DNA from: an uncultured delta proteobacterium
GTDB taxonomy: Bacteria > Desulfobacterota > Binatia > UBA9968
Assembly: GCA_963745035.1 (NCBI GenBank)
Contig: CAVUVW010000013.1
Coordinates: 704,001 to 768,000 of the forward strand
Length of the DNA stretch: 64,000 bases
Direction: 5' to 3'
This document shows, in pieces, positions 1 to 64,000 of the stretch; within the stretch, counting starts at the first letter, position 1; the number at the start of each line of letters is the position of its first letter. Made by a program: the position numbers and the translations under genes. The notes beneath the pieces were generated by a model, which was not told where the DNA came from, made no database searches, and saw only the letters and a list, made by a program, of their open reading frames with translations.

Positions 1-853
1 CAACAGTGGCGACCGTGCCGACGAAATTCAACTCGCACGCCCGATGGCGGCGGTAAAGCGCATTGATGACGGGATGGTTCTGATAGAAATACGTCTCTGC
101 GCCGCCGAGCGATGCGTGATACGACGGCAGCAGCGCCCCATCGAGCCATTCATTGGGATGGAGCACGGTCGGTAGCATGCCCTCGGTGTCCGCGCCGTAA
201 AGAATCGATTCGCCGGCCTCGGGCTTTCTCTGGCGCGAGAAAATCTGGCCGACGTAGGCGAAGCGCGGCAAGGCGGCGCGATCGGCCCCGACCTCCGTGT
301 CGAGATTTTCCAGGCGCGCCGGGCGCGCTGAAAATGCCGCCTGTGCCAGACGCACGGCGACTTTGAGTTGCGCCAGCCGGTAGGCCCTGAGGCGCGCGTG
401 CGCCGGCAAATCGACCCTCGTATGCGGGACGATGATCAGATGCAGAAGCTTCCCATATTCCGAGCCGGCGGCGGCTTCCCCGCTCATTTCCAGAACGTAG
501 CCCGTCGCGCCGCGCGATTCCCCGGGCGATTGCTCGCGCACCGCGGCCACGGCCATACCGGCCAGAACATGGGTCGCGCCCCCGCCCGCGGTTTGCGGGG
601 CGCCGAGCACGCCGGGCCAGTCCGGACTCGCCCCGGGCTCCTTCGCCCGCGGCTCGACGATATCGAATACCGGGCCCGCGCGGCAGCTCTCGCCCGGTCG
701 AACGATCTCGAAATCCACCGACTCGATCGACGCATCGCGCAGCACTAGATTGCGCAATTCCTCTTTGTCGAGCGCCAGCGTGGCTCCATTCAGGCGAGTT
801 TCGGGGCCGAAACCAATCTCGTCGATGGGATGAACAGCGAGTGTCAAAGTCAT
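1..853 (-). CDS. Glycine/sarcosine/betaine reductase component B subunit-like protein (GrdE/PrdA family); 3' end runs off the window
   Basis: Not in the ORF track because no stop lies in the window. Manual translation from ATG at 853: MTLTLAVHPIDEIGFG...PGESCRAGPVFDIVEPRAK...PTVLHPNEWLDGA...TYFYQNHPVINALYRRH...LNFVG; these motifs are typical of GrdE-type subunits. Confidence 0.75.
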   Translation of the reverse strand, partial: MTLTLAVHPIDEIGFGPETRLNGATLALDKEELRNLVLRDASIESVDFEIVRPGESCRAGPVFDIVEPRAKEPGASPDWPGVLGAPQTAGGGATHVLAGMAVAAVREQSPGESRGATGYVLEMSGEAAAGSEYGKLLHLIIVPHTRVDLPAHARLRAYRLAQLKVAVRLAQAAFSARPARLENLDTEVGADRAALPRFAYVGQIFSRQRKPEAGESILYGADTEGMLPTVLHPNEWLDGALLPSYHASLGGAETYFYQNHPVINALYRRHRACELNFVGTVATV

Positions 854-1116
854 GGCAGAGTCGCCTAGAGTGGGATTCCGTGGCAATGCGATGATTTTAG
901 GGCGGCACGAAAGAGAATGTCAATTGGATCGCGAGCTGACGCGGTCAAGCGGCTCTTTGCTGATGAGGCATTTCAGTGACTCCGCGCCCCGTTCTGAGAA
1001 AAGGGCATCCCCTGAGCGCAGTGAAGATCCGCTTTCAACTGAACCACCGCAAATCTTTGTCCAACTTGACATCGGCTGGCACCCGGCATTAGGCTCATGT
1101 CATCGGGAAAGCCACC

Positions 1117-2286
1117 ATGGCGAAAGACGGATTCAAAGTCTTCGACAGCGACATGCACATCATGGAGCCGCCCGATCTTTGGCAACGCTACATCGATGGC
1201 GAATTTCGCGAGCGCGCGCCGCGCGGCCGGACGTCTGAAAACGTGCGTGATCTCGGCATGATTTTCCCCGACGCGCCGCCCGACACGCGGCGCACCAACG
1301 GCACGCCCCACCGCGGCCGCAATTTCAACAAGAACCAGGAAATTTATCGCGATCACGCGGAGCGCGGCTGGACCGGCGAGGTGCAACTCGAAGCGATGGA
1401 TACCGAAGGCATCGACCGCGCCGTGCTCTTTCCCACGCGCGGCCTGGGCATCCTCACCTATCCCGATCAAGACCCGCGCTTTGCCGCGGCGATGGCGCGG
1501 GCGTACAACGACTGGCTGCACGACTTTTGCCAAGCTGATCCCGATCGCCTGCTCGGCGCGGGCATGATCTCGGTTTACAACATCGGCGATGCCGTCGCCG
1601 AGACGCGGCGCGTCGCGACGGAATACGGATTTCGCTCAGTGTTTCTTCGCTCCAATATCATCAACGGCAAAAATTGGTACGACGCCGATTACGAGCCGCT
1701 CTGGAACGCGCTGGAGGAGCTGAATCTGCCGCTCGGCTTCCACGAAGCCTCAGCATCGCGCTCACGCCAATGCGCCGAGAACTTCGAGCCCAATTTCGGC
1801 ATGCGCCGCGTGTATGCCCAGCCTTTCGAGCAAATGCTCGGCCTCGGCAGTTTTATCGGCGGCGGCATTTTGGAGCGCCATCCGAACATGAAGGTGGCGT
1901 TTCTTGAAGCCAACTGCTCCTGGCTGCCGTGGCTCTTGTGGCGCCTGGATGAAGGCTACGAGCGCGAAGGCGATATCTTCATGGAAGATCTGAAAATGGC
2001 GCCGAGCGAATACTTCAAGCGCCAATGCTTTATATCGGTGGAGCCCGACGAAACGCCGGCGCGCCATACCATCGAAGAATTCGGCTGCGACCAATTGGTA
2101 TTTTCCACCGACTACCCCCACGGCGACTCCAAATACCCGCACGCGGTCGAAAGCTTTCTCAAGCTCTCGCTGTCCAATGAAGAGAAGCGCAAAATCTTGT
2201 GGGACAATTGCGCGCGCTTCTACGGCGACGGCGAGAATGGTGGCAGCCGGCTCGCTGAAACCGTACCAGCAACACTGCACCGATAG
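1117..2286 (+). CDS. Amidohydrolase_2 family metal-dependent hydrolase/decarboxylase
   Basis: DSDMH N-terminal motif, LGFHE, FLEAN and FSTDYPHGD motifs. Confidence 0.85.
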   Translation: MAKDGFKVFDSDMHIMEPPDLWQRYIDGEFRERAPRGRTSENVRDLGMIFPDAPPDTRRTNGTPHRGRNFNKNQEIYRDHAERGWTGEVQLEAMDTEGIDRAVLFPTRGLGILTYPDQDPRFAAAMARAYNDWLHDFCQADPDRLLGAGMISVYNIGDAVAETRRVATEYGFRSVFLRSNIINGKNWYDADYEPLWNALEELNLPLGFHEASASRSRQCAENFEPNFGMRRVYAQPFEQMLGLGSFIGGGILERHPNMKVAFLEANCSWLPWLLWRLDEGYEREGDIFMEDLKMAPSEYFKRQCFISVEPDETPARHTIEEFGCDQLVFSTDYPHGDSKYPHAVESFLKLSLSNEEKRKILWDNCARFYGDGENGGSRLAETVPATLHR

Positions 2287-2295
2287 GAGGATGTC

Positions 2296-2937
2296 ATGGA
2301 AACGCAAATGGAAACTCCCATGGAGAAACTGGAGCAAGGCGAGAATGCCATGGAGCGCTTCATCCGAAAAACCCGCGCGCTGTTCGCCAAGGAGCCGGAT
2401 CTGGAAAAGCGCTGGAACTCTTTGCGGCCGATCCTGGCGGAACTGTTAGCCGATCCGGCGCTGATGGAGGCGGCAAAGCATTGGCCCGATTGCGTTCCCG
2501 CCAACGGCCGGGCGGAAAATCTGCTGTTCTACGCAGATCCGGACTACGGCTTCGCCATCAACGGGCTCACCAAAGGCGAGGCCCGCCACGGGCAGCCGGC
2601 GCGCATCCACGATCATGCGCACATCTACACGCTCTATGGCGTGCTCGACGGCCGCGAGCGGGTCGTGCGCTACGACCGGCTCGACGATCGATCGAAATCG
2701 GACTATGCCGAGATTCGCGAGAGCAGCAACGTGCTCGTCGGTCCCGGCGAAATCGACCTGGTGAAACCTTACGAGATCCACACCGAGATCACCGTCGGCG
2801 AACGCACCGTGGCGGTCATCATTCGCAGCCAAAAGGGCGGCGACTTCAATCAAGGCCGCTACATCCCCGAGAAAAACGGTTACTACGAGAGCCTGGGGCC
2901 GCGCCAGACGCCCTGTGAGATGCTCCCTAGGCGCTGA
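2296..2937 (+). CDS. Cupin, cysteine/thiol dioxygenase-like protein
   Basis: RBS AGGAGG; IHDH...G...E...Y and a distal EIH give a 3-His cupin pattern. Confidence 0.6.
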   Translation: METQMETPMEKLEQGENAMERFIRKTRALFAKEPDLEKRWNSLRPILAELLADPALMEAAKHWPDCVPANGRAENLLFYADPDYGFAINGLTKGEARHGQPARIHDHAHIYTLYGVLDGRERVVRYDRLDDRSKSDYAEIRESSNVLVGPGEIDLVKPYEIHTEITVGERTVAVIIRSQKGGDFNQGRYIPEKNGYYESLGPRQTPCEMLPRR

Positions 2938-2960
2938 AAGCAACCTCAACGGAGGATCTT

Positions 2961-3797
2961 ATGTCGCGGCCCGAACCGAGGCAGGAATCAGCGCCGGCAA
3001 TCGAAGCTCTGCTTAACTATCTGATCGATACCGGCGAGAAGCCCGCGAGCTACGGCGGGGTCAGCGCCGGCGAAGCCGACCGGCAGCGCAAGGGCAAATA
3101 TCAAGAGTATCGGATGCCCGTTTACGACGGGCGCGCTCTCGTCGACCAGCTTTCGCTGGAGCGCGAAGGTTTCATCTTCGTCGAGCATGAAACCAAGGTC
3201 AAAGATTTCTACGACGAAGCGGAGGTGCGCTCGGTCTACTATCCCGAAACCGAGCAGTTGATAAAACACTATTCCGGCGCCCGGCGCGTGCTGGTCTTCG
3301 ATCATACGCTGCGCTCGGCCGACAGCGCCGCGCGCGAGACAAAGCAGATCAGCGGTCCAGTCCGGAACGCGCATAACGACTACACCGAATGGTCGGGGCC
3401 GCAGCGAGTGCGCGATTTGCTCCCCGATGAAGCCGAAGATTTGCTGCAGCGCCGCTTCGCAGTCATTCAAACCTGGCGGCCGATCCGCCATATGGTCGAG
3501 CGCGAGCCGCTGGCCATCGCGGATGCCCGCAGTATTGGCACCGAGGAATTGGTTCCCAGCGCGCGTGTCTACCCGGATCGCGTCGGTGAGGTCTATCACT
3601 GCACGTTCAACCCCGAGCATCGCTGGTACTATTTTCCGAAAATGCAGCGCAACGAAGCGATGATTTTTAAATGCTTCGATTCGATGAAGGACGGCCGCGC
3701 GCGCTGGACCGCGCATTGCGCCTTCGACGATCCGGGCAGCCGCACCGATGCACCGCCGCGGGAAAGCATCGAAATGCGTACCCTGGCGTTTTTCTAA
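2961..3797 (+). CDS. CmcJ/NvfI (AsaB-like) family Fe(II)/2-oxoglutarate-type oxidoreductase
   Basis: LEREGF, VLVFDHTLR, AHNDYT (HxD), TAHCAF and RESIEMR motifs. Confidence 0.8.
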   Translation: MSRPEPRQESAPAIEALLNYLIDTGEKPASYGGVSAGEADRQRKGKYQEYRMPVYDGRALVDQLSLEREGFIFVEHETKVKDFYDEAEVRSVYYPETEQLIKHYSGARRVLVFDHTLRSADSAARETKQISGPVRNAHNDYTEWSGPQRVRDLLPDEAEDLLQRRFAVIQTWRPIRHMVEREPLAIADARSIGTEELVPSARVYPDRVGEVYHCTFNPEHRWYYFPKMQRNEAMIFKCFDSMKDGRARWTAHCAFDDPGSRTDAPPRESIEMRTLAFF

Positions 3798-3811
3798 TTT
3801 GTCGCGCTTCC

Positions 3812-3857
3812 AGACAAACAAAAGGCCTGCACTCCTTTCGGAGCATAGGCCCTTGTT
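3812..3857 (-). terminator. Intrinsic terminator-like hairpin, best formed on the minus strand; may be bidirectional
   Basis: Minus strand reads AACAAGGGCCTATGCTCC-GAAA-GGAGTGCAGGCCTTTTGTTTGT: GNRA loop, G-U pairs and a U-rich tail, between convergent genes. Confidence 0.65.
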
Positions 3858-3904
3858 GACTCCTATCGCGGCCTGAGAGGTGGCTTTTACCTCCCAGAAT
3901 CGCG

Positions 3905-3970
3905 CTATTTATTCCTCTGTTTTTTCCTTGGCCGTTTCCGGCAAATCGTGCAGTCGATCTTGGCAGCCAT
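3905..3970 (-). CDS. Putative 21-aa basic CxxC peptide MAAKIDCTICRKRPRKKQRNK
   Basis: ATG preceded by GGAGGAGAGT, TAG stop, followed by two hairpins; too short for the ORF track. Confidence 0.5.
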   Translation of the reverse strand: MAAKIDCTICRKRPRKKQRNK

Positions 3971-4422
3971 ACTCTCCTCCGTAGTCTGCATAAGACTTAT
4001 CACTCGAACATTAGACGTCAATGAGGAATCCGCGATCTGGAGATCGGAAAGTTCCAATTTTCATCATGAATTCAAAAGGTTGAAAAAGTTTGGAGCCGTT
4101 GCGGGTCAAGTTAGCAAACAAATATTAAACAATAAGTTTAGTAAAATAATGTAAGCATCTCAATCAGCAAGATTTTCTCGACGAGCACGGATTGGCTCAT
4201 TGCGCCTCATGAGGCCGAAATTCAACGAGCACTGCAGCCAACGCGATGGAACTTGGTGCCGTATTCCGCACCGGGCTGAAGAATGAAAAACTTTTCTGGC
4301 ACCGTCCGTAGCCGTCAAGAAGCTTGAGTTTGGCCTAATGACGCTTGTCTTGGGGCAACGAGTTCCGGTAAAGTCCACAGAGAAGTTGCACTCAATCCAG
4401 CCACACTGAAAGGGAGGAATAG

Positions 4423-4869
4423 ATGCCTAAAATTGATAAAATCACCGTAGTCGACGTGGAAAAGGAAGCGAAATGGGGACGCCCCACCGGACGCAATTAC
4501 GCTCGTCCGACCCAAACCGACAAAGTGCATATTGCGCTCAACAGCTACGAGCCGGGCGTCAACGACGAGCTGCACTGCCATCCCGGCTCGGATCACACCT
4601 TCTTCGTCGTCCAGGGCGAATGCACGATGAAGGGCCTCAAGGATGACGAAGAGTTCGTCCTCAAGCAACACCAAGCCGTTCACGTTCCCGCCGGCTTTTT
4701 CTATCAGTTGAACAACACCGGCACCGAACGCTTGATCCTCTATCAGGTCAGCACCGAGCCGCTCAAAAAACCCAAGATCGGCAAGGTCATCTACGGGGTG
4801 CACACCGGTTTGAAGGATCACTTGTTTCATCCGGTGCAGCCCAAGGCCGCCGAGACGCAACGGTCATGA
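4423..4869 (+). CDS. Cupin domain protein
   Basis: LHCHPGSDHTFFVVQG and VHVPAG cupin motifs; RBS GGGAGG. Confidence 0.8.
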   Translation: MPKIDKITVVDVEKEAKWGRPTGRNYARPTQTDKVHIALNSYEPGVNDELHCHPGSDHTFFVVQGECTMKGLKDDEEFVLKQHQAVHVPAGFFYQLNNTGTERLILYQVSTEPLKKPKIGKVIYGVHTGLKDHLFHPVQPKAAETQRS

Positions 4870-5123
4870 CCTTTGCAGACGTGCTGGATTGGTGCCGAAA
4901 GAATCGCGCCGACGTGCGCGGAGTTTATCGGAACAAAGATATTTCGATTTCGCACAAGGATGCAGAGCTTCCCGCCGCGCTGCCACCCATCAGCGCCATT
5001 TTTCATTGGGATCTCAAAATGCCCGAGTTGGATCACTACGTCAGCAGCTCGGACTTCGAACGCATCGTCGACGGCAAGCTGACCATCGACGGATTCAAGA
5101 GCACCTTGCGCGGCGGCGATTAG
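4866..5123 (+). CDS. Hypothetical 85-aa protein, translationally coupled to the cupin
   Basis: ATGA start/stop overlap at 4866-4869; followed by a terminator. Confidence 0.65.
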   Translation: MTFADVLDWCRKNRADVRGVYRNKDISISHKDAELPAALPPISAIFHWDLKMPELDHYVSSSDFERIVDGKLTIDGFKSTLRGGD

Positions 5124-5147
5124 TAGGGATATCGATTCGTTGTCACG

Positions 5148-5186
5148 AAAGCGCCACTTCGCAGCCGGAGTGGCGCTTTTGTTTTT
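5148..5186 (+). terminator. Rho-independent terminator
   Basis: AAAGCGCCACTTC...GGAGTGGCGCTTT stem followed by TGTTTTT, between convergent genes. Confidence 0.75.
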
Positions 5187-5200
5187 GATCGCGGGAAATC

Positions 5201-5959
5201 CTACGCGGGCAGATTCGGGTTATCGACTTGCGGCGAGCTCCACTTCAGGTGGCGCTCGAGAAAATCCACGACCAGCGGCCACGAGAGATCCGCTGCGTGC
5301 GCATTATACCCAGGCGCCCCCGGATCGACGTAGCCGTGCCCGCCGAAAGGAAAGAAATGCCACTCCAGGGGTTGGCCATTTTCCTTGAACGCTTGCCACA
5401 TCTGCTCCTGCACCGGCAGCACGGTCGTCACGTCGTCGGCGCCGTAGAGGTTGATCGACGGACAGCGAATCTTTCTGGCGCTCACGGAAGGATGGACCGG
5501 GCGGAGCGGCGAGTCGGGCTCGGCGCGCACCGTGGGATAGTAGCCGATAAAGGCGCGCACATCCGGCGTCGCCGCGACGAAGTGAATCGCGATGCGCCCG
5601 CCCATGCAGTAGCCGCAGACCGCCACCCGGTTTTTGTTTACCGTCGGCTGCTTGAGCAAAAATTGCCAGCCTTCGGTCAACACCCGGGTAAACTCCGGGT
5701 CCGGCGTCTTAGCTTGGATCTGCGATCCTGAAACGATATGGGTCGGCTCGGGATAACCCAACTGCTCAAAAACGTTAATGGCGAATGTCGTGTAGCCCAG
5801 CTTGGCGAATTTCCGCGTTTCGGTTTTGATATACTCACCCAAGCCGCCCTTGGGATGAATCAAATACAGCGCCGGCCCGGGCTCGGCACGCTCCGGATAA
5901 GACAAGAATCCCGCCACTCCATGCTCTTTGGTCGCAAAAGCCCTTTCAATGATGCGCAT
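5201..5959 (-). CDS. Dienelactone hydrolase family protein
   Basis: GYCMGG nucleophile motif, LYGADD and GHGY. Confidence 0.85.
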   Translation of the reverse strand: MRIIERAFATKEHGVAGFLSYPERAEPGPALYLIHPKGGLGEYIKTETRKFAKLGYTTFAINVFEQLGYPEPTHIVSGSQIQAKTPDPEFTRVLTEGWQFLLKQPTVNKNRVAVCGYCMGGRIAIHFVAATPDVRAFIGYYPTVRAEPDSPLRPVHPSVSARKIRCPSINLYGADDVTTVLPVQEQMWQAFKENGQPLEWHFFPFGGHGYVDPGAPGYNAHAADLSWPLVVDFLERHLKWSSPQVDNPNLPA

Positions 5960-6267
5960 CGATCGCTCCTCGTGGTTTGATTGCTCGAATCGATACCTAG
6001 CACGATCGCGCGAGAATCGTAAAGGGCGTGCTCAGGCGAAACTCCGTCAGGCCCGCATCACTCCCCTGGCGCTCGGCTTCGTCGCACAAAAGCAACGTCC
6101 ATGCTCTCCGTGTAATCCGCCTCGTACCCGCAGAGCGCATCAACTCTCCGCAACTCACCAAGACTGAACACTATTGGGCAACCCGTATGGAATCACAATC
6201 CTCAGGAGAATTTTTCACTGGTTCGTAGGCGAGCATTTTCAGCAACTTACGTGAATTACCTGAAAGC

Positions 6268-7236
6268 ATGACTGATGGAATAAGATTTGCTGCCGTCCTG
6301 GTCACCAATTTCCGGGAGTTTTTGGTGCCCCTGCAAAACGACCTCCAATCGCCGCGGAGCCTGAGCCAGTCGAAATTGCCGCACAAGAGCAAAGGGGAAC
6401 TTGTTGCCCTCCCCGCCACTCCATCTTTTTCGCTCGACGAAGCCAGTACGATTGTCGAAATCGAGGTTCGGGCCGACCAACTTCTGAACTACATCGACAA
6501 GCTCACGTCTTTCGCCGACCGGGCTTGCAGCGCAGCGATTCGTCAGACTGAAACGGCCCATCGCATAGAAGATCGGTTCACTGAAATCGCCGATTTGCGC
6601 CGCACGCTCGAGCACCAGAACGCAAAGCTTCAAGAGCAGCAACTCGCCATGGTCCGCTTGGAGCAACAGTCGAAGGCGCAAATCACTGCCCTGGAAGTGC
6701 GGCTGCGCCAGAACGAAATGCAGCGAGCCGAAGAGAAACGACAGGACCTCTTGCGCGGCGAGAACGCCGGTCTCGTAAGCCGCCTCAAAGAAGCCGAAGC
6801 GCTCGTCCCACAAGTCCAAGAACGCAATCACGACTGGAGCGAACCGCTCGGTCAAGAGCTGGAAGCTCTGAAACTTCAATTGGCCGAACGAGACGAAACC
6901 ATTCAAGCCAAGAATGTCATGATCAAACAAATCGAGAGCGACTCACGCGCTAAGATCCTAGACATCGAGCAGCGCTTGCGCGACGCCGAGAAGGCACTCG
7001 AAGGTCATGAGGCGATACTGAAAGAAAAAGACGCCGTGATTCGAGCCACAGCCCTCAAAGAGGCGGAGATGGGCAACCTGATCAAACGTCTGTCCGCCGA
7101 ATGCGCCAAGCTCAACAACGAGCTTCAGGAACGAAACCGAGCCCTTTCCCAGAACCACGGCACCCGCGCAGAACCCCGCGCCGACGCCAACATTTGGCGT
7201 CGGGTGATCGGCCGCTTGCAAGAAGATCCGCAGTGA
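6268..7236 (+). CDS. Hypothetical long coiled-coil protein
   Basis: E/Q/L/K/R-rich heptad pattern over about 230 aa; start uncertain. Confidence 0.6.
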   Translation: MTDGIRFAAVLVTNFREFLVPLQNDLQSPRSLSQSKLPHKSKGELVALPATPSFSLDEASTIVEIEVRADQLLNYIDKLTSFADRACSAAIRQTETAHRIEDRFTEIADLRRTLEHQNAKLQEQQLAMVRLEQQSKAQITALEVRLRQNEMQRAEEKRQDLLRGENAGLVSRLKEAEALVPQVQERNHDWSEPLGQELEALKLQLAERDETIQAKNVMIKQIESDSRAKILDIEQRLRDAEKALEGHEAILKEKDAVIRATALKEAEMGNLIKRLSAECAKLNNELQERNRALSQNHGTRAEPRADANIWRRVIGRLQEDPQ

Positions 7237-7272
7237 AGAACAGTCGCATCAGTTTAGCTGGCTGTCAGTCCA

Positions 7273-8265
7273 TTAATCGAACATGCCGGCGCGATCGAGA
7301 CGCTCGACGAAAGACGAATCGATCAGCGACGCGACATTGATGTTCTTCGCCTTGGGATTGGATTCGGCGATCATTTCCAAAAGCAGCTTCATGGCGGCCG
7401 GGTCCGCATACGGCTTCTTGAGCATCATGTCTCGGTAGGTTTCGTAGCCTTCCTCGATCATCGCGCGATTTTTCTCCAACGGCAGCCGCAGATATTTGGC
7501 CAATATCCGCATGCTTTCCTCTTTGTTGGCCTTGTTCCGATTGAACTGCATCCCTTCGACCAGCGTCGTGACGAACCGCACAACCGTGGCGGAATCGTCG
7601 CGTAAAGTTTTCTCCGAGACCGCGACAATGTTGCGCAAATACGGCACGTCGAGCGGCGCCAGATCCACCAGCAGCCGGTAACCTTCCTTGGCGGCCATCG
7701 TGGTGTACGGCGGATCGAGAATGGCCGCGGCAACCCGATTGGCGAGCAGCGCCTCGAAGCGCGCGGTTTTGCCGCCGATATTGAGCGGCACGACTTGATC
7801 TCGGGACATACCGAGTTCCTTCAAGCTTAGCAGCAGCCCGGTGTATGGCAGGCCGGAAAAACCGGTGATCGCCACAGACTTGCCGCGTAGCTCGGCCGCG
7901 GAGCGGATCGATGGGTGAACGACCAGTGCGAGGTTCAAGCCGCGCGCCGTCCCCATGACCATCTTGACCGGGAACCCGCCAAGAGCGCTATGCACGACTT
8001 TGTCCGGCGACGTGAGATCGAACTGAATATCGCCCGATACCAGCGCGTTGATGTCGTTGCTGCGGCTGAATGTCACCATGCGCGTATCGAGATCGCGCTT
8101 CTTGAAAAATCCCTTTTCCTCGGCGATGTACGCCGGCAAGAACATCGCGCCGCGCACGCCCTCGCCAACGATGATCGTCTTGGTTTGCGCGCAAACGTCA
8201 CCGGCGAATGAGGCAACATATAGCGCGGCGGTGACCAAGCAATATGCAAATCGATTCATAACCAT
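7273..8265 (-). CDS. ABC transporter substrate-binding protein, NMT1/SsuA-like
   Basis: Signal peptide; PAYIAEEKGFF, ALVSGDIQF and ELRGKSVAI motifs. Confidence 0.85.
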   Translation of the reverse strand: MVMNRFAYCLVTAALYVASFAGDVCAQTKTIIVGEGVRGAMFLPAYIAEEKGFFKKRDLDTRMVTFSRSNDINALVSGDIQFDLTSPDKVVHSALGGFPVKMVMGTARGLNLALVVHPSIRSAAELRGKSVAITGFSGLPYTGLLLSLKELGMSRDQVVPLNIGGKTARFEALLANRVAAAILDPPYTTMAAKEGYRLLVDLAPLDVPYLRNIVAVSEKTLRDDSATVVRFVTTLVEGMQFNRNKANKEESMRILAKYLRLPLEKNRAMIEEGYETYRDMMLKKPYADPAAMKLLLEMIAESNPKAKNINVASLIDSSFVERLDRAGMFD

Positions 8266-8294
8266 TCTCCCCAGACTAACACCTCATTGGTCCA

Positions 8295-9903
8295 TCATTC
8301 CGATCTTTCCACTGCCACCGTCTGCAGGTGCGTCCCTGTGCGCCCCGGGATGTACGCGGATTTCGCGCCGGCACCGCCGGCGACAACGATCCAGATGTCT
8401 TCGGGACGATCCACGGCGCCGACTTCGCGCGCCGACTCGTTGTTGAACCACATCGGCCGGCGCTTCGAAAGCAGCTCGAGATTTTCGTCCGAGATCTTTT
8501 CATACGGGACTCGAGCCATGGCGAACAATTCCTGGCGGATGGCAGCCTTCGAATATCCCGCAGCCGCAAAGATAGCTGCGTGCTCCGGACAGACGACAAA
8601 GAGAACTTCGGTCGTCGTCACTCCGCTCGCCAGACCGCCGGCCATGGTCAGCGCGAAGGTTTTCAGCAGTCCTTTAGCGGTCTGACTCGCCATATCGACC
8701 GCGCTGTAAACCCCGCTGCAGCCGGTTACGTGCACCGTATCCATCGTTGCACGGCAACCGCGCTCGACATGCAATGGCTCCCAGGGATTCTCCTCCTCGT
8801 TTTCCCCAAAACAGAAAGTATATTTCGCGGGCTGGCCGACCGTCGATTTATCGAACTCGCCGGGAGCCGCGCCGCCGACGTTGGTCAGGGTCAAGCGCAA
8901 CGCTCTGCCGATGGTGGCGTTCGCGCGCCAGCCCTGGCCGAGCACGTTGGCGCCGCAGTTGAGTGTCCAGGCTCTTGCGGCAAGGACCGTTGACGATAAT
9001 CATCGGCGCGACGTTGCCGGTGGTGGTCTGCACGCCGTCAAGATTGAAGCCGGGCTTCAGCACACCTTTTACCGCGGCGACCACCAACGGAAAATATTCC
9101 GGCAAACATCCCGCCATCACCGCATTAGCGGCGATCTTTTCGACGCTCGCGACGCCGTTCAACGGCGGCAGCACACCGAGCACGAAATTTCCGTCCAAGC
9201 CACCGGCCGCGATCATTTCATCGACCGCCGCCCGTGTCGGCGGCAGCACCGGCAGACCGTCGCTCCAGCCGCGGCGTATCAGCTCTGCGAACAACGCGCC
9301 AGGATCGCTTGAAAGCTTGATCGCAGAATCCAAAGTCGGAACTCTGTCGCCGGACGCCTGCGCTGCGGGCCGGCTTTGACGGAGCAGATCGTTCACGATC
9401 GAATCGACCGTCGACTCCGCGAGCGCCTGCAATTGAACCAGTGAGATCGTCCCCACCGGATGCGGCACTTTCACCAACGGTAAATCTGCCATGCCGCGAT
9501 TCTGCGCTTCGGTTTGCGCCAGCTTGAGAAACTCCGTTGAAACCACCGTCGCGGTGGGTATGCCGGCGCCTTCGAGCTTGACCGAGTCGTGGATACTCCA
9601 CGACGTGCACGAACCTCAATCGGCGAACGCGTTGATCACCACATCGCAGCGACCGATCAGCTCCGGCAGGCACTCGGCTTCCGTGCGGCTCATCTTGCGC
9701 CTGGGCACCAGCTCGATATCGCTGTATCGCTGCGTGAGCAACGCGCCGATCCATTGAAGAAATTTGTCGGCATTGGGTTTGTTGTTGTCGAGCAAGCCGA
9801 CGCACAGTCCGTGGAGACTGCCGCCCCGGCGCTCCGCCACCCCGGTTCTCTTGCCGGCGCGCTGTCCGACCGGACTGATGATCTCAATAGTGTCCGCGCT
9901 CAT
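8295..9903 (-). CDS. UGSC-family selenoprotein fused to a large uncharacterised domain (GWSDGLPVLPPT type); in-frame TGA read as Sec at 9616-9618; one frameshift near 8965
   Basis: GGAGG plus ATG at 9903; reads NAFAD-TGA-GSCTSWSIHD in frame into ORF 8848..9546; continues in ORF 8295..8945 after an apparent 1-nt insertion. Confidence 0.8.
9586..9604 (-). promoter_or_regulatory. Putative bacterial SECIS hairpin
   Basis: mRNA GUCGUGGA-GUA-UCCACGAC: perfect 8-bp stem with G in the loop, starting 11 nt after the UGA. Confidence 0.7.
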
Positions 9904-10085
9904 TGACGCCTCCCGAAGCACGCGCCTGCACTACGTGCGGCGATGACTCGCAACATGGGTTTCACTCGGAATCTTGGGGCGCATGATGGTCAACTCTGGG
10001 CCCACAGTAGTCCCGTTGAACGCCGCCGCGCAAGGCTGATCGAGGCGAAATTAATTATGAAAAGAGTTGGCGAGGATTTTAGAGT

Positions 10086-13000
10086 TTAAATGCCGTCGAC
10101 GTTCGATGCGACCAAGCCCATCTGGTCGTCGGATTGACTCTTGTCGGCGGGCCGCGCCGCCGCTGAGCCTGCGCTGACCGGCAGATGCACGATAAACGTC
10201 GAGCCGCGTTCGAACTCGCTTTGCACCGCCACACGCCCGCCCAGCAGATCGACATATTTTCGCACGATATAAAGCCCCAGGCCGACGCCGCCAAACTTCC
10301 GCGTAGCGGAACTGTCCACCTGCTGAAACATGTCGAAAATGGTCTGGATCTTTTCCGCGGGGATGCCGATTCCGGTATCGGCGACTTTCAACTCGATCTC
10401 GTTGGTCGCGGCCAGGTGGCGGACGGAAATCGTCACCACGCCCCGATCGGTGAACTTGATCGCGTTGTTGACCAGATTTTGAAGCACCGCCTTCAACTTT
10501 TCGTCGTCCGTCGCCATCGACGGCAAGTCGGTCGCATATTCCCAAGCAATCGCCAGGTCCTTGCCGAAGGGGATGTTGTAGTTTCGCCGCAGCTCGTCGA
10601 GCAGGCCGACCAGGTCCACCGGCCGCGCGCTTGTCTGCACCGCGCCGGCCTCGATCCGGGTGACCTGCAACACGCCGCTGATCATGTGGAAGAGGTCCAT
10701 GGCCTGGCTGCTGATCGTTTCCAACGCTCTTTTCTGCTCCTCGCTCACGTGGCCGAGAATCCCCTGCATCATGATTTCAGTGTAGCCCTTGATGACGTTC
10801 AACGGCGTTCTCAGCTCGTGCGAGATGACGCCGAGAAACTCGTCTTTCCCTTGGCTGGCTCGCTCAAGCTCGATGGTCTTTTTCTGCAATTGCGCGAACA
10901 GCCGCGCGTTACCCGCCGCGACGCTGAGATGATAGGCGATGGCGTTAATCAGTTGGACCTCGCTGTCGGAAAAGTAATAGGGTTTGCGGCCGAGAAAATG
11001 CATCACTCCCAGTCCTTCGCCACGAACCTTTAACGGAATGAGAAACGAGCTGCGAAACCCCGCCTTGAACAAGTATTTGTTGTGCGCCAGTTTATCGTAG
11101 ACTGGATCGGAGGCCATGTCCTCCACGAACGCTGCCTTGCCGGTTTGGACCACCTTGCCTAATTGGCCCTCTCCGGCGCCGTAGCGGAACACGAGCTGGA
11201 CGCCCTCAGGCATGCCGCAGTGCGCGACCAGACGCAGGTCGCCGTTTTCTTCATCGCTCAAATAGATCCGCGCCGCGTCGAAGTCGAAAATCGCCAATAC
11301 CTTTACCATGGTTTGGCCGAGCACGGCGTCGATGTCCAGGGACTCGCCGGCGATCCCGGCAATCGAGTACAGCGCGGACAGCTCTTTAGCTTTGGCGGCG
11401 GTTTGAGAATAGAGCGTGGCGTTTTCGACCGCGATGCCGATTTGATGGGTCATCGACATCAGCAGGCGCGTCTCATGGGCCTGGAGTCGGCGCGCCTCGC
11501 GGCCGACAAATACCGCCACACCCCATGTCCTGAGCTTGGTCGCGACCGGAAAAGCCGCAAAGAAGCCGGCGCTCGTGGACTCGAGAATTTTGCTGTGACT
11601 GAGCTCCAAATAGCGCGGGTCGTTTCTGACGTCCTCGAAAACGAAAACCTCGCCGGTTTCCGCGGCTCGACCGACGATGCCCTGCCCGCGCTGGAAGCTA
11701 CCGAGCTTGGTCCACAGCTCGGGTTGCTCCTCGAAAACTGCGGCGACGCGCAGTTCGGTCATCTCGGCGTCAAAAAGAAAAATCCGCGTGGCGTCGAAAT
11801 GAAAAATCTCGGTGACCTTTTCTATCGCCGACCGTAGGGTCTCGGAGAGGTCCAAAGAGCGGGTCGCCGCAATCGTGAGCGCGTGCAAGGCCGAAAGCTC
11901 GCCGGCGCTCTGCCGCGTTTCGTCGTAGAGCATGGCGTTATGGATCGCGATGGCGGACTGTCCCGCCAGGGTGGTGAGGAATTCGATTTCTTCGTCGCTG
12001 AAGGAATGCTCCTCCTTGGTGAAGAAGGCGATGAGCCCGAGGAGCTGATTTTTCGCGACCAGGGGAATTCCGAGATACGAGACCAGCCCCCAGCGATGGG
12101 CGAAACGATGGTCGTCGCTGCGCGGGTCGGTCCGCAAGTTGGCAATGGTGAGAGGAATCTTGTTTTCGAGCACGATCTTGGCAAAACCATGCATCGGGCG
12201 CGGATTGCCCGTCCGCCACTCGCTCTCGCTGATATTGCGGCACGCCGCTGGCTCCAAGGTTCCCGTTTCCTTGTTGATCAGGCGGACGGTGGTCACGGCC
12301 CCGGGTAAGACCAGTTCGACTTTCTCGAGCAACAGATCGAGCATGGAGCGGAGGTCCAGGGTCGAAGTAATCGCCATTTCGATATCATGCAGCGCTTCGA
12401 GCCGCTGGAGGTTTCGTCCAAGCCGCTGGCCGGCGGCGACGGCCTCATCCCGCCGGGTTTCCAGCGTGGCGGCCATCCGGTCAAACGACGCGGCGACCCG
12501 TCCGATTTCATTACGATCGTGCGGCAATCCGGTGCGCGCGGCGAGATCCCCGGCGCCGAGCCGCTCGCTCGTGCTCACCAAAGTGCGCAGCGGCGCCAAT
12601 ACGAACGTGTCGCCGCCATACCAGGCAGCAATGAGCGCCAGCGCAGTCACAAGCAGCAGTGCTGCCAGATTGCGCCGCAACAACCAATCGGCGTCGGCCA
12701 AGGCAACGTCCGCCGGTATGCCGAGGCGCAGAAAAATCTGACCGTTGGCGGGAGTGTCGCCGATCGCTGTAAAGCCGTAGAACCGTTTCTTGCCGTCCAA
12801 CCCCGAGACTTCGGCAACACCTTCTTGCGCGGCGGCCGCCTTGCCGGTCCCCGCTTGCGGCCGATATTCGCCGATAGATGCCTCATCGTCGGGGTAACGG
12901 GCGAGCACGGTTCCATCGCGGTCATAGATCTCGAGAGAAGCATAACCGGGTAAGGCGGCGTTGCCGGCGATTTGCTTCAGATTGGCCACATCGAACGCGG

Positions 13001-13523
13001 CAAAAACCACTCCGATGACGCGCCCATCTTTTTCGATGATTGGATACCCTAGATTCAAGACGGCCTTGGCGACGATCGGTCCGGCCGGAAAGTTGTCGAT
13101 CGCCAGGCCCTTGTGTTTTATGGCGAGGCGAAAATGGCCGCGCTCCGCGATATCCACCTGCTGAGTCATCGGCAGCCCGCTGCAATACTGTCGCCCATGC
13201 ACATTCGCGGCGCCGAGATTGACGTAGAGCGGATATTCGGCCAGCAGATTCGCGAAAAGCGCGCTGCATGCCGGTTCATCTGGAGCACGCACCTCCCGCA
13301 GCAATGACAGCGCAACGAGAAGCTGGCGCGTGCCGTCGATCAGCCCCTTCTGACTTCCGGCGACGACGCGCGCCAGCCGCAGCGCTTCCCGTTTAGCGCG
13401 CTCGCTGTCTCGTACCCGTTGCTCGCCGGCGCTGTAGAGAATCAACGCGAGCGCCGGCAAGACAGCGAGCAGGACGAGGTGGATGAGCCGGGTGCGGAAA
13501 CTTGGTTGGGAAATTTTTTTCAT
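10086..13523 (-). CDS. Membrane sensor histidine kinase (Cache-like, HAMP, three GAF, HisKA, HATPase)
   Basis: Two TM segments, HAMP (NEIGRVAASFDRMA), three GAF repeats, SHELRTPL, NLVNNAIKFT, DTGIG and GVGLGL; likely start MKKISQ at 13523. Confidence 0.9.
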   Translation of the reverse strand: MKKISQPSFRTRLIHLVLLAVLPALALILYSAGEQRVRDSERAKREALRLARVVAGSQKGLIDGTRQLLVALSLLREVRAPDEPACSALFANLLAEYPLYVNLGAANVHGRQYCSGLPMTQQVDIAERGHFRLAIKHKGLAIDNFPAGPIVAKAVLNLGYPIIEKDGRVIGVVFAAFDVANLKQIAGNAALPGYASLEIYDRDGTVLARYPDDEASIGEYRPQAGTGKAAAAQEGVAEVSGLDGKKRFYGFTAIGDTPANGQIFLRLGIPADVALADADWLLRRNLAALLLVTALALIAAWYGGDTFVLAPLRTLVSTSERLGAGDLAARTGLPHDRNEIGRVAASFDRMAATLETRRDEAVAAGQRLGRNLQRLEALHDIEMAITSTLDLRSMLDLLLEKVELVLPGAVTTVRLINKETGTLEPAACRNISESEWRTGNPRPMHGFAKIVLENKIPLTIANLRTDPRSDDHRFAHRWGLVSYLGIPLVAKNQLLGLIAFFTKEEHSFSDEEIEFLTTLAGQSAIAIHNAMLYDETRQSAGELSALHALTIAATRSLDLSETLRSAIEKVTEIFHFDATRIFLFDAEMTELRVAAVFEEQPELWTKLGSFQRGQGIVGRAAETGEVFVFEDVRNDPRYLELSHSKILESTSAGFFAAFPVATKLRTWGVAVFVGREARRLQAHETRLLMSMTHQIGIAVENATLYSQTAAKAKELSALYSIAGIAGESLDIDAVLGQTMVKVLAIFDFDAARIYLSDEENGDLRLVAHCGMPEGVQLVFRYGAGEGQLGKVVQTGKAAFVEDMASDPVYDKLAHNKYLFKAGFRSSFLIPLKVRGEGLGVMHFLGRKPYYFSDSEVQLINAIAYHLSVAAGNARLFAQLQKKTIELERASQGKDEFLGVISHELRTPLNVIKGYTEIMMQGILGHVSEEQKRALETISSQAMDLFHMISGVLQVTRIEAGAVQTSARPVDLVGLLDELRRNYNIPFGKDLAIAWEYATDLPSMATDDEKLKAVLQNLVNNAIKFTDRGVVTISVRHLAATNEIELKVADTGIGIPAEKIQTIFDMFQQVDSSATRKFGGVGLGLYIVRKYVDLLGGRVAVQSEFERGSTFIVHLPVSAGSAAARPADKSQSDDQMGLVASNVDGI

Positions 13524-14063
13524 TCGCTTCAGCCTGCGATCGACGGTTGCAAGTCGCGCGGCAAAATCCGGTTGCCGGGCAAAAAATCTAGCAACCTCCG
13601 TAAGAACTTTCCGCGCGACGGCGCAAACGGCGAATTCGACCCGGTCTGACGCATTCTCGGTAACCAATCGTGACCGCTCCGGAACGAATTTTTGATCCTC
13701 GGCGATCGCCGTTCAATCCAAGGCTTGTGCCATGGGCTGGACGAGCGACAATGATGGATTTCCCCGCCAATTCCCGCCTCAGCCCACACGGGCGTGTTAC
13801 TTAACCTCCAAAAATTGGCAAATTGGAGCACATGTTGACACGAATGATCGCGACAACTCGCCTGCGGCGGGTAGAAGCCAAGTTGCTGTGTACACGCGCG
13901 CGCCCTTCAGGCTGATTTCCAGCTCGGGGCGAGATCGTCAGAGCACGCAAGCGCGATCTGCGAGCGCCAAGCCGATTGCTTACGAAATTTTCCTGCGAGT
14001 GTTAAATTGAGCAATTCCACTGGGAAATCGCCGCTCGCACTGTGACGCGCCGCGGAGACGCAA

Positions 14064-15347
14064 TTGAAAAAGGCGATAGGACTCGACTTCGGCACGACCA
14101 ACAGCGCGCTGGCGTTGGCTGCGCCGGACGGCAGTGTGCGTCTGGCGCAATTCGGCGGCGGCGCGACCTTTCGCTCGGTCCTCTACTTCCATGAAAACGA
14201 CAGCACACGCAGCAGGTCGCGCGTAGTCGCCGGACCGGACGCGATTCAAAGTTATCTCAACGCCACGACTTCAGGCCGGCTGATCCAGTCGATGAAGTCC
14301 TACCTCGCCAGCCGTCTATTTAACCAGACACAGATTCTCGGTGAGACCTATGCGCTCGAAGAGCTTATCGGCATCCTGCTGCGCTACTTGCGCAAGTCCG
14401 CTGAGGAGCAATTTGGCGACCTCGGCTCTGCGCTGGCTGTCGGCCGACCGGTCCACTTCAGCGGCACCAAAAACGATGCCGATGACGCATTCGCTCTCAG
14501 CCGCTTGCGCAGTGCCTTTGCCAATGCTGGATTCGACGATGTGCACTTTGTGCCGGAGCCGGTTGCCGCAGCCTACAAGTATCAGCAGCGCCTCGACCAC
14601 GACGAGCTCGTGCTGATCGCCGATTTCGGCGGCGGTACGAGTGACTTCTCGCTCGTGCGGTTACAAGCGCATTCGTCGGCCTCACAAAACGCCGCGACCT
14701 CCGTCATCGGCACCGATGGAGTCGGCATAGCGGGCGACACTTTCGACAGCAAGCTGGTGCGCCATCTGGTGGCGCCGATGCTCGGCCTCGGCTCTCGTTA
14801 CACTACGCAGTTCGGCAAAATATTGACGGTGCCGAATTGGCTCTACGAGCATCTCGAGCGCTGGCATTATCTTTCGTTCCTCAAAACCCGAAAGAACCTG
14901 GAGATCTTGCGCAAGATTCGATTTCAAGCCGTTGAGCCGCAGAAAATCGACGCCCTCATCGGCCTCGTCGATCATGATCTTGGCTACCGACTCTACCAGT
15001 CAATCGAGCGGGCTAAATGCGCGTTGTCCGACGAAATGCAGACCGGCTTTTGCTTCGCCGAAGCGGCCACGACCATCGAAAAGACCGTCGCGCGCAGCGA
15101 GTTCGAGAGTTGGATCGATCCTGAAGTGAGAGAAATCGGCGACTGCGTCGATCGCCTGCTTGCCGGTTGCAACGTCACGCCCAAAGACATCGACGCTATT
15201 TTCATGACCGGCGGCTCCTCGTTCGTCCCGGCGATCAGAGGCCTCTTCGAAAACAAATTCGGCGCCGAGATTCCGATTCGCGCCGGCCAGGAATTCACTT
15301 CTGTCGCCGAAGGCCTAGCGATCGACGCGCTCGAATCGTTCGGCTGA
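14064..15347 (+). CDS. Hsp70 family protein, YegD-like
   Basis: GLDFGTTNS, VGRPVHF, ADFGGGTSDF and MTGGSS; lacks a substrate-binding domain. Confidence 0.85.
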   Translation: MKKAIGLDFGTTNSALALAAPDGSVRLAQFGGGATFRSVLYFHENDSTRSRSRVVAGPDAIQSYLNATTSGRLIQSMKSYLASRLFNQTQILGETYALEELIGILLRYLRKSAEEQFGDLGSALAVGRPVHFSGTKNDADDAFALSRLRSAFANAGFDDVHFVPEPVAAAYKYQQRLDHDELVLIADFGGGTSDFSLVRLQAHSSASQNAATSVIGTDGVGIAGDTFDSKLVRHLVAPMLGLGSRYTTQFGKILTVPNWLYEHLERWHYLSFLKTRKNLEILRKIRFQAVEPQKIDALIGLVDHDLGYRLYQSIERAKCALSDEMQTGFCFAEAATTIEKTVARSEFESWIDPEVREIGDCVDRLLAGCNVTPKDIDAIFMTGGSSFVPAIRGLFENKFGAEIPIRAGQEFTSVAEGLAIDALESFG

Positions 15348-15846
15348 CCCGCCAAGCACAACCGCAACACGATTAGTTATCTTGTGCTCGCCAGCGCTAA
15401 TGAAAAAGCCTGAGAAAGATTCCTCGCGTTCGCGCTTGAACGGACAGCGCGGGCAATGCCTGTCATCTCGAATGGAGGTGAGAGATCTTTCATTATCTGC
15501 AAAGGCCCGCGGCATTAGCTGAGCATAGCCGAGTTCTGTGAGCGGTCCGCTGCCGACAGTCCATTCACCAACGATCCAGTTTCGGGACGCACGCAACCAC
15601 TTTTCCCACAACCGAGACAGAGGGCGATCAGCTCTCGTGAATTCGCGTGCACCTTGGAGAAGATCCACCCTCAATTCCGGCACGTCAATTGCTGACGCAA
15701 CCTTTTGGAGAGTTGCACTTTCAGGAATCCTCAGATGCAAGTACCGTGACGGGAGTCCGCACAAATAATTGGAAACAAGTTCACGCAGCCTTCGATTCTC
15801 CGCAGCTCCCGCCTGACCGTCTGCCTACACTCTTCGATTTGCTTCA

Positions 15847-16842
15847 ATGACCATACATAACGCAACCCGTTTCTTTTACAGCTTTGCATGCGGGCTCATG
15901 TTGGCGGCCTGCGACGGACCGCAATCGGCGTTGGCGCCCGCCGGAGAGGCCGCCGAGCGCATCGCCGGACTTTTCTGGTGGATGACCGGGTTCGCCGCCG
16001 TGATATGGATCGCCGTTATCGTGTTGGCGCTGTATGCCGTCGGCTCGCCAGCGGAACGACACAACCGGCGACGCTCGAATGTCTTGATCGTCGGCGGCGG
16101 CGCAGTCGTGCCGACCATCGTCGTAGCCGTGCTGGCGATGTTCGGGTTGGCTCCGATACCTACTCTACTCGCTCCCGCGCCGGAGGGCAGTCTACGCATT
16201 ACCGTCTCGGGCGAACAATGGTGGTGGCGCGTGCAGTATCAACACGCAGAGGACGAGTCGGTAGTGCTGGCCAATGAAATCCGACTCCCCGTGGGTGAGC
16301 CGGTTGAGTTTCGTCTGGAAAGTCCCGATGTCATCCATTCATTTTGGATCCCATCCCTCGGCGGCAAAATCGACATGATCCCCGGGCGGGTCACGCGGCT
16401 TGCGTTGACGCCAACCAAAACCGGCGTGTTTCGCGGCGCGTGCGCCGAGTACTGCGGCACCGCCCATGCGTTGATGAATTTCACGGTCGTCGTCGAGGAG
16501 AAAGCGGCGTTCGATCGCTGGCTCGCCCATCAACGAACACCGGCATCGATTCCAAACGAACCCGTCGCGCTACGCGGCCACGAGCTTTTTCTCGCCAACG
16601 GCTGCGGAGCTTGCCACCAAATTCGCGGCACGCCCGCCAAGGGCGTGATCGGACCCGATTTAACCCACGTCGGCAGCCGGCTCAGCATCGGCGCTGGCAT
16701 GCTGCCGAACAATTCGGCAACACTCCTACGCTGGATCACTCGCACCGAAGAAGTGAAACCCGGCGTTCTCATGCCGTCGTTCAGCATGCTGCCCGATGAA
16801 GATTTAAAGGCGCTCGCAGTGTATATGGAAGCCCTCAAATGA
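15847..16842 (+). CDS. coxB: Cytochrome c oxidase subunit II with fused cytochrome c (caa3 type)
   Basis: Lipobox LAAC, QWWW, DVIHSF, CuA motif CAEYCGTAHALM and heme motif CGACH. Confidence 0.92.
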   Translation: MTIHNATRFFYSFACGLMLAACDGPQSALAPAGEAAERIAGLFWWMTGFAAVIWIAVIVLALYAVGSPAERHNRRRSNVLIVGGGAVVPTIVVAVLAMFGLAPIPTLLAPAPEGSLRITVSGEQWWWRVQYQHAEDESVVLANEIRLPVGEPVEFRLESPDVIHSFWIPSLGGKIDMIPGRVTRLALTPTKTGVFRGACAEYCGTAHALMNFTVVVEEKAAFDRWLAHQRTPASIPNEPVALRGHELFLANGCGACHQIRGTPAKGVIGPDLTHVGSRLSIGAGMLPNNSATLLRWITRTEEVKPGVLMPSFSMLPDEDLKALAVYMEALK

Positions 16843-19370
16843 AAGCGGATCGAGAGCCGCTTCCCGAAGCTCCGCCGGCGGAAATCCGCCGGGCACAAGC
16901 GGAGCGCTTGCTGAAGGTGTGGGAGACGCCGAGCGGCTTGCGCTACTGGTCTTCGGTCAACAACTCCGACGTCGGCGTTTGGTATACCGCCGCGACTTTC
17001 TTTTTCATGTTTTTCGGTGGCGCGCTGGCGCTGCTGATGCGCATCCAGCTCGCCCGGCCGAACAACGATTTTCTTTCCGCCGAGCTTTATAACCAGGCTT
17101 TCACCGTACACGGCTCGGTGATGATGTTTCTATTCGCGATTCCGATCTTCGAAGCGATCGCGGTTTTGTTTCTGCCGCAGATGCTCGGCGCCCGCGATCT
17201 GCCTTTTCCGCGCCTGTCCGCGTTCGGTTTCTGGTGTTTTCTGCTCGGCGGCGTTTTCTTGTGCGGCTCGATATTCTTCAACGCCGCGCCGCGCGGCGGC
17301 TGGTTCATGTATCCGCCGCTCACTTCGACCTACCAGACCGACATCGGCGCGGACATCTGGTTGCTCGGCTTTTCTTTTATTGAAATCGCCGCCATCGCCG
17401 CCGCTGTGGAAATGGTCGTGGGCTCACTCAAGACCCGCCCGCCGGGGATGCGGATCAACCTCGTGCCGCTCTACGTCTGGTACGTGCTCGTGGCGGCGGC
17501 GATGATCGTGTTCGCTTTTCCGCCGCTCATCACCGGCAGCATGCTGTTGGAAATCGAGCGCGCTTTTCATTGGCCGTTTTTCAATCCCGCAGGCGGCGGC
17601 GATCCGCTCCTGTGGCAGCATCTGTTCTGGCTGTTCGGCCATCCGGAAGTGTACATCATCTTTCTGCCTTCGGTGGCACTGATCGCGATGATCGTGCCCA
17701 CGTTCGCGCGCCGGCCCATCGTCGGCTATAGCTGGATCGTGCTGGCCGCGGTGGGCGTCGGATTCCTTAGCTTCGGCCTCTGGGTGCATCACATGTTCAC
17801 CACCGGCTTGCCCGGCATCACCTTGGGCTTGTTCGCGACCGCATCGAAGGCGATCGCACTTCCCACCGGCATCCAGATTTTCTGCTTTATTGCGACCCTG
17901 GCGGCTGGACGAGTAGTGCGCTCGACCGCCATGCTTTATGCCTTCGGCAGCCTGGTGATCTTCGTCCTCGGCGGACTGACCGGCGTCATGGTCGCCGTGG
18001 CGCCATTCAATTTTCAATCGCACGATACGTTTTTTATCGTTGCACATCTGCATTACGTGCTCATCGGCGGCGCGCTCTTTCCCATTCTCGCCGGCTGCTA
18101 TTACTACTATCCGCTCGTCACCGGCAAAATGCTCAGCGACAAACTGGGAAAGATCGCCTTCTGGCTTGCGTTCGTCGGCTTCAACGTCGCGTTCCTGCCC
18201 ATGCACTGGACCGGCCTGCGAGGCATGCCGCGGCGCGTCTTCACGTATCCTGCCGGGATTGGCTTCGACACATTAAACCTTATCTCCACGATCGGCGCTT
18301 TCATCCTCGCAGCGGGACTTGTAGTGGTTCTCTGGGACATGGTCCGGCCCAAGCGAAAGCAGCCGCATGCGAAGCGCAATCCTTGGGACGCCGGCACCAT
18401 CGATTGGGTGCAAGAGATGCCCGGCCAACCTTGGGGTATTCGCTCCATCCCGGAGATCGACAGCCGCTACCCGCTGTGGGACCAGCCCAATTTCATGCGC
18501 GACATCGACGAGGGGCGTTTCTTCCTGCCGGATGCCGAGGAAGGAAGGCGCGAAACGATTATCACTTCGGTCATTGACGCCGAACCGCAACAATGCCAGC
18601 GGCTGCCCAGTTCGTCGTTTATAACCATGTGGGCCGCGCTCACCACTGGCGGCTTTTTTATTTTCGGCACATTTCATTGGTGGTGGCCCGCGCTCGCGAG
18701 CCTCGTGATCGCACTCGCCGTGATCATTTACTGGCTCTGGACGGGAACCGCCCTCATACCCGAGAAGGAAGACGAAGTTCGTCGGACTCGGCTTGACCTT
18801 GCCGCTCTACGTCTCGGGCCGCAGTCGGTCGGCTGGTGGGCGATGTTCATCACGATGCTGGCGATCCTGGCGGCGTTCGTTTCGCTCATCTTCGGTTATT
18901 TCTTTTTCTGGACCGTGCGCGCTGATTTTCCCCCGAAGCCGTTTCCCGGGCCGGGGCTTTTCTGGCCGCTTGTCGGCGCGGCACTGATACTCACCGCGTG
19001 GTCGCTAACGTTGCTCGCGCGGCGATGGAATCGTTCCGACAACTCCTATCTATTCTACTCCGGATCTCTTATTGCAGTTGCGGCGGGATTGGCCGGAGCG
19101 GCGGCGCTGATCGCGGCGCCCTGGGTTAGCGATCTCGACCCGAAGAGCCACGTCTATCCCGCAATGGTGTGGCTGATCATGATCTGGACCGCCGGTCAAA
19201 TTGGGGTGGGATCGATCATGCAGCTTTATTGCATCGCGCGCAGGTTGGCGGGTCGCATGACTGCGCGCTACGACATCGATATTCACAACGTCGCGCTCTA
19301 TTGGCACTTCACCGCATTCACCGCGGTGATCGCGGTGGCGGTCATCACCGGATTTCCGCTGGCGGCATAA
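16839..19370 (+). CDS. ctaD: Cytochrome c oxidase subunit I with C-terminal subunit-III-like extension
   Basis: HGSVMMF, GHPEVY, VHHMF, AHLHYV and GMPRR; C-terminal LYWHF. A probable compensating indel pair at about 18770-18820 puts LTLPLYVSG in another frame. Confidence 0.92.
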   Translation: MKADREPLPEAPPAEIRRAQAERLLKVWETPSGLRYWSSVNNSDVGVWYTAATFFFMFFGGALALLMRIQLARPNNDFLSAELYNQAFTVHGSVMMFLFAIPIFEAIAVLFLPQMLGARDLPFPRLSAFGFWCFLLGGVFLCGSIFFNAAPRGGWFMYPPLTSTYQTDIGADIWLLGFSFIEIAAIAAAVEMVVGSLKTRPPGMRINLVPLYVWYVLVAAAMIVFAFPPLITGSMLLEIERAFHWPFFNPAGGGDPLLWQHLFWLFGHPEVYIIFLPSVALIAMIVPTFARRPIVGYSWIVLAAVGVGFLSFGLWVHHMFTTGLPGITLGLFATASKAIALPTGIQIFCFIATLAAGRVVRSTAMLYAFGSLVIFVLGGLTGVMVAVAPFNFQSHDTFFIVAHLHYVLIGGALFPILAGCYYYYPLVTGKMLSDKLGKIAFWLAFVGFNVAFLPMHWTGLRGMPRRVFTYPAGIGFDTLNLISTIGAFILAAGLVVVLWDMVRPKRKQPHAKRNPWDAGTIDWVQEMPGQPWGIRSIPEIDSRYPLWDQPNFMRDIDEGRFFLPDAEEGRRETIITSVIDAEPQQCQRLPSSSFITMWAALTTGGFFIFGTFHWWWPALASLVIALAVIIYWLWTGTALIPEKEDEVRRTRLDLAALRLGPQSVGWWAMFITMLAILAAFVSLIFGYFFFWTVRADFPPKPFPGPGLFWPLVGAALILTAWSLTLLARRWNRSDNSYLFYSGSLIAVAAGLAGAAALIAAPWVSDLDPKSHVYPAMVWLIMIWTAGQIGVGSIMQLYCIARRLAGRMTARYDIDIHNVALYWHFTAFTAVIAVAVITGFPLAA

Positions 19371-19411
19371 AAACAATTTTAAGAAAACAGCGTCGCGCGA
19401 GCGAATACCTG

Positions 19412-19795
19412 ATGGCGACAACTTATCTGTCCGAGCAAAATGAAAGTCTACTGTTCATGGTCGCCGGCCCGATCACTTGGGCCGCGCACTTCTTGCTTTC
19501 CTACGGCACCGCCGCAATCTGGTGCGCCAAGGTCGTTGGACCCGGAGGTTCACTCGCCACCGTTCGCATGGCGATCTTTTTCTACTCGTTGGCGGCGCTT
19601 GTCATCGTCGGGGTCGTTGGCTGGATCGGCAAACGCCGGCACAGTTACGGAGTGGCCGAATTGCCGCACGACGACGACACGCCCGAAGATCGTCATCGCT
19701 TCCTGGGATTTGCCACGCTGCTCCTGTCAGCGTTGAGCGGCGTGGCGATCATTTATGAAGCGCTCGTCATTGTTTTTATCGACCGGTGTACCTGA
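19412..19795 (+). CDS. Small membrane protein of the cox operon
   Basis: Three hydrophobic segments (WAAHFLLSYG...RFLGFATLL). Confidence 0.7.
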   Translation: MATTYLSEQNESLLFMVAGPITWAAHFLLSYGTAAIWCAKVVGPGGSLATVRMAIFFYSLAALVIVGVVGWIGKRRHSYGVAELPHDDDTPEDRHRFLGFATLLLSALSGVAIIYEALVIVFIDRCT

Positions 19796-20436
19796 TGCGC
19801 CGCGTAAGTTTTTTGCTGGGACTCATCACGCTTGCCGCCGCCTGGCTCGGGCCGCTGCCGGTGTTGGCGCGGGAATTTTTCTCCGCGCACATGACGATGC
19901 ACATGGCGGTGGTCGCGGTGGCCTCGCCGCTGCTGGCACTCGCGCTCGGCGGAGGGCCGTTCGATCCCGCGCGCAAAGCGCCGCATTGGTTTGCGCCGAT
20001 CCAGGCTTCCATGGCGGAGCTTGTCGTAGTCTGGGCTTGGCATGCGCCCGCGCTCCATCATGCGGCGCGCCATCACGGCGCAGCGCTCATCGCCGAGCAG
20101 GGAATGTTTTTCGCCGCCGGCCTTTTCCTTTGGCTGTCCGCTTTTGGCGGCGATGATGGCGCCGCTGGAAAGCGCAGCGCCGCGGGAATCGTCGGACTTC
20201 TGCTCACTGCCATGCACATGACTTTGCTCGGCGCGCTTCTCGCGCTTTCGCCGCGCCCGCTTTATGCACATTTTCAGGAACGTGCAACTGGATTCGCCGC
20301 CCTTACGCCGCTCGACGATCAACATCTCGGCGGCGCGATCATGCTCGTCGTCGGCGGCGCCTCCTACCTCGCCGGCGGTCTTTGGCTGACCCTCCGGCTT
20401 TTGCGCGGACCTTCATTCGTGCCGAGGCGTTCATGA
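19786..20436 (+). CDS. Cytochrome c oxidase assembly factor, caa3-type CtaG family
   Basis: FSAHMTMHM, WAWHAP and DQHLGGAIM motifs. Confidence 0.8.
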   Translation: MYLMRRVSFLLGLITLAAAWLGPLPVLAREFFSAHMTMHMAVVAVASPLLALALGGGPFDPARKAPHWFAPIQASMAELVVVWAWHAPALHHAARHHGAALIAEQGMFFAAGLFLWLSAFGGDDGAAGKRSAAGIVGLLLTAMHMTLLGALLALSPRPLYAHFQERATGFAALTPLDDQHLGGAIMLVVGGASYLAGGLWLTLRLLRGPSFVPRRS

Positions 20437-21679
20437 GCCGCATGCTGAGAAATATTTTCTTAGTCGGGATTTTCGGCGCGGCCACGCTGCGCGCGCTGGT
20501 GCGCTCCCTTCGGCCGCACATCTGAAGGGGCAAGTAAGACGCATCCCCATCGCAACGGCGCGCACGGCAACGCCAAACGCGCCGCATGGACGATCGCGGC
20601 GTTTCTCGCCGTTGTCGTTGTCGGTGGCCTACTAACGGTCGTCGGCGGGCTCGTACCGATCAAAGCCAGCTCGGGCCATTGGACCATCACGGCGGCGCTG
20701 TTGAACTTTACCATGCGCCGGTCTGTGATCATGCACTCGCTGGGAATCGAAACGCCGCCGCTCAACGACCGCGCGCTTGTCTTGAAAGGAGCAGGCCATT
20801 ACGAAATCGGCTGTAGTCCCTGCCATGGCAGTCCGGCGCTGCGCCAACCGGTTATCGTCCTGGCGATGACCCCACATCCGCCGGAGCTTTCCAAAGAAAT
20901 CCCCAAGTGGCGCCCCCGGGAGCTTTTCTACATTGTAAAGCACGGCGTGAAATTCACCGGCATGCCGGCGTGGCCGGCGCAGGAACGCGATGACGAAGTC
21001 TGGGCGATGGTGGCGTTTCTCCGCACGTTGCCGAAGCTCAGCGCCGCTGAATATCAACGCTTGATCCGCGACGATGCCGGGACCACAGGCGCCAATGCCA
21101 CCACTGGAATTCTATCGCGCACAACCGATGTTGCTCGCCTGGTGAACGACAACTGCTCGATGTGTCACGGCAGCGAGGGCGACGGTCGCGATTCGAGCGC
21201 CTTTCCGAAAATTGCCGGGCAAAAGCCCAACTACTTCTATCTGAGTATGCAAGCTTATGCGCGCGGTCAACGGAACAGCGGCATCATGGAGCCGATTGCC
21301 GCAGGCGCTGCATCCCGAGATCATGCGCGACCTCGCCCGCTACTACGCCGAGCGCAAACAGTCAAATCCCTCCGCGCGGAAATCACATGACGCCGCGGCG
21401 ATCGCGCGCGGCAAGCAGATCGCGGGACACGGCATTCCGAGCCAACGCGTGCCTATCTGTGCTGAGTGTCACGGTCCGGGCCCCGATCCCCGAAACCCGA
21501 ATTATCCCGAGCTTGCCGGACAATACGCCGAGTATCTGGTATTGCAGCTCACGCTTTTCAAAAACCAGCAGCGCGGCGGCACCGCGAATGCGCACCTTAT
21601 GCGCCGGGTCGCGCACGGACTAACCGCCGAGCAGATGAGGGACGTGGCGAGTTATTACGAGTCCCTGCCGTCAAGCTAG
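20433..21679 (+). CDS. Membrane-anchored tri-heme c-type cytochrome (c4-like), frameshifted near 20500 and 21300
   Basis: CSPCH, CSMCH and CAECH across ORFs 20701..21390 and 21257..21679; an N-terminal TM segment is in frame upstream of 20701; start inferred from the ATGA overlap. Confidence 0.75.
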
Positions 21680-21715
21680 ACATCAGCGTTGGGCGAGAAA
21701 AACATCGAGACCGCT

Positions 21716-22501
21716 TCAATACAATTCGCCTTCGCCCTTTTTCTCCTCCCTAGGCCTCCAGCGCAAAAGGTAGTTTTCGGCGCGGTCGATCGCTTCGTTG
21801 CAGATAACGACGACGAGCGCGAGGATGAGAATTCCACCCAGCGCGCCGGTGGTCGAGAACAGCGACGTGTTGTGGTTGATAAGATAGCCCAGCCCCTTGC
21901 TTGCGGCGATGAATTCGCCGACCACGGCGGCGACAATGGCGTAAGGCAGGCTGATCTTCAAACCCGTGGTGATCCAAGGCACGATCGCCGGCAAGGTAAC
22001 CTTCATCAGAATCTGCCGTTCGGTGGCGCCCATGATGCGCAGGATATTTTTCAGCTCCGCGTCCACGCCCTTGACGCCGGCGTAGGTGTTGAAGAAGGTC
22101 AAGAAGAACACCACGCTGATGACGAGAATGACTTTGGAGGTCGGCCCGATGCCGAACCAGATGATGAACAGCGGCGCCAGCGCGATGCGCGGTATGCCGT
22201 TGAAAGCGACGACATAGGGATCGAGGATCTGCGCCAGCATTTCACGCCGGCCGAGAGCGAAGCCCAAGCCGATCCCGAAAAGCGCGCCGATGAAAAACCC
22301 GGCGAAGGTTTCGTAAAGCGTGATGCCGAGATGGCCGAAGATCGAGCCGTCCGCGAAGACTTCGTAAATATAGACAAACACCTTGGACGGGCTCGATACC
22401 CAGAAAGGATCGATCAATCTTCCTGAGCTGAACTCCCAGAACGCCAGGAGCAGCAGACCGAAGATCAGCCGGTAGACAAACAGTCGTCCGCGGCCGATCA
22501 T
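21716..22501 (-). CDS. ABC transporter permease, SsuC/TauC type
   Basis: PRIALAPLFIIWFG and VVGEFIAASKGLG motifs. Confidence 0.9.
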   Translation of the reverse strand: MIGRGRLFVYRLIFGLLLLAFWEFSSGRLIDPFWVSSPSKVFVYIYEVFADGSIFGHLGITLYETFAGFFIGALFGIGLGFALGRREMLAQILDPYVVAFNGIPRIALAPLFIIWFGIGPTSKVILVISVVFFLTFFNTYAGVKGVDAELKNILRIMGATERQILMKVTLPAIVPWITTGLKISLPYAIVAAVVGEFIAASKGLGYLINHNTSLFSTTGALGGILILALVVVICNEAIDRAENYLLRWRPREEKKGEGELY

Positions 22502-23511
22502 TTGCCCAGGAACTCGTTGGTGACCAGCTCGGCGTAGGACGTGCGCTTCTTCAAGATTCCCGCCTGTTCCAGTATGTCCTGGGTCACTTGAAAGCTTCGC
22601 TCCGTGGTGCGGCCGTCCGGGCTAAGCGCCGGCAGCACGGCGGCGGCGCCGGACAGGAGCAACTCCGGCGGTGTTTTTCCCAGCGCCGGCTTCAGCGCCT
22701 CGGCGAGCTGCTCGGGCGTGCTCTTGAGCGCCCATTGATTGGCCCGCACCAGCGCGCGCACCATGCGCCGCACTAAATCCGGATCCTTGGCCACCGTCTC
22801 GGGACGCGCGACGAGATTCTCCATGAGGAATTCCGGTATCGAGGGATCCTCGCCTTTCGCATTATTGATGAACATGATCGCAAAGCCGCGGCTGATCGCC
22901 GTTTCCGGCACCGGCGGCGCAGTCAGAGCGACGTCCACTTTGCGATTCTCGAGAGCGGCGAGCCAGGTCGGTCCGGCTCCGATGGGAATGATCTGCACGT
23001 CTTGCTGCGGCGTGTAGCCGGCTTTGCGAATGACAAACGCGGCGAGATGCGCTGTCAGAGCGCCGGGGTTGGTGACGCCAACGGTCAATCCCTTGAGCAA
23101 TTTGATCTTGTCGGCGAGCGGCATGGATTCGCTGACGTTCTTCGCCTTGGCCGCTTCGCGGTGCATCGCCCAATTGATAAAAACTTTGTTGAGGCCGCTC
23201 ATGACCATCAGCAGACGTTTCCCCTCTTGGTGCGCGAGGATCACGTTGTCGCCGGTGGTGAAGCTGAATTCCACGTCGCCGGCGATGAGCGCCCGGATGT
23301 CGGGTCCGCCGCCGCCCGTCGACGTGATATCCGGATCGAGCTTCTCATCGGCAAAAAAGCCCCTGCTCTGGGCAACGTAAACCGGCGTCATCGAGTGCGC
23401 CACGACGGGAATCGTCATTTTCACCTTGCGCGGCGCTTGCGCGCCCGCGGGCGTCGCGCACCAGGCAATGGAGCAACTTATTGCGAGGACGATTCGCATG
23501 AACGGTCTCAT
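22498..23511 (-). CDS. ABC transporter substrate-binding protein, NMT1/SsuA-like
   Basis: Own RBS (AAGGAG) and signal peptide MRPFMRIVLAIS...AGA; forms the C-terminal part of the 603-aa ORF. Confidence 0.85.
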   Translation of the reverse strand: MRPFMRIVLAISCSIAWCATPAGAQAPRKVKMTIPVVAHSMTPVYVAQSRGFFADEKLDPDITSTGGGGPDIRALIAGDVEFSFTTGDNVILAHQEGKRLLMVMSGLNKVFINWAMHREAAKAKNVSESMPLADKIKLLKGLTVGVTNPGALTAHLAAFVIRKAGYTPQQDVQIIPIGAGPTWLAALENRKVDVALTAPPVPETAISRGFAIMFINNAKGEDPSIPEFLMENLVARPETVAKDPDLVRRMVRALVRANQWALKSTPEQLAEALKPALGKTPPELLLSGAAAVLPALSPDGRTTERSFQVTQDILEQAGILKKRTSYAELVTNEFLGK

Positions 23512-23525
23512 GGAAAGTCTCCTTT

Positions 23526-24303
23526 CTACGCTTCTGTCAATTTTACTTCCGGGCGGAGTTCCTGCCACAACCTCTCGTAGGACGAATGAAACTCCGGGCT
23601 GTCGTGGATCTGAAACACGTCCCGCGGCCGTGGAATGGCCACTTGTTCGATGAACTTGATCCGCCCCGGCCGCGAGGACATGAGCACCACCCGATCCGCC
23701 AGCGCAATCGCTTCGATCAAGTCGTGAGTAATGAAGATGATCGTTTTCTTGGATGCCGACCAGAGTTTCAAAAGCTGGTCCTGCAATACGATGCGCGTCT
23801 GCGCGTCGAGCGGGCCGAACGGCTCGTCCATCAAGATCAGCTCGGGATCGTAGATCAACGTGCGGATGATATTGGCGCGCTGGCGCATGCCGCCGGAAAG
23901 CTCGTGCGGGTAATGCTCCTCGAAGCCGCTCAATCCGACTCGTTCGATGATATTCGCGCGCCCGCGCTCTGCGCTCGGCGCCATCGACGCCTCTGATTTC
24001 CAGCGCGATCCCGACGTTCTCGACTAACGTGCGCCACGGCAGAAGATTGTCCTTTTGGGTGACGTAGCCGATCTTCGTGCAGATTCCCTCGATCGGCGCG
24101 CCGTGAAAACTGATCCGGCCGCTGCTTGCGCGCAGCAGGCCCACTATCAAGTTCAGCATCGTCGATTTGCCGCACCCCGATGGACCGACGATGGTGACGA
24201 ACTCGCCTTCGGCGATGTCGAGATTGATCGAGTCTAGGGCGACAACTCTGCGGCCGCGCGCGAAGTATTCTTTACCGACGCCCTCGATGGACAGCAATGC
24301 CAC
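23526..24303 (-). CDS. ABC transporter ATP-binding protein, SsuB/TauB type, frameshifted near 23955
   Basis: Walker A GPSGCGKS in one frame; LSGGMRQR and LMDEPF in ORF 23526..23984. Confidence 0.85.
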
Positions 24304-24311
24304 AAACAAAC

Positions 24312-25307
24312 CTACGGCGTGATCCGCGCGATCGAGGCGCCGATGCCGTCGAGCGCGGTTTTGCCGTTGGCGTCCATGTTATCGCGCCGCGGTGTGTCGA
24401 AGTTCGCGACATAGCCCGTGTCACCGACAAAAACGATTGCCGACGGAAATTCGAGCGGCCCTTGGCCGCTGTTTTTGGCCACTTCCCGGACCGTCCCATC
24501 CGGCGTGACTGTGAGCAACGCGTTGCGCTCGTTGGCCGTCACCCACAGATTCCCGCTTCGATCGAAAGCCAATCCGTCAGCGCCTTCCAGCAGCGGACTC
24601 TGGGCAAGCAGTAACGGCTTGCCGCCCTTGCCATCGGACCCTATCTCTACTTTCCAAACCGCGCCGCGCGATGTGTCGGCGACGTGGAGCACGCCGTTAC
24701 GGTCGATCTCCAGACCATTCGCAGTGATCGCCTGCTGGGTCTTGCCGTCCGGAAGCGTGCGAGAATTCTTATCGATTTGGACCGCCTGCTGCGCAGCACC
24801 GCCATTTGCCCCTACCCGGTAAACAATTCCGCTGCCGCCGCCGGACACGAAAAGATTTCCTTGTCGGTCAAAGACGATACCGTTGGCTCCCGGCGTGCCG
24901 GTTGCGAATGTTTGCGCCGATCCCGGCTTGCCAGGATTGAGTTCGCTTGCCCTGATGTGCACGACTTCGGCAAACGGGCCCACCGCGACAAAAAGATCGC
25001 CCTGCGGGTTGAAGGCTATGCCCGACGGTTCGGCGTTGACTTTCTTGCCTTTGATTTCCCGCGCCTCGATCCGGCCGACCACTGTCGGTTTGGGCGACTT
25101 GGGATCGACTCGAAGAATGTTACCCGTCACACGATCGGGAAGATAAAGCATACCGTTTCGGTCGGCGGCGATGCTTTCGACGATCACGGTCCGGTCCGCG
25201 CTCACCGGGTCGAGATCAACGAGTACCGAAGGCGCCGACCTTCCAGCCTGCATGGTGGAGCAAGCGCCGAGAACCAGAGCGAGCACAAGTATCAGGAAGA
25301 CTTTCAT
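24312..25307 (-). CDS. SMP-30/gluconolactonase/LRE family beta-propeller lipoprotein
   Basis: Lipobox LGAC; repeated NGIVFD, NGLEID and DGLAFD blades. Confidence 0.8.
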   Translation of the reverse strand: MKVFLILVLALVLGACSTMQAGRSAPSVLVDLDPVSADRTVIVESIAADRNGMLYLPDRVTGNILRVDPKSPKPTVVGRIEAREIKGKKVNAEPSGIAFNPQGDLFVAVGPFAEVVHIRASELNPGKPGSAQTFATGTPGANGIVFDRQGNLFVSGGGSGIVYRVGANGGAAQQAVQIDKNSRTLPDGKTQQAITANGLEIDRNGVLHVADTSRGAVWKVEIGSDGKGGKPLLLAQSPLLEGADGLAFDRSGNLWVTANERNALLTVTPDGTVREVAKNSGQGPLEFPSAIVFVGDTGYVANFDTPRRDNMDANGKTALDGIGASIARITP

Positions 25308-25378
25308 TAGACCTCCTTCTACGAACCACTCTTGGATGTTTTCGGAATGACTGGACGGGAAGGCTTATCGCGTCGGCG

Positions 25379-26359
25379 CTAAAGTTTCAAGGCTTGCTTC
25401 GCGTTGGCGCCAAGAACAAGCTCCCGATCCTCCGCCGACAATTTCACCTCGCTAATTTTGGTTACGGGATCGCAATCACCCATGGCCATTGGATAGTCCG
25501 TGCCGATCACCACCCGGTCGGCGCCGACGACTTTGAGCAAATAGTCCAACGCTCTCACCGAATGAACGATGGTGTCGAAATAAAGGCTCTTCAAATATTC
25601 GGACGGTTTTCGCGGAACGGTCTTTTTCAATTCGGGCCGCAATCGGTAGGAATGATCGAGGCGCCAGATATTGAAGGCGAGCAAGCCGCCGCCATGGGAC
25701 AGACACAAGCGGAGGTTCGGATACTTCTCGAACATTCCCGTCAAGATCATGCGCTCAACCATCATGGTCGTGCGGAAGGTAAACTGCAGCACGTTGCCGA
25801 GCACCGGCGACAGCGGGTCATCAGCATCGAGCCCGCCCTCCAGCGGATGGACGAACAGCAACATGCCGAGCCGCTGCGCCACTTCGAAAAATGGCTCTAA
25901 GCTTGGATCGTCGAGCGGCTTGTCGCCAACTGCATTGCCGATTTCCAGTCCGCGCAGGCCCATGGCCTTGGCTTCTTCCGCGATGGCGATGGATTCCGAA
26001 ACGCTTTGCAGCGGCACGCTGCCGAAGCCGACGAAGCGATCCGGGTGTTTTTGCACGATCGCCTGAATCGCCTCGTTTTGCTTGCGCGTGAAGTGCGCGG
26101 CGACCGCCGGCTCCTCCCAGTAAAAGAGCAGGATTGGCGACGGCGAGATCGCCTGCAAATCGATCTGCATCTCATCCAGCGCCTTAATCCGTGCCAGCGG
26201 ATCGTAAGCGCCAGCGCCGAGGCCCGGGCGGAAACCGATTTGCGACCGAACGGAGAGTTTGCCGCCATTCAATACGATCTCCGGCGCACGGTCTTCATAC
26301 TTGCCGGGATTTTGCAATGCGTCCACTGGAAAGAAATGGGAATGCAGATCGATGTTCAT
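25379..26359 (-). CDS. Amidohydrolase_2 family protein, ACMS decarboxylase-like
   Basis: IDLHSH, LFVHP, SHGGG and IGTDYP motifs. Confidence 0.85.
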   Translation of the reverse strand: MNIDLHSHFFPVDALQNPGKYEDRAPEIVLNGGKLSVRSQIGFRPGLGAGAYDPLARIKALDEMQIDLQAISPSPILLFYWEEPAVAAHFTRKQNEAIQAIVQKHPDRFVGFGSVPLQSVSESIAIAEEAKAMGLRGLEIGNAVGDKPLDDPSLEPFFEVAQRLGMLLFVHPLEGGLDADDPLSPVLGNVLQFTFRTTMMVERMILTGMFEKYPNLRLCLSHGGGLLAFNIWRLDHSYRLRPELKKTVPRKPSEYLKSLYFDTIVHSVRALDYLLKVVGADRVVIGTDYPMAMGDCDPVTKISEVKLSAEDRELVLGANAKQALKL

Positions 26360-26464
26360 AGCTCGCCTGATAATCTCGGATCGCTCAATTTGTGGGACGT
26401 CTGTAATTACCATAATGTCCGGTCAACAAACTACCGGCGCAGCAATGTCGACGCAGCCATTAGA

Positions 26465-26493
26465 TTGACAACCCCGGGGGCCGTCGATAGACT
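26465..26493 (+). promoter_or_regulatory. Sigma70-type promoter
   Basis: TTGACA-N17-TAGACT upstream of the cupin gene. Confidence 0.6.
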
Positions 26494-26556
26494 TCAAGCG
26501 GTTTTCACCGCGGGTGAACGCACGTTGATGGATCAAAACTTAAGGAGCTTAGCGCG

Positions 26557-26919
26557 ATGATCTTATCGAAGAATTCAGACGTCAAAGGAATCGTGGTGAA
26601 GGCCATTGAAGGCAAGCCCATGTACGGCGGCGATCTGGTCGTCAAGCCTTTGATCAAGGGCGACGAGATGACATTTTTGGAAATCCACTACACTCCGGGC
26701 GTGGGCGCGCCGCTCCACGTGCACTCTCATGAGTCACTCGCCTATGTCGTCAAAGGCAAAGTCAAAATGACCGTAGGCAAGGAAGAATATATCCTTGGCC
26801 CCGGCGATGTTTGCCGTCATCCCAAGGGCGTGCCGCACGGGGTCGAAGGCATCGAAGAATCCATCGTTGTGGAGATCAAATCCCCCGCGCCGGATATCTC
26901 GAGTTTTCTGGGCATGTAA
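26557..26919 (+). CDS. Cupin domain protein
   Basis: PLHVHSHE and HPKGVPHG motifs. Confidence 0.85.
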   Translation: MILSKNSDVKGIVVKAIEGKPMYGGDLVVKPLIKGDEMTFLEIHYTPGVGAPLHVHSHESLAYVVKGKVKMTVGKEEYILGPGDVCRHPKGVPHGVEGIEESIVVEIKSPAPDISSFLGM

Positions 26920-26954
26920 TCGCGTTGCACAACACTGACGAGGAGACTGGAAGA

Positions 26955-27308
26955 ATGGCCGGCAAAGCGAAGTATTTGATGATCGCGAGCATGGATGTGG
27001 ATCCGGAGCACGAAACCATCTTTAACGAAGTCTATGACAAGGAGCACGTGCCCAACTTGAGCAAAGTGCCGGGAGTTGTCGGCATCACCCGCTACAAGCG
27101 CGGCACACTCACCATGAATATCGGCGGCGAGCGCAAAACGATCGAGATTCCCAACGAGCCGACCTTTACGGCCATCTATGAATTGGAAAGTCCCGATGTA
27201 CTCACCAGTCCGGCTTGGGACAAAGCAATCGAAGAAGGCCGCTGGCCGAGCCAAGTCCGGCCGTTCACCAAGAATCGCCGGCACGTGCTGCTGAAAATCA
27301 TGGACTGA
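26955..27308 (+). CDS. EthD/DUF4286-like dimeric alpha-beta barrel protein
   Basis: FNEVYDKEHVPNL...VPG and AIYELES pattern; RBS GAGGAG. Confidence 0.65.
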   Translation: MAGKAKYLMIASMDVDPEHETIFNEVYDKEHVPNLSKVPGVVGITRYKRGTLTMNIGGERKTIEIPNEPTFTAIYELESPDVLTSPAWDKAIEEGRWPSQVRPFTKNRRHVLLKIMD

Positions 27309-27319
27309 CTAAGCAACCC

Positions 27320-27778
27320 CTAGCTTCCCTTCAAGGCCTTATCGATTTCGATGCCGACGGCGTCTGCTTTCGGCCCATCCAGCTGCTGCTCGAACAGCGG
27401 GAACAGCTCGCGCTCTTCCTTGCGGATATGCCGTTCAAGCAAATCCCCTAGATCGAAGATTACCTTTGCTAAGCCCGCACCGGATCTGATTTGCTCGATT
27501 GCACCGCGCATCTGCTCATGCTCGCCTACAAGCGACTCCACCAACGGCCCGCTCTGCTCCGTCAAAGTGCGAAGCTCCGGGAACAAGACTTCCTCTTCGG
27601 CGCGAAAGTGCGCGCATAAATTCTTGTCGTAAAATTCCAGCACCTCTGCGGCGCGTTCACGCAATCCAGCAGCGCCCATGGGCTTGATCTGTCCCAGCGC
27701 CTGTTTTCGACATCGCAGCGCGAGGGCCAAGCCGTGGTGATGATCGTGCGAGAGAGGAACCAAACTCGGATGACGCAT
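27320..27778 (-). CDS. Hemerythrin/HHE cation-binding domain protein
   Basis: LSHDHHHGL, HFRAEE, EHEQM and HIRKEERELFP motifs. Confidence 0.8.
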   Translation of the reverse strand: MRHPSLVPLSHDHHHGLALALRCRKQALGQIKPMGAAGLRERAAEVLEFYDKNLCAHFRAEEEVLFPELRTLTEQSGPLVESLVGEHEQMRGAIEQIRSGAGLAKVIFDLGDLLERHIRKEERELFPLFEQQLDGPKADAVGIEIDKALKGS

Positions 27779-27790
27779 GGGGAAATACTC

Positions 27791-27850
27791 TGGAGTGTTG
27801 GAGTTATGGAGTACTGCTCCCACCCATCACTCCACCCTTCCAATACTCCA
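27791..27850. repeat. Palindromic element built from tandem TGGAGTNN octamers (copy 1)
   Basis: TGGAGTGT-TGGAGTTA-TGGAGTAC followed by degenerate inverted NNACTCCA units. Confidence 0.8.
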
Positions 27851-27856
27851 ATTCTT

Positions 27857-29033
27857 TCAGACCGCTCCCTTACCGCGCAACTCGGCAATCGCCGCATGGT
27901 CATAGCCGAGCGTGCCGAGAACCTCGTCCGTGTGCTCGCCCAGCATCGGCGGCGGACGATCGATGCTGGGCGGCGTGCGGCTCATATCGACGGCGTTGCC
28001 GATCAATTTCATCTTGCCCATCTTCGGATGTTCGACCTCGACCGGGAACCCGTACGTCTTCACTTGCGGGTCGGCGAACACTTCGTCGAGGGTGTTGATC
28101 GGCGCGGCGGGCACATCTTTTTCCATCAGTCGGCGCAGCCAATCCTCTCTTTCGCCGTCTCGGAAGATCGGTTGCAACTGTTCCACCAGCGCGTCGTAGT
28201 TCTCGGTGCGCGCCTTGCGATTGTTGAAGCGCGGATCCTTCGACCATTCCGGCTTGCCGACCACGTCGAACAAACCGAACCAAAACTTGTCCGGCGACGA
28301 CATGTGCAGCACGAACGGCAGTCCCTTTCGGTCCTCGAACGCGAATACTCCGGCGGTCGTCGTGCGGTGCTTGCGCCGCGGCACGTGTCCGGTTTCAAAG
28401 TAGCGTGCGCGCATTTTCGCTGACGAACGACACCGAAGCGCGCAACAGCGACGTTTCCACGTGCTGTCCCTCCCCGGTGAGCATGCGATTCATCAACGCG
28501 CCGAGAACCCCGTAGCAGGCATACATCCCGGTCAAGTGATCGGAAAAAGATATGCCCATCCCCTGGGGCTTGCCCGGATCGGTGAGCAGGCTCAGCAGGC
28601 CGCTGCGCGCCTGGCCGATGGTATCGTAGCCTGGCATGTCGCGGTAGGGCCCGCTTGGACCAAAGCCGGAGATCGAACAGTAGACAATCTTCGGGTTGGC
28701 TTTCCGAATATCCTCGTAGCCCAAGCCGCGTTTATCCATCACGCCCGGACGGAAATTCTGAATCAATACGTCGGCGCCGCATGCGAGCTTGAACGCAATA
28801 TCGCGCCCTTCGTCGGTGCGCAGGTCGAGTGTGATGCTCTTCTTGTTTCGATTCAAACTGCAAAACGTCGCCGCATAATTGCGCTCGCCCCAGCCGCGAA
28901 ACGGGTCGCCATGCTTCGGTTCCTCGACTTTGACGACCTCCGCCCCCATGTCCGCCAACAACTGTGAGGCGAACGGTCCCGTGACATAACTCGCCGCTTC
29001 GACGATTCTTATTCCCGCCAGCGCGCCGCTCAT
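27857..29033 (-). CDS. CaiB/BaiF family III CoA-transferase, frameshifted near 28410
   Basis: LADMGAEVVKVE, NRNKKSITLDL and QNFRPG; C-terminal PPPMLGEHT. Confidence 0.88.
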
Positions 29034-29221
29034 GAATTTTTCCTACCTCCGCGAAATTTTTGCCGGTCTATTCTCCTAGCGTTCACGCGCGCGCGAAGTC
29101 AAGAGCACACGGGTGCGCGGCCGCCGCAGCGGCGGGCGTTCGGCCGCCAACCGCCAAAGCGATATTCAACTCGCCGGCAATGAGTCGGGAAATGGGACGA
29201 AGGTAGTAAGGCGAACTACAA

Positions 29222-29425
29222 CTAACGTTCTTCTGTGTGCAGCTTGCGCGGCGGAGGAGGATTACCTTGGGGCGATACCATCGCAAGAATCTCCGACCTG
29301 CTGAAACGCCAGCCGCCGCCGAATTTGCGCCCCGGCAAGGACCCTTCTTTGACCAGCTTGTAAACCGTACGGGGATGAATCTGTAAAAGCTCGGCCACTT
29401 CGCTCGCCGTTAGAATTTCATCCAT
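29222..29425 (-). CDS. Small excisionase-like HTH_17 DNA-binding protein
   Basis: ILTASEVAELLQIHPRTVYKL...GGWRF; RBS GGAGG. Confidence 0.8.
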   Translation of the reverse strand: MDEILTASEVAELLQIHPRTVYKLVKEGSLPGRKFGGGWRFSRSEILAMVSPQGNPPPPRKLHTEER

Positions 29426-29468
29426 GTGAAACGATCCTCCAAAATTTGAGTCGCATGGCGAAAATTGA

Positions 29469-29485
29469 GGCAGATTCCGTGCCAG
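29469..29485 (-). promoter_or_regulatory. Putative sigma54 (-24/-12) promoter
   Basis: Minus strand CTGGCACGGAATCTGC gives GG-N10-GC, about 45 nt upstream of the HTH start. Confidence 0.6.
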
Positions 29486-29711
29486 CGACTAAAATCTAGA
29501 CGTAGACAGCCAAATTACGACAGAATGTTGAATTTGAGTCAAGCTTCCGAAGGAAACCCCTACAGATAAGTGCAGGAAAAGCGAAGATTCGCACAATTTG
29601 AAACAACATCACGAATCGCGCGCGTTCGAAATCAAGCCGCGGTCATTGAAGTGCCGCCACTGCTAAGACCGGCGGCAGGCGCCGAACTCGGGCGATGTTG
29701 TTCTTCCTGGG

Positions 29712-30419
29712 CTAGCGTCCCAAGTAGGCCTCAATGACCTTCGGATCGTCGAGTACATCACCGCTCGATCCCTGAAGCGCAATGTTGCCGTTTTCCATCA
29801 CATACGCGAAGTCGGCGACTTGCAACGCCAGCCGAGCGTTTTGCTCTACAAGAAGAATCGTCAGTCCGCGCGCCTTGAGCGCGCTAAGAGTCGTGAAAAT
29901 CTCCCTAACCAGGATCGGGCCAAGCCCCATCGACGGCTCGTCCAAGAGCAGCAGTCTAGGCCTCGACATAAGAGCCCGCGCGATCGCCAGCATCTGCTGC
30001 TCGCCGCCTGAGAGATTTCCCGCCGAGCCGTCCAGCCGATCGCGTAAGCGCGGGAACAGCGCGAGCACCTCTTCCAAGTCGCCGTCGATCCGGTCTCGGC
30101 GCAGGTAAGCGCCCAAGAGCAGATTGTCCCGCACCGAAAGCGTAGTGAGAATCTCCCGACCTTCGGGAACCTGGATAAGCCCCACCTCGACGATACGGTG
30201 GGGAGCGAGATTCCGCAATTCGACGCCGTCGAAGAGAATCGAACCCGCGCTCGCCCGCAGCAGTCCCGAAAGGGCCAACAAGGTAGTCGATTTGCCGGCG
30301 CCGTTGGCGCCCAACAATGTGGTAATTCGGCCGTCCGGGAGCGCGAGGTCGATGCCCTTGACGGCTTCGATGGCGCCGTAATGCACCTGAAGTCCCGACA
30401 CCGTGAGAAGCGCGCTCAC
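29712..30419 (-). CDS. livF: Branched-chain amino acid ABC transporter ATP-binding protein
   Basis: GANGAGKST, LSGGEQQMLA and LLDEPSMGL. Confidence 0.9.
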   Translation of the reverse strand: MSALLTVSGLQVHYGAIEAVKGIDLALPDGRITTLLGANGAGKSTTLLALSGLLRASAGSILFDGVELRNLAPHRIVEVGLIQVPEGREILTTLSVRDNLLLGAYLRRDRIDGDLEEVLALFPRLRDRLDGSAGNLSGGEQQMLAIARALMSRPRLLLLDEPSMGLGPILVREIFTTLSALKARGLTILLVEQNARLALQVADFAYVMENGNIALQGSSGDVLDDPKVIEAYLGR

Positions 30420-31198
30420 AGCGATGTTTCACCCCCCGCGGCCTGTTCGTCCCGTCCCAAGTAGGCCTCGATTACCGCCGGATCCTGGCGAATTTCGTCC
30501 GGTTTTCCCCGCGCGATGACTTTGCCGAAGTTCAACACGGCGATCTCATGGCACACGCCCATGATTACGCCCATGTCGTGATCGATGATTAAAATACTCA
30601 ACCCGTCCGCATTGAGCTTGACGATTTCATCGATCAGTTGCCGCTTCTCGGCGTCGTTCATCCCGGCCGCCGGCTCATCGAGCAGAAGCAGCTTCGGCTT
30701 GGTCGCCAGCGCGCGGGCAATTTCCAATCTTCTCTGTTCACCGTAGGACAGAGTTCCGGCCAGACGATCGGTCTTACCCGCCAAGCGCATTTTTCCCAGA
30801 AGATTCAGCGCCGTTTCCCGGTCCAGCCGCGCCGCGTTGCGATAGCTCGACGACGATAACAACGCGCTCATCGGCCCAGATCCGTGCCGCCCGCCGAGCG
30901 CCACTAGCACGTTTTCCATCAAGGTCATTTCCTTGAAGAGGCGAATATTTTGAAACGTCCGCGCGATGCCCAGACGAGTAATGCGATGGGGCGGCAGGCC
31001 GTTTAGCCGCTGGCCAAAAAACTCGACCGCGCCGCGGCTCGGCGTGAGTAAACCGGTGACGAGATTGAAGACGGTCGTTTTGCCAGCGCCGTTGGGTCCG
31101 ATCAAGCCGAAAATACCGCGCTCGGGCGCGGTCAAGCTCACTTCTTCCAGCACCTTAAGACCGCCAAAATGGATGGAAACCGAAGAGAGCGCCAGCAT
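30416..31198 (-). CDS. livG: Branched-chain amino acid ABC transporter ATP-binding protein
   Basis: GPNGAGKTT, ARTFQNIRLF, LSYGEQRRLEIARAL and EAYLG. Confidence 0.9.
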   Translation of the reverse strand: MLALSSVSIHFGGLKVLEEVSLTAPERGIFGLIGPNGAGKTTVFNLVTGLLTPSRGAVEFFGQRLNGLPPHRITRLGIARTFQNIRLFKEMTLMENVLVALGGRHGSGPMSALLSSSSYRNAARLDRETALNLLGKMRLAGKTDRLAGTLSYGEQRRLEIARALATKPKLLLLDEPAAGMNDAEKRQLIDEIVKLNADGLSILIIDHDMGVIMGVCHEIAVLNFGKVIARGKPDEIRQDPAVIEAYLGRDEQAAGGETSL

Positions 31199-31200
31199 AT

Positions 31201-32064
31201 TCAGCCCATTTCTGGCGGACGCAGGCGAGCGCGCGCGGGCTGGAAGAGATGCCAAATCCCCTTTGGCGAATAGAGGATGATGAGGATCAGGATCACGCCG
31301 TTGATGAGCGGCCGATAGTGGCCGAGCCCGCGCAGAAGCTCGGGCAGAATCGTGATCAGGGCGCCGCCGATGACCGCGCCCCACGGGCTGCCGGTGCCGC
31401 CCAAAACACCCATGGCGAGAATTTCCACGGCGCGCTCAAAACCATATTCATTGGGGCTGATGAAAAACGTAAAGTGCGCGTTGAGCCCGCCCGCCAAACC
31501 GGCGAGCGCACCGCCCAGAACAAAGGCAAATAATTTATACGCGCTCACGTTGAGGCCCATGAGCTCTGTCGCCGTCTCGTCCTGGCAGATTGCCGTCATG
31601 GCACGGCCGATGCGCGAGCACGCCAGCCGCAACAGCGCATAAAGGGTCAGCCCGACCGCCAGCGCCACGTCGAACCAATCCGTTAGCTGTGGAATGCCGT
31701 TGAGCCCCAAGGCGCCGCCGGTCACACCTTCGGAGTTGAGGATCAAGATGCGCACGACCTCGCCGAAGGCGAGCGTCGCCATCGCCAGGTACACTCCCGA
31801 AAGGCGGAGAGTCGGCCGGCCGATGACGAGAGCCACCGCCGCAGGTAAGGCGGCGCCGAGCAACAGCGCGACCCAAAACGGCGTCGCCGTCTGCGTCGTG
31901 AGCCACGCCGCCGTGTAGGCGCCGATGCCCATGAAGGCGGCGTTGCCGACCGTCAGCAGGCCGGTGGCGAGGGTCAAATAGATCGAGAGCGCGAGCAGCG
32001 CGTTGGTGCCTACCGACAACACCAACGTGCTGTACGTCGCCCAGAAACTGTCGAGCCATTCCAT
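31201..32064 (-). CDS. livM: Branched-chain amino acid ABC transporter permease
   Basis: LRLSGVYLAMATLAFGE and GVTGGALGL. Confidence 0.88.
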   Translation of the reverse strand: MEWLDSFWATYSTLVLSVGTNALLALSIYLTLATGLLTVGNAAFMGIGAYTAAWLTTQTATPFWVALLLGAALPAAVALVIGRPTLRLSGVYLAMATLAFGEVVRILILNSEGVTGGALGLNGIPQLTDWFDVALAVGLTLYALLRLACSRIGRAMTAICQDETATELMGLNVSAYKLFAFVLGGALAGLAGGLNAHFTFFISPNEYGFERAVEILAMGVLGGTGSPWGAVIGGALITILPELLRGLGHYRPLINGVILILIILYSPKGIWHLFQPARARLRPPEMG

Positions 32065-32093
32065 GAATCGGTTCGGTGATCTCGCGCGGGCGA

Positions 32094-32975
32094 TCACGCC
32101 CGCCGCCGCGCCACGCGGCCGAAGAGCCCCTGGGGTCGGAGCAGCAGCACGATGAAGAGCAGGCCGAATGCGACCGCATCGCGCATGGTCGAGCCGATGT
32201 AAGCAACCGACAACACTTCGGCGAAGCCGAGGAAAAAGCCCCCGAGCAGCGCGCCCCGAACATCGCCCATGCCGCCGAGGATCACCACCGCGATCCCCTT
32301 GTGCAGCATCGGCTGTCCCATATGGGGAAACACCGCGTTGGCATAAAGCGCGACCAGCACTCCGGCCGCGCCGCCGAGCAGCGCGGCAATGACCGAAGTT
32401 CCACGGCAAAACATTTCCACGTCGATGCCCATCAGCGCCGCCGCTTTAGGCGATTCCGCCACTGCGCGCAGGGCACGGCCGGCGCGAGTTTTTTTGAGCC
32501 CCCAAAATAACAGCGCCATCAGTGCCAACGCCAGAAAAATGATCTGCAATTCCAGACGGGTGACTTGCACGCTTCCGGCGCTGACGCTTTCCGCCGGCAA
32601 AATTTCTGGAGGGAAGCGGAGATTCGCCGCGCCGAAGAATCCCTCGACCAGGCTCGTCAAACTGATCGCCACGCCGATCGTGGCAATCATCGGCGCCAGA
32701 TGCGGCGCCTGGCGCGCGCGCAGAGGCGCTAGGATGAATCGATCCAGCAACCAGCCGGCCGCGGCGGTGACCAACAGCGCCGCCAACATAGCCGCCGGCA
32801 GCGGCAGGTTGAGCGCGACCACTGCCTGCAGCGCGGCGTAGGCCCCGAGCATGAACACCGCGCCATGCGCCAGGTTGATGACGTTGAGGACGCCGAAAAT
32901 CAGAGTAAAACCGAGCGCGAACAGGGCATAGACGCCGCCGAGAGACAGGGCGTTGACGATCTGTTGGGAGAGCAT
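32094..32975 (-). CDS. livH: Branched-chain amino acid ABC transporter permease
   Basis: YALFALGFTLIFGVLNVINLAHG and GRALRAVAE. Confidence 0.9.
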   Translation of the reverse strand: MLSQQIVNALSLGGVYALFALGFTLIFGVLNVINLAHGAVFMLGAYAALQAVVALNLPLPAAMLAALLVTAAAGWLLDRFILAPLRARQAPHLAPMIATIGVAISLTSLVEGFFGAANLRFPPEILPAESVSAGSVQVTRLELQIIFLALALMALLFWGLKKTRAGRALRAVAESPKAAALMGIDVEMFCRGTSVIAALLGGAAGVLVALYANAVFPHMGQPMLHKGIAVVILGGMGDVRGALLGGFFLGFAEVLSVAYIGSTMRDAVAFGLLFIVLLLRPQGLFGRVARRRA

Positions 32976-32978
32976 CCG

Positions 32979-34133
32979 CTATTTTTGAATCACGTAGCGG
33001 TTACCTTGGGTGACCATGACGATGGCGGTCTGGACCGCGTCATAGCCGGCCGGTTTGCCGTCGCGGGCTGGTACCTGGCGAAACTTGAAAGGCCCCGTCG
33101 CTCCAGTCCACTGGATCGCCGGCAGGGCGTCGCGCAGCGCCCGGCGGTCCGCCTCGAGCTTGCCGGTGATTTTTATTTTCTTGAGCGCTTGGGCGACGAT
33201 GTACATGGCGTCGTAGGCCTGCGCGGCGAACTGATCCGGCAGCGAGCCATGAACTTTTCGGTAGGCGGCGATGAAGCGCTGGTTCTCCGCCGCGGGATTC
33301 TCGATCGACCACGGGCTACCGACCCAAAGATTATCCGAGCTGTCTTTGGCCAGCTCGAACACCCGCGGCGAGTTCATGCCGTTACCGCCGATGAACGGCA
33401 GGGTGATACCCAACTGGCGCGCCTGCACCATCAGCGGCGCGCCTTCGGCGACCAACGCCGAGAGTACGATGGCGTCGGGATTGCTGGCTTTGATCTTGGT
33501 GAGTTGCGGCTTGAAGTCGACATCGCCCTTGGCAAATGTCTCGGTCGTCGTGACCGGCATGTTTAAATTTTGCAGCGCTTTTTTGAAGTTGTCGTAACCG
33601 CTCTTGGTGAAAATATCGTCGTTGCCGTAAAGCACAGCGACCTTTTTGAAACCGGTTTTTTGCGATGCCGCGCGCAGGGTGACCGGCAGGATGTCCGCCT
33701 CGGTCACCGAATTGCGAAATACATAGTTGCCGATGGACGTGATGCCGTCGGCGGTATTCGACGTGCCGAACACGACCACCTTCGCGGATTGGGCCACCGG
33801 ATCGGAAGCCTGCGCCGAGTTGGACAAGGTCGGCCCGAACAGCATCAAGACCTTGTCCTGGAAGATCAGCTTTTTAAAAACGTTGATGGCTTCTTCTTTT
33901 TTTCCTTGCTCGTCCTCGATGATCACGTCGATTTTCTGACCGTTGATGCCGCCGCCGGCATTGATCTCGCTCAGGGCCAACTCGAAGCCTTTCCGAATCG
34001 GCCCTCCGTATTGCGCCGCGTTGCCGGTCAGCGCTTCAGCCGCGCCAATCTTGATCTGAGCAAACGCAACGCCGGCAAAAAGGCCAAGCGTCAAAATGGC
34101 TCCCAGCAAAATCTTGCTCAATCTCCCGATCAC
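32979..34133 (-). CDS. Branched-chain amino acid ABC transporter substrate-binding protein (LivK/LivJ family)
   Basis: GTG start with GAGGA, signal peptide, INAGGGING and DFKPQLTKIK. Confidence 0.88.
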   Translation of the reverse strand: MIGRLSKILLGAILTLGLFAGVAFAQIKIGAAEALTGNAAQYGGPIRKGFELALSEINAGGGINGQKIDVIIEDEQGKKEEAINVFKKLIFQDKVLMLFGPTLSNSAQASDPVAQSAKVVVFGTSNTADGITSIGNYVFRNSVTEADILPVTLRAASQKTGFKKVAVLYGNDDIFTKSGYDNFKKALQNLNMPVTTTETFAKGDVDFKPQLTKIKASNPDAIVLSALVAEGAPLMVQARQLGITLPFIGGNGMNSPRVFELAKDSSDNLWVGSPWSIENPAAENQRFIAAYRKVHGSLPDQFAAQAYDAMYIVAQALKKIKITGKLEADRRALRDALPAIQWTGATGPFKFRQVPARDGKPAGYDAVQTAIVMVTQGNRYVIQK

Positions 34134-34179
34134 TGCGTCCTCACTCCGTTCCGAGAACAAGCTATTGCGCACAAGCCAG

Positions 34180-34749
34180 CTACTTCTTTCCCGCTTCGAC
34201 GTGCCAAAGATAAAGAGTGTGGTCCCAGTTCGAGCCATCCTTGATATTCTCGGTCTTGAGCGGCTTCCAGTCGCCCATGTCGAAATCGTGCGACACGATT
34301 CGCGACCCCGGTTTCATTTGTTTCCAAATATTCGGCCGGATCATGAGATTTACTTCCGGCAAGAGATACATCGTCAATACCGTCGCTCCCGATAGATCGA
34401 CGGTGCGAATGTCCTGCTGGCGAATCTCGACCAGGCTTTCCACTCCTGCCTTTTTGATGTTCTCGTGCGACTCTTTGATACGCTGGGGGTCGATCTCGAA
34501 GCCGATGGCTTTGACGCCGTATTTCTTCGCCGCGGTCACCACGATGCGGCCGTCTCCGGAGCCCAAGTCGTAAACCACGTCGCCCTTTTTGACTTGCGCC
34601 AGATCGAGCATGCGATCGACGACTTCCTGCGGCGTCGGCACGTAGGGCACGATCTTGCCTTCTTGCGCGCGGGCTAGATTCAGATGGATGAGCGCTGGTG
34701 AAACGCCTATAGCGACGGCGAACAGAAGAACCCGGATACGACCTTTCAT
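34180..34749 (-). CDS. Class I SAM-dependent methyltransferase, aKMT/FAM173-like, with N-terminal signal-like segment
   Basis: VPYVPTPQEVVDRML, YDLGSGDGRI, ATVLTMYLL and PGSRIVSHDF. Confidence 0.85.
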   Translation of the reverse strand: MKGRIRVLLFAVAIGVSPALIHLNLARAQEGKIVPYVPTPQEVVDRMLDLAQVKKGDVVYDLGSGDGRIVVTAAKKYGVKAIGFEIDPQRIKESHENIKKAGVESLVEIRQQDIRTVDLSGATVLTMYLLPEVNLMIRPNIWKQMKPGSRIVSHDFDMGDWKPLKTENIKDGSNWDHTLYLWHVEAGKK

Positions 34750-34775
34750 GCAACCTCCCCCGCAACAATCGATGA

Positions 34776-34805
34776 AGTCTAGCGACTCTGTTTTTCCGCT
34801 GTCAA
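34776..34805 (-). promoter_or_regulatory. Possible sigma70 promoter of the methyltransferase
   Basis: TTGACA-N18-TAGACT on the minus strand. Confidence 0.5.
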
Positions 34806-34821
34806 ACCGGCGACGCCCGGA

Positions 34822-35127
34822 CTAGCCGTTCTTCTGCCAGAATTTGCCGAGCCAACTGCCCTCTTCCTTCTCGGCCACCTGTTCCAGCTCGCCGGCGTCG
34901 AGCCAGATGCCGTTGCAGCCGGTGCACTGATCGATGGCGATCTTTTGGAAGCTGCGCTCCTTGAGCGGCTCGCCGCATTTGGGGCACCTCATGGAAGATG
35001 CTTTGGCAGCAGCCTCCTTGCCCTCCGCCTCCTGCTTGGCTCTCATCTTCGCCAGCAGCTCGCGCTCCTTCTTCACGAAGTATTCGTCTTCCTGCGCTTT
35101 TTTGCGCTCGTCCCATTTATTCGCCAC
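34822..35127 (-). CDS. zf-TFIIB-type zinc-ribbon protein with IF1-like N-terminal helix
   Basis: RBS AGGAGG with GTG start; CPKC...IDQCTGCNGIWLDAGEL; N-terminus WDERKKAQEDEYF...ELLAKM. Confidence 0.8.
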   Translation of the reverse strand: MANKWDERKKAQEDEYFVKKERELLAKMRAKQEAEGKEAAAKASSMRCPKCGEPLKERSFQKIAIDQCTGCNGIWLDAGELEQVAEKEEGSWLGKFWQKNG

Positions 35128-35221
35128 GGTAGCCTCCTGAAATTTGGAAAATATTTACTAGGCCAAGGATTTCTTGAGCCATGTCGCAGCGTCTGGTGTG
35201 CCCTGATGGACAGGAACCGGT

Positions 35222-35837
35222 CTAACCGGCAAAACCGCCAATATACGGCAGCTTCGCGGCGGTCTTCTTGACCTGCTCGAGATTGGCGCGCAGCAGCGCC
35301 GTGGAATCCCAAGAACCCGTGGTCAGCGCGATGCGATAGGTCTCGGGCAGGTCGATGGCGATTTTGTGATTGCCGTAGACAAGTGTCTTACTTTCCAGAT
35401 CGACCGCGTATTCGGTGCGCGGATTCTCCTCGACGCTCTTCATCAGTTGTTCGATCTCTTTGGCGCCGACGGTAACCGCCGGCAGCCCCATCATCGTGCA
35501 GTTGCCCGCGAAGATGGCGGCAAAGGATTCGCCGACGATGGCTCTGATACCAAACCGATAGATCGCCTGGGGCGCGTGCTCGCGCGACGAGCCGCAGCCG
35601 AAATTCTTGTTGACGAACAGAACCGACGCGCCTTTGTATTCGGGATCGTTGAACGGATGGTCCTTCTTCTTGCCCGAGCCGTCATAGCGCTCGTCGAAAA
35701 ACGGGTACTCGCCCATGCGCGCGAACGTCACTTCCTTCAAATAGCGCGCGGGAATGATGCGATCGGTATCGATGTCGTTGCCGCGAATCGGCACCGCGGT
35801 GCCGCTGACCTTGCGTGATCTTGACTATCTCGCTCAT
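35222..35837 (-). CDS. leuD: 3-isopropylmalate dehydratase small subunit, frameshift near the 5' end
   Basis: DIDTDRIIPARYL and NFGCGSSREHAP. Confidence 0.92.
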
Positions 35838-35847
35838 GCTGCCTCGC

Positions 35848-37248
35848 TCACTCGTAGTCGCGCACGTCGACGACTTTGCCGTTGAGCGCCGCGGCGGCCA
35901 CCATGGCCGGGCTCATCAAGAGAGTCCGTCCCTGCGGGCTTCCCTGGCGCCCGATGAAATTGCGGTTCGACGACGACGCGGAAATTTCCCGGCCGTTGAG
36001 CTTGTCCGGATTCATCGCCAGACACATCGAACAGCCGGCCTCGCGCCATTGGAACCCGGCTTCCTGAAAAATCTCGTGCAAGCCTTCCTGCTCGGCGAGC
36101 TTCTTCACCTCAGCCGAGCCCGGCACCACCAAGCGCGCGCACCGCGGAATTGACTTTTCGTCCCTTGGCGATCTTCGCCGCCGCGCGCAGATCGGCGAGC
36201 CGGCCATTGGTGCACGAGCCGATGAACGCCACGTTGATCGGCGTGCCGAGCATGGGCGCGCCGGGCTGCCAGCCCATGTGCTCGTAGGCTTTTTTGGCGC
36301 CGTCCGGATCGGAAAATTCTTCCGGCTTGGGCATTTTCTCGGAGATGCCCACCGATTGTCCGGGATTGATGCCCCAGGTCACGGTCGGTTCGATGTCTTT
36401 TCCCGAGATAAGTCACAACGTCGTCGAACTTGGCATCCGCGTCGGAAGCGACGGATTTCCAATAAGCGATCGCTCGCTCGAACGCTGCTCCCGTCGGCAC
36501 GTGAGGACGGCCCTTGAGATAGTCGAAGGTGGTCTGATCCGGATTGACATAGCCGACCAGCGCGCCGCCCTCGATGCTCATGTTGCACACGGTCATGCGC
36601 TCTTCCATGTTCATGCGGTCGATAACCGCGCCGCCGTATTCGTAAGCGAATCCTTTGCCGCCCGCCACGCCGAGCCGGCGAATGATGTGAAGAATCACGT
36701 CCTTGGCATAAACGCCGATGCCGAGCGCGCCGTCGATATTGATTCGGCGCACTTTGAGTTTGTCCATCGCCAGTGTTTGCGTCGCCAGCACATCGCGCAC
36801 CTGGCTCGTGCCGATGCCGAAGGCGAGGGTGCCGAAGGCGCCGTGGGTGCTCGTGTGGCTGTCGCCGCATGCCAGGGTCATGCCCGGTTGGGTCAACCCG
36901 AGCTGTGGCCCGATGACATGCACGATCCCTTGGTTCATGCTGTCCAGGCCGAAAAACTCGACGCCGAACTGCTCGACGTTTCTCTCCAGCGCCTGGGTGA
37001 GATCTTCCGCTTCTTTGTCGAGAAATGGCCTTTGGCGCAAGATCCGTCGGCACGATGTGATCGACGGTCGCGAACGTGCGATCGCGAAACGCGACGTCCA
37101 TGCCCTGTTCACGCAGCATGTCGAAAGCCGGAGCGGTAGTAATTTCGTGAATGAGATGGAGTCCGATGAATAACTGGGTCTGTCCCGTGGGCAGAATACC
37201 GACGGCATGAGTCTCCCAAATCTTATCGTAAAGCGTTCTGCCGGCCAT
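35848..37248 (-). CDS. leuC: 3-isopropylmalate dehydratase large subunit, several frameshifts
   Basis: [36 protein letters not shown] and [10 protein letters not shown] spread over four ORFs. Confidence 0.9.
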
Positions 37249-37320
37249 CAAAAAACTCCTTCGCGGGGATAATATCGGTCGCTACCGGTGACTGCAAGAG
37301 CGAGCGGCGAAGCGCGGGTC

Positions 37321-37429
37321 GAGGATGGAGAATGGAGGATGGAGGATCGACGTCGGATTTCGCCATCCTCTATCCTCTATCTTCCATCCTCGATCTTTTT
37401 TTCTTCTCGATCCTCTATCCTCGATCCTC
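37321..37429. repeat. Palindromic element built from tandem GAGGATN heptamers
   Basis: GAGGATG-GAGAATG-GAGGATG-GAGGATC followed by about eight inverted NATCCTC units. Confidence 0.85.
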
Positions 37430-38805
37430 CGATTTACCGTAGATCCACTTGCCGGGGTTGCGCGCGTAGTCTTCGTAGGAACCGGCGCAGGTAATGCCTG
37501 GAATCTGTGGGATCCAGTCCTCGCGTAGGAGATCGTCCGGGTCGCCGTACTTTTCGGCCAGCTTGCGCACTTCCGGATCGTCGAGCGCGGTGAGCCTGCC
37601 GTCGCGGATGATCGTATATTCCTTGCCGGCCTTGGTCGTGATCGTGAAGGTGGGAAACAGGAGATGAATATGCAGATGGCCGTAGAGGATGCCGTTTTCG
37701 CCGGCCCACTTTTCCTCCGCCGAGCGCCACAAGGTACCGAAGCCCATGTGAATCACCCCGGAGCGGCGCCGCTCCCATTCGAAGCCGCCGGAGGAATGCC
37801 TCTCGATACCGCTCGGCCGCATGATTTTGGGATTGGTGCCGATGGCAACTTCCCAGAGATAAAATAAACCCGGGCGCGGAAAGCAGGGATACTGCGTGTG
37901 GCGGCTCTCTTCGAGTAGGCCGCGCCAGGCATCGCCGTAGGCCGCGCCACCGCTCACTTTGACCACCTGGCCGCCTTCGAGCTCCACTTTCACCTGCGGA
38001 AACGCTTTGGAAAAATGACTGGTCGTGCCGGCCACAACCCCGGCCGCGTCTTCTTTGGCGATGATCGGCGGCACCGGATGGCCGAACAGATGACCGTTTC
38101 GCGGCGTCGACGAAAAACCGTAGCGCGTTCCATCGTAGTATTCATCCCAGTAGGTCCAGCTAAGGTCCGTGCCTTCGGCATCGGTCAGCCGTGCGCGCCC
38201 ACCCGGCCGTATTCCCAGATCGGATCCCAGGTTTTCTTGTTGATGAGCAGGTGGAGATCGAGCGGGTAGGTCGTCGAGCGCTGGAGAAAATGCTCTGCGC
38301 GCAGCCAGGGAATCTGCTCGTAGCGAAACTCGGTTTTCGGGATCGGCCCGCCCTTGCCGTGAATGAGCAGATCGTAGCCGCCGCGCAGCGCGAAATTTTC
38401 GATGTAGGGCATCCCTTCCCAGCGCCGCGGATTGTTGTCCCACGGCTCGCGCCGCATGATGACGTCGACCTCGTCGGTGTAATCGAACACCCGGTCCGGG
38501 TCGCCCATATCAGCGACGAGGATATCGACGTGCGCGCCCTTCTCGCGCAGCGCCGCCGCCACGGCGTGCGGCACGTCCAGATCGTACTCGCGGTCGATGG
38601 CGATGAGAATCTTGTTGCCGGATCGGGTCTTGTCATAGCCGACAAAACCGATGTGGCTGTCGCGGTTCTCCCGTGAATTGGCGAGCTGGCGCGCAAACGG
38701 CATCAAGTGCGAGATATCCGCCGAGCGCAACCCGCGATTGCGTAGCTGCAATTCGCGCGGAACAGAATTACTGATACCGACGCCATCATCGGCCGTGTCA
38801 CACAT
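37415..38805 (-). CDS. Uncharacterised protein with peptidase M29/NicX-like C-terminal motifs, frameshifted near 38190
   Basis: WEVAIGTNP...GVIHMGFG...HLHIH; RBS GGAGG; ORFs 38185..38805 and 37415..38443. Confidence 0.6.
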
Positions 38806-38827
38806 GGAAAAACCTCCGAAAAAAAAT

Positions 38828-38916
38828 TGGAGTGATGGAGTGTTGGAGTACTGGAGTAACGGGGGAAACCCTCTTCCGACCTCATTACTCCATCACTCCA
38901 ATACTCCATTACTCCA
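38828..38916. repeat. Palindromic element built from tandem TGGAGTNN octamers (copy 2)
   Basis: TGGAGTGA-TGGAGTGT-TGGAGTAC-TGGAGTAA, spacer, then TTACTCCA-TCACTCCA-ATACTCCA-TTACTCCA. Confidence 0.88.
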
Positions 38917-38919
38917 CTC

Positions 38920-39831
38920 TTACAGACAATTCCTCTTCACCCAATCGACGATCTCGCACCTCTTGGCGAACCAGAGATCGGGAAACGACTTCGCGTACTT
39001 GATGCACTCGTCATAAACCTTGCCCGTCGCCGGAAAAGCCATCTGGCAGTGCATCGCCAAAGTCAGCATCTTCGGCTCCTCGGCCGACTCCTCGTACAAC
39101 AGATCGAACTCGTCCTTGAACGAATTGAAAACGTCGCGCGCCGTGATGCCGCGGCGATACATGCCGGTGTCGTTCAGCCCGCTGACCGCGTTTTTGTAAG
39201 GCACGATGATCATCGTCTTGCCGTTGATACTCACCGGATAAGGATTGTCGTCGTTGACCGCGTCGCCATGCCAGGCAAAGCCTTCGTCGGCGAGAATGCC
39301 GAGGGTGCGCTCGGTGTGGCGCATGCCGGAAGTCAGCCAGCCGGTCGGCCGCACTCCGGTGAAATCCTCGAACATCTTCGCGCAAGTGCGAATCTCTTCC
39401 CGTTCCTGCTCTTCGGTGAGCTGCGTCAATTGAATATCTTCGGCGTACGAATGGCCGACGATCTCGTGGCCGCGCTCGTGCACCGCTTTGACCGCTTCGG
39501 GATATCGATGGATGCACAGCGCGTTGGTGTTGAACGATGCCTTCACTCCGTATTTGTCCAGAATGCGCAAAATGCGCCACACCCCGGTCCGCCCGCCGTA
39601 ATCGTTTTCACTCGCGGTGCGGCAATCATAGAGCGAGACCACATCGTCTTCCTTGATCGGATTCGAACCGCCGACGTGATGAGTTCGCCGGTGCTTGGGA
39701 TTGGGAATTTCCGTCCATGCCTCGAGATTGCCCGCCAGAGCCACCGCCATCCGCGCGCCGTCCGGCCATTTGATCTTGAGCTTTCTCGCCTTCGAATACA
39801 CGTCGTAAAAATTATCTTGCTGCGGCATCAT
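38920..39831 (-). CDS. Polysaccharide deacetylase family protein, PuuE/allantoinase-like
   Basis: WPDGARMAV, DYGGRTGVWRI, HEIVGHSY and RPTGW. Confidence 0.82.
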   Translation of the reverse strand: MMPQQDNFYDVYSKARKLKIKWPDGARMAVALAGNLEAWTEIPNPKHRRTHHVGGSNPIKEDDVVSLYDCRTASENDYGGRTGVWRILRILDKYGVKASFNTNALCIHRYPEAVKAVHERGHEIVGHSYAEDIQLTQLTEEQEREEIRTCAKMFEDFTGVRPTGWLTSGMRHTERTLGILADEGFAWHGDAVNDDNPYPVSINGKTMIIVPYKNAVSGLNDTGMYRRGITARDVFNSFKDEFDLLYEESAEEPKMLTLAMHCQMAFPATGKVYDECIKYAKSFPDLWFAKRCEIVDWVKRNCL

Positions 39832-39878
39832 GATCCGCTCTTCCTCCTCAGCTCCTGAGGAATTTTTGTTATGGCTTC

Positions 39879-39907
39879 GATATATGGAAATCGCGAGAGG
39901 CTGTCAA
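39879..39907 (-). promoter_or_regulatory. Sigma70-type promoter
   Basis: TTGACA-N17-TATATC upstream of the deacetylase gene. Confidence 0.55.
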
Positions 39908-39926
39908 ATAACTCGGCGTATCGCGC

Positions 39927-40665
39927 TCAATATTTGACTTCGATCAGATACAGTCCATGCGGCGGCGCGGTCGGTCCCGCTTGGTTCCGGTCGCGCGCTT
40001 CGAGCAATTCGCCGAACGATTGGGCCGTGCGCAGCCCGACGTCCAACTTCCACCAAGCGTGCCGACGATGTTGCGCACCATGTGGCGGAGAAACGCGGTG
40101 GCTTCGATGGTGTAGACAAGCAACTCGCCGCGCGGCTGCAATGAAGTTCGATAAACTTTCTGATCGGATGCGTCGCGTCGCAGCCGGCGGCGCGGAAGGA
40201 GGAAAAATCATGCTCGCCTGGCAGAGCACAAGATCGCCTCGCCGCATCGCGGCACGGTCCAAATGTTCGTGCACATGCCAGGCGCGATTTAGATAGAACG
40301 GCGACGGCGTCGTACCGATTGAGGATGTGATACTCGTAGATGCGGCTTCGGCCGTCGCGCCGCGCATCGAAGTCATCGGCTACGACTTCGACTTCTTTGA
40401 TCGTGATATCGTCGGGAGTGAGCGCGTTGAGGCCGCGGCAGAATCCGATGGCGGCCAAATTCCTTGCTCGGCGATGAAATTTGCCACCTGGCCGAGCGCA
40501 TGAACGCCCGGCATCGGTGCGCCCCGAGCCGATGATGCGCGTGGCGTTCCGAGGAAAGTCGAAATCGCCCGCTCTAAAACTGCTTGGATGGTTCGCCGTT
40601 GGGTTGAATCTGCCAGCCGCGATAGCCGGGTGCCTTCGTACTCGATAGTAATCTTGATGATTCAC
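39927..40665 (-). CDS. truA: tRNA pseudouridine(38-40) synthase, multiply frameshifted (probably sequence error)
   Basis: IEYEGT, GSGRTDAG, HDFSSFRA, FLRHMVRNIVGTL and TAPPHGLYL fragments in different frames. Confidence 0.82.
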
Positions 40666-40703
40666 GGCAAGGCAATGCGGAAGCAGATCAGCGCATGTCT
40701 TAA

Positions 40704-41733
40704 CTAGAGATAATCGCGGATCAGGATCTCGGCGATCTGCACGGCGTTGAGCGCCGCGCCTTTGCGCAGGTTGTCCGACGACCACCCATAAATTGAGGCC
40801 ATTGGCGACGGAATGGTCTTCGCGAATCCGGCCAACGTAGGTGGCGTCTTTGCCAGACTGCATCGATCGGCGTCGGATAAACATTATTCTCCGGTTCGTC
40901 GGCGAAGATGCACGCCCGGCGCGTCACGAAGAATCGTCTTGGTTCTGCGCCGCCGAAAGTTTCTCCTACCGTCTCGACGTTGACGGACTCCGAGTGGCTG
41001 CAGAAACACCGGCACGCGCACGGCGGTCGCGGTTACCGGGAGAGTCGGCTCGCCAAGGATCTTGCGGGTCTCGTGGATCATTTTCCATTCTTCTTTGGTG
41101 TAGCCGTCTTCCATGAAAACATCGATATGCGGGATGCAGTTGAACGCAATCTGGTGCGGAAATTTTTCTTTCTTGATCTCCCGGCCGTTGAACAGCGCAG
41201 CCCACCTGCTGGCTCAGTTCTTCCATGGCCATTCGGCCGGCTCCCGAAACCGATTGGTAAGTCGACACCACAACCCGCTTGATGCGCGCCGCGTCGTGAA
41301 TCGGTTTTAGCGTCACGACCATTTGGATGGTCGAGCAGTTCGGGTTGGCGACGATGCCGCGTGTTTTGTATTTGGCGATTTCCTTGGCGTTCACCTCCGG
41401 AACGACCAGCGGAACGTCGGGCTCCATGCGGAAATGCGAGGTGTTATCCACCACCACGGCGCCGGCCGTGACTGCCGCCGGGGCAAATTTGGCGCTCACC
41501 TTGGCGCCGGCGGAAAATAAAGCGATGTCGATGCCGCGGAACGAATCCTCGTTCAATATAGCGACGCGAACTTGTTTGTTCTGAAAAGGCAGGAATTGGC
41601 CGGCGGAGCGCTCCGAAGCCAACAGTCGCAACTCGCCGACCGGAAATTGGCGCTCTTCCAACACTTCGCGCAATTGCTCGCCGACCGCGCCGGTGGCGCC
41701 GACGATCGCGACATTATAACTTTCTTTTTTCAC
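40704..41733 (-). CDS. asd: Aspartate-semialdehyde dehydrogenase, frameshifted
   Basis: [31 protein letters not shown] and [16 protein letters not shown]. Confidence 0.92.
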
Positions 41734-41735
41734 GA

Positions 41736-42826
41736 CTATCGCCCCTTCGCCTTTTCGATCTTGGCGCGCACGAGCCCGCCCATCTGCCGGCAGCCGACGA
41801 GCTGCCCGCCGGGCTCCTGGATATCGGCGGTACGGTAACCGTCATTGAGCACATCCTCCACCGCTCGCTCAATTGCCTCCGCAGCCGCCATCTGATCGAG
41901 CGAGTGACGCAGCATGAGCGCGACGCTCAAGATCGTTGCCAAAGGATTTGCTTTGTCCTGGCCCATGATGTCGGGCGCGGTGCCGTGCACCGGCTCGTAC
42001 ATCCCAACCTTGCCGCCGAGACTGGCCGACGGCAGCATGCCGATCGAACCGGTGAGCATTGCCGCCTCGTCGCTCAGAATATCGCCGAACATGTTCGTCG
42101 TGACGACCACGTCGAACTGCTTGGGATTGCGAATCAACTGCATGGCACAGTTGTCGACCAGCATGTGCTCCAGTTGGATGCCCGCGTAGCCTTCTTCTTT
42201 GTGGATCCGCGTGACGACCTTGCGCCACAATTCGGTGACTTCGAGCACATTGGCTTTATCCACCGACGTGACTTTCTTACGCCGCTTGAGCGCCGCCTGA
42301 AATGCCACGTGTGCGATCCGCTCGATTTCCGGCGTGGTATAAACCTCGGTGTTGACTCCCCGCTCCGTGCCGTCGGCGAGTTGCGTCACTCCCTTGGGTT
42401 GGCCGAAGTAAATCCCGCCGGTAAGCTCGCGCACCACCAGAAGGTCCGTCCCTTCCACGACTTCGCGTTTCAACGTCGAAGCCGAGGCCAATGCCGAGAA
42501 CAATTTCACCGGACGCAGGTTGGCGAATAGACCGAGCTCCTGGCGCAATCCCAACAACGCGCGCTCGGGCCGAATCGAATAGTCGAGGCCGTCCCACTTG
42601 GGACCGCCCATCGCGCCGAGCATTACCGCGTCGCTCTGCTTGGCCAGATTGAGAACCGTGTCGGTGAGCGGCTTGCCGTGCGCATCGATGGATGCGCCGC
42701 CGACGATGCCTTCTTCTAATTCTACGCCGAAGTTGTAAAGCTTGGCGATCTGCTTGAGAACCTGAATGCCCTCGTGCATCACCTCGGGGCCGATACCGTC
42801 GCCCGGCAAGACTGCGATTTTGTAGC

Positions 42827-42830
<4 letters not shown>
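41736..42830 (-). CDS. leuB: 3-isopropylmalate dehydrogenase
   Basis: [28 protein letters not shown] and [10 protein letters not shown]. Confidence 0.96.
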
Positions 42831-44380
<1,550 letters not shown>

Positions 44381-44422
44381 GATCCATTCTCCTCGATCGT
44401 TGCCCCGTTGATCCCTGTCCGC

Positions 44423-44458
44423 AAATAAAAACTCCCGCGGCAGGGCCAACGGGAGTGT
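44423..44458 (-). terminator. Terminator-like hairpin between pssA and leuA
   Basis: mRNA ACUCCCG-(12 nt)-CGGGAGU followed by UUUUAUUU. Confidence 0.5.
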
Positions 44459-44484
44459 TATGATTCGCTAGTTCAGCCAGGATC

Positions 44485-45342
44485 TCACGGCAACGCTTTC
44501 GCCGGGCTCCTTCTCTTCTCCCGCTGGCGTTTAACGCTCGATAAACACCATAACAGAGGACCGGATAACGTGTACGCTAAGACCACCATGAAAAACATAA
44601 GATGCCGCTCGGCGATGAACAATGTAATCAAAATAATCCCGGAAACCAACATCCAGATCGGGTGGCGCTTTTTCACCTCGTTATTCTTGAGGCTGAAATA
44701 CGGAATATTGCTCACCATGAGAGCCGCCAAGCCGTAGATCACCAGCAGCAGCGTCAGGTGACGACTCGGCGAACCGGCCACGCCGACATAGTAAAACAGG
44801 ATCACGGTCGAAGTGATCATCTGCGCGGCGGCGGGAATCGGCAAACCGACGAAATGATTTTTCGACGCGCCCAGGGCCTGAACGTTGAAACGCGAGAGCC
44901 GCAGCGCGCCGCAGACGACGTAAGTGCAGGCCGCCAGCCAGCCCCAAGTTTGCCAAGGCACCAGCGCCCATAGATAAACCAGCACCGCCGGCGCCACGCC
45001 GAACGAAACCACATCGGCCAAGGAATCGAATTCCACGCCGAATTGGCTCGTCGTCTTGGTCAGCCGCGCGGCGTAGCCGTCGATGCCGTCGAGCACGTTG
45101 GCGAGGATGATGAACAGAGCCGCGTTGACGAACTCGCCGTTAAAAGTGGCGATGATCGAGAAAAAACCGCACATCAGATTTCCGGCGGTAAACAAGCTCG
45201 GGATCAGGTAGACGCCTCTTCGAAGCTTGTCGGCGGGCATGCGCTGGCGCAGCGGCATGCGCGGCTTGCCGCGCCGGCGCAGCAGCCGAACCTTGCCGCT
45301 TTCTCCGACTGGGTTTGGCTCTTGAGCATTCATCGCGCTCAT
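44485..45342 (-). CDS. pssA: CDP-diacylglycerol--serine O-phosphatidyltransferase
   Basis: DGIDGYAAR...FGVEFDSLADVVSFGVAP and LRLSRFN. Confidence 0.93.
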   Translation of the reverse strand: MSAMNAQEPNPVGESGKVRLLRRRGKPRMPLRQRMPADKLRRGVYLIPSLFTAGNLMCGFFSIIATFNGEFVNAALFIILANVLDGIDGYAARLTKTTSQFGVEFDSLADVVSFGVAPAVLVYLWALVPWQTWGWLAACTYVVCGALRLSRFNVQALGASKNHFVGLPIPAAAQMITSTVILFYYVGVAGSPSRHLTLLLVIYGLAALMVSNIPYFSLKNNEVKKRHPIWMLVSGIILITLFIAERHLMFFMVVLAYTLSGPLLWCLSSVKRQREKRRSPAKALP

Positions 45343-45968
45343 ACAAACCTCCCAACGATAGTCTCGCCGCCCTTTACCCTTTGACCCTCGCGAATTTCCA
45401 ACCGGCAGCCCCTCGGCAAATAAAGATCGGTGCGCGACCCAAACATGATCATGCCGAAACGGTCGCCCCGTCCTAAAACATCGCCGGCTTTTACCCGGCA
45501 AACAATCCGCCGCGCCACAACGCCGGCGATCTGCACCACACCAAAGGTCCGCTGGTTTTCGTCGACGATCTTCAGCGCATTTTGCTCGTTCTGCTCTGAG
45601 GCCTCGTCCTTGTAGGCGGCGATGAACTTCCCTGGCTTGTACTCGACTTCGTCGACTCGCCCCCCCACCGGGCTTCGATTGATGTGCACGTCGAGCGGAG
45701 AAAGGAAAATGCTCATTCGAGTGGCCGCATCGCCAAATCGAGAATCGCCGCTGATCTGCGCGACATTCACAACTTTACCATCCGCCGGCGCTACCACGAG
45801 TCCTTCACCGCTCGGGATCCGCCGCTCGGGATCGCGAAAAAAACCCGCCACCGCCAAGGTGGCCAATCCCAAGGCGCCGCTGGCCAATTTCCAGCCCGCC
45901 ACGGCCGCAAAGCCCGTCAAAGCCGCGCCCGTGAAAATAAGCGGGTAACCTTCTTTTGCGATTCTCAT
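45339..45968 (-). CDS. psd: Phosphatidylserine decarboxylase proenzyme
   Basis: [20 protein letters not shown] and FGSR cleavage motif. Confidence 0.93.
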
Positions 45969-46007
45969 CCGATTTTAATATCCGCGATTGCACAGCGCTT
46001 GCCGGTG

Positions 46008-47180
<1,173 letters not shown>

Positions 47181-47301
47181 TCAGTGATCGTCTTAGAAGC
47201 CGGCGCAAAGGCAAAAAAGAGCGGGGCTCAACTGCGGTTCAACGGTTCGGTTGCTGGAGAAAACTCGCGCGGCCTGCGCGGCGCCGGAGACGCCACTGGA
47301 C

Positions 47302-47823
47302 CTAGGTTTTCAACAAGGCCGGCTCACGGCGAGGCGAAGCAGTGTGGGTTGTTTCCCGGGAGATGGCGATGCGGCCGGTGCGAATCAGCTCTTTGATGCC
47401 GAGCGGGCGAAGCATATTGATCATCGCCTCGACTTTCTCCACATCGCCGGTGATTTCGATCGTATAGGTGTTGGCCGACGAATCGACGATCTTGGCGCGA
47501 AAAATATCCGCCAGCCGAATCGCCTCATCGCGATGCTCCGGCTTGGTGTGGACTTTGATCAGCGCGGTTTCGCGGTCGAGAAAATGCGTTTCGGTCAGAT
47601 CGACGACCTTGAGCACCTCGACCACCTTATTGAGCTGCTTCATGATCTGCTCGATGATCCGATCGTCGCCGACGGTGACGATGGTGATCATCGACGTGGT
47701 CGGATCCAGAGTCGGCGCGACCGACAAGCTCTCGATGTTATAGCCTCTAGCGCTGAAAAGACCGGCGACTCTGGCAAGCACGCCAAACTTGTTCTCGACA
47801 AGAATCGATATGATATGTTCCAT
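47302..47823 (-). CDS. ilvN: Acetolactate synthase small (regulatory) subunit
   Basis: ENKFGVLARVAGLFSARGYNIESLSV ACT domain. Confidence 0.95.
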   Translation of the reverse strand: MEHIISILVENKFGVLARVAGLFSARGYNIESLSVAPTLDPTTSMITIVTVGDDRIIEQIMKQLNKVVEVLKVVDLTETHFLDRETALIKVHTKPEHRDEAIRLADIFRAKIVDSSANTYTIEITGDVEKVEAMINMLRPLGIKELIRTGRIAISRETTHTASPRREPALLKT

Positions 47824-47835
47824 CCGAAACGGTCG

Positions 47836-49614
47836 TCAGGCAGGAAGAACACCCTCCCCCTCATCCACCTTTCTCTTATGTGCGCCGCCCTTTCTCGCGA
47901 GCTTCAGCTCGGGCGGATCTTCGAGCATCATCTCATGCTGCGCGCCGCCGGCGGGGATCATCGGATAGCAATTTTCGTAGGGATCGGTGTGAATATCGAG
48001 CAGCACCGGTCCCTCATGCTTTAGGCCCTCTTTTAGAACGGGCTCGACTTCGCCGGGGGTCAGAGCGCGCAAGCCCTTGATGCCGTAAGCATCAGCGAGC
48101 TTCACAAAGTCCGGCATCTTGCCCAACAGGCTCGCCGAATAACGGCCTTCATAGAAAAGATCCTGCCACTGGCGCACCATGCCGTGCGCGCCATTGTTCA
48201 GCAAAATGATTTTGACGGGTAGGTTGCGCTCAGCGGCAACGACCATCTCCTGCAAATTCATCTGGAAGCTGCCTTCGCTGGTGATGCAGAGGACCTGCCG
48301 GTCCGGATACGCGACCTGCGCGCCGATAGCCGCCGGAAAGCCAAAGCCCATCGTACCCAGGCCGCCCGAGGTCAACCACGTCCGCGCTTTGCTCCCCTTG
48401 AAATACTGCGCGGCAAACATCTGATGCTGGCCGACGTCCGTGGCGACGATCGCCTCGTGCCGGGTCAGCTCGTAGAGTTTCTCGATCACGTATTGCGGCT
48501 TGATCGTCTTGTCATCCTGTTTGTAAGAGAGCGGGTGTGAATTTTGCCATTCCTTGATTTGCGCGGCCCAAGGGGCACGCTGTGCTTTGATGTGCGCCGG
48601 GTTGCCGTCCATGGAGCGGAGAATCACGTTGAGCTGGCGCAACACCGTTTTCACGTCGCCGACAATGGGGATATGCGCGTGAAAGGTCTTTTTGATCGAC
48701 GTCGGGTCGATATCGATGTGCACCACGCGCGCTTCCGGACAAAACTCCGAGAGCTTGCCGGTAACGCGATCGTCAAAACGCGCTCCCACGGCAATCAGTA
48801 AGTCCGCATAGTGCATCGCCATGTTGGTGCAATAGGCGCCGTGCATGCCGAGCATGCCAAGCGAAAGCGGATGGGTGCCGGGAAAACTGCCGAGGCCCAT
48901 CAAAGTCATCGTGACCGGAATTTGGGTGATCTCGGCGAGCTCGCGGATCTCGTCGGCGGCATCGGAGAATATCGCGCCGCCGCCGACGTAGATCACCGGC
49001 TTGCGGGCTTTCAGGATCTCTTCGGCCGCTTGTTTGATTTGATTTTTGTTGCCGGTCACGGTCGGATTGTAGCCGCGCAAGTTGACTTTATCCGGGTACT
49101 TGAACTCGGCTTTCGCCGTGCTCACGTCTTTTGGAATATCGACTAACACCGGCCCCGGCCGCCCGCTGGTCGCGATGTAAAACGCTTCCTTGATGGTTTG
49201 TGCTAGCTCATTGACGTCTTTCACGAGCACGTTGTGTTTCGTGCACGGCCGGCTGATGCCGACGTTGTCGGCTTCCTGAAAGGCATCGTTGCCGATGAGA
49301 TCGGTGGACACTTGACCGGTGAAAGCCACCAGCGGAACGGAATCCATGTAGGCGTCGGCCAGGCCGGTCACGATATTGGTCATGCCGGGACCCGAGGTCA
49401 CCAAAACGACGCCGGCTTTGCCCGTGGCTTTGGCATAACCCTCCGCCATATGCGCGGCGCCCTGTTCATGGCGGGTCAGCACTAGGTCGATATCTTTCCG
49501 CTGGCAAAGCACATCGAAAATCTTGAGCACTACGCCGCCCGGCAAACCAAAAACCGTGTTCACGCCCTCCTGCCGCAGTGATTCACAGAATATTTCCGCT
49601 CCGGTCACTTTCAT
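47836..49614 (-). CDS. ilvB: Acetolactate synthase large subunit, biosynthetic type
   Basis: RHEQGAAHMA, TSGPG, DVGQHQM and GGLGTMGFG. Confidence 0.96.
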   Translation of the reverse strand: MKVTGAEIFCESLRQEGVNTVFGLPGGVVLKIFDVLCQRKDIDLVLTRHEQGAAHMAEGYAKATGKAGVVLVTSGPGMTNIVTGLADAYMDSVPLVAFTGQVSTDLIGNDAFQEADNVGISRPCTKHNVLVKDVNELAQTIKEAFYIATSGRPGPVLVDIPKDVSTAKAEFKYPDKVNLRGYNPTVTGNKNQIKQAAEEILKARKPVIYVGGGAIFSDAADEIRELAEITQIPVTMTLMGLGSFPGTHPLSLGMLGMHGAYCTNMAMHYADLLIAVGARFDDRVTGKLSEFCPEARVVHIDIDPTSIKKTFHAHIPIVGDVKTVLRQLNVILRSMDGNPAHIKAQRAPWAAQIKEWQNSHPLSYKQDDKTIKPQYVIEKLYELTRHEAIVATDVGQHQMFAAQYFKGSKARTWLTSGGLGTMGFGFPAAIGAQVAYPDRQVLCITSEGSFQMNLQEMVVAAERNLPVKIILLNNGAHGMVRQWQDLFYEGRYSASLLGKMPDFVKLADAYGIKGLRALTPGEVEPVLKEGLKHEGPVLLDIHTDPYENCYPMIPAGGAQHEMMLEDPPELKLARKGGAHKRKVDEGEGVLPA

Positions 49615-49626
49615 GAGCAAAACTCC

Positions 49627-49863
49627 CTAGACCGCCGCGCCGGCTTGGCGGTGCCTTCCCAAAATCTCCATGATGCGATCTTTGCCCGCCAGTTTTAATT
49701 TCTGAATTTTTTTCATCTCTACCTCTTCTTCCGGAGTGAGATGATGCTTATGCTGGAAATCCGCAAGTTTTCTTTCGAATTCCCGATGTTCTTCGTAAAA
49801 CTTTCGTAACTCTGGGTCCTTATCCAACAGGGAGACAATCGTCTGTTCATCCTTCAATTCCAT
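49627..49863 (-). CDS. DUF465/YdcH family small protein
   Basis: EEHREFE...LTPEEEVEMKKIQKLKLAGKDRI; RBS AAGGAGG. Confidence 0.75.
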   Translation of the reverse strand: MELKDEQTIVSLLDKDPELRKFYEEHREFERKLADFQHKHHLTPEEEVEMKKIQKLKLAGKDRIMEILGRHRQAGAAV

Positions 49864-49925
49864 ACAACGGCCTCCTTTTTTTTGAGTTTTAATTTTTTGA
49901 GTTTTAAGAAGTTCGAGCGCGTTTC

Positions 49926-49954
49926 AAATTAACGTACGGGTTGGGCTTTGTCAA
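49926..49954 (-). promoter_or_regulatory. Sigma70-type promoter of the DUF465-ilvBN operon
   Basis: TTGACA-N17-TAATTT. Confidence 0.6.
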
Positions 49955-49982
49955 CGCGATTTGCCCGTGGGTATTCAACGGG

Positions 49983-50726
49983 TTAGCCCGAGTTTCTTCT
50001 TTTGATTTCCGCTTCCGTGAGACGCAAATAAACCGGCGCCGATACGCCGCCTTGGTCCCGCGCTGCGCCGGCCACGCGCTCGGCGCCGAGCCTGGCCACT
50101 TCCGCCGCAACCGAAAACCGGCAAGCGCCGGACACGATCGGGATCGTCCCGAGGGAATCGACGAGCCGGCGCTCATGAGCTTTTGCGCCGTCGCCGACAA
50201 GCATCAGGGCGTCGGCAGAAGGCGACCAATGACTTTGCAGAAGACCGACGGCGGCATCGATCGGCATGACCGCATCGTCCGTGACCCGAGAGATATTGCC
50301 GCGCGCGCGCCGAAACAGCGCAACGTAAACCTCACTCTTGCGGGCGTCCAGCATCGAGCCGATCAAAGCATCGCCGCGCCTTACGCGGGCGGCGCTGGCG
50401 TGCAGCGTCGAAACCCCGACGAGCGGCACGCCGGACTCATACGCCAATCCTTTTGCGGTCGCCAGACCGATGCGCAACCCGGTGAAAGAACCCGGCCCGA
50501 TCGATACCGCGATGCCGGATAGTTGCTGTACGGTGACGCCGGTGGTTTCGAAAAGTGTCTGGATAAGCGGGAGAAGGATCTCCGCGTGATTGCTCGGCAG
50601 CTTGCCGTTCGTCGAGCCCATGGCGCCGGCCCATCGCGCTTGCCGCTCCTCCCCGAGCAATGCGCCATCGTCGATAAGAGCAACACTCGCCTCCGGTATC
50701 GCGCAGTCGATACCCAGGATCCTCAT
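49983..50726 (-). CDS. tsaB: tRNA threonylcarbamoyladenosine biosynthesis protein TsaB
   Basis: MRILGID, GPGSFTGLRIG and DARKSEVY. Confidence 0.92.
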   Translation of the reverse strand: MRILGIDCAIPEASVALIDDGALLGEERQARWAGAMGSTNGKLPSNHAEILLPLIQTLFETTGVTVQQLSGIAVSIGPGSFTGLRIGLATAKGLAYESGVPLVGVSTLHASAARVRRGDALIGSMLDARKSEVYVALFRRARGNISRVTDDAVMPIDAAVGLLQSHWSPSADALMLVGDGAKAHERRLVDSLGTIPIVSGACRFSVAAEVARLGAERVAGAARDQGGVSAPVYLRLTEAEIKRRNSG

Positions 50727-51805
50727 CCGCCAACCTGTTTCTCGAAAAATCTCAGGATGTCGTTGTAAAACGCGTAAACCATGAGAAGCGCCAGCAGACA
50801 GATGCCGACTTGCTGCGCCATCTCGCGATATTTCACGGACACCGGCTTGCGAATCACGGCCTCGATAAAAAAGAAAAGTAAATGTCCGCCGTCGAGCACC
50901 GGCACCGGCAGCAGGTTGAGCACTCCGAGATTGATGCTCAAGATCGCCAAAAAAGCGAGAAAGCTGCCGAGCCCCTCCTGGGCCTGCTCTCCCGCCATTT
51001 GCGCGATGAGAATCGGGCCGCCGATATTGCGCGGCGACACGTCTCCGAGGATCATCTTGTAAAACGCCAGCAGCGTAATCTTGGCGTATTCGTACGTCTG
51101 GTAAAAAGCGCGAACGATCGCCAAACCGGGATTGCCTTTTTCGATCGTGACCTGACTGCTGATGCCGATCATCCAATCGTCTTTTCGCTCGCCGAAGATC
51201 GTGCGGCCTTCCTGCTGCCGCGGTTGCGCCGTGAGGTTTACGATCTCCTCGCCGCGGCGGACTTGTAAATCGAGCGTTTTGCCGCCGCTGCCTTTGATTC
51301 TGGTCGAGAGCTCCTCCCATTCCTGCACCGGAGCTCCGTCGATGGCGACGATGCGGTCGCCTTTTTGGAGACCGGCTATTTCCGCGGGGGACCCCATTTC
51401 CACCCCGCTCACCTGTGTCGACATGACCGGCACGCCGTGAAAACTGAACACCAGCATCAGCAGCAGCACCGCCAGCATGAGGTTGAAGACCGGACCCGCC
51501 GCGACGATCGCGATGCGTTTGGTCAAGCTCTTGTGCGCAAACGACCTCTCGACGTCCGCCTGGTCGACCTGTTCATCGGGATCCTCGCCGACCATCTTCA
51601 CGTAGCCGCCGAGCGGAAACGCGCTCAACGCGTATTCCGTCTCGCCGACCTTTTTTTTCCAGAGCTTGGGACCAAAGCCCACCGAGAAAGTGAGCACGCC
51701 GACGCCGGACAACTTGGCGAATAGGAAGTGTCCGAATTCGTGGAATACGATCAGAAGTCCGAGCCCGATGACCGCGGCCCCGATCGAGTAGATCAAATTT
51801 TCCAT
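50723..51805 (-). CDS. rseP: RIP metalloprotease RseP
   Basis: HEFGH, PLGGYV, PDZ domain and NLLPVPVLDGG. Confidence 0.95.
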   Translation of the reverse strand: MENLIYSIGAAVIGLGLLIVFHEFGHFLFAKLSGVGVLTFSVGFGPKLWKKKVGETEYALSAFPLGGYVKMVGEDPDEQVDQADVERSFAHKSLTKRIAIVAAGPVFNLMLAVLLLMLVFSFHGVPVMSTQVSGVEMGSPAEIAGLQKGDRIVAIDGAPVQEWEELSTRIKGSGGKTLDLQVRRGEEIVNLTAQPRQQEGRTIFGERKDDWMIGISSQVTIEKGNPGLAIVRAFYQTYEYAKITLLAFYKMILGDVSPRNIGGPILIAQMAGEQAQEGLGSFLAFLAILSINLGVLNLLPVPVLDGGHLLFFFIEAVIRKPVSVKYREMAQQVGICLLALLMVYAFYNDILRFFEKQVGG

Positions 51806-51830
51806 TCGCTGATCTCCTTCGGCATGCTCG

Positions 51831-52979
51831 CTAGTGAATTAACGCCGACGCTTGACGGCGCGCCCACCGATCGACTTCCAGGATTTCGCCGATTTCTCGC
51901 GCCGGCCGATTGGCATGCTTGTGCATCGTCTTCCTAATTATACGATGTATTTCGCGAAATCCTATCCTGCGGCTCAAAAACGCCTCCACCGCGACTTCGT
52001 TGGCGCCGTTGAGCACCGCGGGCATCGTGCCGCCTTCCCGCAATGCCTGGTAAGCGAGCGACAAGGCGGGAAAGCGCTTTTTTTCCACCGGCAAAAAATT
52101 CAACTCGCCGTGCTCGGTCAGATCGAGCGGGCGCCAGCTGCCCTTCAACCGATGTGGGAAGGACAAGGCATAGGCGATCGGAATGCGCATATCGGCAATG
52201 CCGAGCTGCGCTATAATCGACCCGTCCTGATAGCGCACCATCGAATGGATCACGCTCTGAGGATGAATCACGACCTGGATCGCGCTCGCATCCATATCGA
52301 ATTCCCAGCGCGCCTCAATGACCTCCAGGCCTTTGTTCATCATGGTCGCCGAATCGACGGTGATTTTTTGACCCATTTTCCAATTGGGGTGTCGCAGCGC
52401 CTGCTTCACCGTCACTCGGTCGAGTCGGCCCAGGGGCGTGCGCAGGAACGGCCCGCCGGAAGCTGTCAGGATAATTTTATCGACTTCAGCGCGTTGATTG
52501 CCCTGCAGGCACTGGAAAATCGCGCTGTGTTCGCTATCGACGGGCAGGAATCGAACGCCCTTTTTTTTGGCTGCTTCGACGAAGATTTCACCGGCCATCA
52601 CCAGAGCTTCTTTGTTGGCCAGAGCAATTTCTTTGCCGGCGAGCAACCCGGTGAGACAAGGTACCAAGCCGGCGCCACCGACGATCGCCGCGAGCACCAC
52701 GTCGACCTCCGGAGCAGATGCAACCGCCGCCGCACCGGCCTCGCCGCATAAGATTTCCGTCTTGCTGCGGCCGAGGAGAGCTCGAAGTTTAGGCACGTCC
52801 TGTTCGTATTTGATGGCGACGCAACTCGGCGAAAACTCTTTGACCTGTTTGGCGAGCAGCGCAAGATTTTTACCTGCGGCCATCCCGGATATTTTGAATC
52901 GGTCCGGAAATTCGCGCGCCAAGGCGAGCGTGCTCACCCCGATGGATCCGGTGGAACCCAGCAAAGCGATTCGTTTCAC
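51831..52979 (-). CDS. dxr: 1-deoxy-D-xylulose 5-phosphate reductoisomerase
   Basis: LGSTGSIG, ANKE, PVDSEH and DSATMMNKGLE. Confidence 0.96.
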   Translation of the reverse strand: MKRIALLGSTGSIGVSTLALAREFPDRFKISGMAAGKNLALLAKQVKEFSPSCVAIKYEQDVPKLRALLGRSKTEILCGEAGAAAVASAPEVDVVLAAIVGGAGLVPCLTGLLAGKEIALANKEALVMAGEIFVEAAKKKGVRFLPVDSEHSAIFQCLQGNQRAEVDKIILTASGGPFLRTPLGRLDRVTVKQALRHPNWKMGQKITVDSATMMNKGLEVIEARWEFDMDASAIQVVIHPQSVIHSMVRYQDGSIIAQLGIADMRIPIAYALSFPHRLKGSWRPLDLTEHGELNFLPVEKKRFPALSLAYQALREGGTMPAVLNGANEVAVEAFLSRRIGFREIHRIIRKTMHKHANRPAREIGEILEVDRWARRQASALIH

Positions 52980-53782
52980 GGATGAAATACCTTTAGATAC
53001 GCGCTCGTGAACACAGCGGGAAAGATCAAGCTGTCGAGCCGGTCGAGCAACCCGCCATGGCCGGGCAAGAGCCTTCCGGAGTCTTTGACAGCAAAGACTC
53101 GCTTCAGCCACGACTCGAAAAGATCGCCCAGCTGCCCGAGCACGCCGATCAACACCGACAGCAGGAGAACTTCCGCCCAACTGAAGCGGTGAAACAGCAC
53201 CGCGGCACCCAAAACACCCGCCACAGCCGCGCCGGCGAGATAGCCCCAAGCCCCCGCGATCGTCTTGCCCGGGCTGATTTGCGGCGCCAGCCTGCGCGCT
53301 CCGAAGCGCCGCCCGGCGAAATAGGCGGCGGAATCGCCGATCATCACCACGGACAATAGCCAAAACGTCCAGGCGCGGCCGTCGGGGCCGCGAAACAACA
53401 AGACCCAGTGGGGAAAAAGAAATCCGACATAGATGGCCCCCAGCATCGTGAGCAGCAAGCCGTGCAGCCGCTCAGCCAATTCGCCAGGCGTCAGCAGACA
53501 GGCCGAAAAAGCGATGAGAAACAGCATGCCGAGCCAGATCACTCCACGCAGCTGGTCTTCAAAAAAAACCGTCGCTGCCAAGGCGAGGCCGAAAACAACC
53601 CCACAAAGTTGTTTTAAGAGCCGCTCAGGAAAGGCCATGGCGAAAAACTCGCGCAAAGCGGCGATTGTGAGCACAAACAGGACGGCGGCAAACAACCACG
53701 GCGCGCCCCAGCCAACCAGCCATATCAGCACCGGCACGCCGATCGCCGCAGTAACGATCCGTAAGCTAAGATTGGCGTCCAT
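52976..53782 (-). CDS. cdsA: Phosphatidate cytidylyltransferase
   Basis: DSAAYFAG, ISPGKT and GDLFESWLKR...KDSG..LPGHGG.LDRLDS. Confidence 0.94.
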   Translation of the reverse strand: MDANLSLRIVTAAIGVPVLIWLVGWGAPWLFAAVLFVLTIAALREFFAMAFPERLLKQLCGVVFGLALAATVFFEDQLRGVIWLGMLFLIAFSACLLTPGELAERLHGLLLTMLGAIYVGFLFPHWVLLFRGPDGRAWTFWLLSVVMIGDSAAYFAGRRFGARRLAPQISPGKTIAGAWGYLAGAAVAGVLGAAVLFHRFSWAEVLLLSVLIGVLGQLGDLFESWLKRVFAVKDSGRLLPGHGGLLDRLDSLIFPAVFTSAYLKVFHP

Positions 53783-54545
53783 CGGCCCTTGCCGGCAGCT
53801 CCATCGGCTCGCTCGTCTGCTCGTCGGTGCGGCCGAAGCGGCGGCGGCGGCGCTGATATGCGAGCAGGGCCTCGAGATACTCCGTCTGGCGGAAGTCCGG
53901 CCACAAGGTCGGCGTGACGTACAGCTCGCTGTACGCAATCTGCCACAGGTAGAAATTGCTGATGCGCATCTCACCGCTGGTGCGAATCAAGAGATCGGGA
54001 TCGGGCACCTCCGCGCTGTCCAGATAAGCCGCCACCGTGCGCTCGTCGATGCGCTCGGGATCGAGCCGACCCTTGCGCGCCTCGTGGGCCAGCCGCTTCG
54101 CCATGCGCACGATTTCGTCGCGCCCGCTGTAGCTCAGCGCCAGCACTACGGTCATGCGCCCGTTGTCGCGCGTCAACGCGATGGTTTCCTCCAAGGCCGC
54201 CTTGACGCTCGCGGGCAGCCGAGAATGGTCGCCGATCGCCACCAGCCGAATGCCGTAGCGCATCATCTTGGCGCGCTCGCCGGCGAGATACTGCTCGAGC
54301 AGCCCCATGAGGGCGTCGACCTCATCATGCGGGCGAAACCAGTTTTCCGTGGAAAATGCGTACAGAGAAAGATAGCGAACGCCGATCTTGCGGCTCATCT
54401 CGACGATGGCGCGCACCGAAGTCTTGCCGCGCCGGTGTCCTTCGATCCGGCTCTTGCCCCGCAGCTTGGCCCAGCGACCGTTGCCGTCCATGATAATCGC
54501 GACGTGTTGAGGCAAGCGGGCTTTGTCTAAGCCGTCTAGCTCCAT
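53766..54545 (-). CDS. uppS: Undecaprenyl diphosphate synthase
   Basis: HVAIIMDGNGRWA, FSTENW and IRTSGEMRISNF. Confidence 0.96.
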   Translation of the reverse strand: MELDGLDKARLPQHVAIIMDGNGRWAKLRGKSRIEGHRRGKTSVRAIVEMSRKIGVRYLSLYAFSTENWFRPHDEVDALMGLLEQYLAGERAKMMRYGIRLVAIGDHSRLPASVKAALEETIALTRDNGRMTVVLALSYSGRDEIVRMAKRLAHEARKGRLDPERIDERTVAAYLDSAEVPDPDLLIRTSGEMRISNFYLWQIAYSELYVTPTLWPDFRQTEYLEALLAYQRRRRRFGRTDEQTSEPMELPARADGRQS

Positions 54546-54640
54546 CGCGTTGTGGACCAGGTCAATGGCATGAGGAGATACTCGAGCGGGGAATGGGATG
54601 TCTGTCCGAGCACGGCGCGTGCTTTTCCAGTTCGCGCGCC

Positions 54641-55944
<1,304 letters not shown>

Positions 55945-55948
55945 CTAG

Positions 55949-56566
55949 CTAGTCTTTCGCGCTCGCTTCACCCAGATGATAGCGCGCAAAACGCCGGATC
56001 TGAATATTCTCGCCCAGACGTGCGATCGCGTCGTTGATCACGCCGGAAATATTCTTGTCCGGATCTTTAATGAAGGACTGCTCCATCAGGCAAACCTCGG
56101 AATAAAACCGCTCGAGCTTGCCTTCGACAATTTTCTCGATGACTTTTTCGGGCTTGCCCGTGTCCAAGGCCTGCTGGCGGTAGATCGCTTTTTCTTTCTC
56201 GAGCTCGTCGGCGGGCACTTCCTCGCGCCGCACCACCCGCGGATTCGCCGCCGCAACCTGCATGGCGATGTCTTTGAGCAACGCCTGGAACTCGGCCGTG
56301 CGCGCGACGAAGTCGGTCTCGCAGTTGATTTCCACCAGCACGCCGATCTTGCCGCCCGGATGCACGTACGCGCCGACCGCACCATCGGTGGCCGCCCGGT
56401 CCGCCTTTTTCGCCGCCGCTGCCAACCCTTTCTGGCGCAAAAAGTCCACGGCCTTCTGCAAGTCCCCGCCGGTCTCGGCGAGGGCTTTCTTGCAGTCCAT
56501 CATCCCCGCTCCGGTTCTTTCCCGGAGCTCCTTTACGGTACTCGCGCTGACTTCCATCGCAGTCAT
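55949..56566 (-). CDS. tsf: Elongation factor Ts, short form
   Basis: [19 protein letters not shown] and [10 protein letters not shown]. Confidence 0.96.
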
Positions 56567-57342
56567 ACTCCCGCTGCCAAGGCGGTGTCGGAAGGGCCGC
56601 CCGGCAAATCGGCCGGCGACCGCTCTTCCTCTTTGCTCTTGTTCAAAGACTGTTCGTAAAGCGTTTTTCCCTCGATAATCGCATCCGCGATTACCGTGCA
56701 AAATAAACGGATCGCGCGAATAGCGTCGTCGTTTCCCGGCACCTTGTAGTCCACCATATCCGGATCACAATTGCTGTCGATGACCGCGATGACCGGCACG
56801 CCGAGCTTGCGCGCCTCTTTTACCGCGATCTCTTCCTGCTTGGGATCGATCACGAAGATCGCGTCCGGCAGCTTGCGCATGGCCTTGATGCCGCCGAGGG
56901 CCTGCTCAAGCTTGGCCTTCTCGCGCGAAAGACCGAGCATTTCTTTCTTTGTCAACGCATCGACGATCTTGGGATCATTTTCCATTTCTTCGATTTTGCG
57001 CAGGCGCTCGATGCTCTGGCGAATGGTCGTAAAATTGGTGAGGGTGCCGCCGAGCCAGCGATTGTGCACGTAAAACATGCCGCAGCGTGTCGCTTCCTCG
57101 CGAATTGCATCCTGGGCCTGCTTCTTGGTGCCGACGAACAGAATATGCCCGCCGGACGCCGCCAGATCGCGCACCACCGTCTCCAGCTCCTTGAACATGG
57201 TGACAGTTTGCTGGAGATCAATAATGTGAATGCCGTTTCGGGCGCCGAAAATATACGGCTTCATCTTCGGGTTCCAGCGGCTGGTTTGGTGGCCAAAATG
57301 AACACCGGCCTCCAAAAGTTGCTTCATCGAGATTTCGCTCAT
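56563..57342 (-). CDS. rpsB: 30S ribosomal protein S2
   Basis: [19 protein letters not shown] and PGNDDAIRA. Confidence 0.98.
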
Positions 57343-57349
57343 TCTTCGC

Positions 57350-57432
57350 TCCTTGGTTTATCCTCCCCTCTCTTCACCTCCGCGCCGGACCTAACGGCAA
57401 CCCCGGCGCAGATCGGAAAGGGTGTGTAATTA
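57350..57432 (-). promoter_or_regulatory. rpsB (S2) autoregulatory leader-like structure
   Basis: mRNA ACACACC...GGGGUU...GGAGGAUAAACC with a nested GCGCCGG/CCGGCGC stem directly upstream of rpsB. Confidence 0.55.
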
Positions 57433-57558
57433 AAATGTAATTGGAACCGCGCGCCAGGGTTACGCTCGGCCACGATCCCAAAAACTTCGAAAGGTCTTGA
57501 TAACCTTGCGCTTGTAACAGAGTTCGATAGATGACGCAAGATTGGACAAACGGAGAGA

Positions 57559-58863
57559 CTATTGGTTCATGGATTCGAGAAATTCCTTGTTGGTCTTGGT
57601 TCCATGCATCTTATCCAGGAGGAACTCCATGGCGTCAACGACGCTCAACTGCGACAGAACCTTGCGCAAGATCCAAATGCGATTGAGATCCTCTTTGGCG
57701 ATCAACAGCTCCTCTTTGCGCGTTCCGGACTTGTTGATGTCGATCGCCGGGAAAACCCGTTTATCCATCAAACGCCGGTCCAGATGAACCTCCATATTGC
57801 CCGTGCCTTTAAACTCTTCGAAAATCACTTCGTCCATCCGACTGCCGGTGTCGATCAATGCGGTTGCGATAATCGTCAAACTGCCGCCGTCCTCGATGTT
57901 GCGCGCGGCGCCGAAAAACTTTTTCGGTTTGTGCAGCGCATTGGAATCGACGCCGCCGGAAAGAATCTTGCCGCTCGGTGGCACCACAGTGTTGTACGCG
58001 CGCGCCAGCCGGGTAATGCTGTCGAGCAAGATCACCACATCTTTGCCGTGCTCGACCAGGCGCTTGGCCTTTTCAATCACCATTTCGGCCACCTGCACGT
58101 GCCGGGTGGCAGGCTCGTCAAAGGTAGAGCTGATCACTTCGCCGTCGACCGAACGCTGCATGTCGGTCACTTCCTCGGGCCGTTCATCGATCAACAAGAC
58201 GATGAGAATGACTTCTTTTTGATTGTACGCGATCGCTTTGGCGATGTGCTGCAGCATCATCGTCTTGCCCGTGCGCGGCGCCGCGACGATCAGACCACGC
58301 TGCCCCTTCCCGATCGGCGTCAGCAAATCGACGATCCGCGTGGTATAGTCGTCCGGCTGGCATTCGAGCCGCAAGCGCTCATTTGGATAAAGCGGCGTCA
58401 GGTTGTCAAAAAGGATTTTTTCGCGCGCTCTCTCTGGATCTTCATAATTGATGGTTTCCACTTTGAGCAGAGCGAAATAGCGCTCGCCCTCTTTGGGCGG
58501 CCGAATATGACCGGAGATGATATCGCCGGTGCGTAGGGTAAACCGGCGAATCTGGCTGGGGGAGACGTAAATGTCGTCTGGACCGGGAAGATAGTTATAG
58601 TCGGGCGCGCGCAGAAAACCAAAACCGTCCGGCAATGTTTCCAGAACGCCCTCGCCGTAAATATGCCCATTCTGTTCGGTCTGCGCTTGCAGGATCGCAA
58701 AAATCAACTCCTGCTTGCGCATGTTGGCCGCGCCCTCGATGTTGAAGTTTTTGCCGATCAGCGCAAGATCGCTGATTTTTTTCTCCTTGAGAGCTTTCAG
58801 GTTCAAACTGTTATCCTCGACTGCGGCCTCGGGCTCGGCGACGCGAGTTCTACCACGTACCAT
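57559..58863 (-). CDS. rho: Transcription termination factor Rho
   Basis: [25 protein letters not shown] and [10 protein letters not shown]. Confidence 0.98.
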
Positions 58864-59160
58864 ACACTATGAATCTCCTTTCATTACTTCGAAGCAATGC
58901 CCGATGGACCGCATCAGGCGTGCGCATATCATTAAGTTACGCTGCTACCGTATCGAAAGACGTGCGACCACCCATGAAGGATTGCCTAGTCGTGAGTTAC
59001 GAACGGTTTTTGGCAGGCGCATGTCAGTGCGACAGGACGTACGACGCAGACGAAAATCTCTTTTTCGAGAAACAAATCAAGTTTGAACGTTGCCGTCGAG
59101 TGAATTCTATTCGTGTGGGGGATGACTCAAAGAACTGTCGAGTGAAATCTACCTGTACGA

Positions 59161-59189
59161 ATAGTATTTAAATCGCGGTCCCTTGTCAA
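59161..59189 (-). promoter_or_regulatory. Sigma70-type promoter of rho
   Basis: TTGACA-N17-TACTAT, about 300 nt upstream of the rho start. Confidence 0.65.
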
Positions 59190-59219
59190 CCCCTCTATCG
59201 TCGTTGGCCACTTCGGCGT

Positions 59220-60233
59220 TTACGCCGAGCGCTCGCACAGACGCAACAATGCGGCAAAATCATCCGATAGCGGCGCGGTAAAGCTCATGGGCCGCCCGCT
59301 GTGCACGTGCTTTACGCGCAACTTCTCGGCATGAAGCGCTTGTCGCGAGAAGCGCGCCAAAGCGCGCCCTATAGGGAGTTCCTGCGGAGCGAGCACGCGT
59401 TTGCCGCCGTACACTGGATCTCCCACTAGGGCATGCCCGAGGTCGGCGAGGTGAACACGGATCTGATGCGTGCGCCCGGTGCGCGGCCGAAGCCGCAACA
59501 GAGTCAGCCCGGCGTCCGGCGTCTTGACTCCAGCGAGCGCGAACCGCCTCTCCACCGACCACTCGGTCAACGCCGCGCGGGATCTATAGATACGATGCAG
59601 GCTTGACATCTTCTTTCGATTTGATCGATGGCGACCAATGGGGCGGTCGATAACGCCCTGATCGGGCTTTAAGTTGCCCCAAACAAGAGCGACGTATTCC
59701 TTCTCGACGCTGCGGTTCTTAAACTGAAGCACCAGAGATTGATAGGCGACGGCGTTCTTGGCGACGATCATCACTCCGGACGTGTCTTTGTCCAGCCGGT
59801 GCACGATGCCCGGGCGGCGCACGCCGCCGACTCCCTCGATATCGGGGCAATGATGCAAGAGCGCGTTGACCAGCGTTCCTGTCCAATGGCCGGCCGCGGG
59901 ATGAACCGTGATTCCGGGCGCCTTGTTGATCACGACGCAATCCGCGTCTTCATAAAGAATATCCAACGGCAGAGCTTCCGGATGAACCGTCGAGTCGCGC
60001 GGCGGCAACAAGCGGATATCGATTCGATCGTTGGGTCGGATACGGGTACTGGGCTTAGCGCGGACGCCGTTGAGCGTAATTTGCCCCTCGCCGATCAGGC
60101 GTTGGATTTCGGAGCGGCTGAGCGCTTCGCCGAAGTCACCGGCGGAATGGAAACGGCCGGCGAGGAACAGGTCAAGCCGCGCTCCCGCTAAACGTTCGTC
60201 GATCAGCAACCGCCGGGATCTAACTTCATTCAT
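59220..60233 (-). CDS. rluD: RluA-family pseudouridine synthase, RluD-like
   Basis: S4 domain, GIVHRLDKDTSG, TGRTHQIRVH and QALHA. Confidence 0.88.
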   Translation of the reverse strand: MNEVRSRRLLIDERLAGARLDLFLAGRFHSAGDFGEALSRSEIQRLIGEGQITLNGVRAKPSTRIRPNDRIDIRLLPPRDSTVHPEALPLDILYEDADCVVINKAPGITVHPAAGHWTGTLVNALLHHCPDIEGVGGVRRPGIVHRLDKDTSGVMIVAKNAVAYQSLVLQFKNRSVEKEYVALVWGNLKPDQGVIDRPIGRHRSNRKKMSSLHRIYRSRAALTEWSVERRFALAGVKTPDAGLTLLRLRPRTGRTHQIRVHLADLGHALVGDPVYGGKRVLAPQELPIGRALARFSRQALHAEKLRVKHVHSGRPMSFTAPLSDDFAALLRLCERSA

Positions 60234-61191
60234 GCAACAGGCACGAAGCGGCGCCGGGTCGGATGTCCAGTTCGCGAAAAATCGCCTCGGCGTTCGACAC
60301 GTCTTTACGAATCTGCGCGACCAATTCCGCCGCTGAAGAAAACTTGGCTTCGGCGCGTAGCCGCTCGACGAACGACAGGCGCACCTCTGCGCCGTAAATA
60401 GTCTCGTCGAAATCCATGATAAAACTTTCCACGGTCTTCGGCCCGGCGCCGAAGGTCGGGTTGAATCCGATACTGCTGACGCTCGGCAGCGTCCGCGCGC
60501 CCAGATGAAACAGCGTCGCGTAAATTCCATCCTCGGGCAGCACTTCGGTGCGCGAAGCGATATTGGCGGTGGGAAAACCCAAGTCCTTGCCGCGCCGCTG
60601 GCCTTCGACGACGCGTCCGGAGAGAAAAGGGTAGCGGCCCAACATCGCTTTGGCATCGCCGATTCGGCCGGTGGCAAGCAACTCGCGGATGCGCGAGCTG
60701 CTTACCCGATCCCCATTGACGAGGATCGGCTCGACCACCGCAACTGTAAAGCCATGATTACCGCCCCAGCGAATCAAGTCTTCGACTCCGCCTTTTCTTG
60801 CGCGGCCAAAACGAAAATCCTTGCCGACCCAGACCTTTCTCGTTTTTAGTCGTCCGACGAGCAGCTCGCGCACAAACTGTTCCGCCTCGATTTTTGCAAA
60901 CGAAAGATCGAAGGGTTGCACGGCAACGGTGTCGACGCCGAGATTGCGCAGCATACGCAGCTTGTCCTTGTGCGCGAGAATCAGTTTGGGTGCCCGTTCA
61001 GGCGCAAGAATTTTCAGCGGGTGGGGCTCAAAGGTTAGTACTACGGACGGCGCGCCGAGCTTCTTGGCGTCCGCCACCGCCCCGCTGATGAGCGCCTGAT
61101 GACCGAGATGAAGTCCGTCAAAATTGCCGAGAGTGACGACAGAACTTAGGAGCTTCCAGCCCTGTTCATCCAGATGGCGTATGATCTGCAT
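60226..61191 (-). CDS. ribF: Bifunctional riboflavin kinase/FAD synthetase
   Basis: GNFDGLHLGH, VSSSRIR and LGFPTAN. Confidence 0.96.
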   Translation of the reverse strand: MQIIRHLDEQGWKLLSSVVTLGNFDGLHLGHQALISGAVADAKKLGAPSVVLTFEPHPLKILAPERAPKLILAHKDKLRMLRNLGVDTVAVQPFDLSFAKIEAEQFVRELLVGRLKTRKVWVGKDFRFGRARKGGVEDLIRWGGNHGFTVAVVEPILVNGDRVSSSRIRELLATGRIGDAKAMLGRYPFLSGRVVEGQRRGKDLGFPTANIASRTEVLPEDGIYATLFHLGARTLPSVSSIGFNPTFGAGPKTVESFIMDFDETIYGAEVRLSFVERLRAEAKFSSAAELVAQIRKDVSNAEAIFRELDIRPGAASCLLHE

Positions 61192-61428
61192 CGATGGTAA
61201 ACCGCCGCAACGTAGCTGGCGCGATCACGTCTCCGATTCGATCCCTGGCGAGCGACGCCTGAATACGCGCGAGATTTTCTTTTGCGCCCATCCGCCTCGA
61301 CCATGGTTTTGCCCCTGCGGCATAACGTAACTGCGAGCGGTGGACCTCTTTATGACACCGAGAAGCGCGCTCACGCCCCGGCAAGGAATGACAAAATGGA
61401 CCGGCCGAGCCGGCCTAAGCGGGGCACA

Positions 61429-62274
61429 TTAAGATTCGAGCGCCTTCAGCCGCTGCTTTGCTCTGGCCGCCTCCGCCGACTGAGGATACCTCTCGACCAG
61501 CTCCTGCAATACCAAACGGGCGTTGAGCTTTTCTCCGAGCTCGGCGAAAGCCACGCCTTGCCCGAGAAGCGCCGCCGCGACTTTCTCATTTTGGGGAAAC
61601 CGCCGACGCACTTCGTCGAATTCGATAATCGCGTTGTTGAATTCCTTAATCGCCAGATAGCTCTCGCCGATCAGGTATTGAGCCTCCGGCGCCAATTTAC
61701 TCTTGGGGTTTTTCTTCAGAAATTCTTTGAATCGTGCGATCGCCGTACGGTGGTCTTTCTTTTCGAAAGCGCGCCAGCCGCTCTCATAATCACGGCGCAC
61801 CGTCTCCGACTCGGCAAGCGCGGGATCTCCGCCGCTTGGCGCCCTCACTGTCGCCGCCTGCGCCTGCATCGATTCGCGCAGTTGCCTCAACTCTTCTTCA
61901 CGAATCCGCAACAGCTCAGCCTGCGCCTTAGCGTCTTCCTCGAGCTTGGCTAACCGCGCTTCCATGTTTTTGACCCGTTGATCCCCTTCGCGGCTCGTTT
62001 GCCCGAGCTGCCGTCCGACCTGCGTTTTGGTTTCGTCGATGCGCTCGCGGATCGCGCTGATTTCCCGTTGAATCTGTTGAATGTTTGCGCGTGTATCCGC
62101 CAGTGTCGCGCGAAACCCGTCCACGTCGGAATGCAAAGTATTCATGTCGCCGCGCAAGCGCCGCTGTTCCCGCTCGAGTAATTCGACCTGCTGCGGATTT
62201 ACGCAAGCCGAAAACCACAGGCCTGCCGACAATACCGCAGAGAGAAAAACCGGATTCTTAAATATTCGATTCAA
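61429..62274 (-). CDS. ybgF: Tol-Pal system protein YbgF/CpoB
   Basis: Lipoprotein-like signal (FSAC), coiled coil and TPR C-terminus (AQYLIGESY, YPQSAEA); directly downstream of pal. Confidence 0.88.
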   Translation of the reverse strand: MNRIFKNPVFLSAVLSAGLWFSACVNPQQVELLEREQRRLRGDMNTLHSDVDGFRATLADTRANIQQIQREISAIRERIDETKTQVGRQLGQTSREGDQRVKNMEARLAKLEEDAKAQAELLRIREEELRQLRESMQAQAATVRAPSGGDPALAESETVRRDYESGWRAFEKKDHRTAIARFKEFLKKNPKSKLAPEAQYLIGESYLAIKEFNNAIIEFDEVRRRFPQNEKVAAALLGQGVAFAELGEKLNARLVLQELVERYPQSAEAARAKQRLKALES

Positions 62275-62288
62275 GGCCAGACCCTCGA

Positions 62289-62885
62289 TTAGCTCGTCGG
62301 CCGATCTTGCAGGATGACGAACCGGGCGCGCCGGTTTTGCCTCCAACAGCTCTCGTCTTCTTCCTTGCAGACCGGGATCTCTTCTCCGTAGCTGATCGTC
62401 GAAAGCCGCGCCGCCGCCACTCCCAAGGTGGCGAGATACTCGCGCGCGGACTGCGCTCGCTTCGCCCCCAGCGCCAGGTTGTATTCATTGGTGCCGCGAT
62501 CATCGCAGTGCCCCTCGATCTCGACGCGCGCGTTGGGATTGCTCTTCAGCCAATCGGCGTTGGCGCGCAAAACCGTCCGCGCATCGGAGCTGAGATCATA
62601 GCGGTCGTATTCGAAATAAACATCTTTCAGCGGACTCGATGCCGGTGTGATCGGCGCTTTCCCTTCCTGAAACTGCTTCAAGCTCGATGTATCGGTGTTC
62701 GCCTCCTTGCCACCCCCGCGCTCACCTTCTCCTGTTCGGCCGTCCACTCCCGATTTGGCCGTGCCGCCAGCCCCCGCACCGGCTTTCGAATCGGGGTTCT
62801 CGGTTACACTCGGGGCGCACGCAGTCAACAATACGACTATGAGGACGAGAGAATAGTAGCACGACATTTTAGAAGACACGTTCAT
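62289..62885 (-). CDS. pal: Peptidoglycan-associated lipoprotein
   Basis: Lipobox LTAC, IEGHCDDRGTNEYNLALG, ISYGEE and NRRA. Confidence 0.95.
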   Translation of the reverse strand: MNVSSKMSCYYSLVLIVVLLTACAPSVTENPDSKAGAGAGGTAKSGVDGRTGEGERGGGKEANTDTSSLKQFQEGKAPITPASSPLKDVYFEYDRYDLSSDARTVLRANADWLKSNPNARVEIEGHCDDRGTNEYNLALGAKRAQSAREYLATLGVAAARLSTISYGEEIPVCKEEDESCWRQNRRARFVILQDRPTS

Positions 62886-62943
62886 CAGGACCTCCTGCGA
62901 TGGCTGGCATCGGCGGCTCTGAATGTATCGGGGAGTCAAAAAA

Positions 62944-64000
62944 TCAATCTAAGCGAGGGGACCAATGAGGTTTTGTATCATCCCCCCCGGAACCTGTCAA
63001 TCTACGTTGGTTGTCGCCGCTCATCTGCATGACATACAAGTGATATCTGCCGGCGCGGTTCGAAGAAAAAGCGATAAACCTGCCGTCCGGCGACCAGGTC
63101 GGATCTTCGCTATCAGACGATTCGGAGGTGAGCTTGCGTGGTTCGCCGCCGTCGGCCGATATGGTGAATATGGCGAAGCGGCCGCCTACCCGGCCGGTGT
63201 AGACGATCCGATCTCCCCGCGGCGACCACTCCGGCGACGTATTGTATCCGCCGGTGTACGTGAGTCGGCGCGACTTGCCGCTCGCGACATCGAGAACATA
63301 AACCTGAGGGCCACCGCTGCGATCCGATACATATACGATTTGTTTGCCGTCCGGCGACCACGCCGGGGAAACTTCTATGCCCGGCTCTTGAGTTAACCGG
63401 CGAATAACGTTGCCGCTGCGGTCGAGCAAATAGAGGTTGGTGTTGCCGCCCTCTTCCAAGGTCGCGACGATTGATTGCCCGTCGGGAGAGAACTTGCCGC
63501 CCAAATATCGGCCGCCGCCGCGCGGCGTGAACTTGACTTCCTTGCCGCTGAACAGCTCGAACAAGTAGAGCGTCTGATTGCGTTCCTTAAAGGACGAATA
63601 AAGAATCGATCTGCCGTCCGGACTCCAGGCCGGCGACAGGTTGATCGTGTGATTGTCGGTCACCTGAAATTTTTCGCTGCCGTCGAGATGCGAGACGTAG
63701 ATTTCTTTAAAGCGCCCGCCGCTATTGGAGACGTAAGTAATGCGCGTATTGAAAATGCCCGGAATGCCGGTGAACTGGTTGATGATCTCATCGACGAACT
63801 TGTGCGCGATGCGGCGGAAGTCGCGAACACGCCCGGTGTAACGTTTACCGATCCGCTCCTTATTCTGGTAGACGTCAAACAGACGCAACTCGACCGTGAT
63901 CTCGTCGCCTTGAACGGAGAAACCGCCCTTCACCAGCCCTTCGGCGCCAATCGTCGCCCAGTCCTTGAAGTCGAACGTGCCCAAGGTGATGCCGCTCTGA
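62944..64000 (-). CDS. tolB: Tol-Pal beta-propeller protein TolB, 5' part outside the window
   Basis: Repeated PAWSPDG PD40 blades, AHKFVDEI; upstream of pal. Confidence 0.95.
   Translation of the reverse strand, partial: QSGITLGTFDFKDWATIGAEGLVKGGFSVQGDEITVELRLFDVYQNKERIGKRYTGRVRDFRRIAHKFVDEIINQFTGIPGIFNTRITYVSNSGGRFKEIYVSHLDGSEKFQVTDNHTINLSPAWSPDGRSILYSSFKERNQTLYLFELFSGKEVKFTPRGGGRYLGGKFSPDGQSIVATLEEGGNTNLYLLDRSGNVIRRLTQEPGIEVSPAWSPDGKQIVYVSDRSGGPQVYVLDVASGKSRRLTYTGGYNTSPEWSPRGDRIVYTGRVGGRFAIFTISADGGEPRKLTSESSDSEDPTWSPDGRFIAFSSNRAGRYHLYVMQMSGDNQRRLTGSGGDDTKPHWSPRLD

Follow-up and report, generated by a model that had tools for sequence, protein, structure and literature searches.

A very probable selenocysteine codon in a two-domain gene of the UGSC family

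The gene that occupies positions 9903..8295 on the minus strand of the window, i.e. the whole 64-kb stretch of DNA analysed here, is very probably a genuine selenocysteine (Sec)-coding gene of the UGSC family, with the in-frame TGA at 9618-9616 as its Sec codon. Its product, of about 535 aa, carries the UGSC domain fused to a conserved C-terminal domain of about 340 aa (the C-domain). The Sec codon and what is most likely an assembly indel together split this gene, which has about 535 codons, into three open reading frames (ORFs). The locus represents a known selenoprotein family decoded in a known way.

The first of the three ORFs, of 101 aa (9921..9616, minus strand), stops at the TGA 9618-9616. 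The same frame remains open past it for 23 codons (9615-9547, GSCTSWSIHDSVKLEGAGIPTAT), up to the GTG at 9546 that opens the second ORF (9546..8848), and the third (8945..8295) continues past a break of the frame. Reading the TGA as Sec gives the motif AFAD-U-G-S-C at residues 92-99, U being residue 96 when counted from the ATG at 9903. This ATG is the likely start because homologues begin there and a GGGAGG stands 5 nt upstream. The ORF list also has an alternative GTG upstream, at 9921. An initial annotation of this DNA had described the TGA as lying in an open frame that joins ORF 8848..9546 after 23 codons, and a re-reading of the frame agrees. Its view of a split gene also stood, but 8848 is not the gene end, and both the frameshift and the two-domain fusion of about 535 aa had been missed. 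The features, from 5' to 3' of the gene, are the following:

9909..9914, minus strand: Shine-Dalgarno-like GGGAGG, 5 nt 5' of the start codon, read from the sequence
9901..9903, minus strand: probable start ATG (MSADTIEI...); the equivalent Met opens homologues at related loci
9385..9885, minus strand: UGSC domain, residues 7-173, running through the TGA (PF24696 and NF041046)
9616..9618, minus strand: in-frame TGA, proposed to encode Sec as residue 96 in the U-G-S-C motif (codon alignment of related loci)
9586..9604, minus strand: SECIS-type hairpin (folding, covariation and fit to the bSECIS model)
8965..9318, minus strand: fused C-terminal domain, part 1 (GWSDGLPVLPPT..., MAGC), in the frame of ATG 9903 (alignment with P0001)
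8960..8965, minus strand: frameshift site, with a single base that the closest homologue lacks (alignment with P0001)
8298..8960, minus strand: C-terminal domain, part 2 (NCGANVLGQGWRANATIGRAL..., FCFGENEE, PEH), in the shifted frame (alignment with P0001)
8295..8297, minus strand: terminal stop TGA of the gene (ORF list)
7273..8265, minus strand: NMT1/THI5-like solute-binding protein gene (PF09084), the downstream neighbour, beginning 30 nt after the stop

Scanning 7100-10150 for promoters and terminators yielded no signal beyond what shuffled sequences give.

The read-through product scores 137.3 bits with the NCBIfam model NF041046 (cut-off 125), covering profile positions 2-146 of 147, and 157.6 bits with the Pfam model PF24696 (cut-off 25; positions 1-170 of 172). 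The U/C-G-S-C motif is found at its conserved family position, as AFAD-U-GSC. Taken alone, the 101-aa ORF reaches 36.3 bits (NF041046) and 54.5 bits (PF24696), and the curated NF041046 cut-off is passed by the read-through product only. UGSC had been put forward at the outset as a recognised selenoprotein family with no assigned function, and this description matches both the two profiles and the literature: in the passages of PMC1976440 and PMC2398784 that deal with it, the 'UGSC-containing protein' of Zhang and Gladyshev is a selenoprotein whose function is not assigned. The same passages count 255 Sec vs 21 Cys forms in GOS and place UGSC among the selenoprotein families most abundant in ocean metagenomes.

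It is very unlikely that the TGA is an ordinary stop, with a protein of 95-101 aa ending in ...AFAD and a separate gene starting at a downstream GTG or ATG. Public gene calls are indeed made in this way, TGA is the commonest stop of the window, and no Sec machinery is seen there: ARAGORN finds neither a tRNA-Sec nor any other tRNA in the 64 kb, Rfam at gathering thresholds gives no match in the window, and no SelA, SelB or SelD domain is detected by Pfam among its 59 ORFs of at least 150 aa. However, each piece corresponds to one half of a single Pfam/NCBIfam domain, whose curated cut-off only the joined product passes, and further evidence against a stop comes from the related loci.

In all 80 related genome loci retrieved by tblastn, which come from many phyla, one alignment spans the codon in the same frame. 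The aligned codon is TGA in 72 loci, Cys (TGC or TGT) in seven and Gly (GGC) in one, and TGA is present in all of the 18 nearest (L001-L018). Together with the covarying hairpin detailed below, this distribution is what was anticipated when the TGA was first assigned to the Sec/Cys position of a UxxC motif, and the Cys forms sought among homologues as a check are provided by the seven loci. At the protein level, among 36 aligned full-length sequences, the U column contains U or C in 35, and C99 is conserved in 32. In a set of 43 full-length cluster representatives, the U position is Cys in 32 and neither Cys nor Sec in 11. In-frame conservation in 80/80 loci also extends over the 23 codons that separate the TGA from the earliest possible restart. 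This argues against an ordinary stop, as do the seven loci with Cys at the codon.

That the TGA stems from a sequencing error, or from a Cys codon that mutated recently, leaving either an ordinary Cys form or a freshly truncated protein, appears extremely unlikely. The assembly is error-prone, and Cys forms do exist, in 7/80 loci and in 32/43 full-length cluster representatives. The errors of the window are nevertheless indels and not substitutions, the 18 closest loci (18/18) carry TGA, and the window hairpin forms 8/8 pairs, a structure that the Cys forms lack. The probability that TGA is read as an amino acid genome-wide (table 4 or 25), with no Sec involved, looks negligible: the Gly codon (GGC) at this site in one homologue would fit, but TGA terminates 16 of the 36 Pfam-supported ORFs in the window, the present gene included, many homologous genes in other taxa end at TGA as well, and the standard code is used in the many phyla from which the loci come.

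The window was also scanned for in-frame TGA codons flanked by at least 60 open codons, and none of the 67 candidates convincingly indicates another selenoprotein gene. Coding-like GC3 on both sides of the TGA is restricted, among these 67, to the present gene and the ilvB/ilvN junction; the latter was rejected as a second selenoprotein gene, being made of two adjacent genes.

The Sec reading of TGA 9618-9616 is further supported by the hairpin, which begins 11 nt past the TGA and consists of an 8-bp stem (9604-9597 with 9593-9586) closed by a GUA loop (9596-9594). Its minimum free energy (MFE) of -12.5 kcal/mol corresponds to z = -3.66, and equally good folds were obtained in 0/200 shuffles. 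When 73 sequences are aligned, 92.6% of the cells are paired and six of the eight pairs vary on both sides; the covariation score was reached by 0/500 shuffles, and registers slid along the same 73 sequences are merely 20-49% paired. Part of this covariation signal may come from base composition, because the hairpin is embedded in conserved coding sequence and G-C to A-U changes in part follow low-GC genomes. The structure follows the codon: seven to eight of the eight pairs form in 65 of the 72 TGA loci, including all eight in the window copy, whereas just four to six form in all eight non-TGA loci, from which the hairpin is missing (8/8). Such a covarying hairpin, placed after the TGA and in TGA loci only, is not expected of an ordinary stop. 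A Dehalococcoidia subgroup has a CUUGU loop on a 7-bp stem.

The constraints given for the bSECIS model in the relevant part of PMC13188914 are a loop of 3-9 nt, a stem of 4-16 bp, a G as first or second loop nucleotide, a UGA-loop distance of 16-37 nt and an MFE of at most -7.5 kcal/mol. The window hairpin falls within all of them, with its 8-bp stem, GUA loop, UGA-loop distance of 19 nt and -12.5 kcal/mol. Rfam at permissive thresholds, over 9500-9700, gives chance snoRNA-type matches alone and no SECIS family.

Downstream of the TGA, the gene follows its closest homologue (P0001) in two frames. Residues 1-194 of P0001 align with 9546..8965 at 93% identity, in frame -2 down to 8965, and residues 191-416 align with 8975..8298 at 91% identity, in frame -3 from about 8960; opposite D-I-N of P0001, the window reads 'gac actc aac'. 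The extra base at 8960-8965 most likely arose during assembly, and is not the mark of a dead gene. An assembly error is probable because at least four other genes of the window (leuC, asd, an ABC ATPase gene and a CoA-transferase gene) are split across frames too. If the extra base were real, the gene would be a pseudogene, and translation would run out of frame to 8848, giving about 350 residues. This is improbable, even though the frameshift is present in the given sequence and its site is not a long homopolymer: both halves are 91-93% identical to the intact homologue and contain no other stop or gap, the other broken genes of the window include the essential leuC and asd, pointing to assembly indel errors, and in the homologues at related metagenome-assembled loci (L010, L011 and L016) the breaks lie at different sites. 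A programmed +1 frameshift at 8960-8965 was considered as well and rejected, since intact homologues read straight through and the related broken loci break elsewhere.

In public protein sets, the mis-call at the Sec codon is systematic. All of the best 120 database proteins (120/120) are post-TGA fragments that start downstream of the Sec position, and N-terminal pieces with ...NAFAD as their last residues exist as separate database proteins; the statement that standard gene callers split this gene is thus confirmed on both sides of the codon.

The link between the UGSC domain and its partner is firm, as the two occur fused, in adjacent genes and in permuted order. Both are fused in 47/80 loci and encoded by adjacent genes in 29/80, and four proteins show the permuted order, the ORF ending in ...GD directly before U. 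The C-domain stands alone in 51 of the best 150 cluster representatives. The pairing occurs widely: its 50%-identity clusters number in the thousands and are spread over Binatia-like bacteria, Dehalococcoidia, Bacillaceae, Alpha- and Betaproteobacteria and Actinomycetota. The fused Sec form is carried by cultured Bacillaceae (Neobacillus, including N. niacini, and Robertmurraya; loci L026, L027 and L030), which could serve for experiments.

Only four Cys/Sec columns are conserved, at 96, 99, 269 and 367, two of which are the conserved Cys of the C-domain (MAGC and FCxxENEE). They were considered as a four-ligand metal or Fe-S site; the wider family often does without one of U96, C99, C269 and C367. 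Loss of C269 tends to accompany loss of Cys96 (4/11 vs 3/34), a weak trend drawn from rows that are not independent. Searches with the C-domain yielded no family in Pfam (E up to 10) or NCBIfam, no relatives in the PDB by phmmer or profile search, and nothing beyond unnamed or automatically named clusters in the ESM Atlas. Two Foldseek searches of the PDB, with two models, gave weak fold matches only for the C-domain, with a best TM of 0.31. The best of these matches are the alpha subunit of class I (Fe-S) fumarate hydratase and 'Toblerone-fold' cyclic amide hydrolases (7xky_A, E 1.3e-4; 5hy4_A, E 1.2e-3), at TM 0.19-0.31, rmsd 12-18 Å and about 10% identity. An assignment of the C-domain as a class I fumarate hydratase or Fe-S hydro-lyase was rejected, given TM values of at most 0.31 at rmsd 14-18 Å and no sequence match in PDB or Pfam; moreover, class I fumarate hydratase needs three Cys ligands for its 4Fe-4S cluster, whereas the C-domain conserves two.

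Structural insights come from a predicted model of a full-length homologue (pLDDT 90.5, pTM 0.91) that is 71% identical in its best tblastn segment. The modelled N-domain is composed of strands 34-39, 64-69, 88-94 and 117-122 and helices 45-60, 79-85, 97-112 and 123-135, with U96 located between strand 88-94 and helix 97-112. As its matches, Foldseek lists flavodoxins, receiver domains and lumazine synthase, at TM values of 0.42-0.58 (target-normalised, and obtained with this predicted homologue model); no thioredoxin fold occurs among the listed matches.

A mechanism can be proposed along these lines. The hairpin 9604-9586 would recruit SelB with its Sec-tRNA(Sec), and the UGA would be decoded as selenocysteine. 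In the modelled flavodoxin-like alpha/beta domain, U96 would lie at the junction of a strand and a helix N-terminus, with C99 one turn further on, which would be the usual UxxC/CxxC geometry. U96 and C99 could then alternate between selenol/thiol and selenenylsulfide, serving the fused C-domain and its two conserved Cys. Such a redox-relay function is put forward tentatively, with a chance somewhat short of even, on the basis of the model and of the genomic associations. Electrons might be delivered to U96/C99 by proteins resembling thioredoxin reductase or ferredoxin:thioredoxin reductase, as the domain content of two fusions suggests: P0358 combines the C-domain with a Pyr_redox_2 module containing CAVC, and P0403 combines UGSC, the C-domain and FeThRed_B, each being a single protein among 150. 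The redox pair is not essential everywhere, because 11 of the 43 full-length cluster representatives have neither Cys nor Sec at the U position.

The probable setting would be organic acid uptake and catabolism. Solute-binding proteins, transporters and CoA-linked enzymes are the neighbours in 13 diverse loci, and the NMT1/THI5-like gene adjoins in 10/80 loci (L001 and L003-L011, by tblastn), as a conserved neighbour of the closest clade. A PrpR-type regulator, PrpD, acyl-CoA and TRAP/Tct genes are also among the neighbours of family members. The ties of UGSC to disulfide-reductase modules and to organic-acid catabolic neighbourhoods are looser than that to the partner domain. A more specific and rather doubtful proposal is that UGSC and its partner form an uncharacterised two-module selenoenzyme, fed by a reductase, which would catalyse a reductive step on an organic acid or CoA ester through a catalytic domain of unsolved fold. 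If this were true, the pair would be a functional analogue of the glycine/proline reductases outside clostridia, and the permuted, split and reductase-fused architectures would offer a first tangible lead to what one of the most abundant 'orphan' selenoprotein families does.

As in the UxxC/CxxU selenoproteins (Trx-, Prx-, Grx- and DsbA-like proteins, and the selenoprotein B of glycine/proline reductase, GRDB), the predicted Sec and Cys are spaced by three residues at a strand-to-helix junction, and the neighbours and fusions suggest an electron transfer of the thiol-disulfide type, a resemblance in mode of working only. Unlike the Trx-fold families and GRDB, the protein has no Pfam match and no listed Foldseek match to them, and is not a member. 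PMC2398784 terms UGSC 'likely Trx-like' in its part on this family, whereas the present model looks flavodoxin-like.

Escherichia coli fdhF carries the prototype of the bacterial SECIS. The hairpin resembles the bacterial elements of the bSECISearch consensus in being intragenic, located just 3' of the UGA, with G then U opening a small apical loop. It differs from known SECIS elements by its family-specific sequence, with no match to an Rfam SECIS model.

The closest resemblance is to the UGSC family itself (NF041046/PF24696), with a full-length domain, the xD-U-G-S-C motif, the alternation of Sec and Cys and a SECIS right after the UGA. The models of this family span 147-172 positions and many members are of about 170-215 aa, while here the domain makes up the N-terminal third of about 535 aa. 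A 'UGSC/Unknown_1' fusion is described from the GOS metagenome in the text and Figure S1A legend of PMC2398784, and resembles the present one; the correspondence of 'Unknown_1' with the C-domain is putative on the description given there. According to the relevant parts of these reports, both the UGSC family and a UGSC fusion have been known since 2007-2008, and the present gene adds a member.

The 101-aa ORF 9921..9616 (minus strand) stops at TGA 9618-9616. When this codon is read as U, the translation continues in the same frame as ...VVINAFAD-U-GSCTSWSIHDSVKLEGAGIPTAT and reaches, 23 codons past the TGA, GTG 9546, the opening codon of ORF 9546..8848 (minus strand). This re-translation agrees with the initial annotation, which had joined the two ORFs in the same way. 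ATG 9903 is the likely start codon as judged from the sequence, since it is preceded by GGGAGG and homologues start at the equivalent place; in this numbering, U is residue 96. TGA acts otherwise as a stop in the window, where it terminates 16 of the 36 Pfam-supported ORFs, the gene's own stop among them, and it is also the terminal stop of many homologous genes in the 80 related loci. The features of the gene are as follows:

5 nt upstream of ATG 9903, minus strand: GGGAGG, read from the sequence
9604-9586, minus strand: hairpin GUCGUGGA-GUA-UCCACGAC, 8 bp, starting 11 nt past the TGA
8297-8295, minus strand: terminal stop TGA

The read-through product scores 137.3 bits with NCBIfam NF041046, 'UGSC family (seleno)protein', for which the curated cut-off is 125 bits (profile 2-146 of 147), and 157.6 bits with Pfam PF24696, 'UGSC' (profile 1-170 of 172). 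The 101-aa ORF alone covers the first profile half only, with 36.3 and 54.5 bits, respectively, whereas the read-through product covers the full profiles; the TGA lies thus midway through a single known domain. In the available extracts of the literature, the UGSC-containing protein is listed as a selenoprotein of unassigned function (PMC1976440), UGSC is a major family of the GOS metagenome, with 255 Sec and 21 Cys forms, a 'UGSC/Unknown_1' fusion being also described (PMC2398784), and two reviews place the family under NF041046 (PMC9312934, PMC13188914). No function is assigned to UGSC in the extracts of these four papers. Both the profiles and this literature bear out the earlier description of a recognised family without assigned function.

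One genome per species was scanned for relatives; at least 599 stretches matched, at least 566 relatives were confirmed, the best 80 of which serve here as loci (L001-L080). A single tblastn alignment spans the codon aligned with the window TGA in all 80 loci, the homologous sequence continuing past this position. Sec and Cys alternate there: the aligned codon is TGA in 72 loci, TGC in six, TGT in one and GGC in one, so that the Cys proposed as a check is encoded in 7/80 loci. The TGA loci include Binatia-like 'delta proteobacterium' MAGs, Thermodesulfobacteriota, Dehalococcoidia, Alpha- and Betaproteobacteria, Spirochaetota and others, as well as Bacillaceae isolates (Robertmurraya, Neobacillus, Bacillus yapensis).

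The hairpin past the TGA has an energy of -12.5 kcal/mol, and an equally good fold was obtained in 0/200 shuffles. The bacterial SECIS model, as given in the available text of PMC13188914, involves a loop of 3-9 nt on a stem of 4-16 bp, a G within the first two loop positions, mostly followed by G or U, a UGA-loop spacing of 16-37 nt and an MFE of at most -7.5 kcal/mol. The window hairpin fits this model in all four respects, with a UGA-loop spacing of 19 nt; the Rfam search returned no SECIS family match to it. The hairpin covaries. In a gap-free alignment of the window and the 72 TGA loci, standard pairs occupy 92.6% of the hairpin cells, two-sided changes affect 6/8 pairs and the covariation score is matched by 0/500 shuffles, with the reservation that the hairpin lies within conserved coding sequence and that some of the changes are G-C to A-U in low-GC Bacillaceae. 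A register shift of 1-3 columns lowers the pairing to 20-49%. Per locus, 7-8 of the 8 pairs form in 65/72 TGA loci, as against 4-6 in 8/8 non-TGA loci. Three loci (L058, L059, L069) encode other amino acids at the hairpin and still form a stem of 6 bp, in which two G-C pairs are flipped to C-G. A variant hairpin was observed in Dehalococcoidia (L040, L042-L047, L049-L056, L061, L063), with a 7-bp stem GUCGUGG/CUACGAC and the loop CUUGU; its loop G falls outside the first two positions and it fits the model less well, the TGA being nevertheless retained throughout.

The description of the TGA and of the UGSC motif was accurate, but the gene is longer than initially annotated and continues past ORF 9546..8848. 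The UGSC domain stops at residue 173 and is followed by a short linker and a conserved C-domain, with the motifs GWSDGLPVLPPT..., MAGC, QTTTGN, FCxxENEE and PEH and without sequence matches in Pfam, NCBIfam or PDB. The closest database protein (P0001) aligns through its residues 1-194 with 9546..8965 in one frame (93% identity) and through residues 191-416 with 8975..8298 in the adjacent frame (91% identity). Four window bases face one P0001 codon; one extra base at 8965-8960 thus divides the C-domain over ORFs 9546..8848 and 8945..8295, the intact product having about 535 aa. This frame switch could be real, the gene being a pseudogene in this organism, which we consider improbable since other window genes are likewise broken and the related MAG loci L010, L011 and L016 are broken at positions other than the window's. 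In our reading, the extra base is most likely an error of the assembly. At least four further minus-strand genes are frame-broken (22501-24378, 27857-29033, 35851-37281, 40887-41841). Among the split genes, leuC (aconitase family) lies in at least four frame pieces (profile 1-64, 81-281, 284-381, 372-463); asd, a family III CoA-transferase and an ABC ATPase, the last apparently falsely fused with an NMT1 domain, are each in two (all minus strand). From these sequences, the window assembly looks indel-rich.

The partnership of the two domains is shown by the related loci. They are fused in a single open frame of 484-667 codons in 47/80 loci, and a UGSC ORF of 172-344 codons has the C-domain gene directly behind it in 29/80; three loci are frameshifted and one is cut by a contig end. 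Of the 24 split loci listed, 23 have the C-domain ORF in the UGSC frame, 6-40 codons past a TAA, TAG or TGA stop (L014, L015, L018, L021, L024, L025, L028, L032, L033, L039, L048, L057, L058, L060, L062, L064, L068, L070, L072, L074, L077, L079, L080). Within these best 80 loci, the same-frame excess is probably a ranking bias, since a long single tblastn alignment ranks best.

As announced by the initial annotation, gene callers split this gene: with the 313-aa read-through query, 120/120 best database proteins begin past U (query positions 97-161). With the intact 541-aa L001 homologue, the 120/120 best proteins reach at most 80% coverage and are 346-447 aa long. The UGSC domain alone retrieves 96-129-aa fragments ending in ...NAFAD, as well as Cys forms of about 200 aa, one named 'UGSC family (seleno)protein' by NCBI. 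The post-U matches and the ...NAFAD fragments show that the splitting is systematic in public data.

Searching 1.84 billion cluster representatives with a profile that also includes the UGSC domain gave 11,870 proteins at E <= 1e-3 and 2,793 at E <= 1e-30. Among the best 150 of the 11,870, 43 are full length, 55 begin just past U, 51 consist of the C-domain only and one is other. The U position of the 43 full-length representatives is Cys in 32 and another residue in 11 (P0279, P0281, P0286, P0303, P0312, P0327, P0346, P0347, P0353, P0387, P0394). These fused proteins, and locus L071, carry S, I, T, G, N, L or H instead, and their N-domain cannot be a UxxC redox centre. In four proteins the C-domain precedes UGSC profile 2-92 and the C-terminus is ...GD, which on their sequences is a permuted order truncated at the predicted Sec codon. 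Two reductase fusions were found, each as a single case: P0358 associates the C-domain with a pyridine-nucleotide-disulfide oxidoreductase module (thioredoxin-reductase-like flavoprotein) with CAVC, and P0403 associates UGSC and C-domain with a ferredoxin:thioredoxin reductase catalytic chain. P0292, P0321 and P0323 (713-741 aa) each show two profile-matched stretches without any Pfam domain, and could be tandem C-domains or fusions with another unknown domain.

The intact L001 homologue, 71% identical to the window protein over the best tblastn segment, was modelled with 46 aligned sequences (pLDDT 90.5, pTM 0.91). From a pTM so high in a two-domain model, we infer that the two domains would hold a defined mutual arrangement. 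This model places U96 at the passage from strand 88-94 to helix 97-112, with linker 180-193 disordered. The Foldseek matches listed for the N-domain against PDB are flavodoxins, receiver domains and lumazine synthase (target-normalised TM 0.42-0.58), with no thioredoxin among them. For a separate model of the C-domain (pLDDT 90.0), the Foldseek matches are only weak, with cyclic amide hydrolases and with class I fumarate hydratase 7xky_A (E 1.3e-4, TM 0.25-0.29). The alignment contains only four conserved Cys/Sec columns in the whole protein: 96 (Cys/Sec in 35/36 sequences), 99 (32/36), 269 (Cys in 45/46) and 367 (46/46).

The window and L001 share a histidine kinase, a dienelactone hydrolase and further genes. 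The kinase (10086-13667, minus strand; 1193 aa, HAMP and triple GAF) is the gene's immediate upstream neighbour. A 322-aa ORF without Pfam family (6268-7236, plus strand), beyond the solute-binding gene, is also syntenic in L001 and has relatives in 6/80 loci. An NMT1/THI5-like solute-binding gene adjoins the gene in 10/80 loci. Neighbours in 13 diverse loci include TctC/TctA, TRAP or ABC uptake components, acyl-CoA synthetases/dehydrogenases, CoA-transferases, PrpD, PrpR-type regulators, DUF6282 and amidohydrolases, and a thioredoxin-reductase-like gene in 1/13. An ORF cut by the window edge (2-886, minus strand) matches PF09338, 'Glycine/sarcosine/betaine reductase component B subunits' (profile 1-279 of 426), part of a system whose clostridial versions involve selenoproteins; such an ORF is near the related gene in 0/80 loci. 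A cytochrome c oxidase cluster (15847-21390, plus strand: COX2 with cytochrome c domain, COX1, CtaG-type assembly factor, dihaem cytochrome c) indicates that the host would be aerobic or microaerobic.

In the mechanism proposed here, UGA is very probably decoded as Sec, which would occur through SelB and the hairpin, and U96 and C99 would form a reversible selenenylsulfide at the helix N-terminus. This pair may serve the C-domain with the two Cys conserved there, be reduced by TrxR-like or FTR-like partners and act in organic-acid catabolism. Counting against this functional proposal are the 11/43 full-length representatives devoid of Cys/Sec at the U site, the fact that the joint loss of C269 is a trend only (4/11 versus 3/34) and the isolated nature of the reductase fusions.

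The hidden selenoprotein is a real finding, and its initial interpretation is correct. Its main value is for annotation, together with one more data point linking UGSC with a partner domain. Compared with the known UGSC selenoproteins, the gene is a further member of the family, decoded in the known manner.
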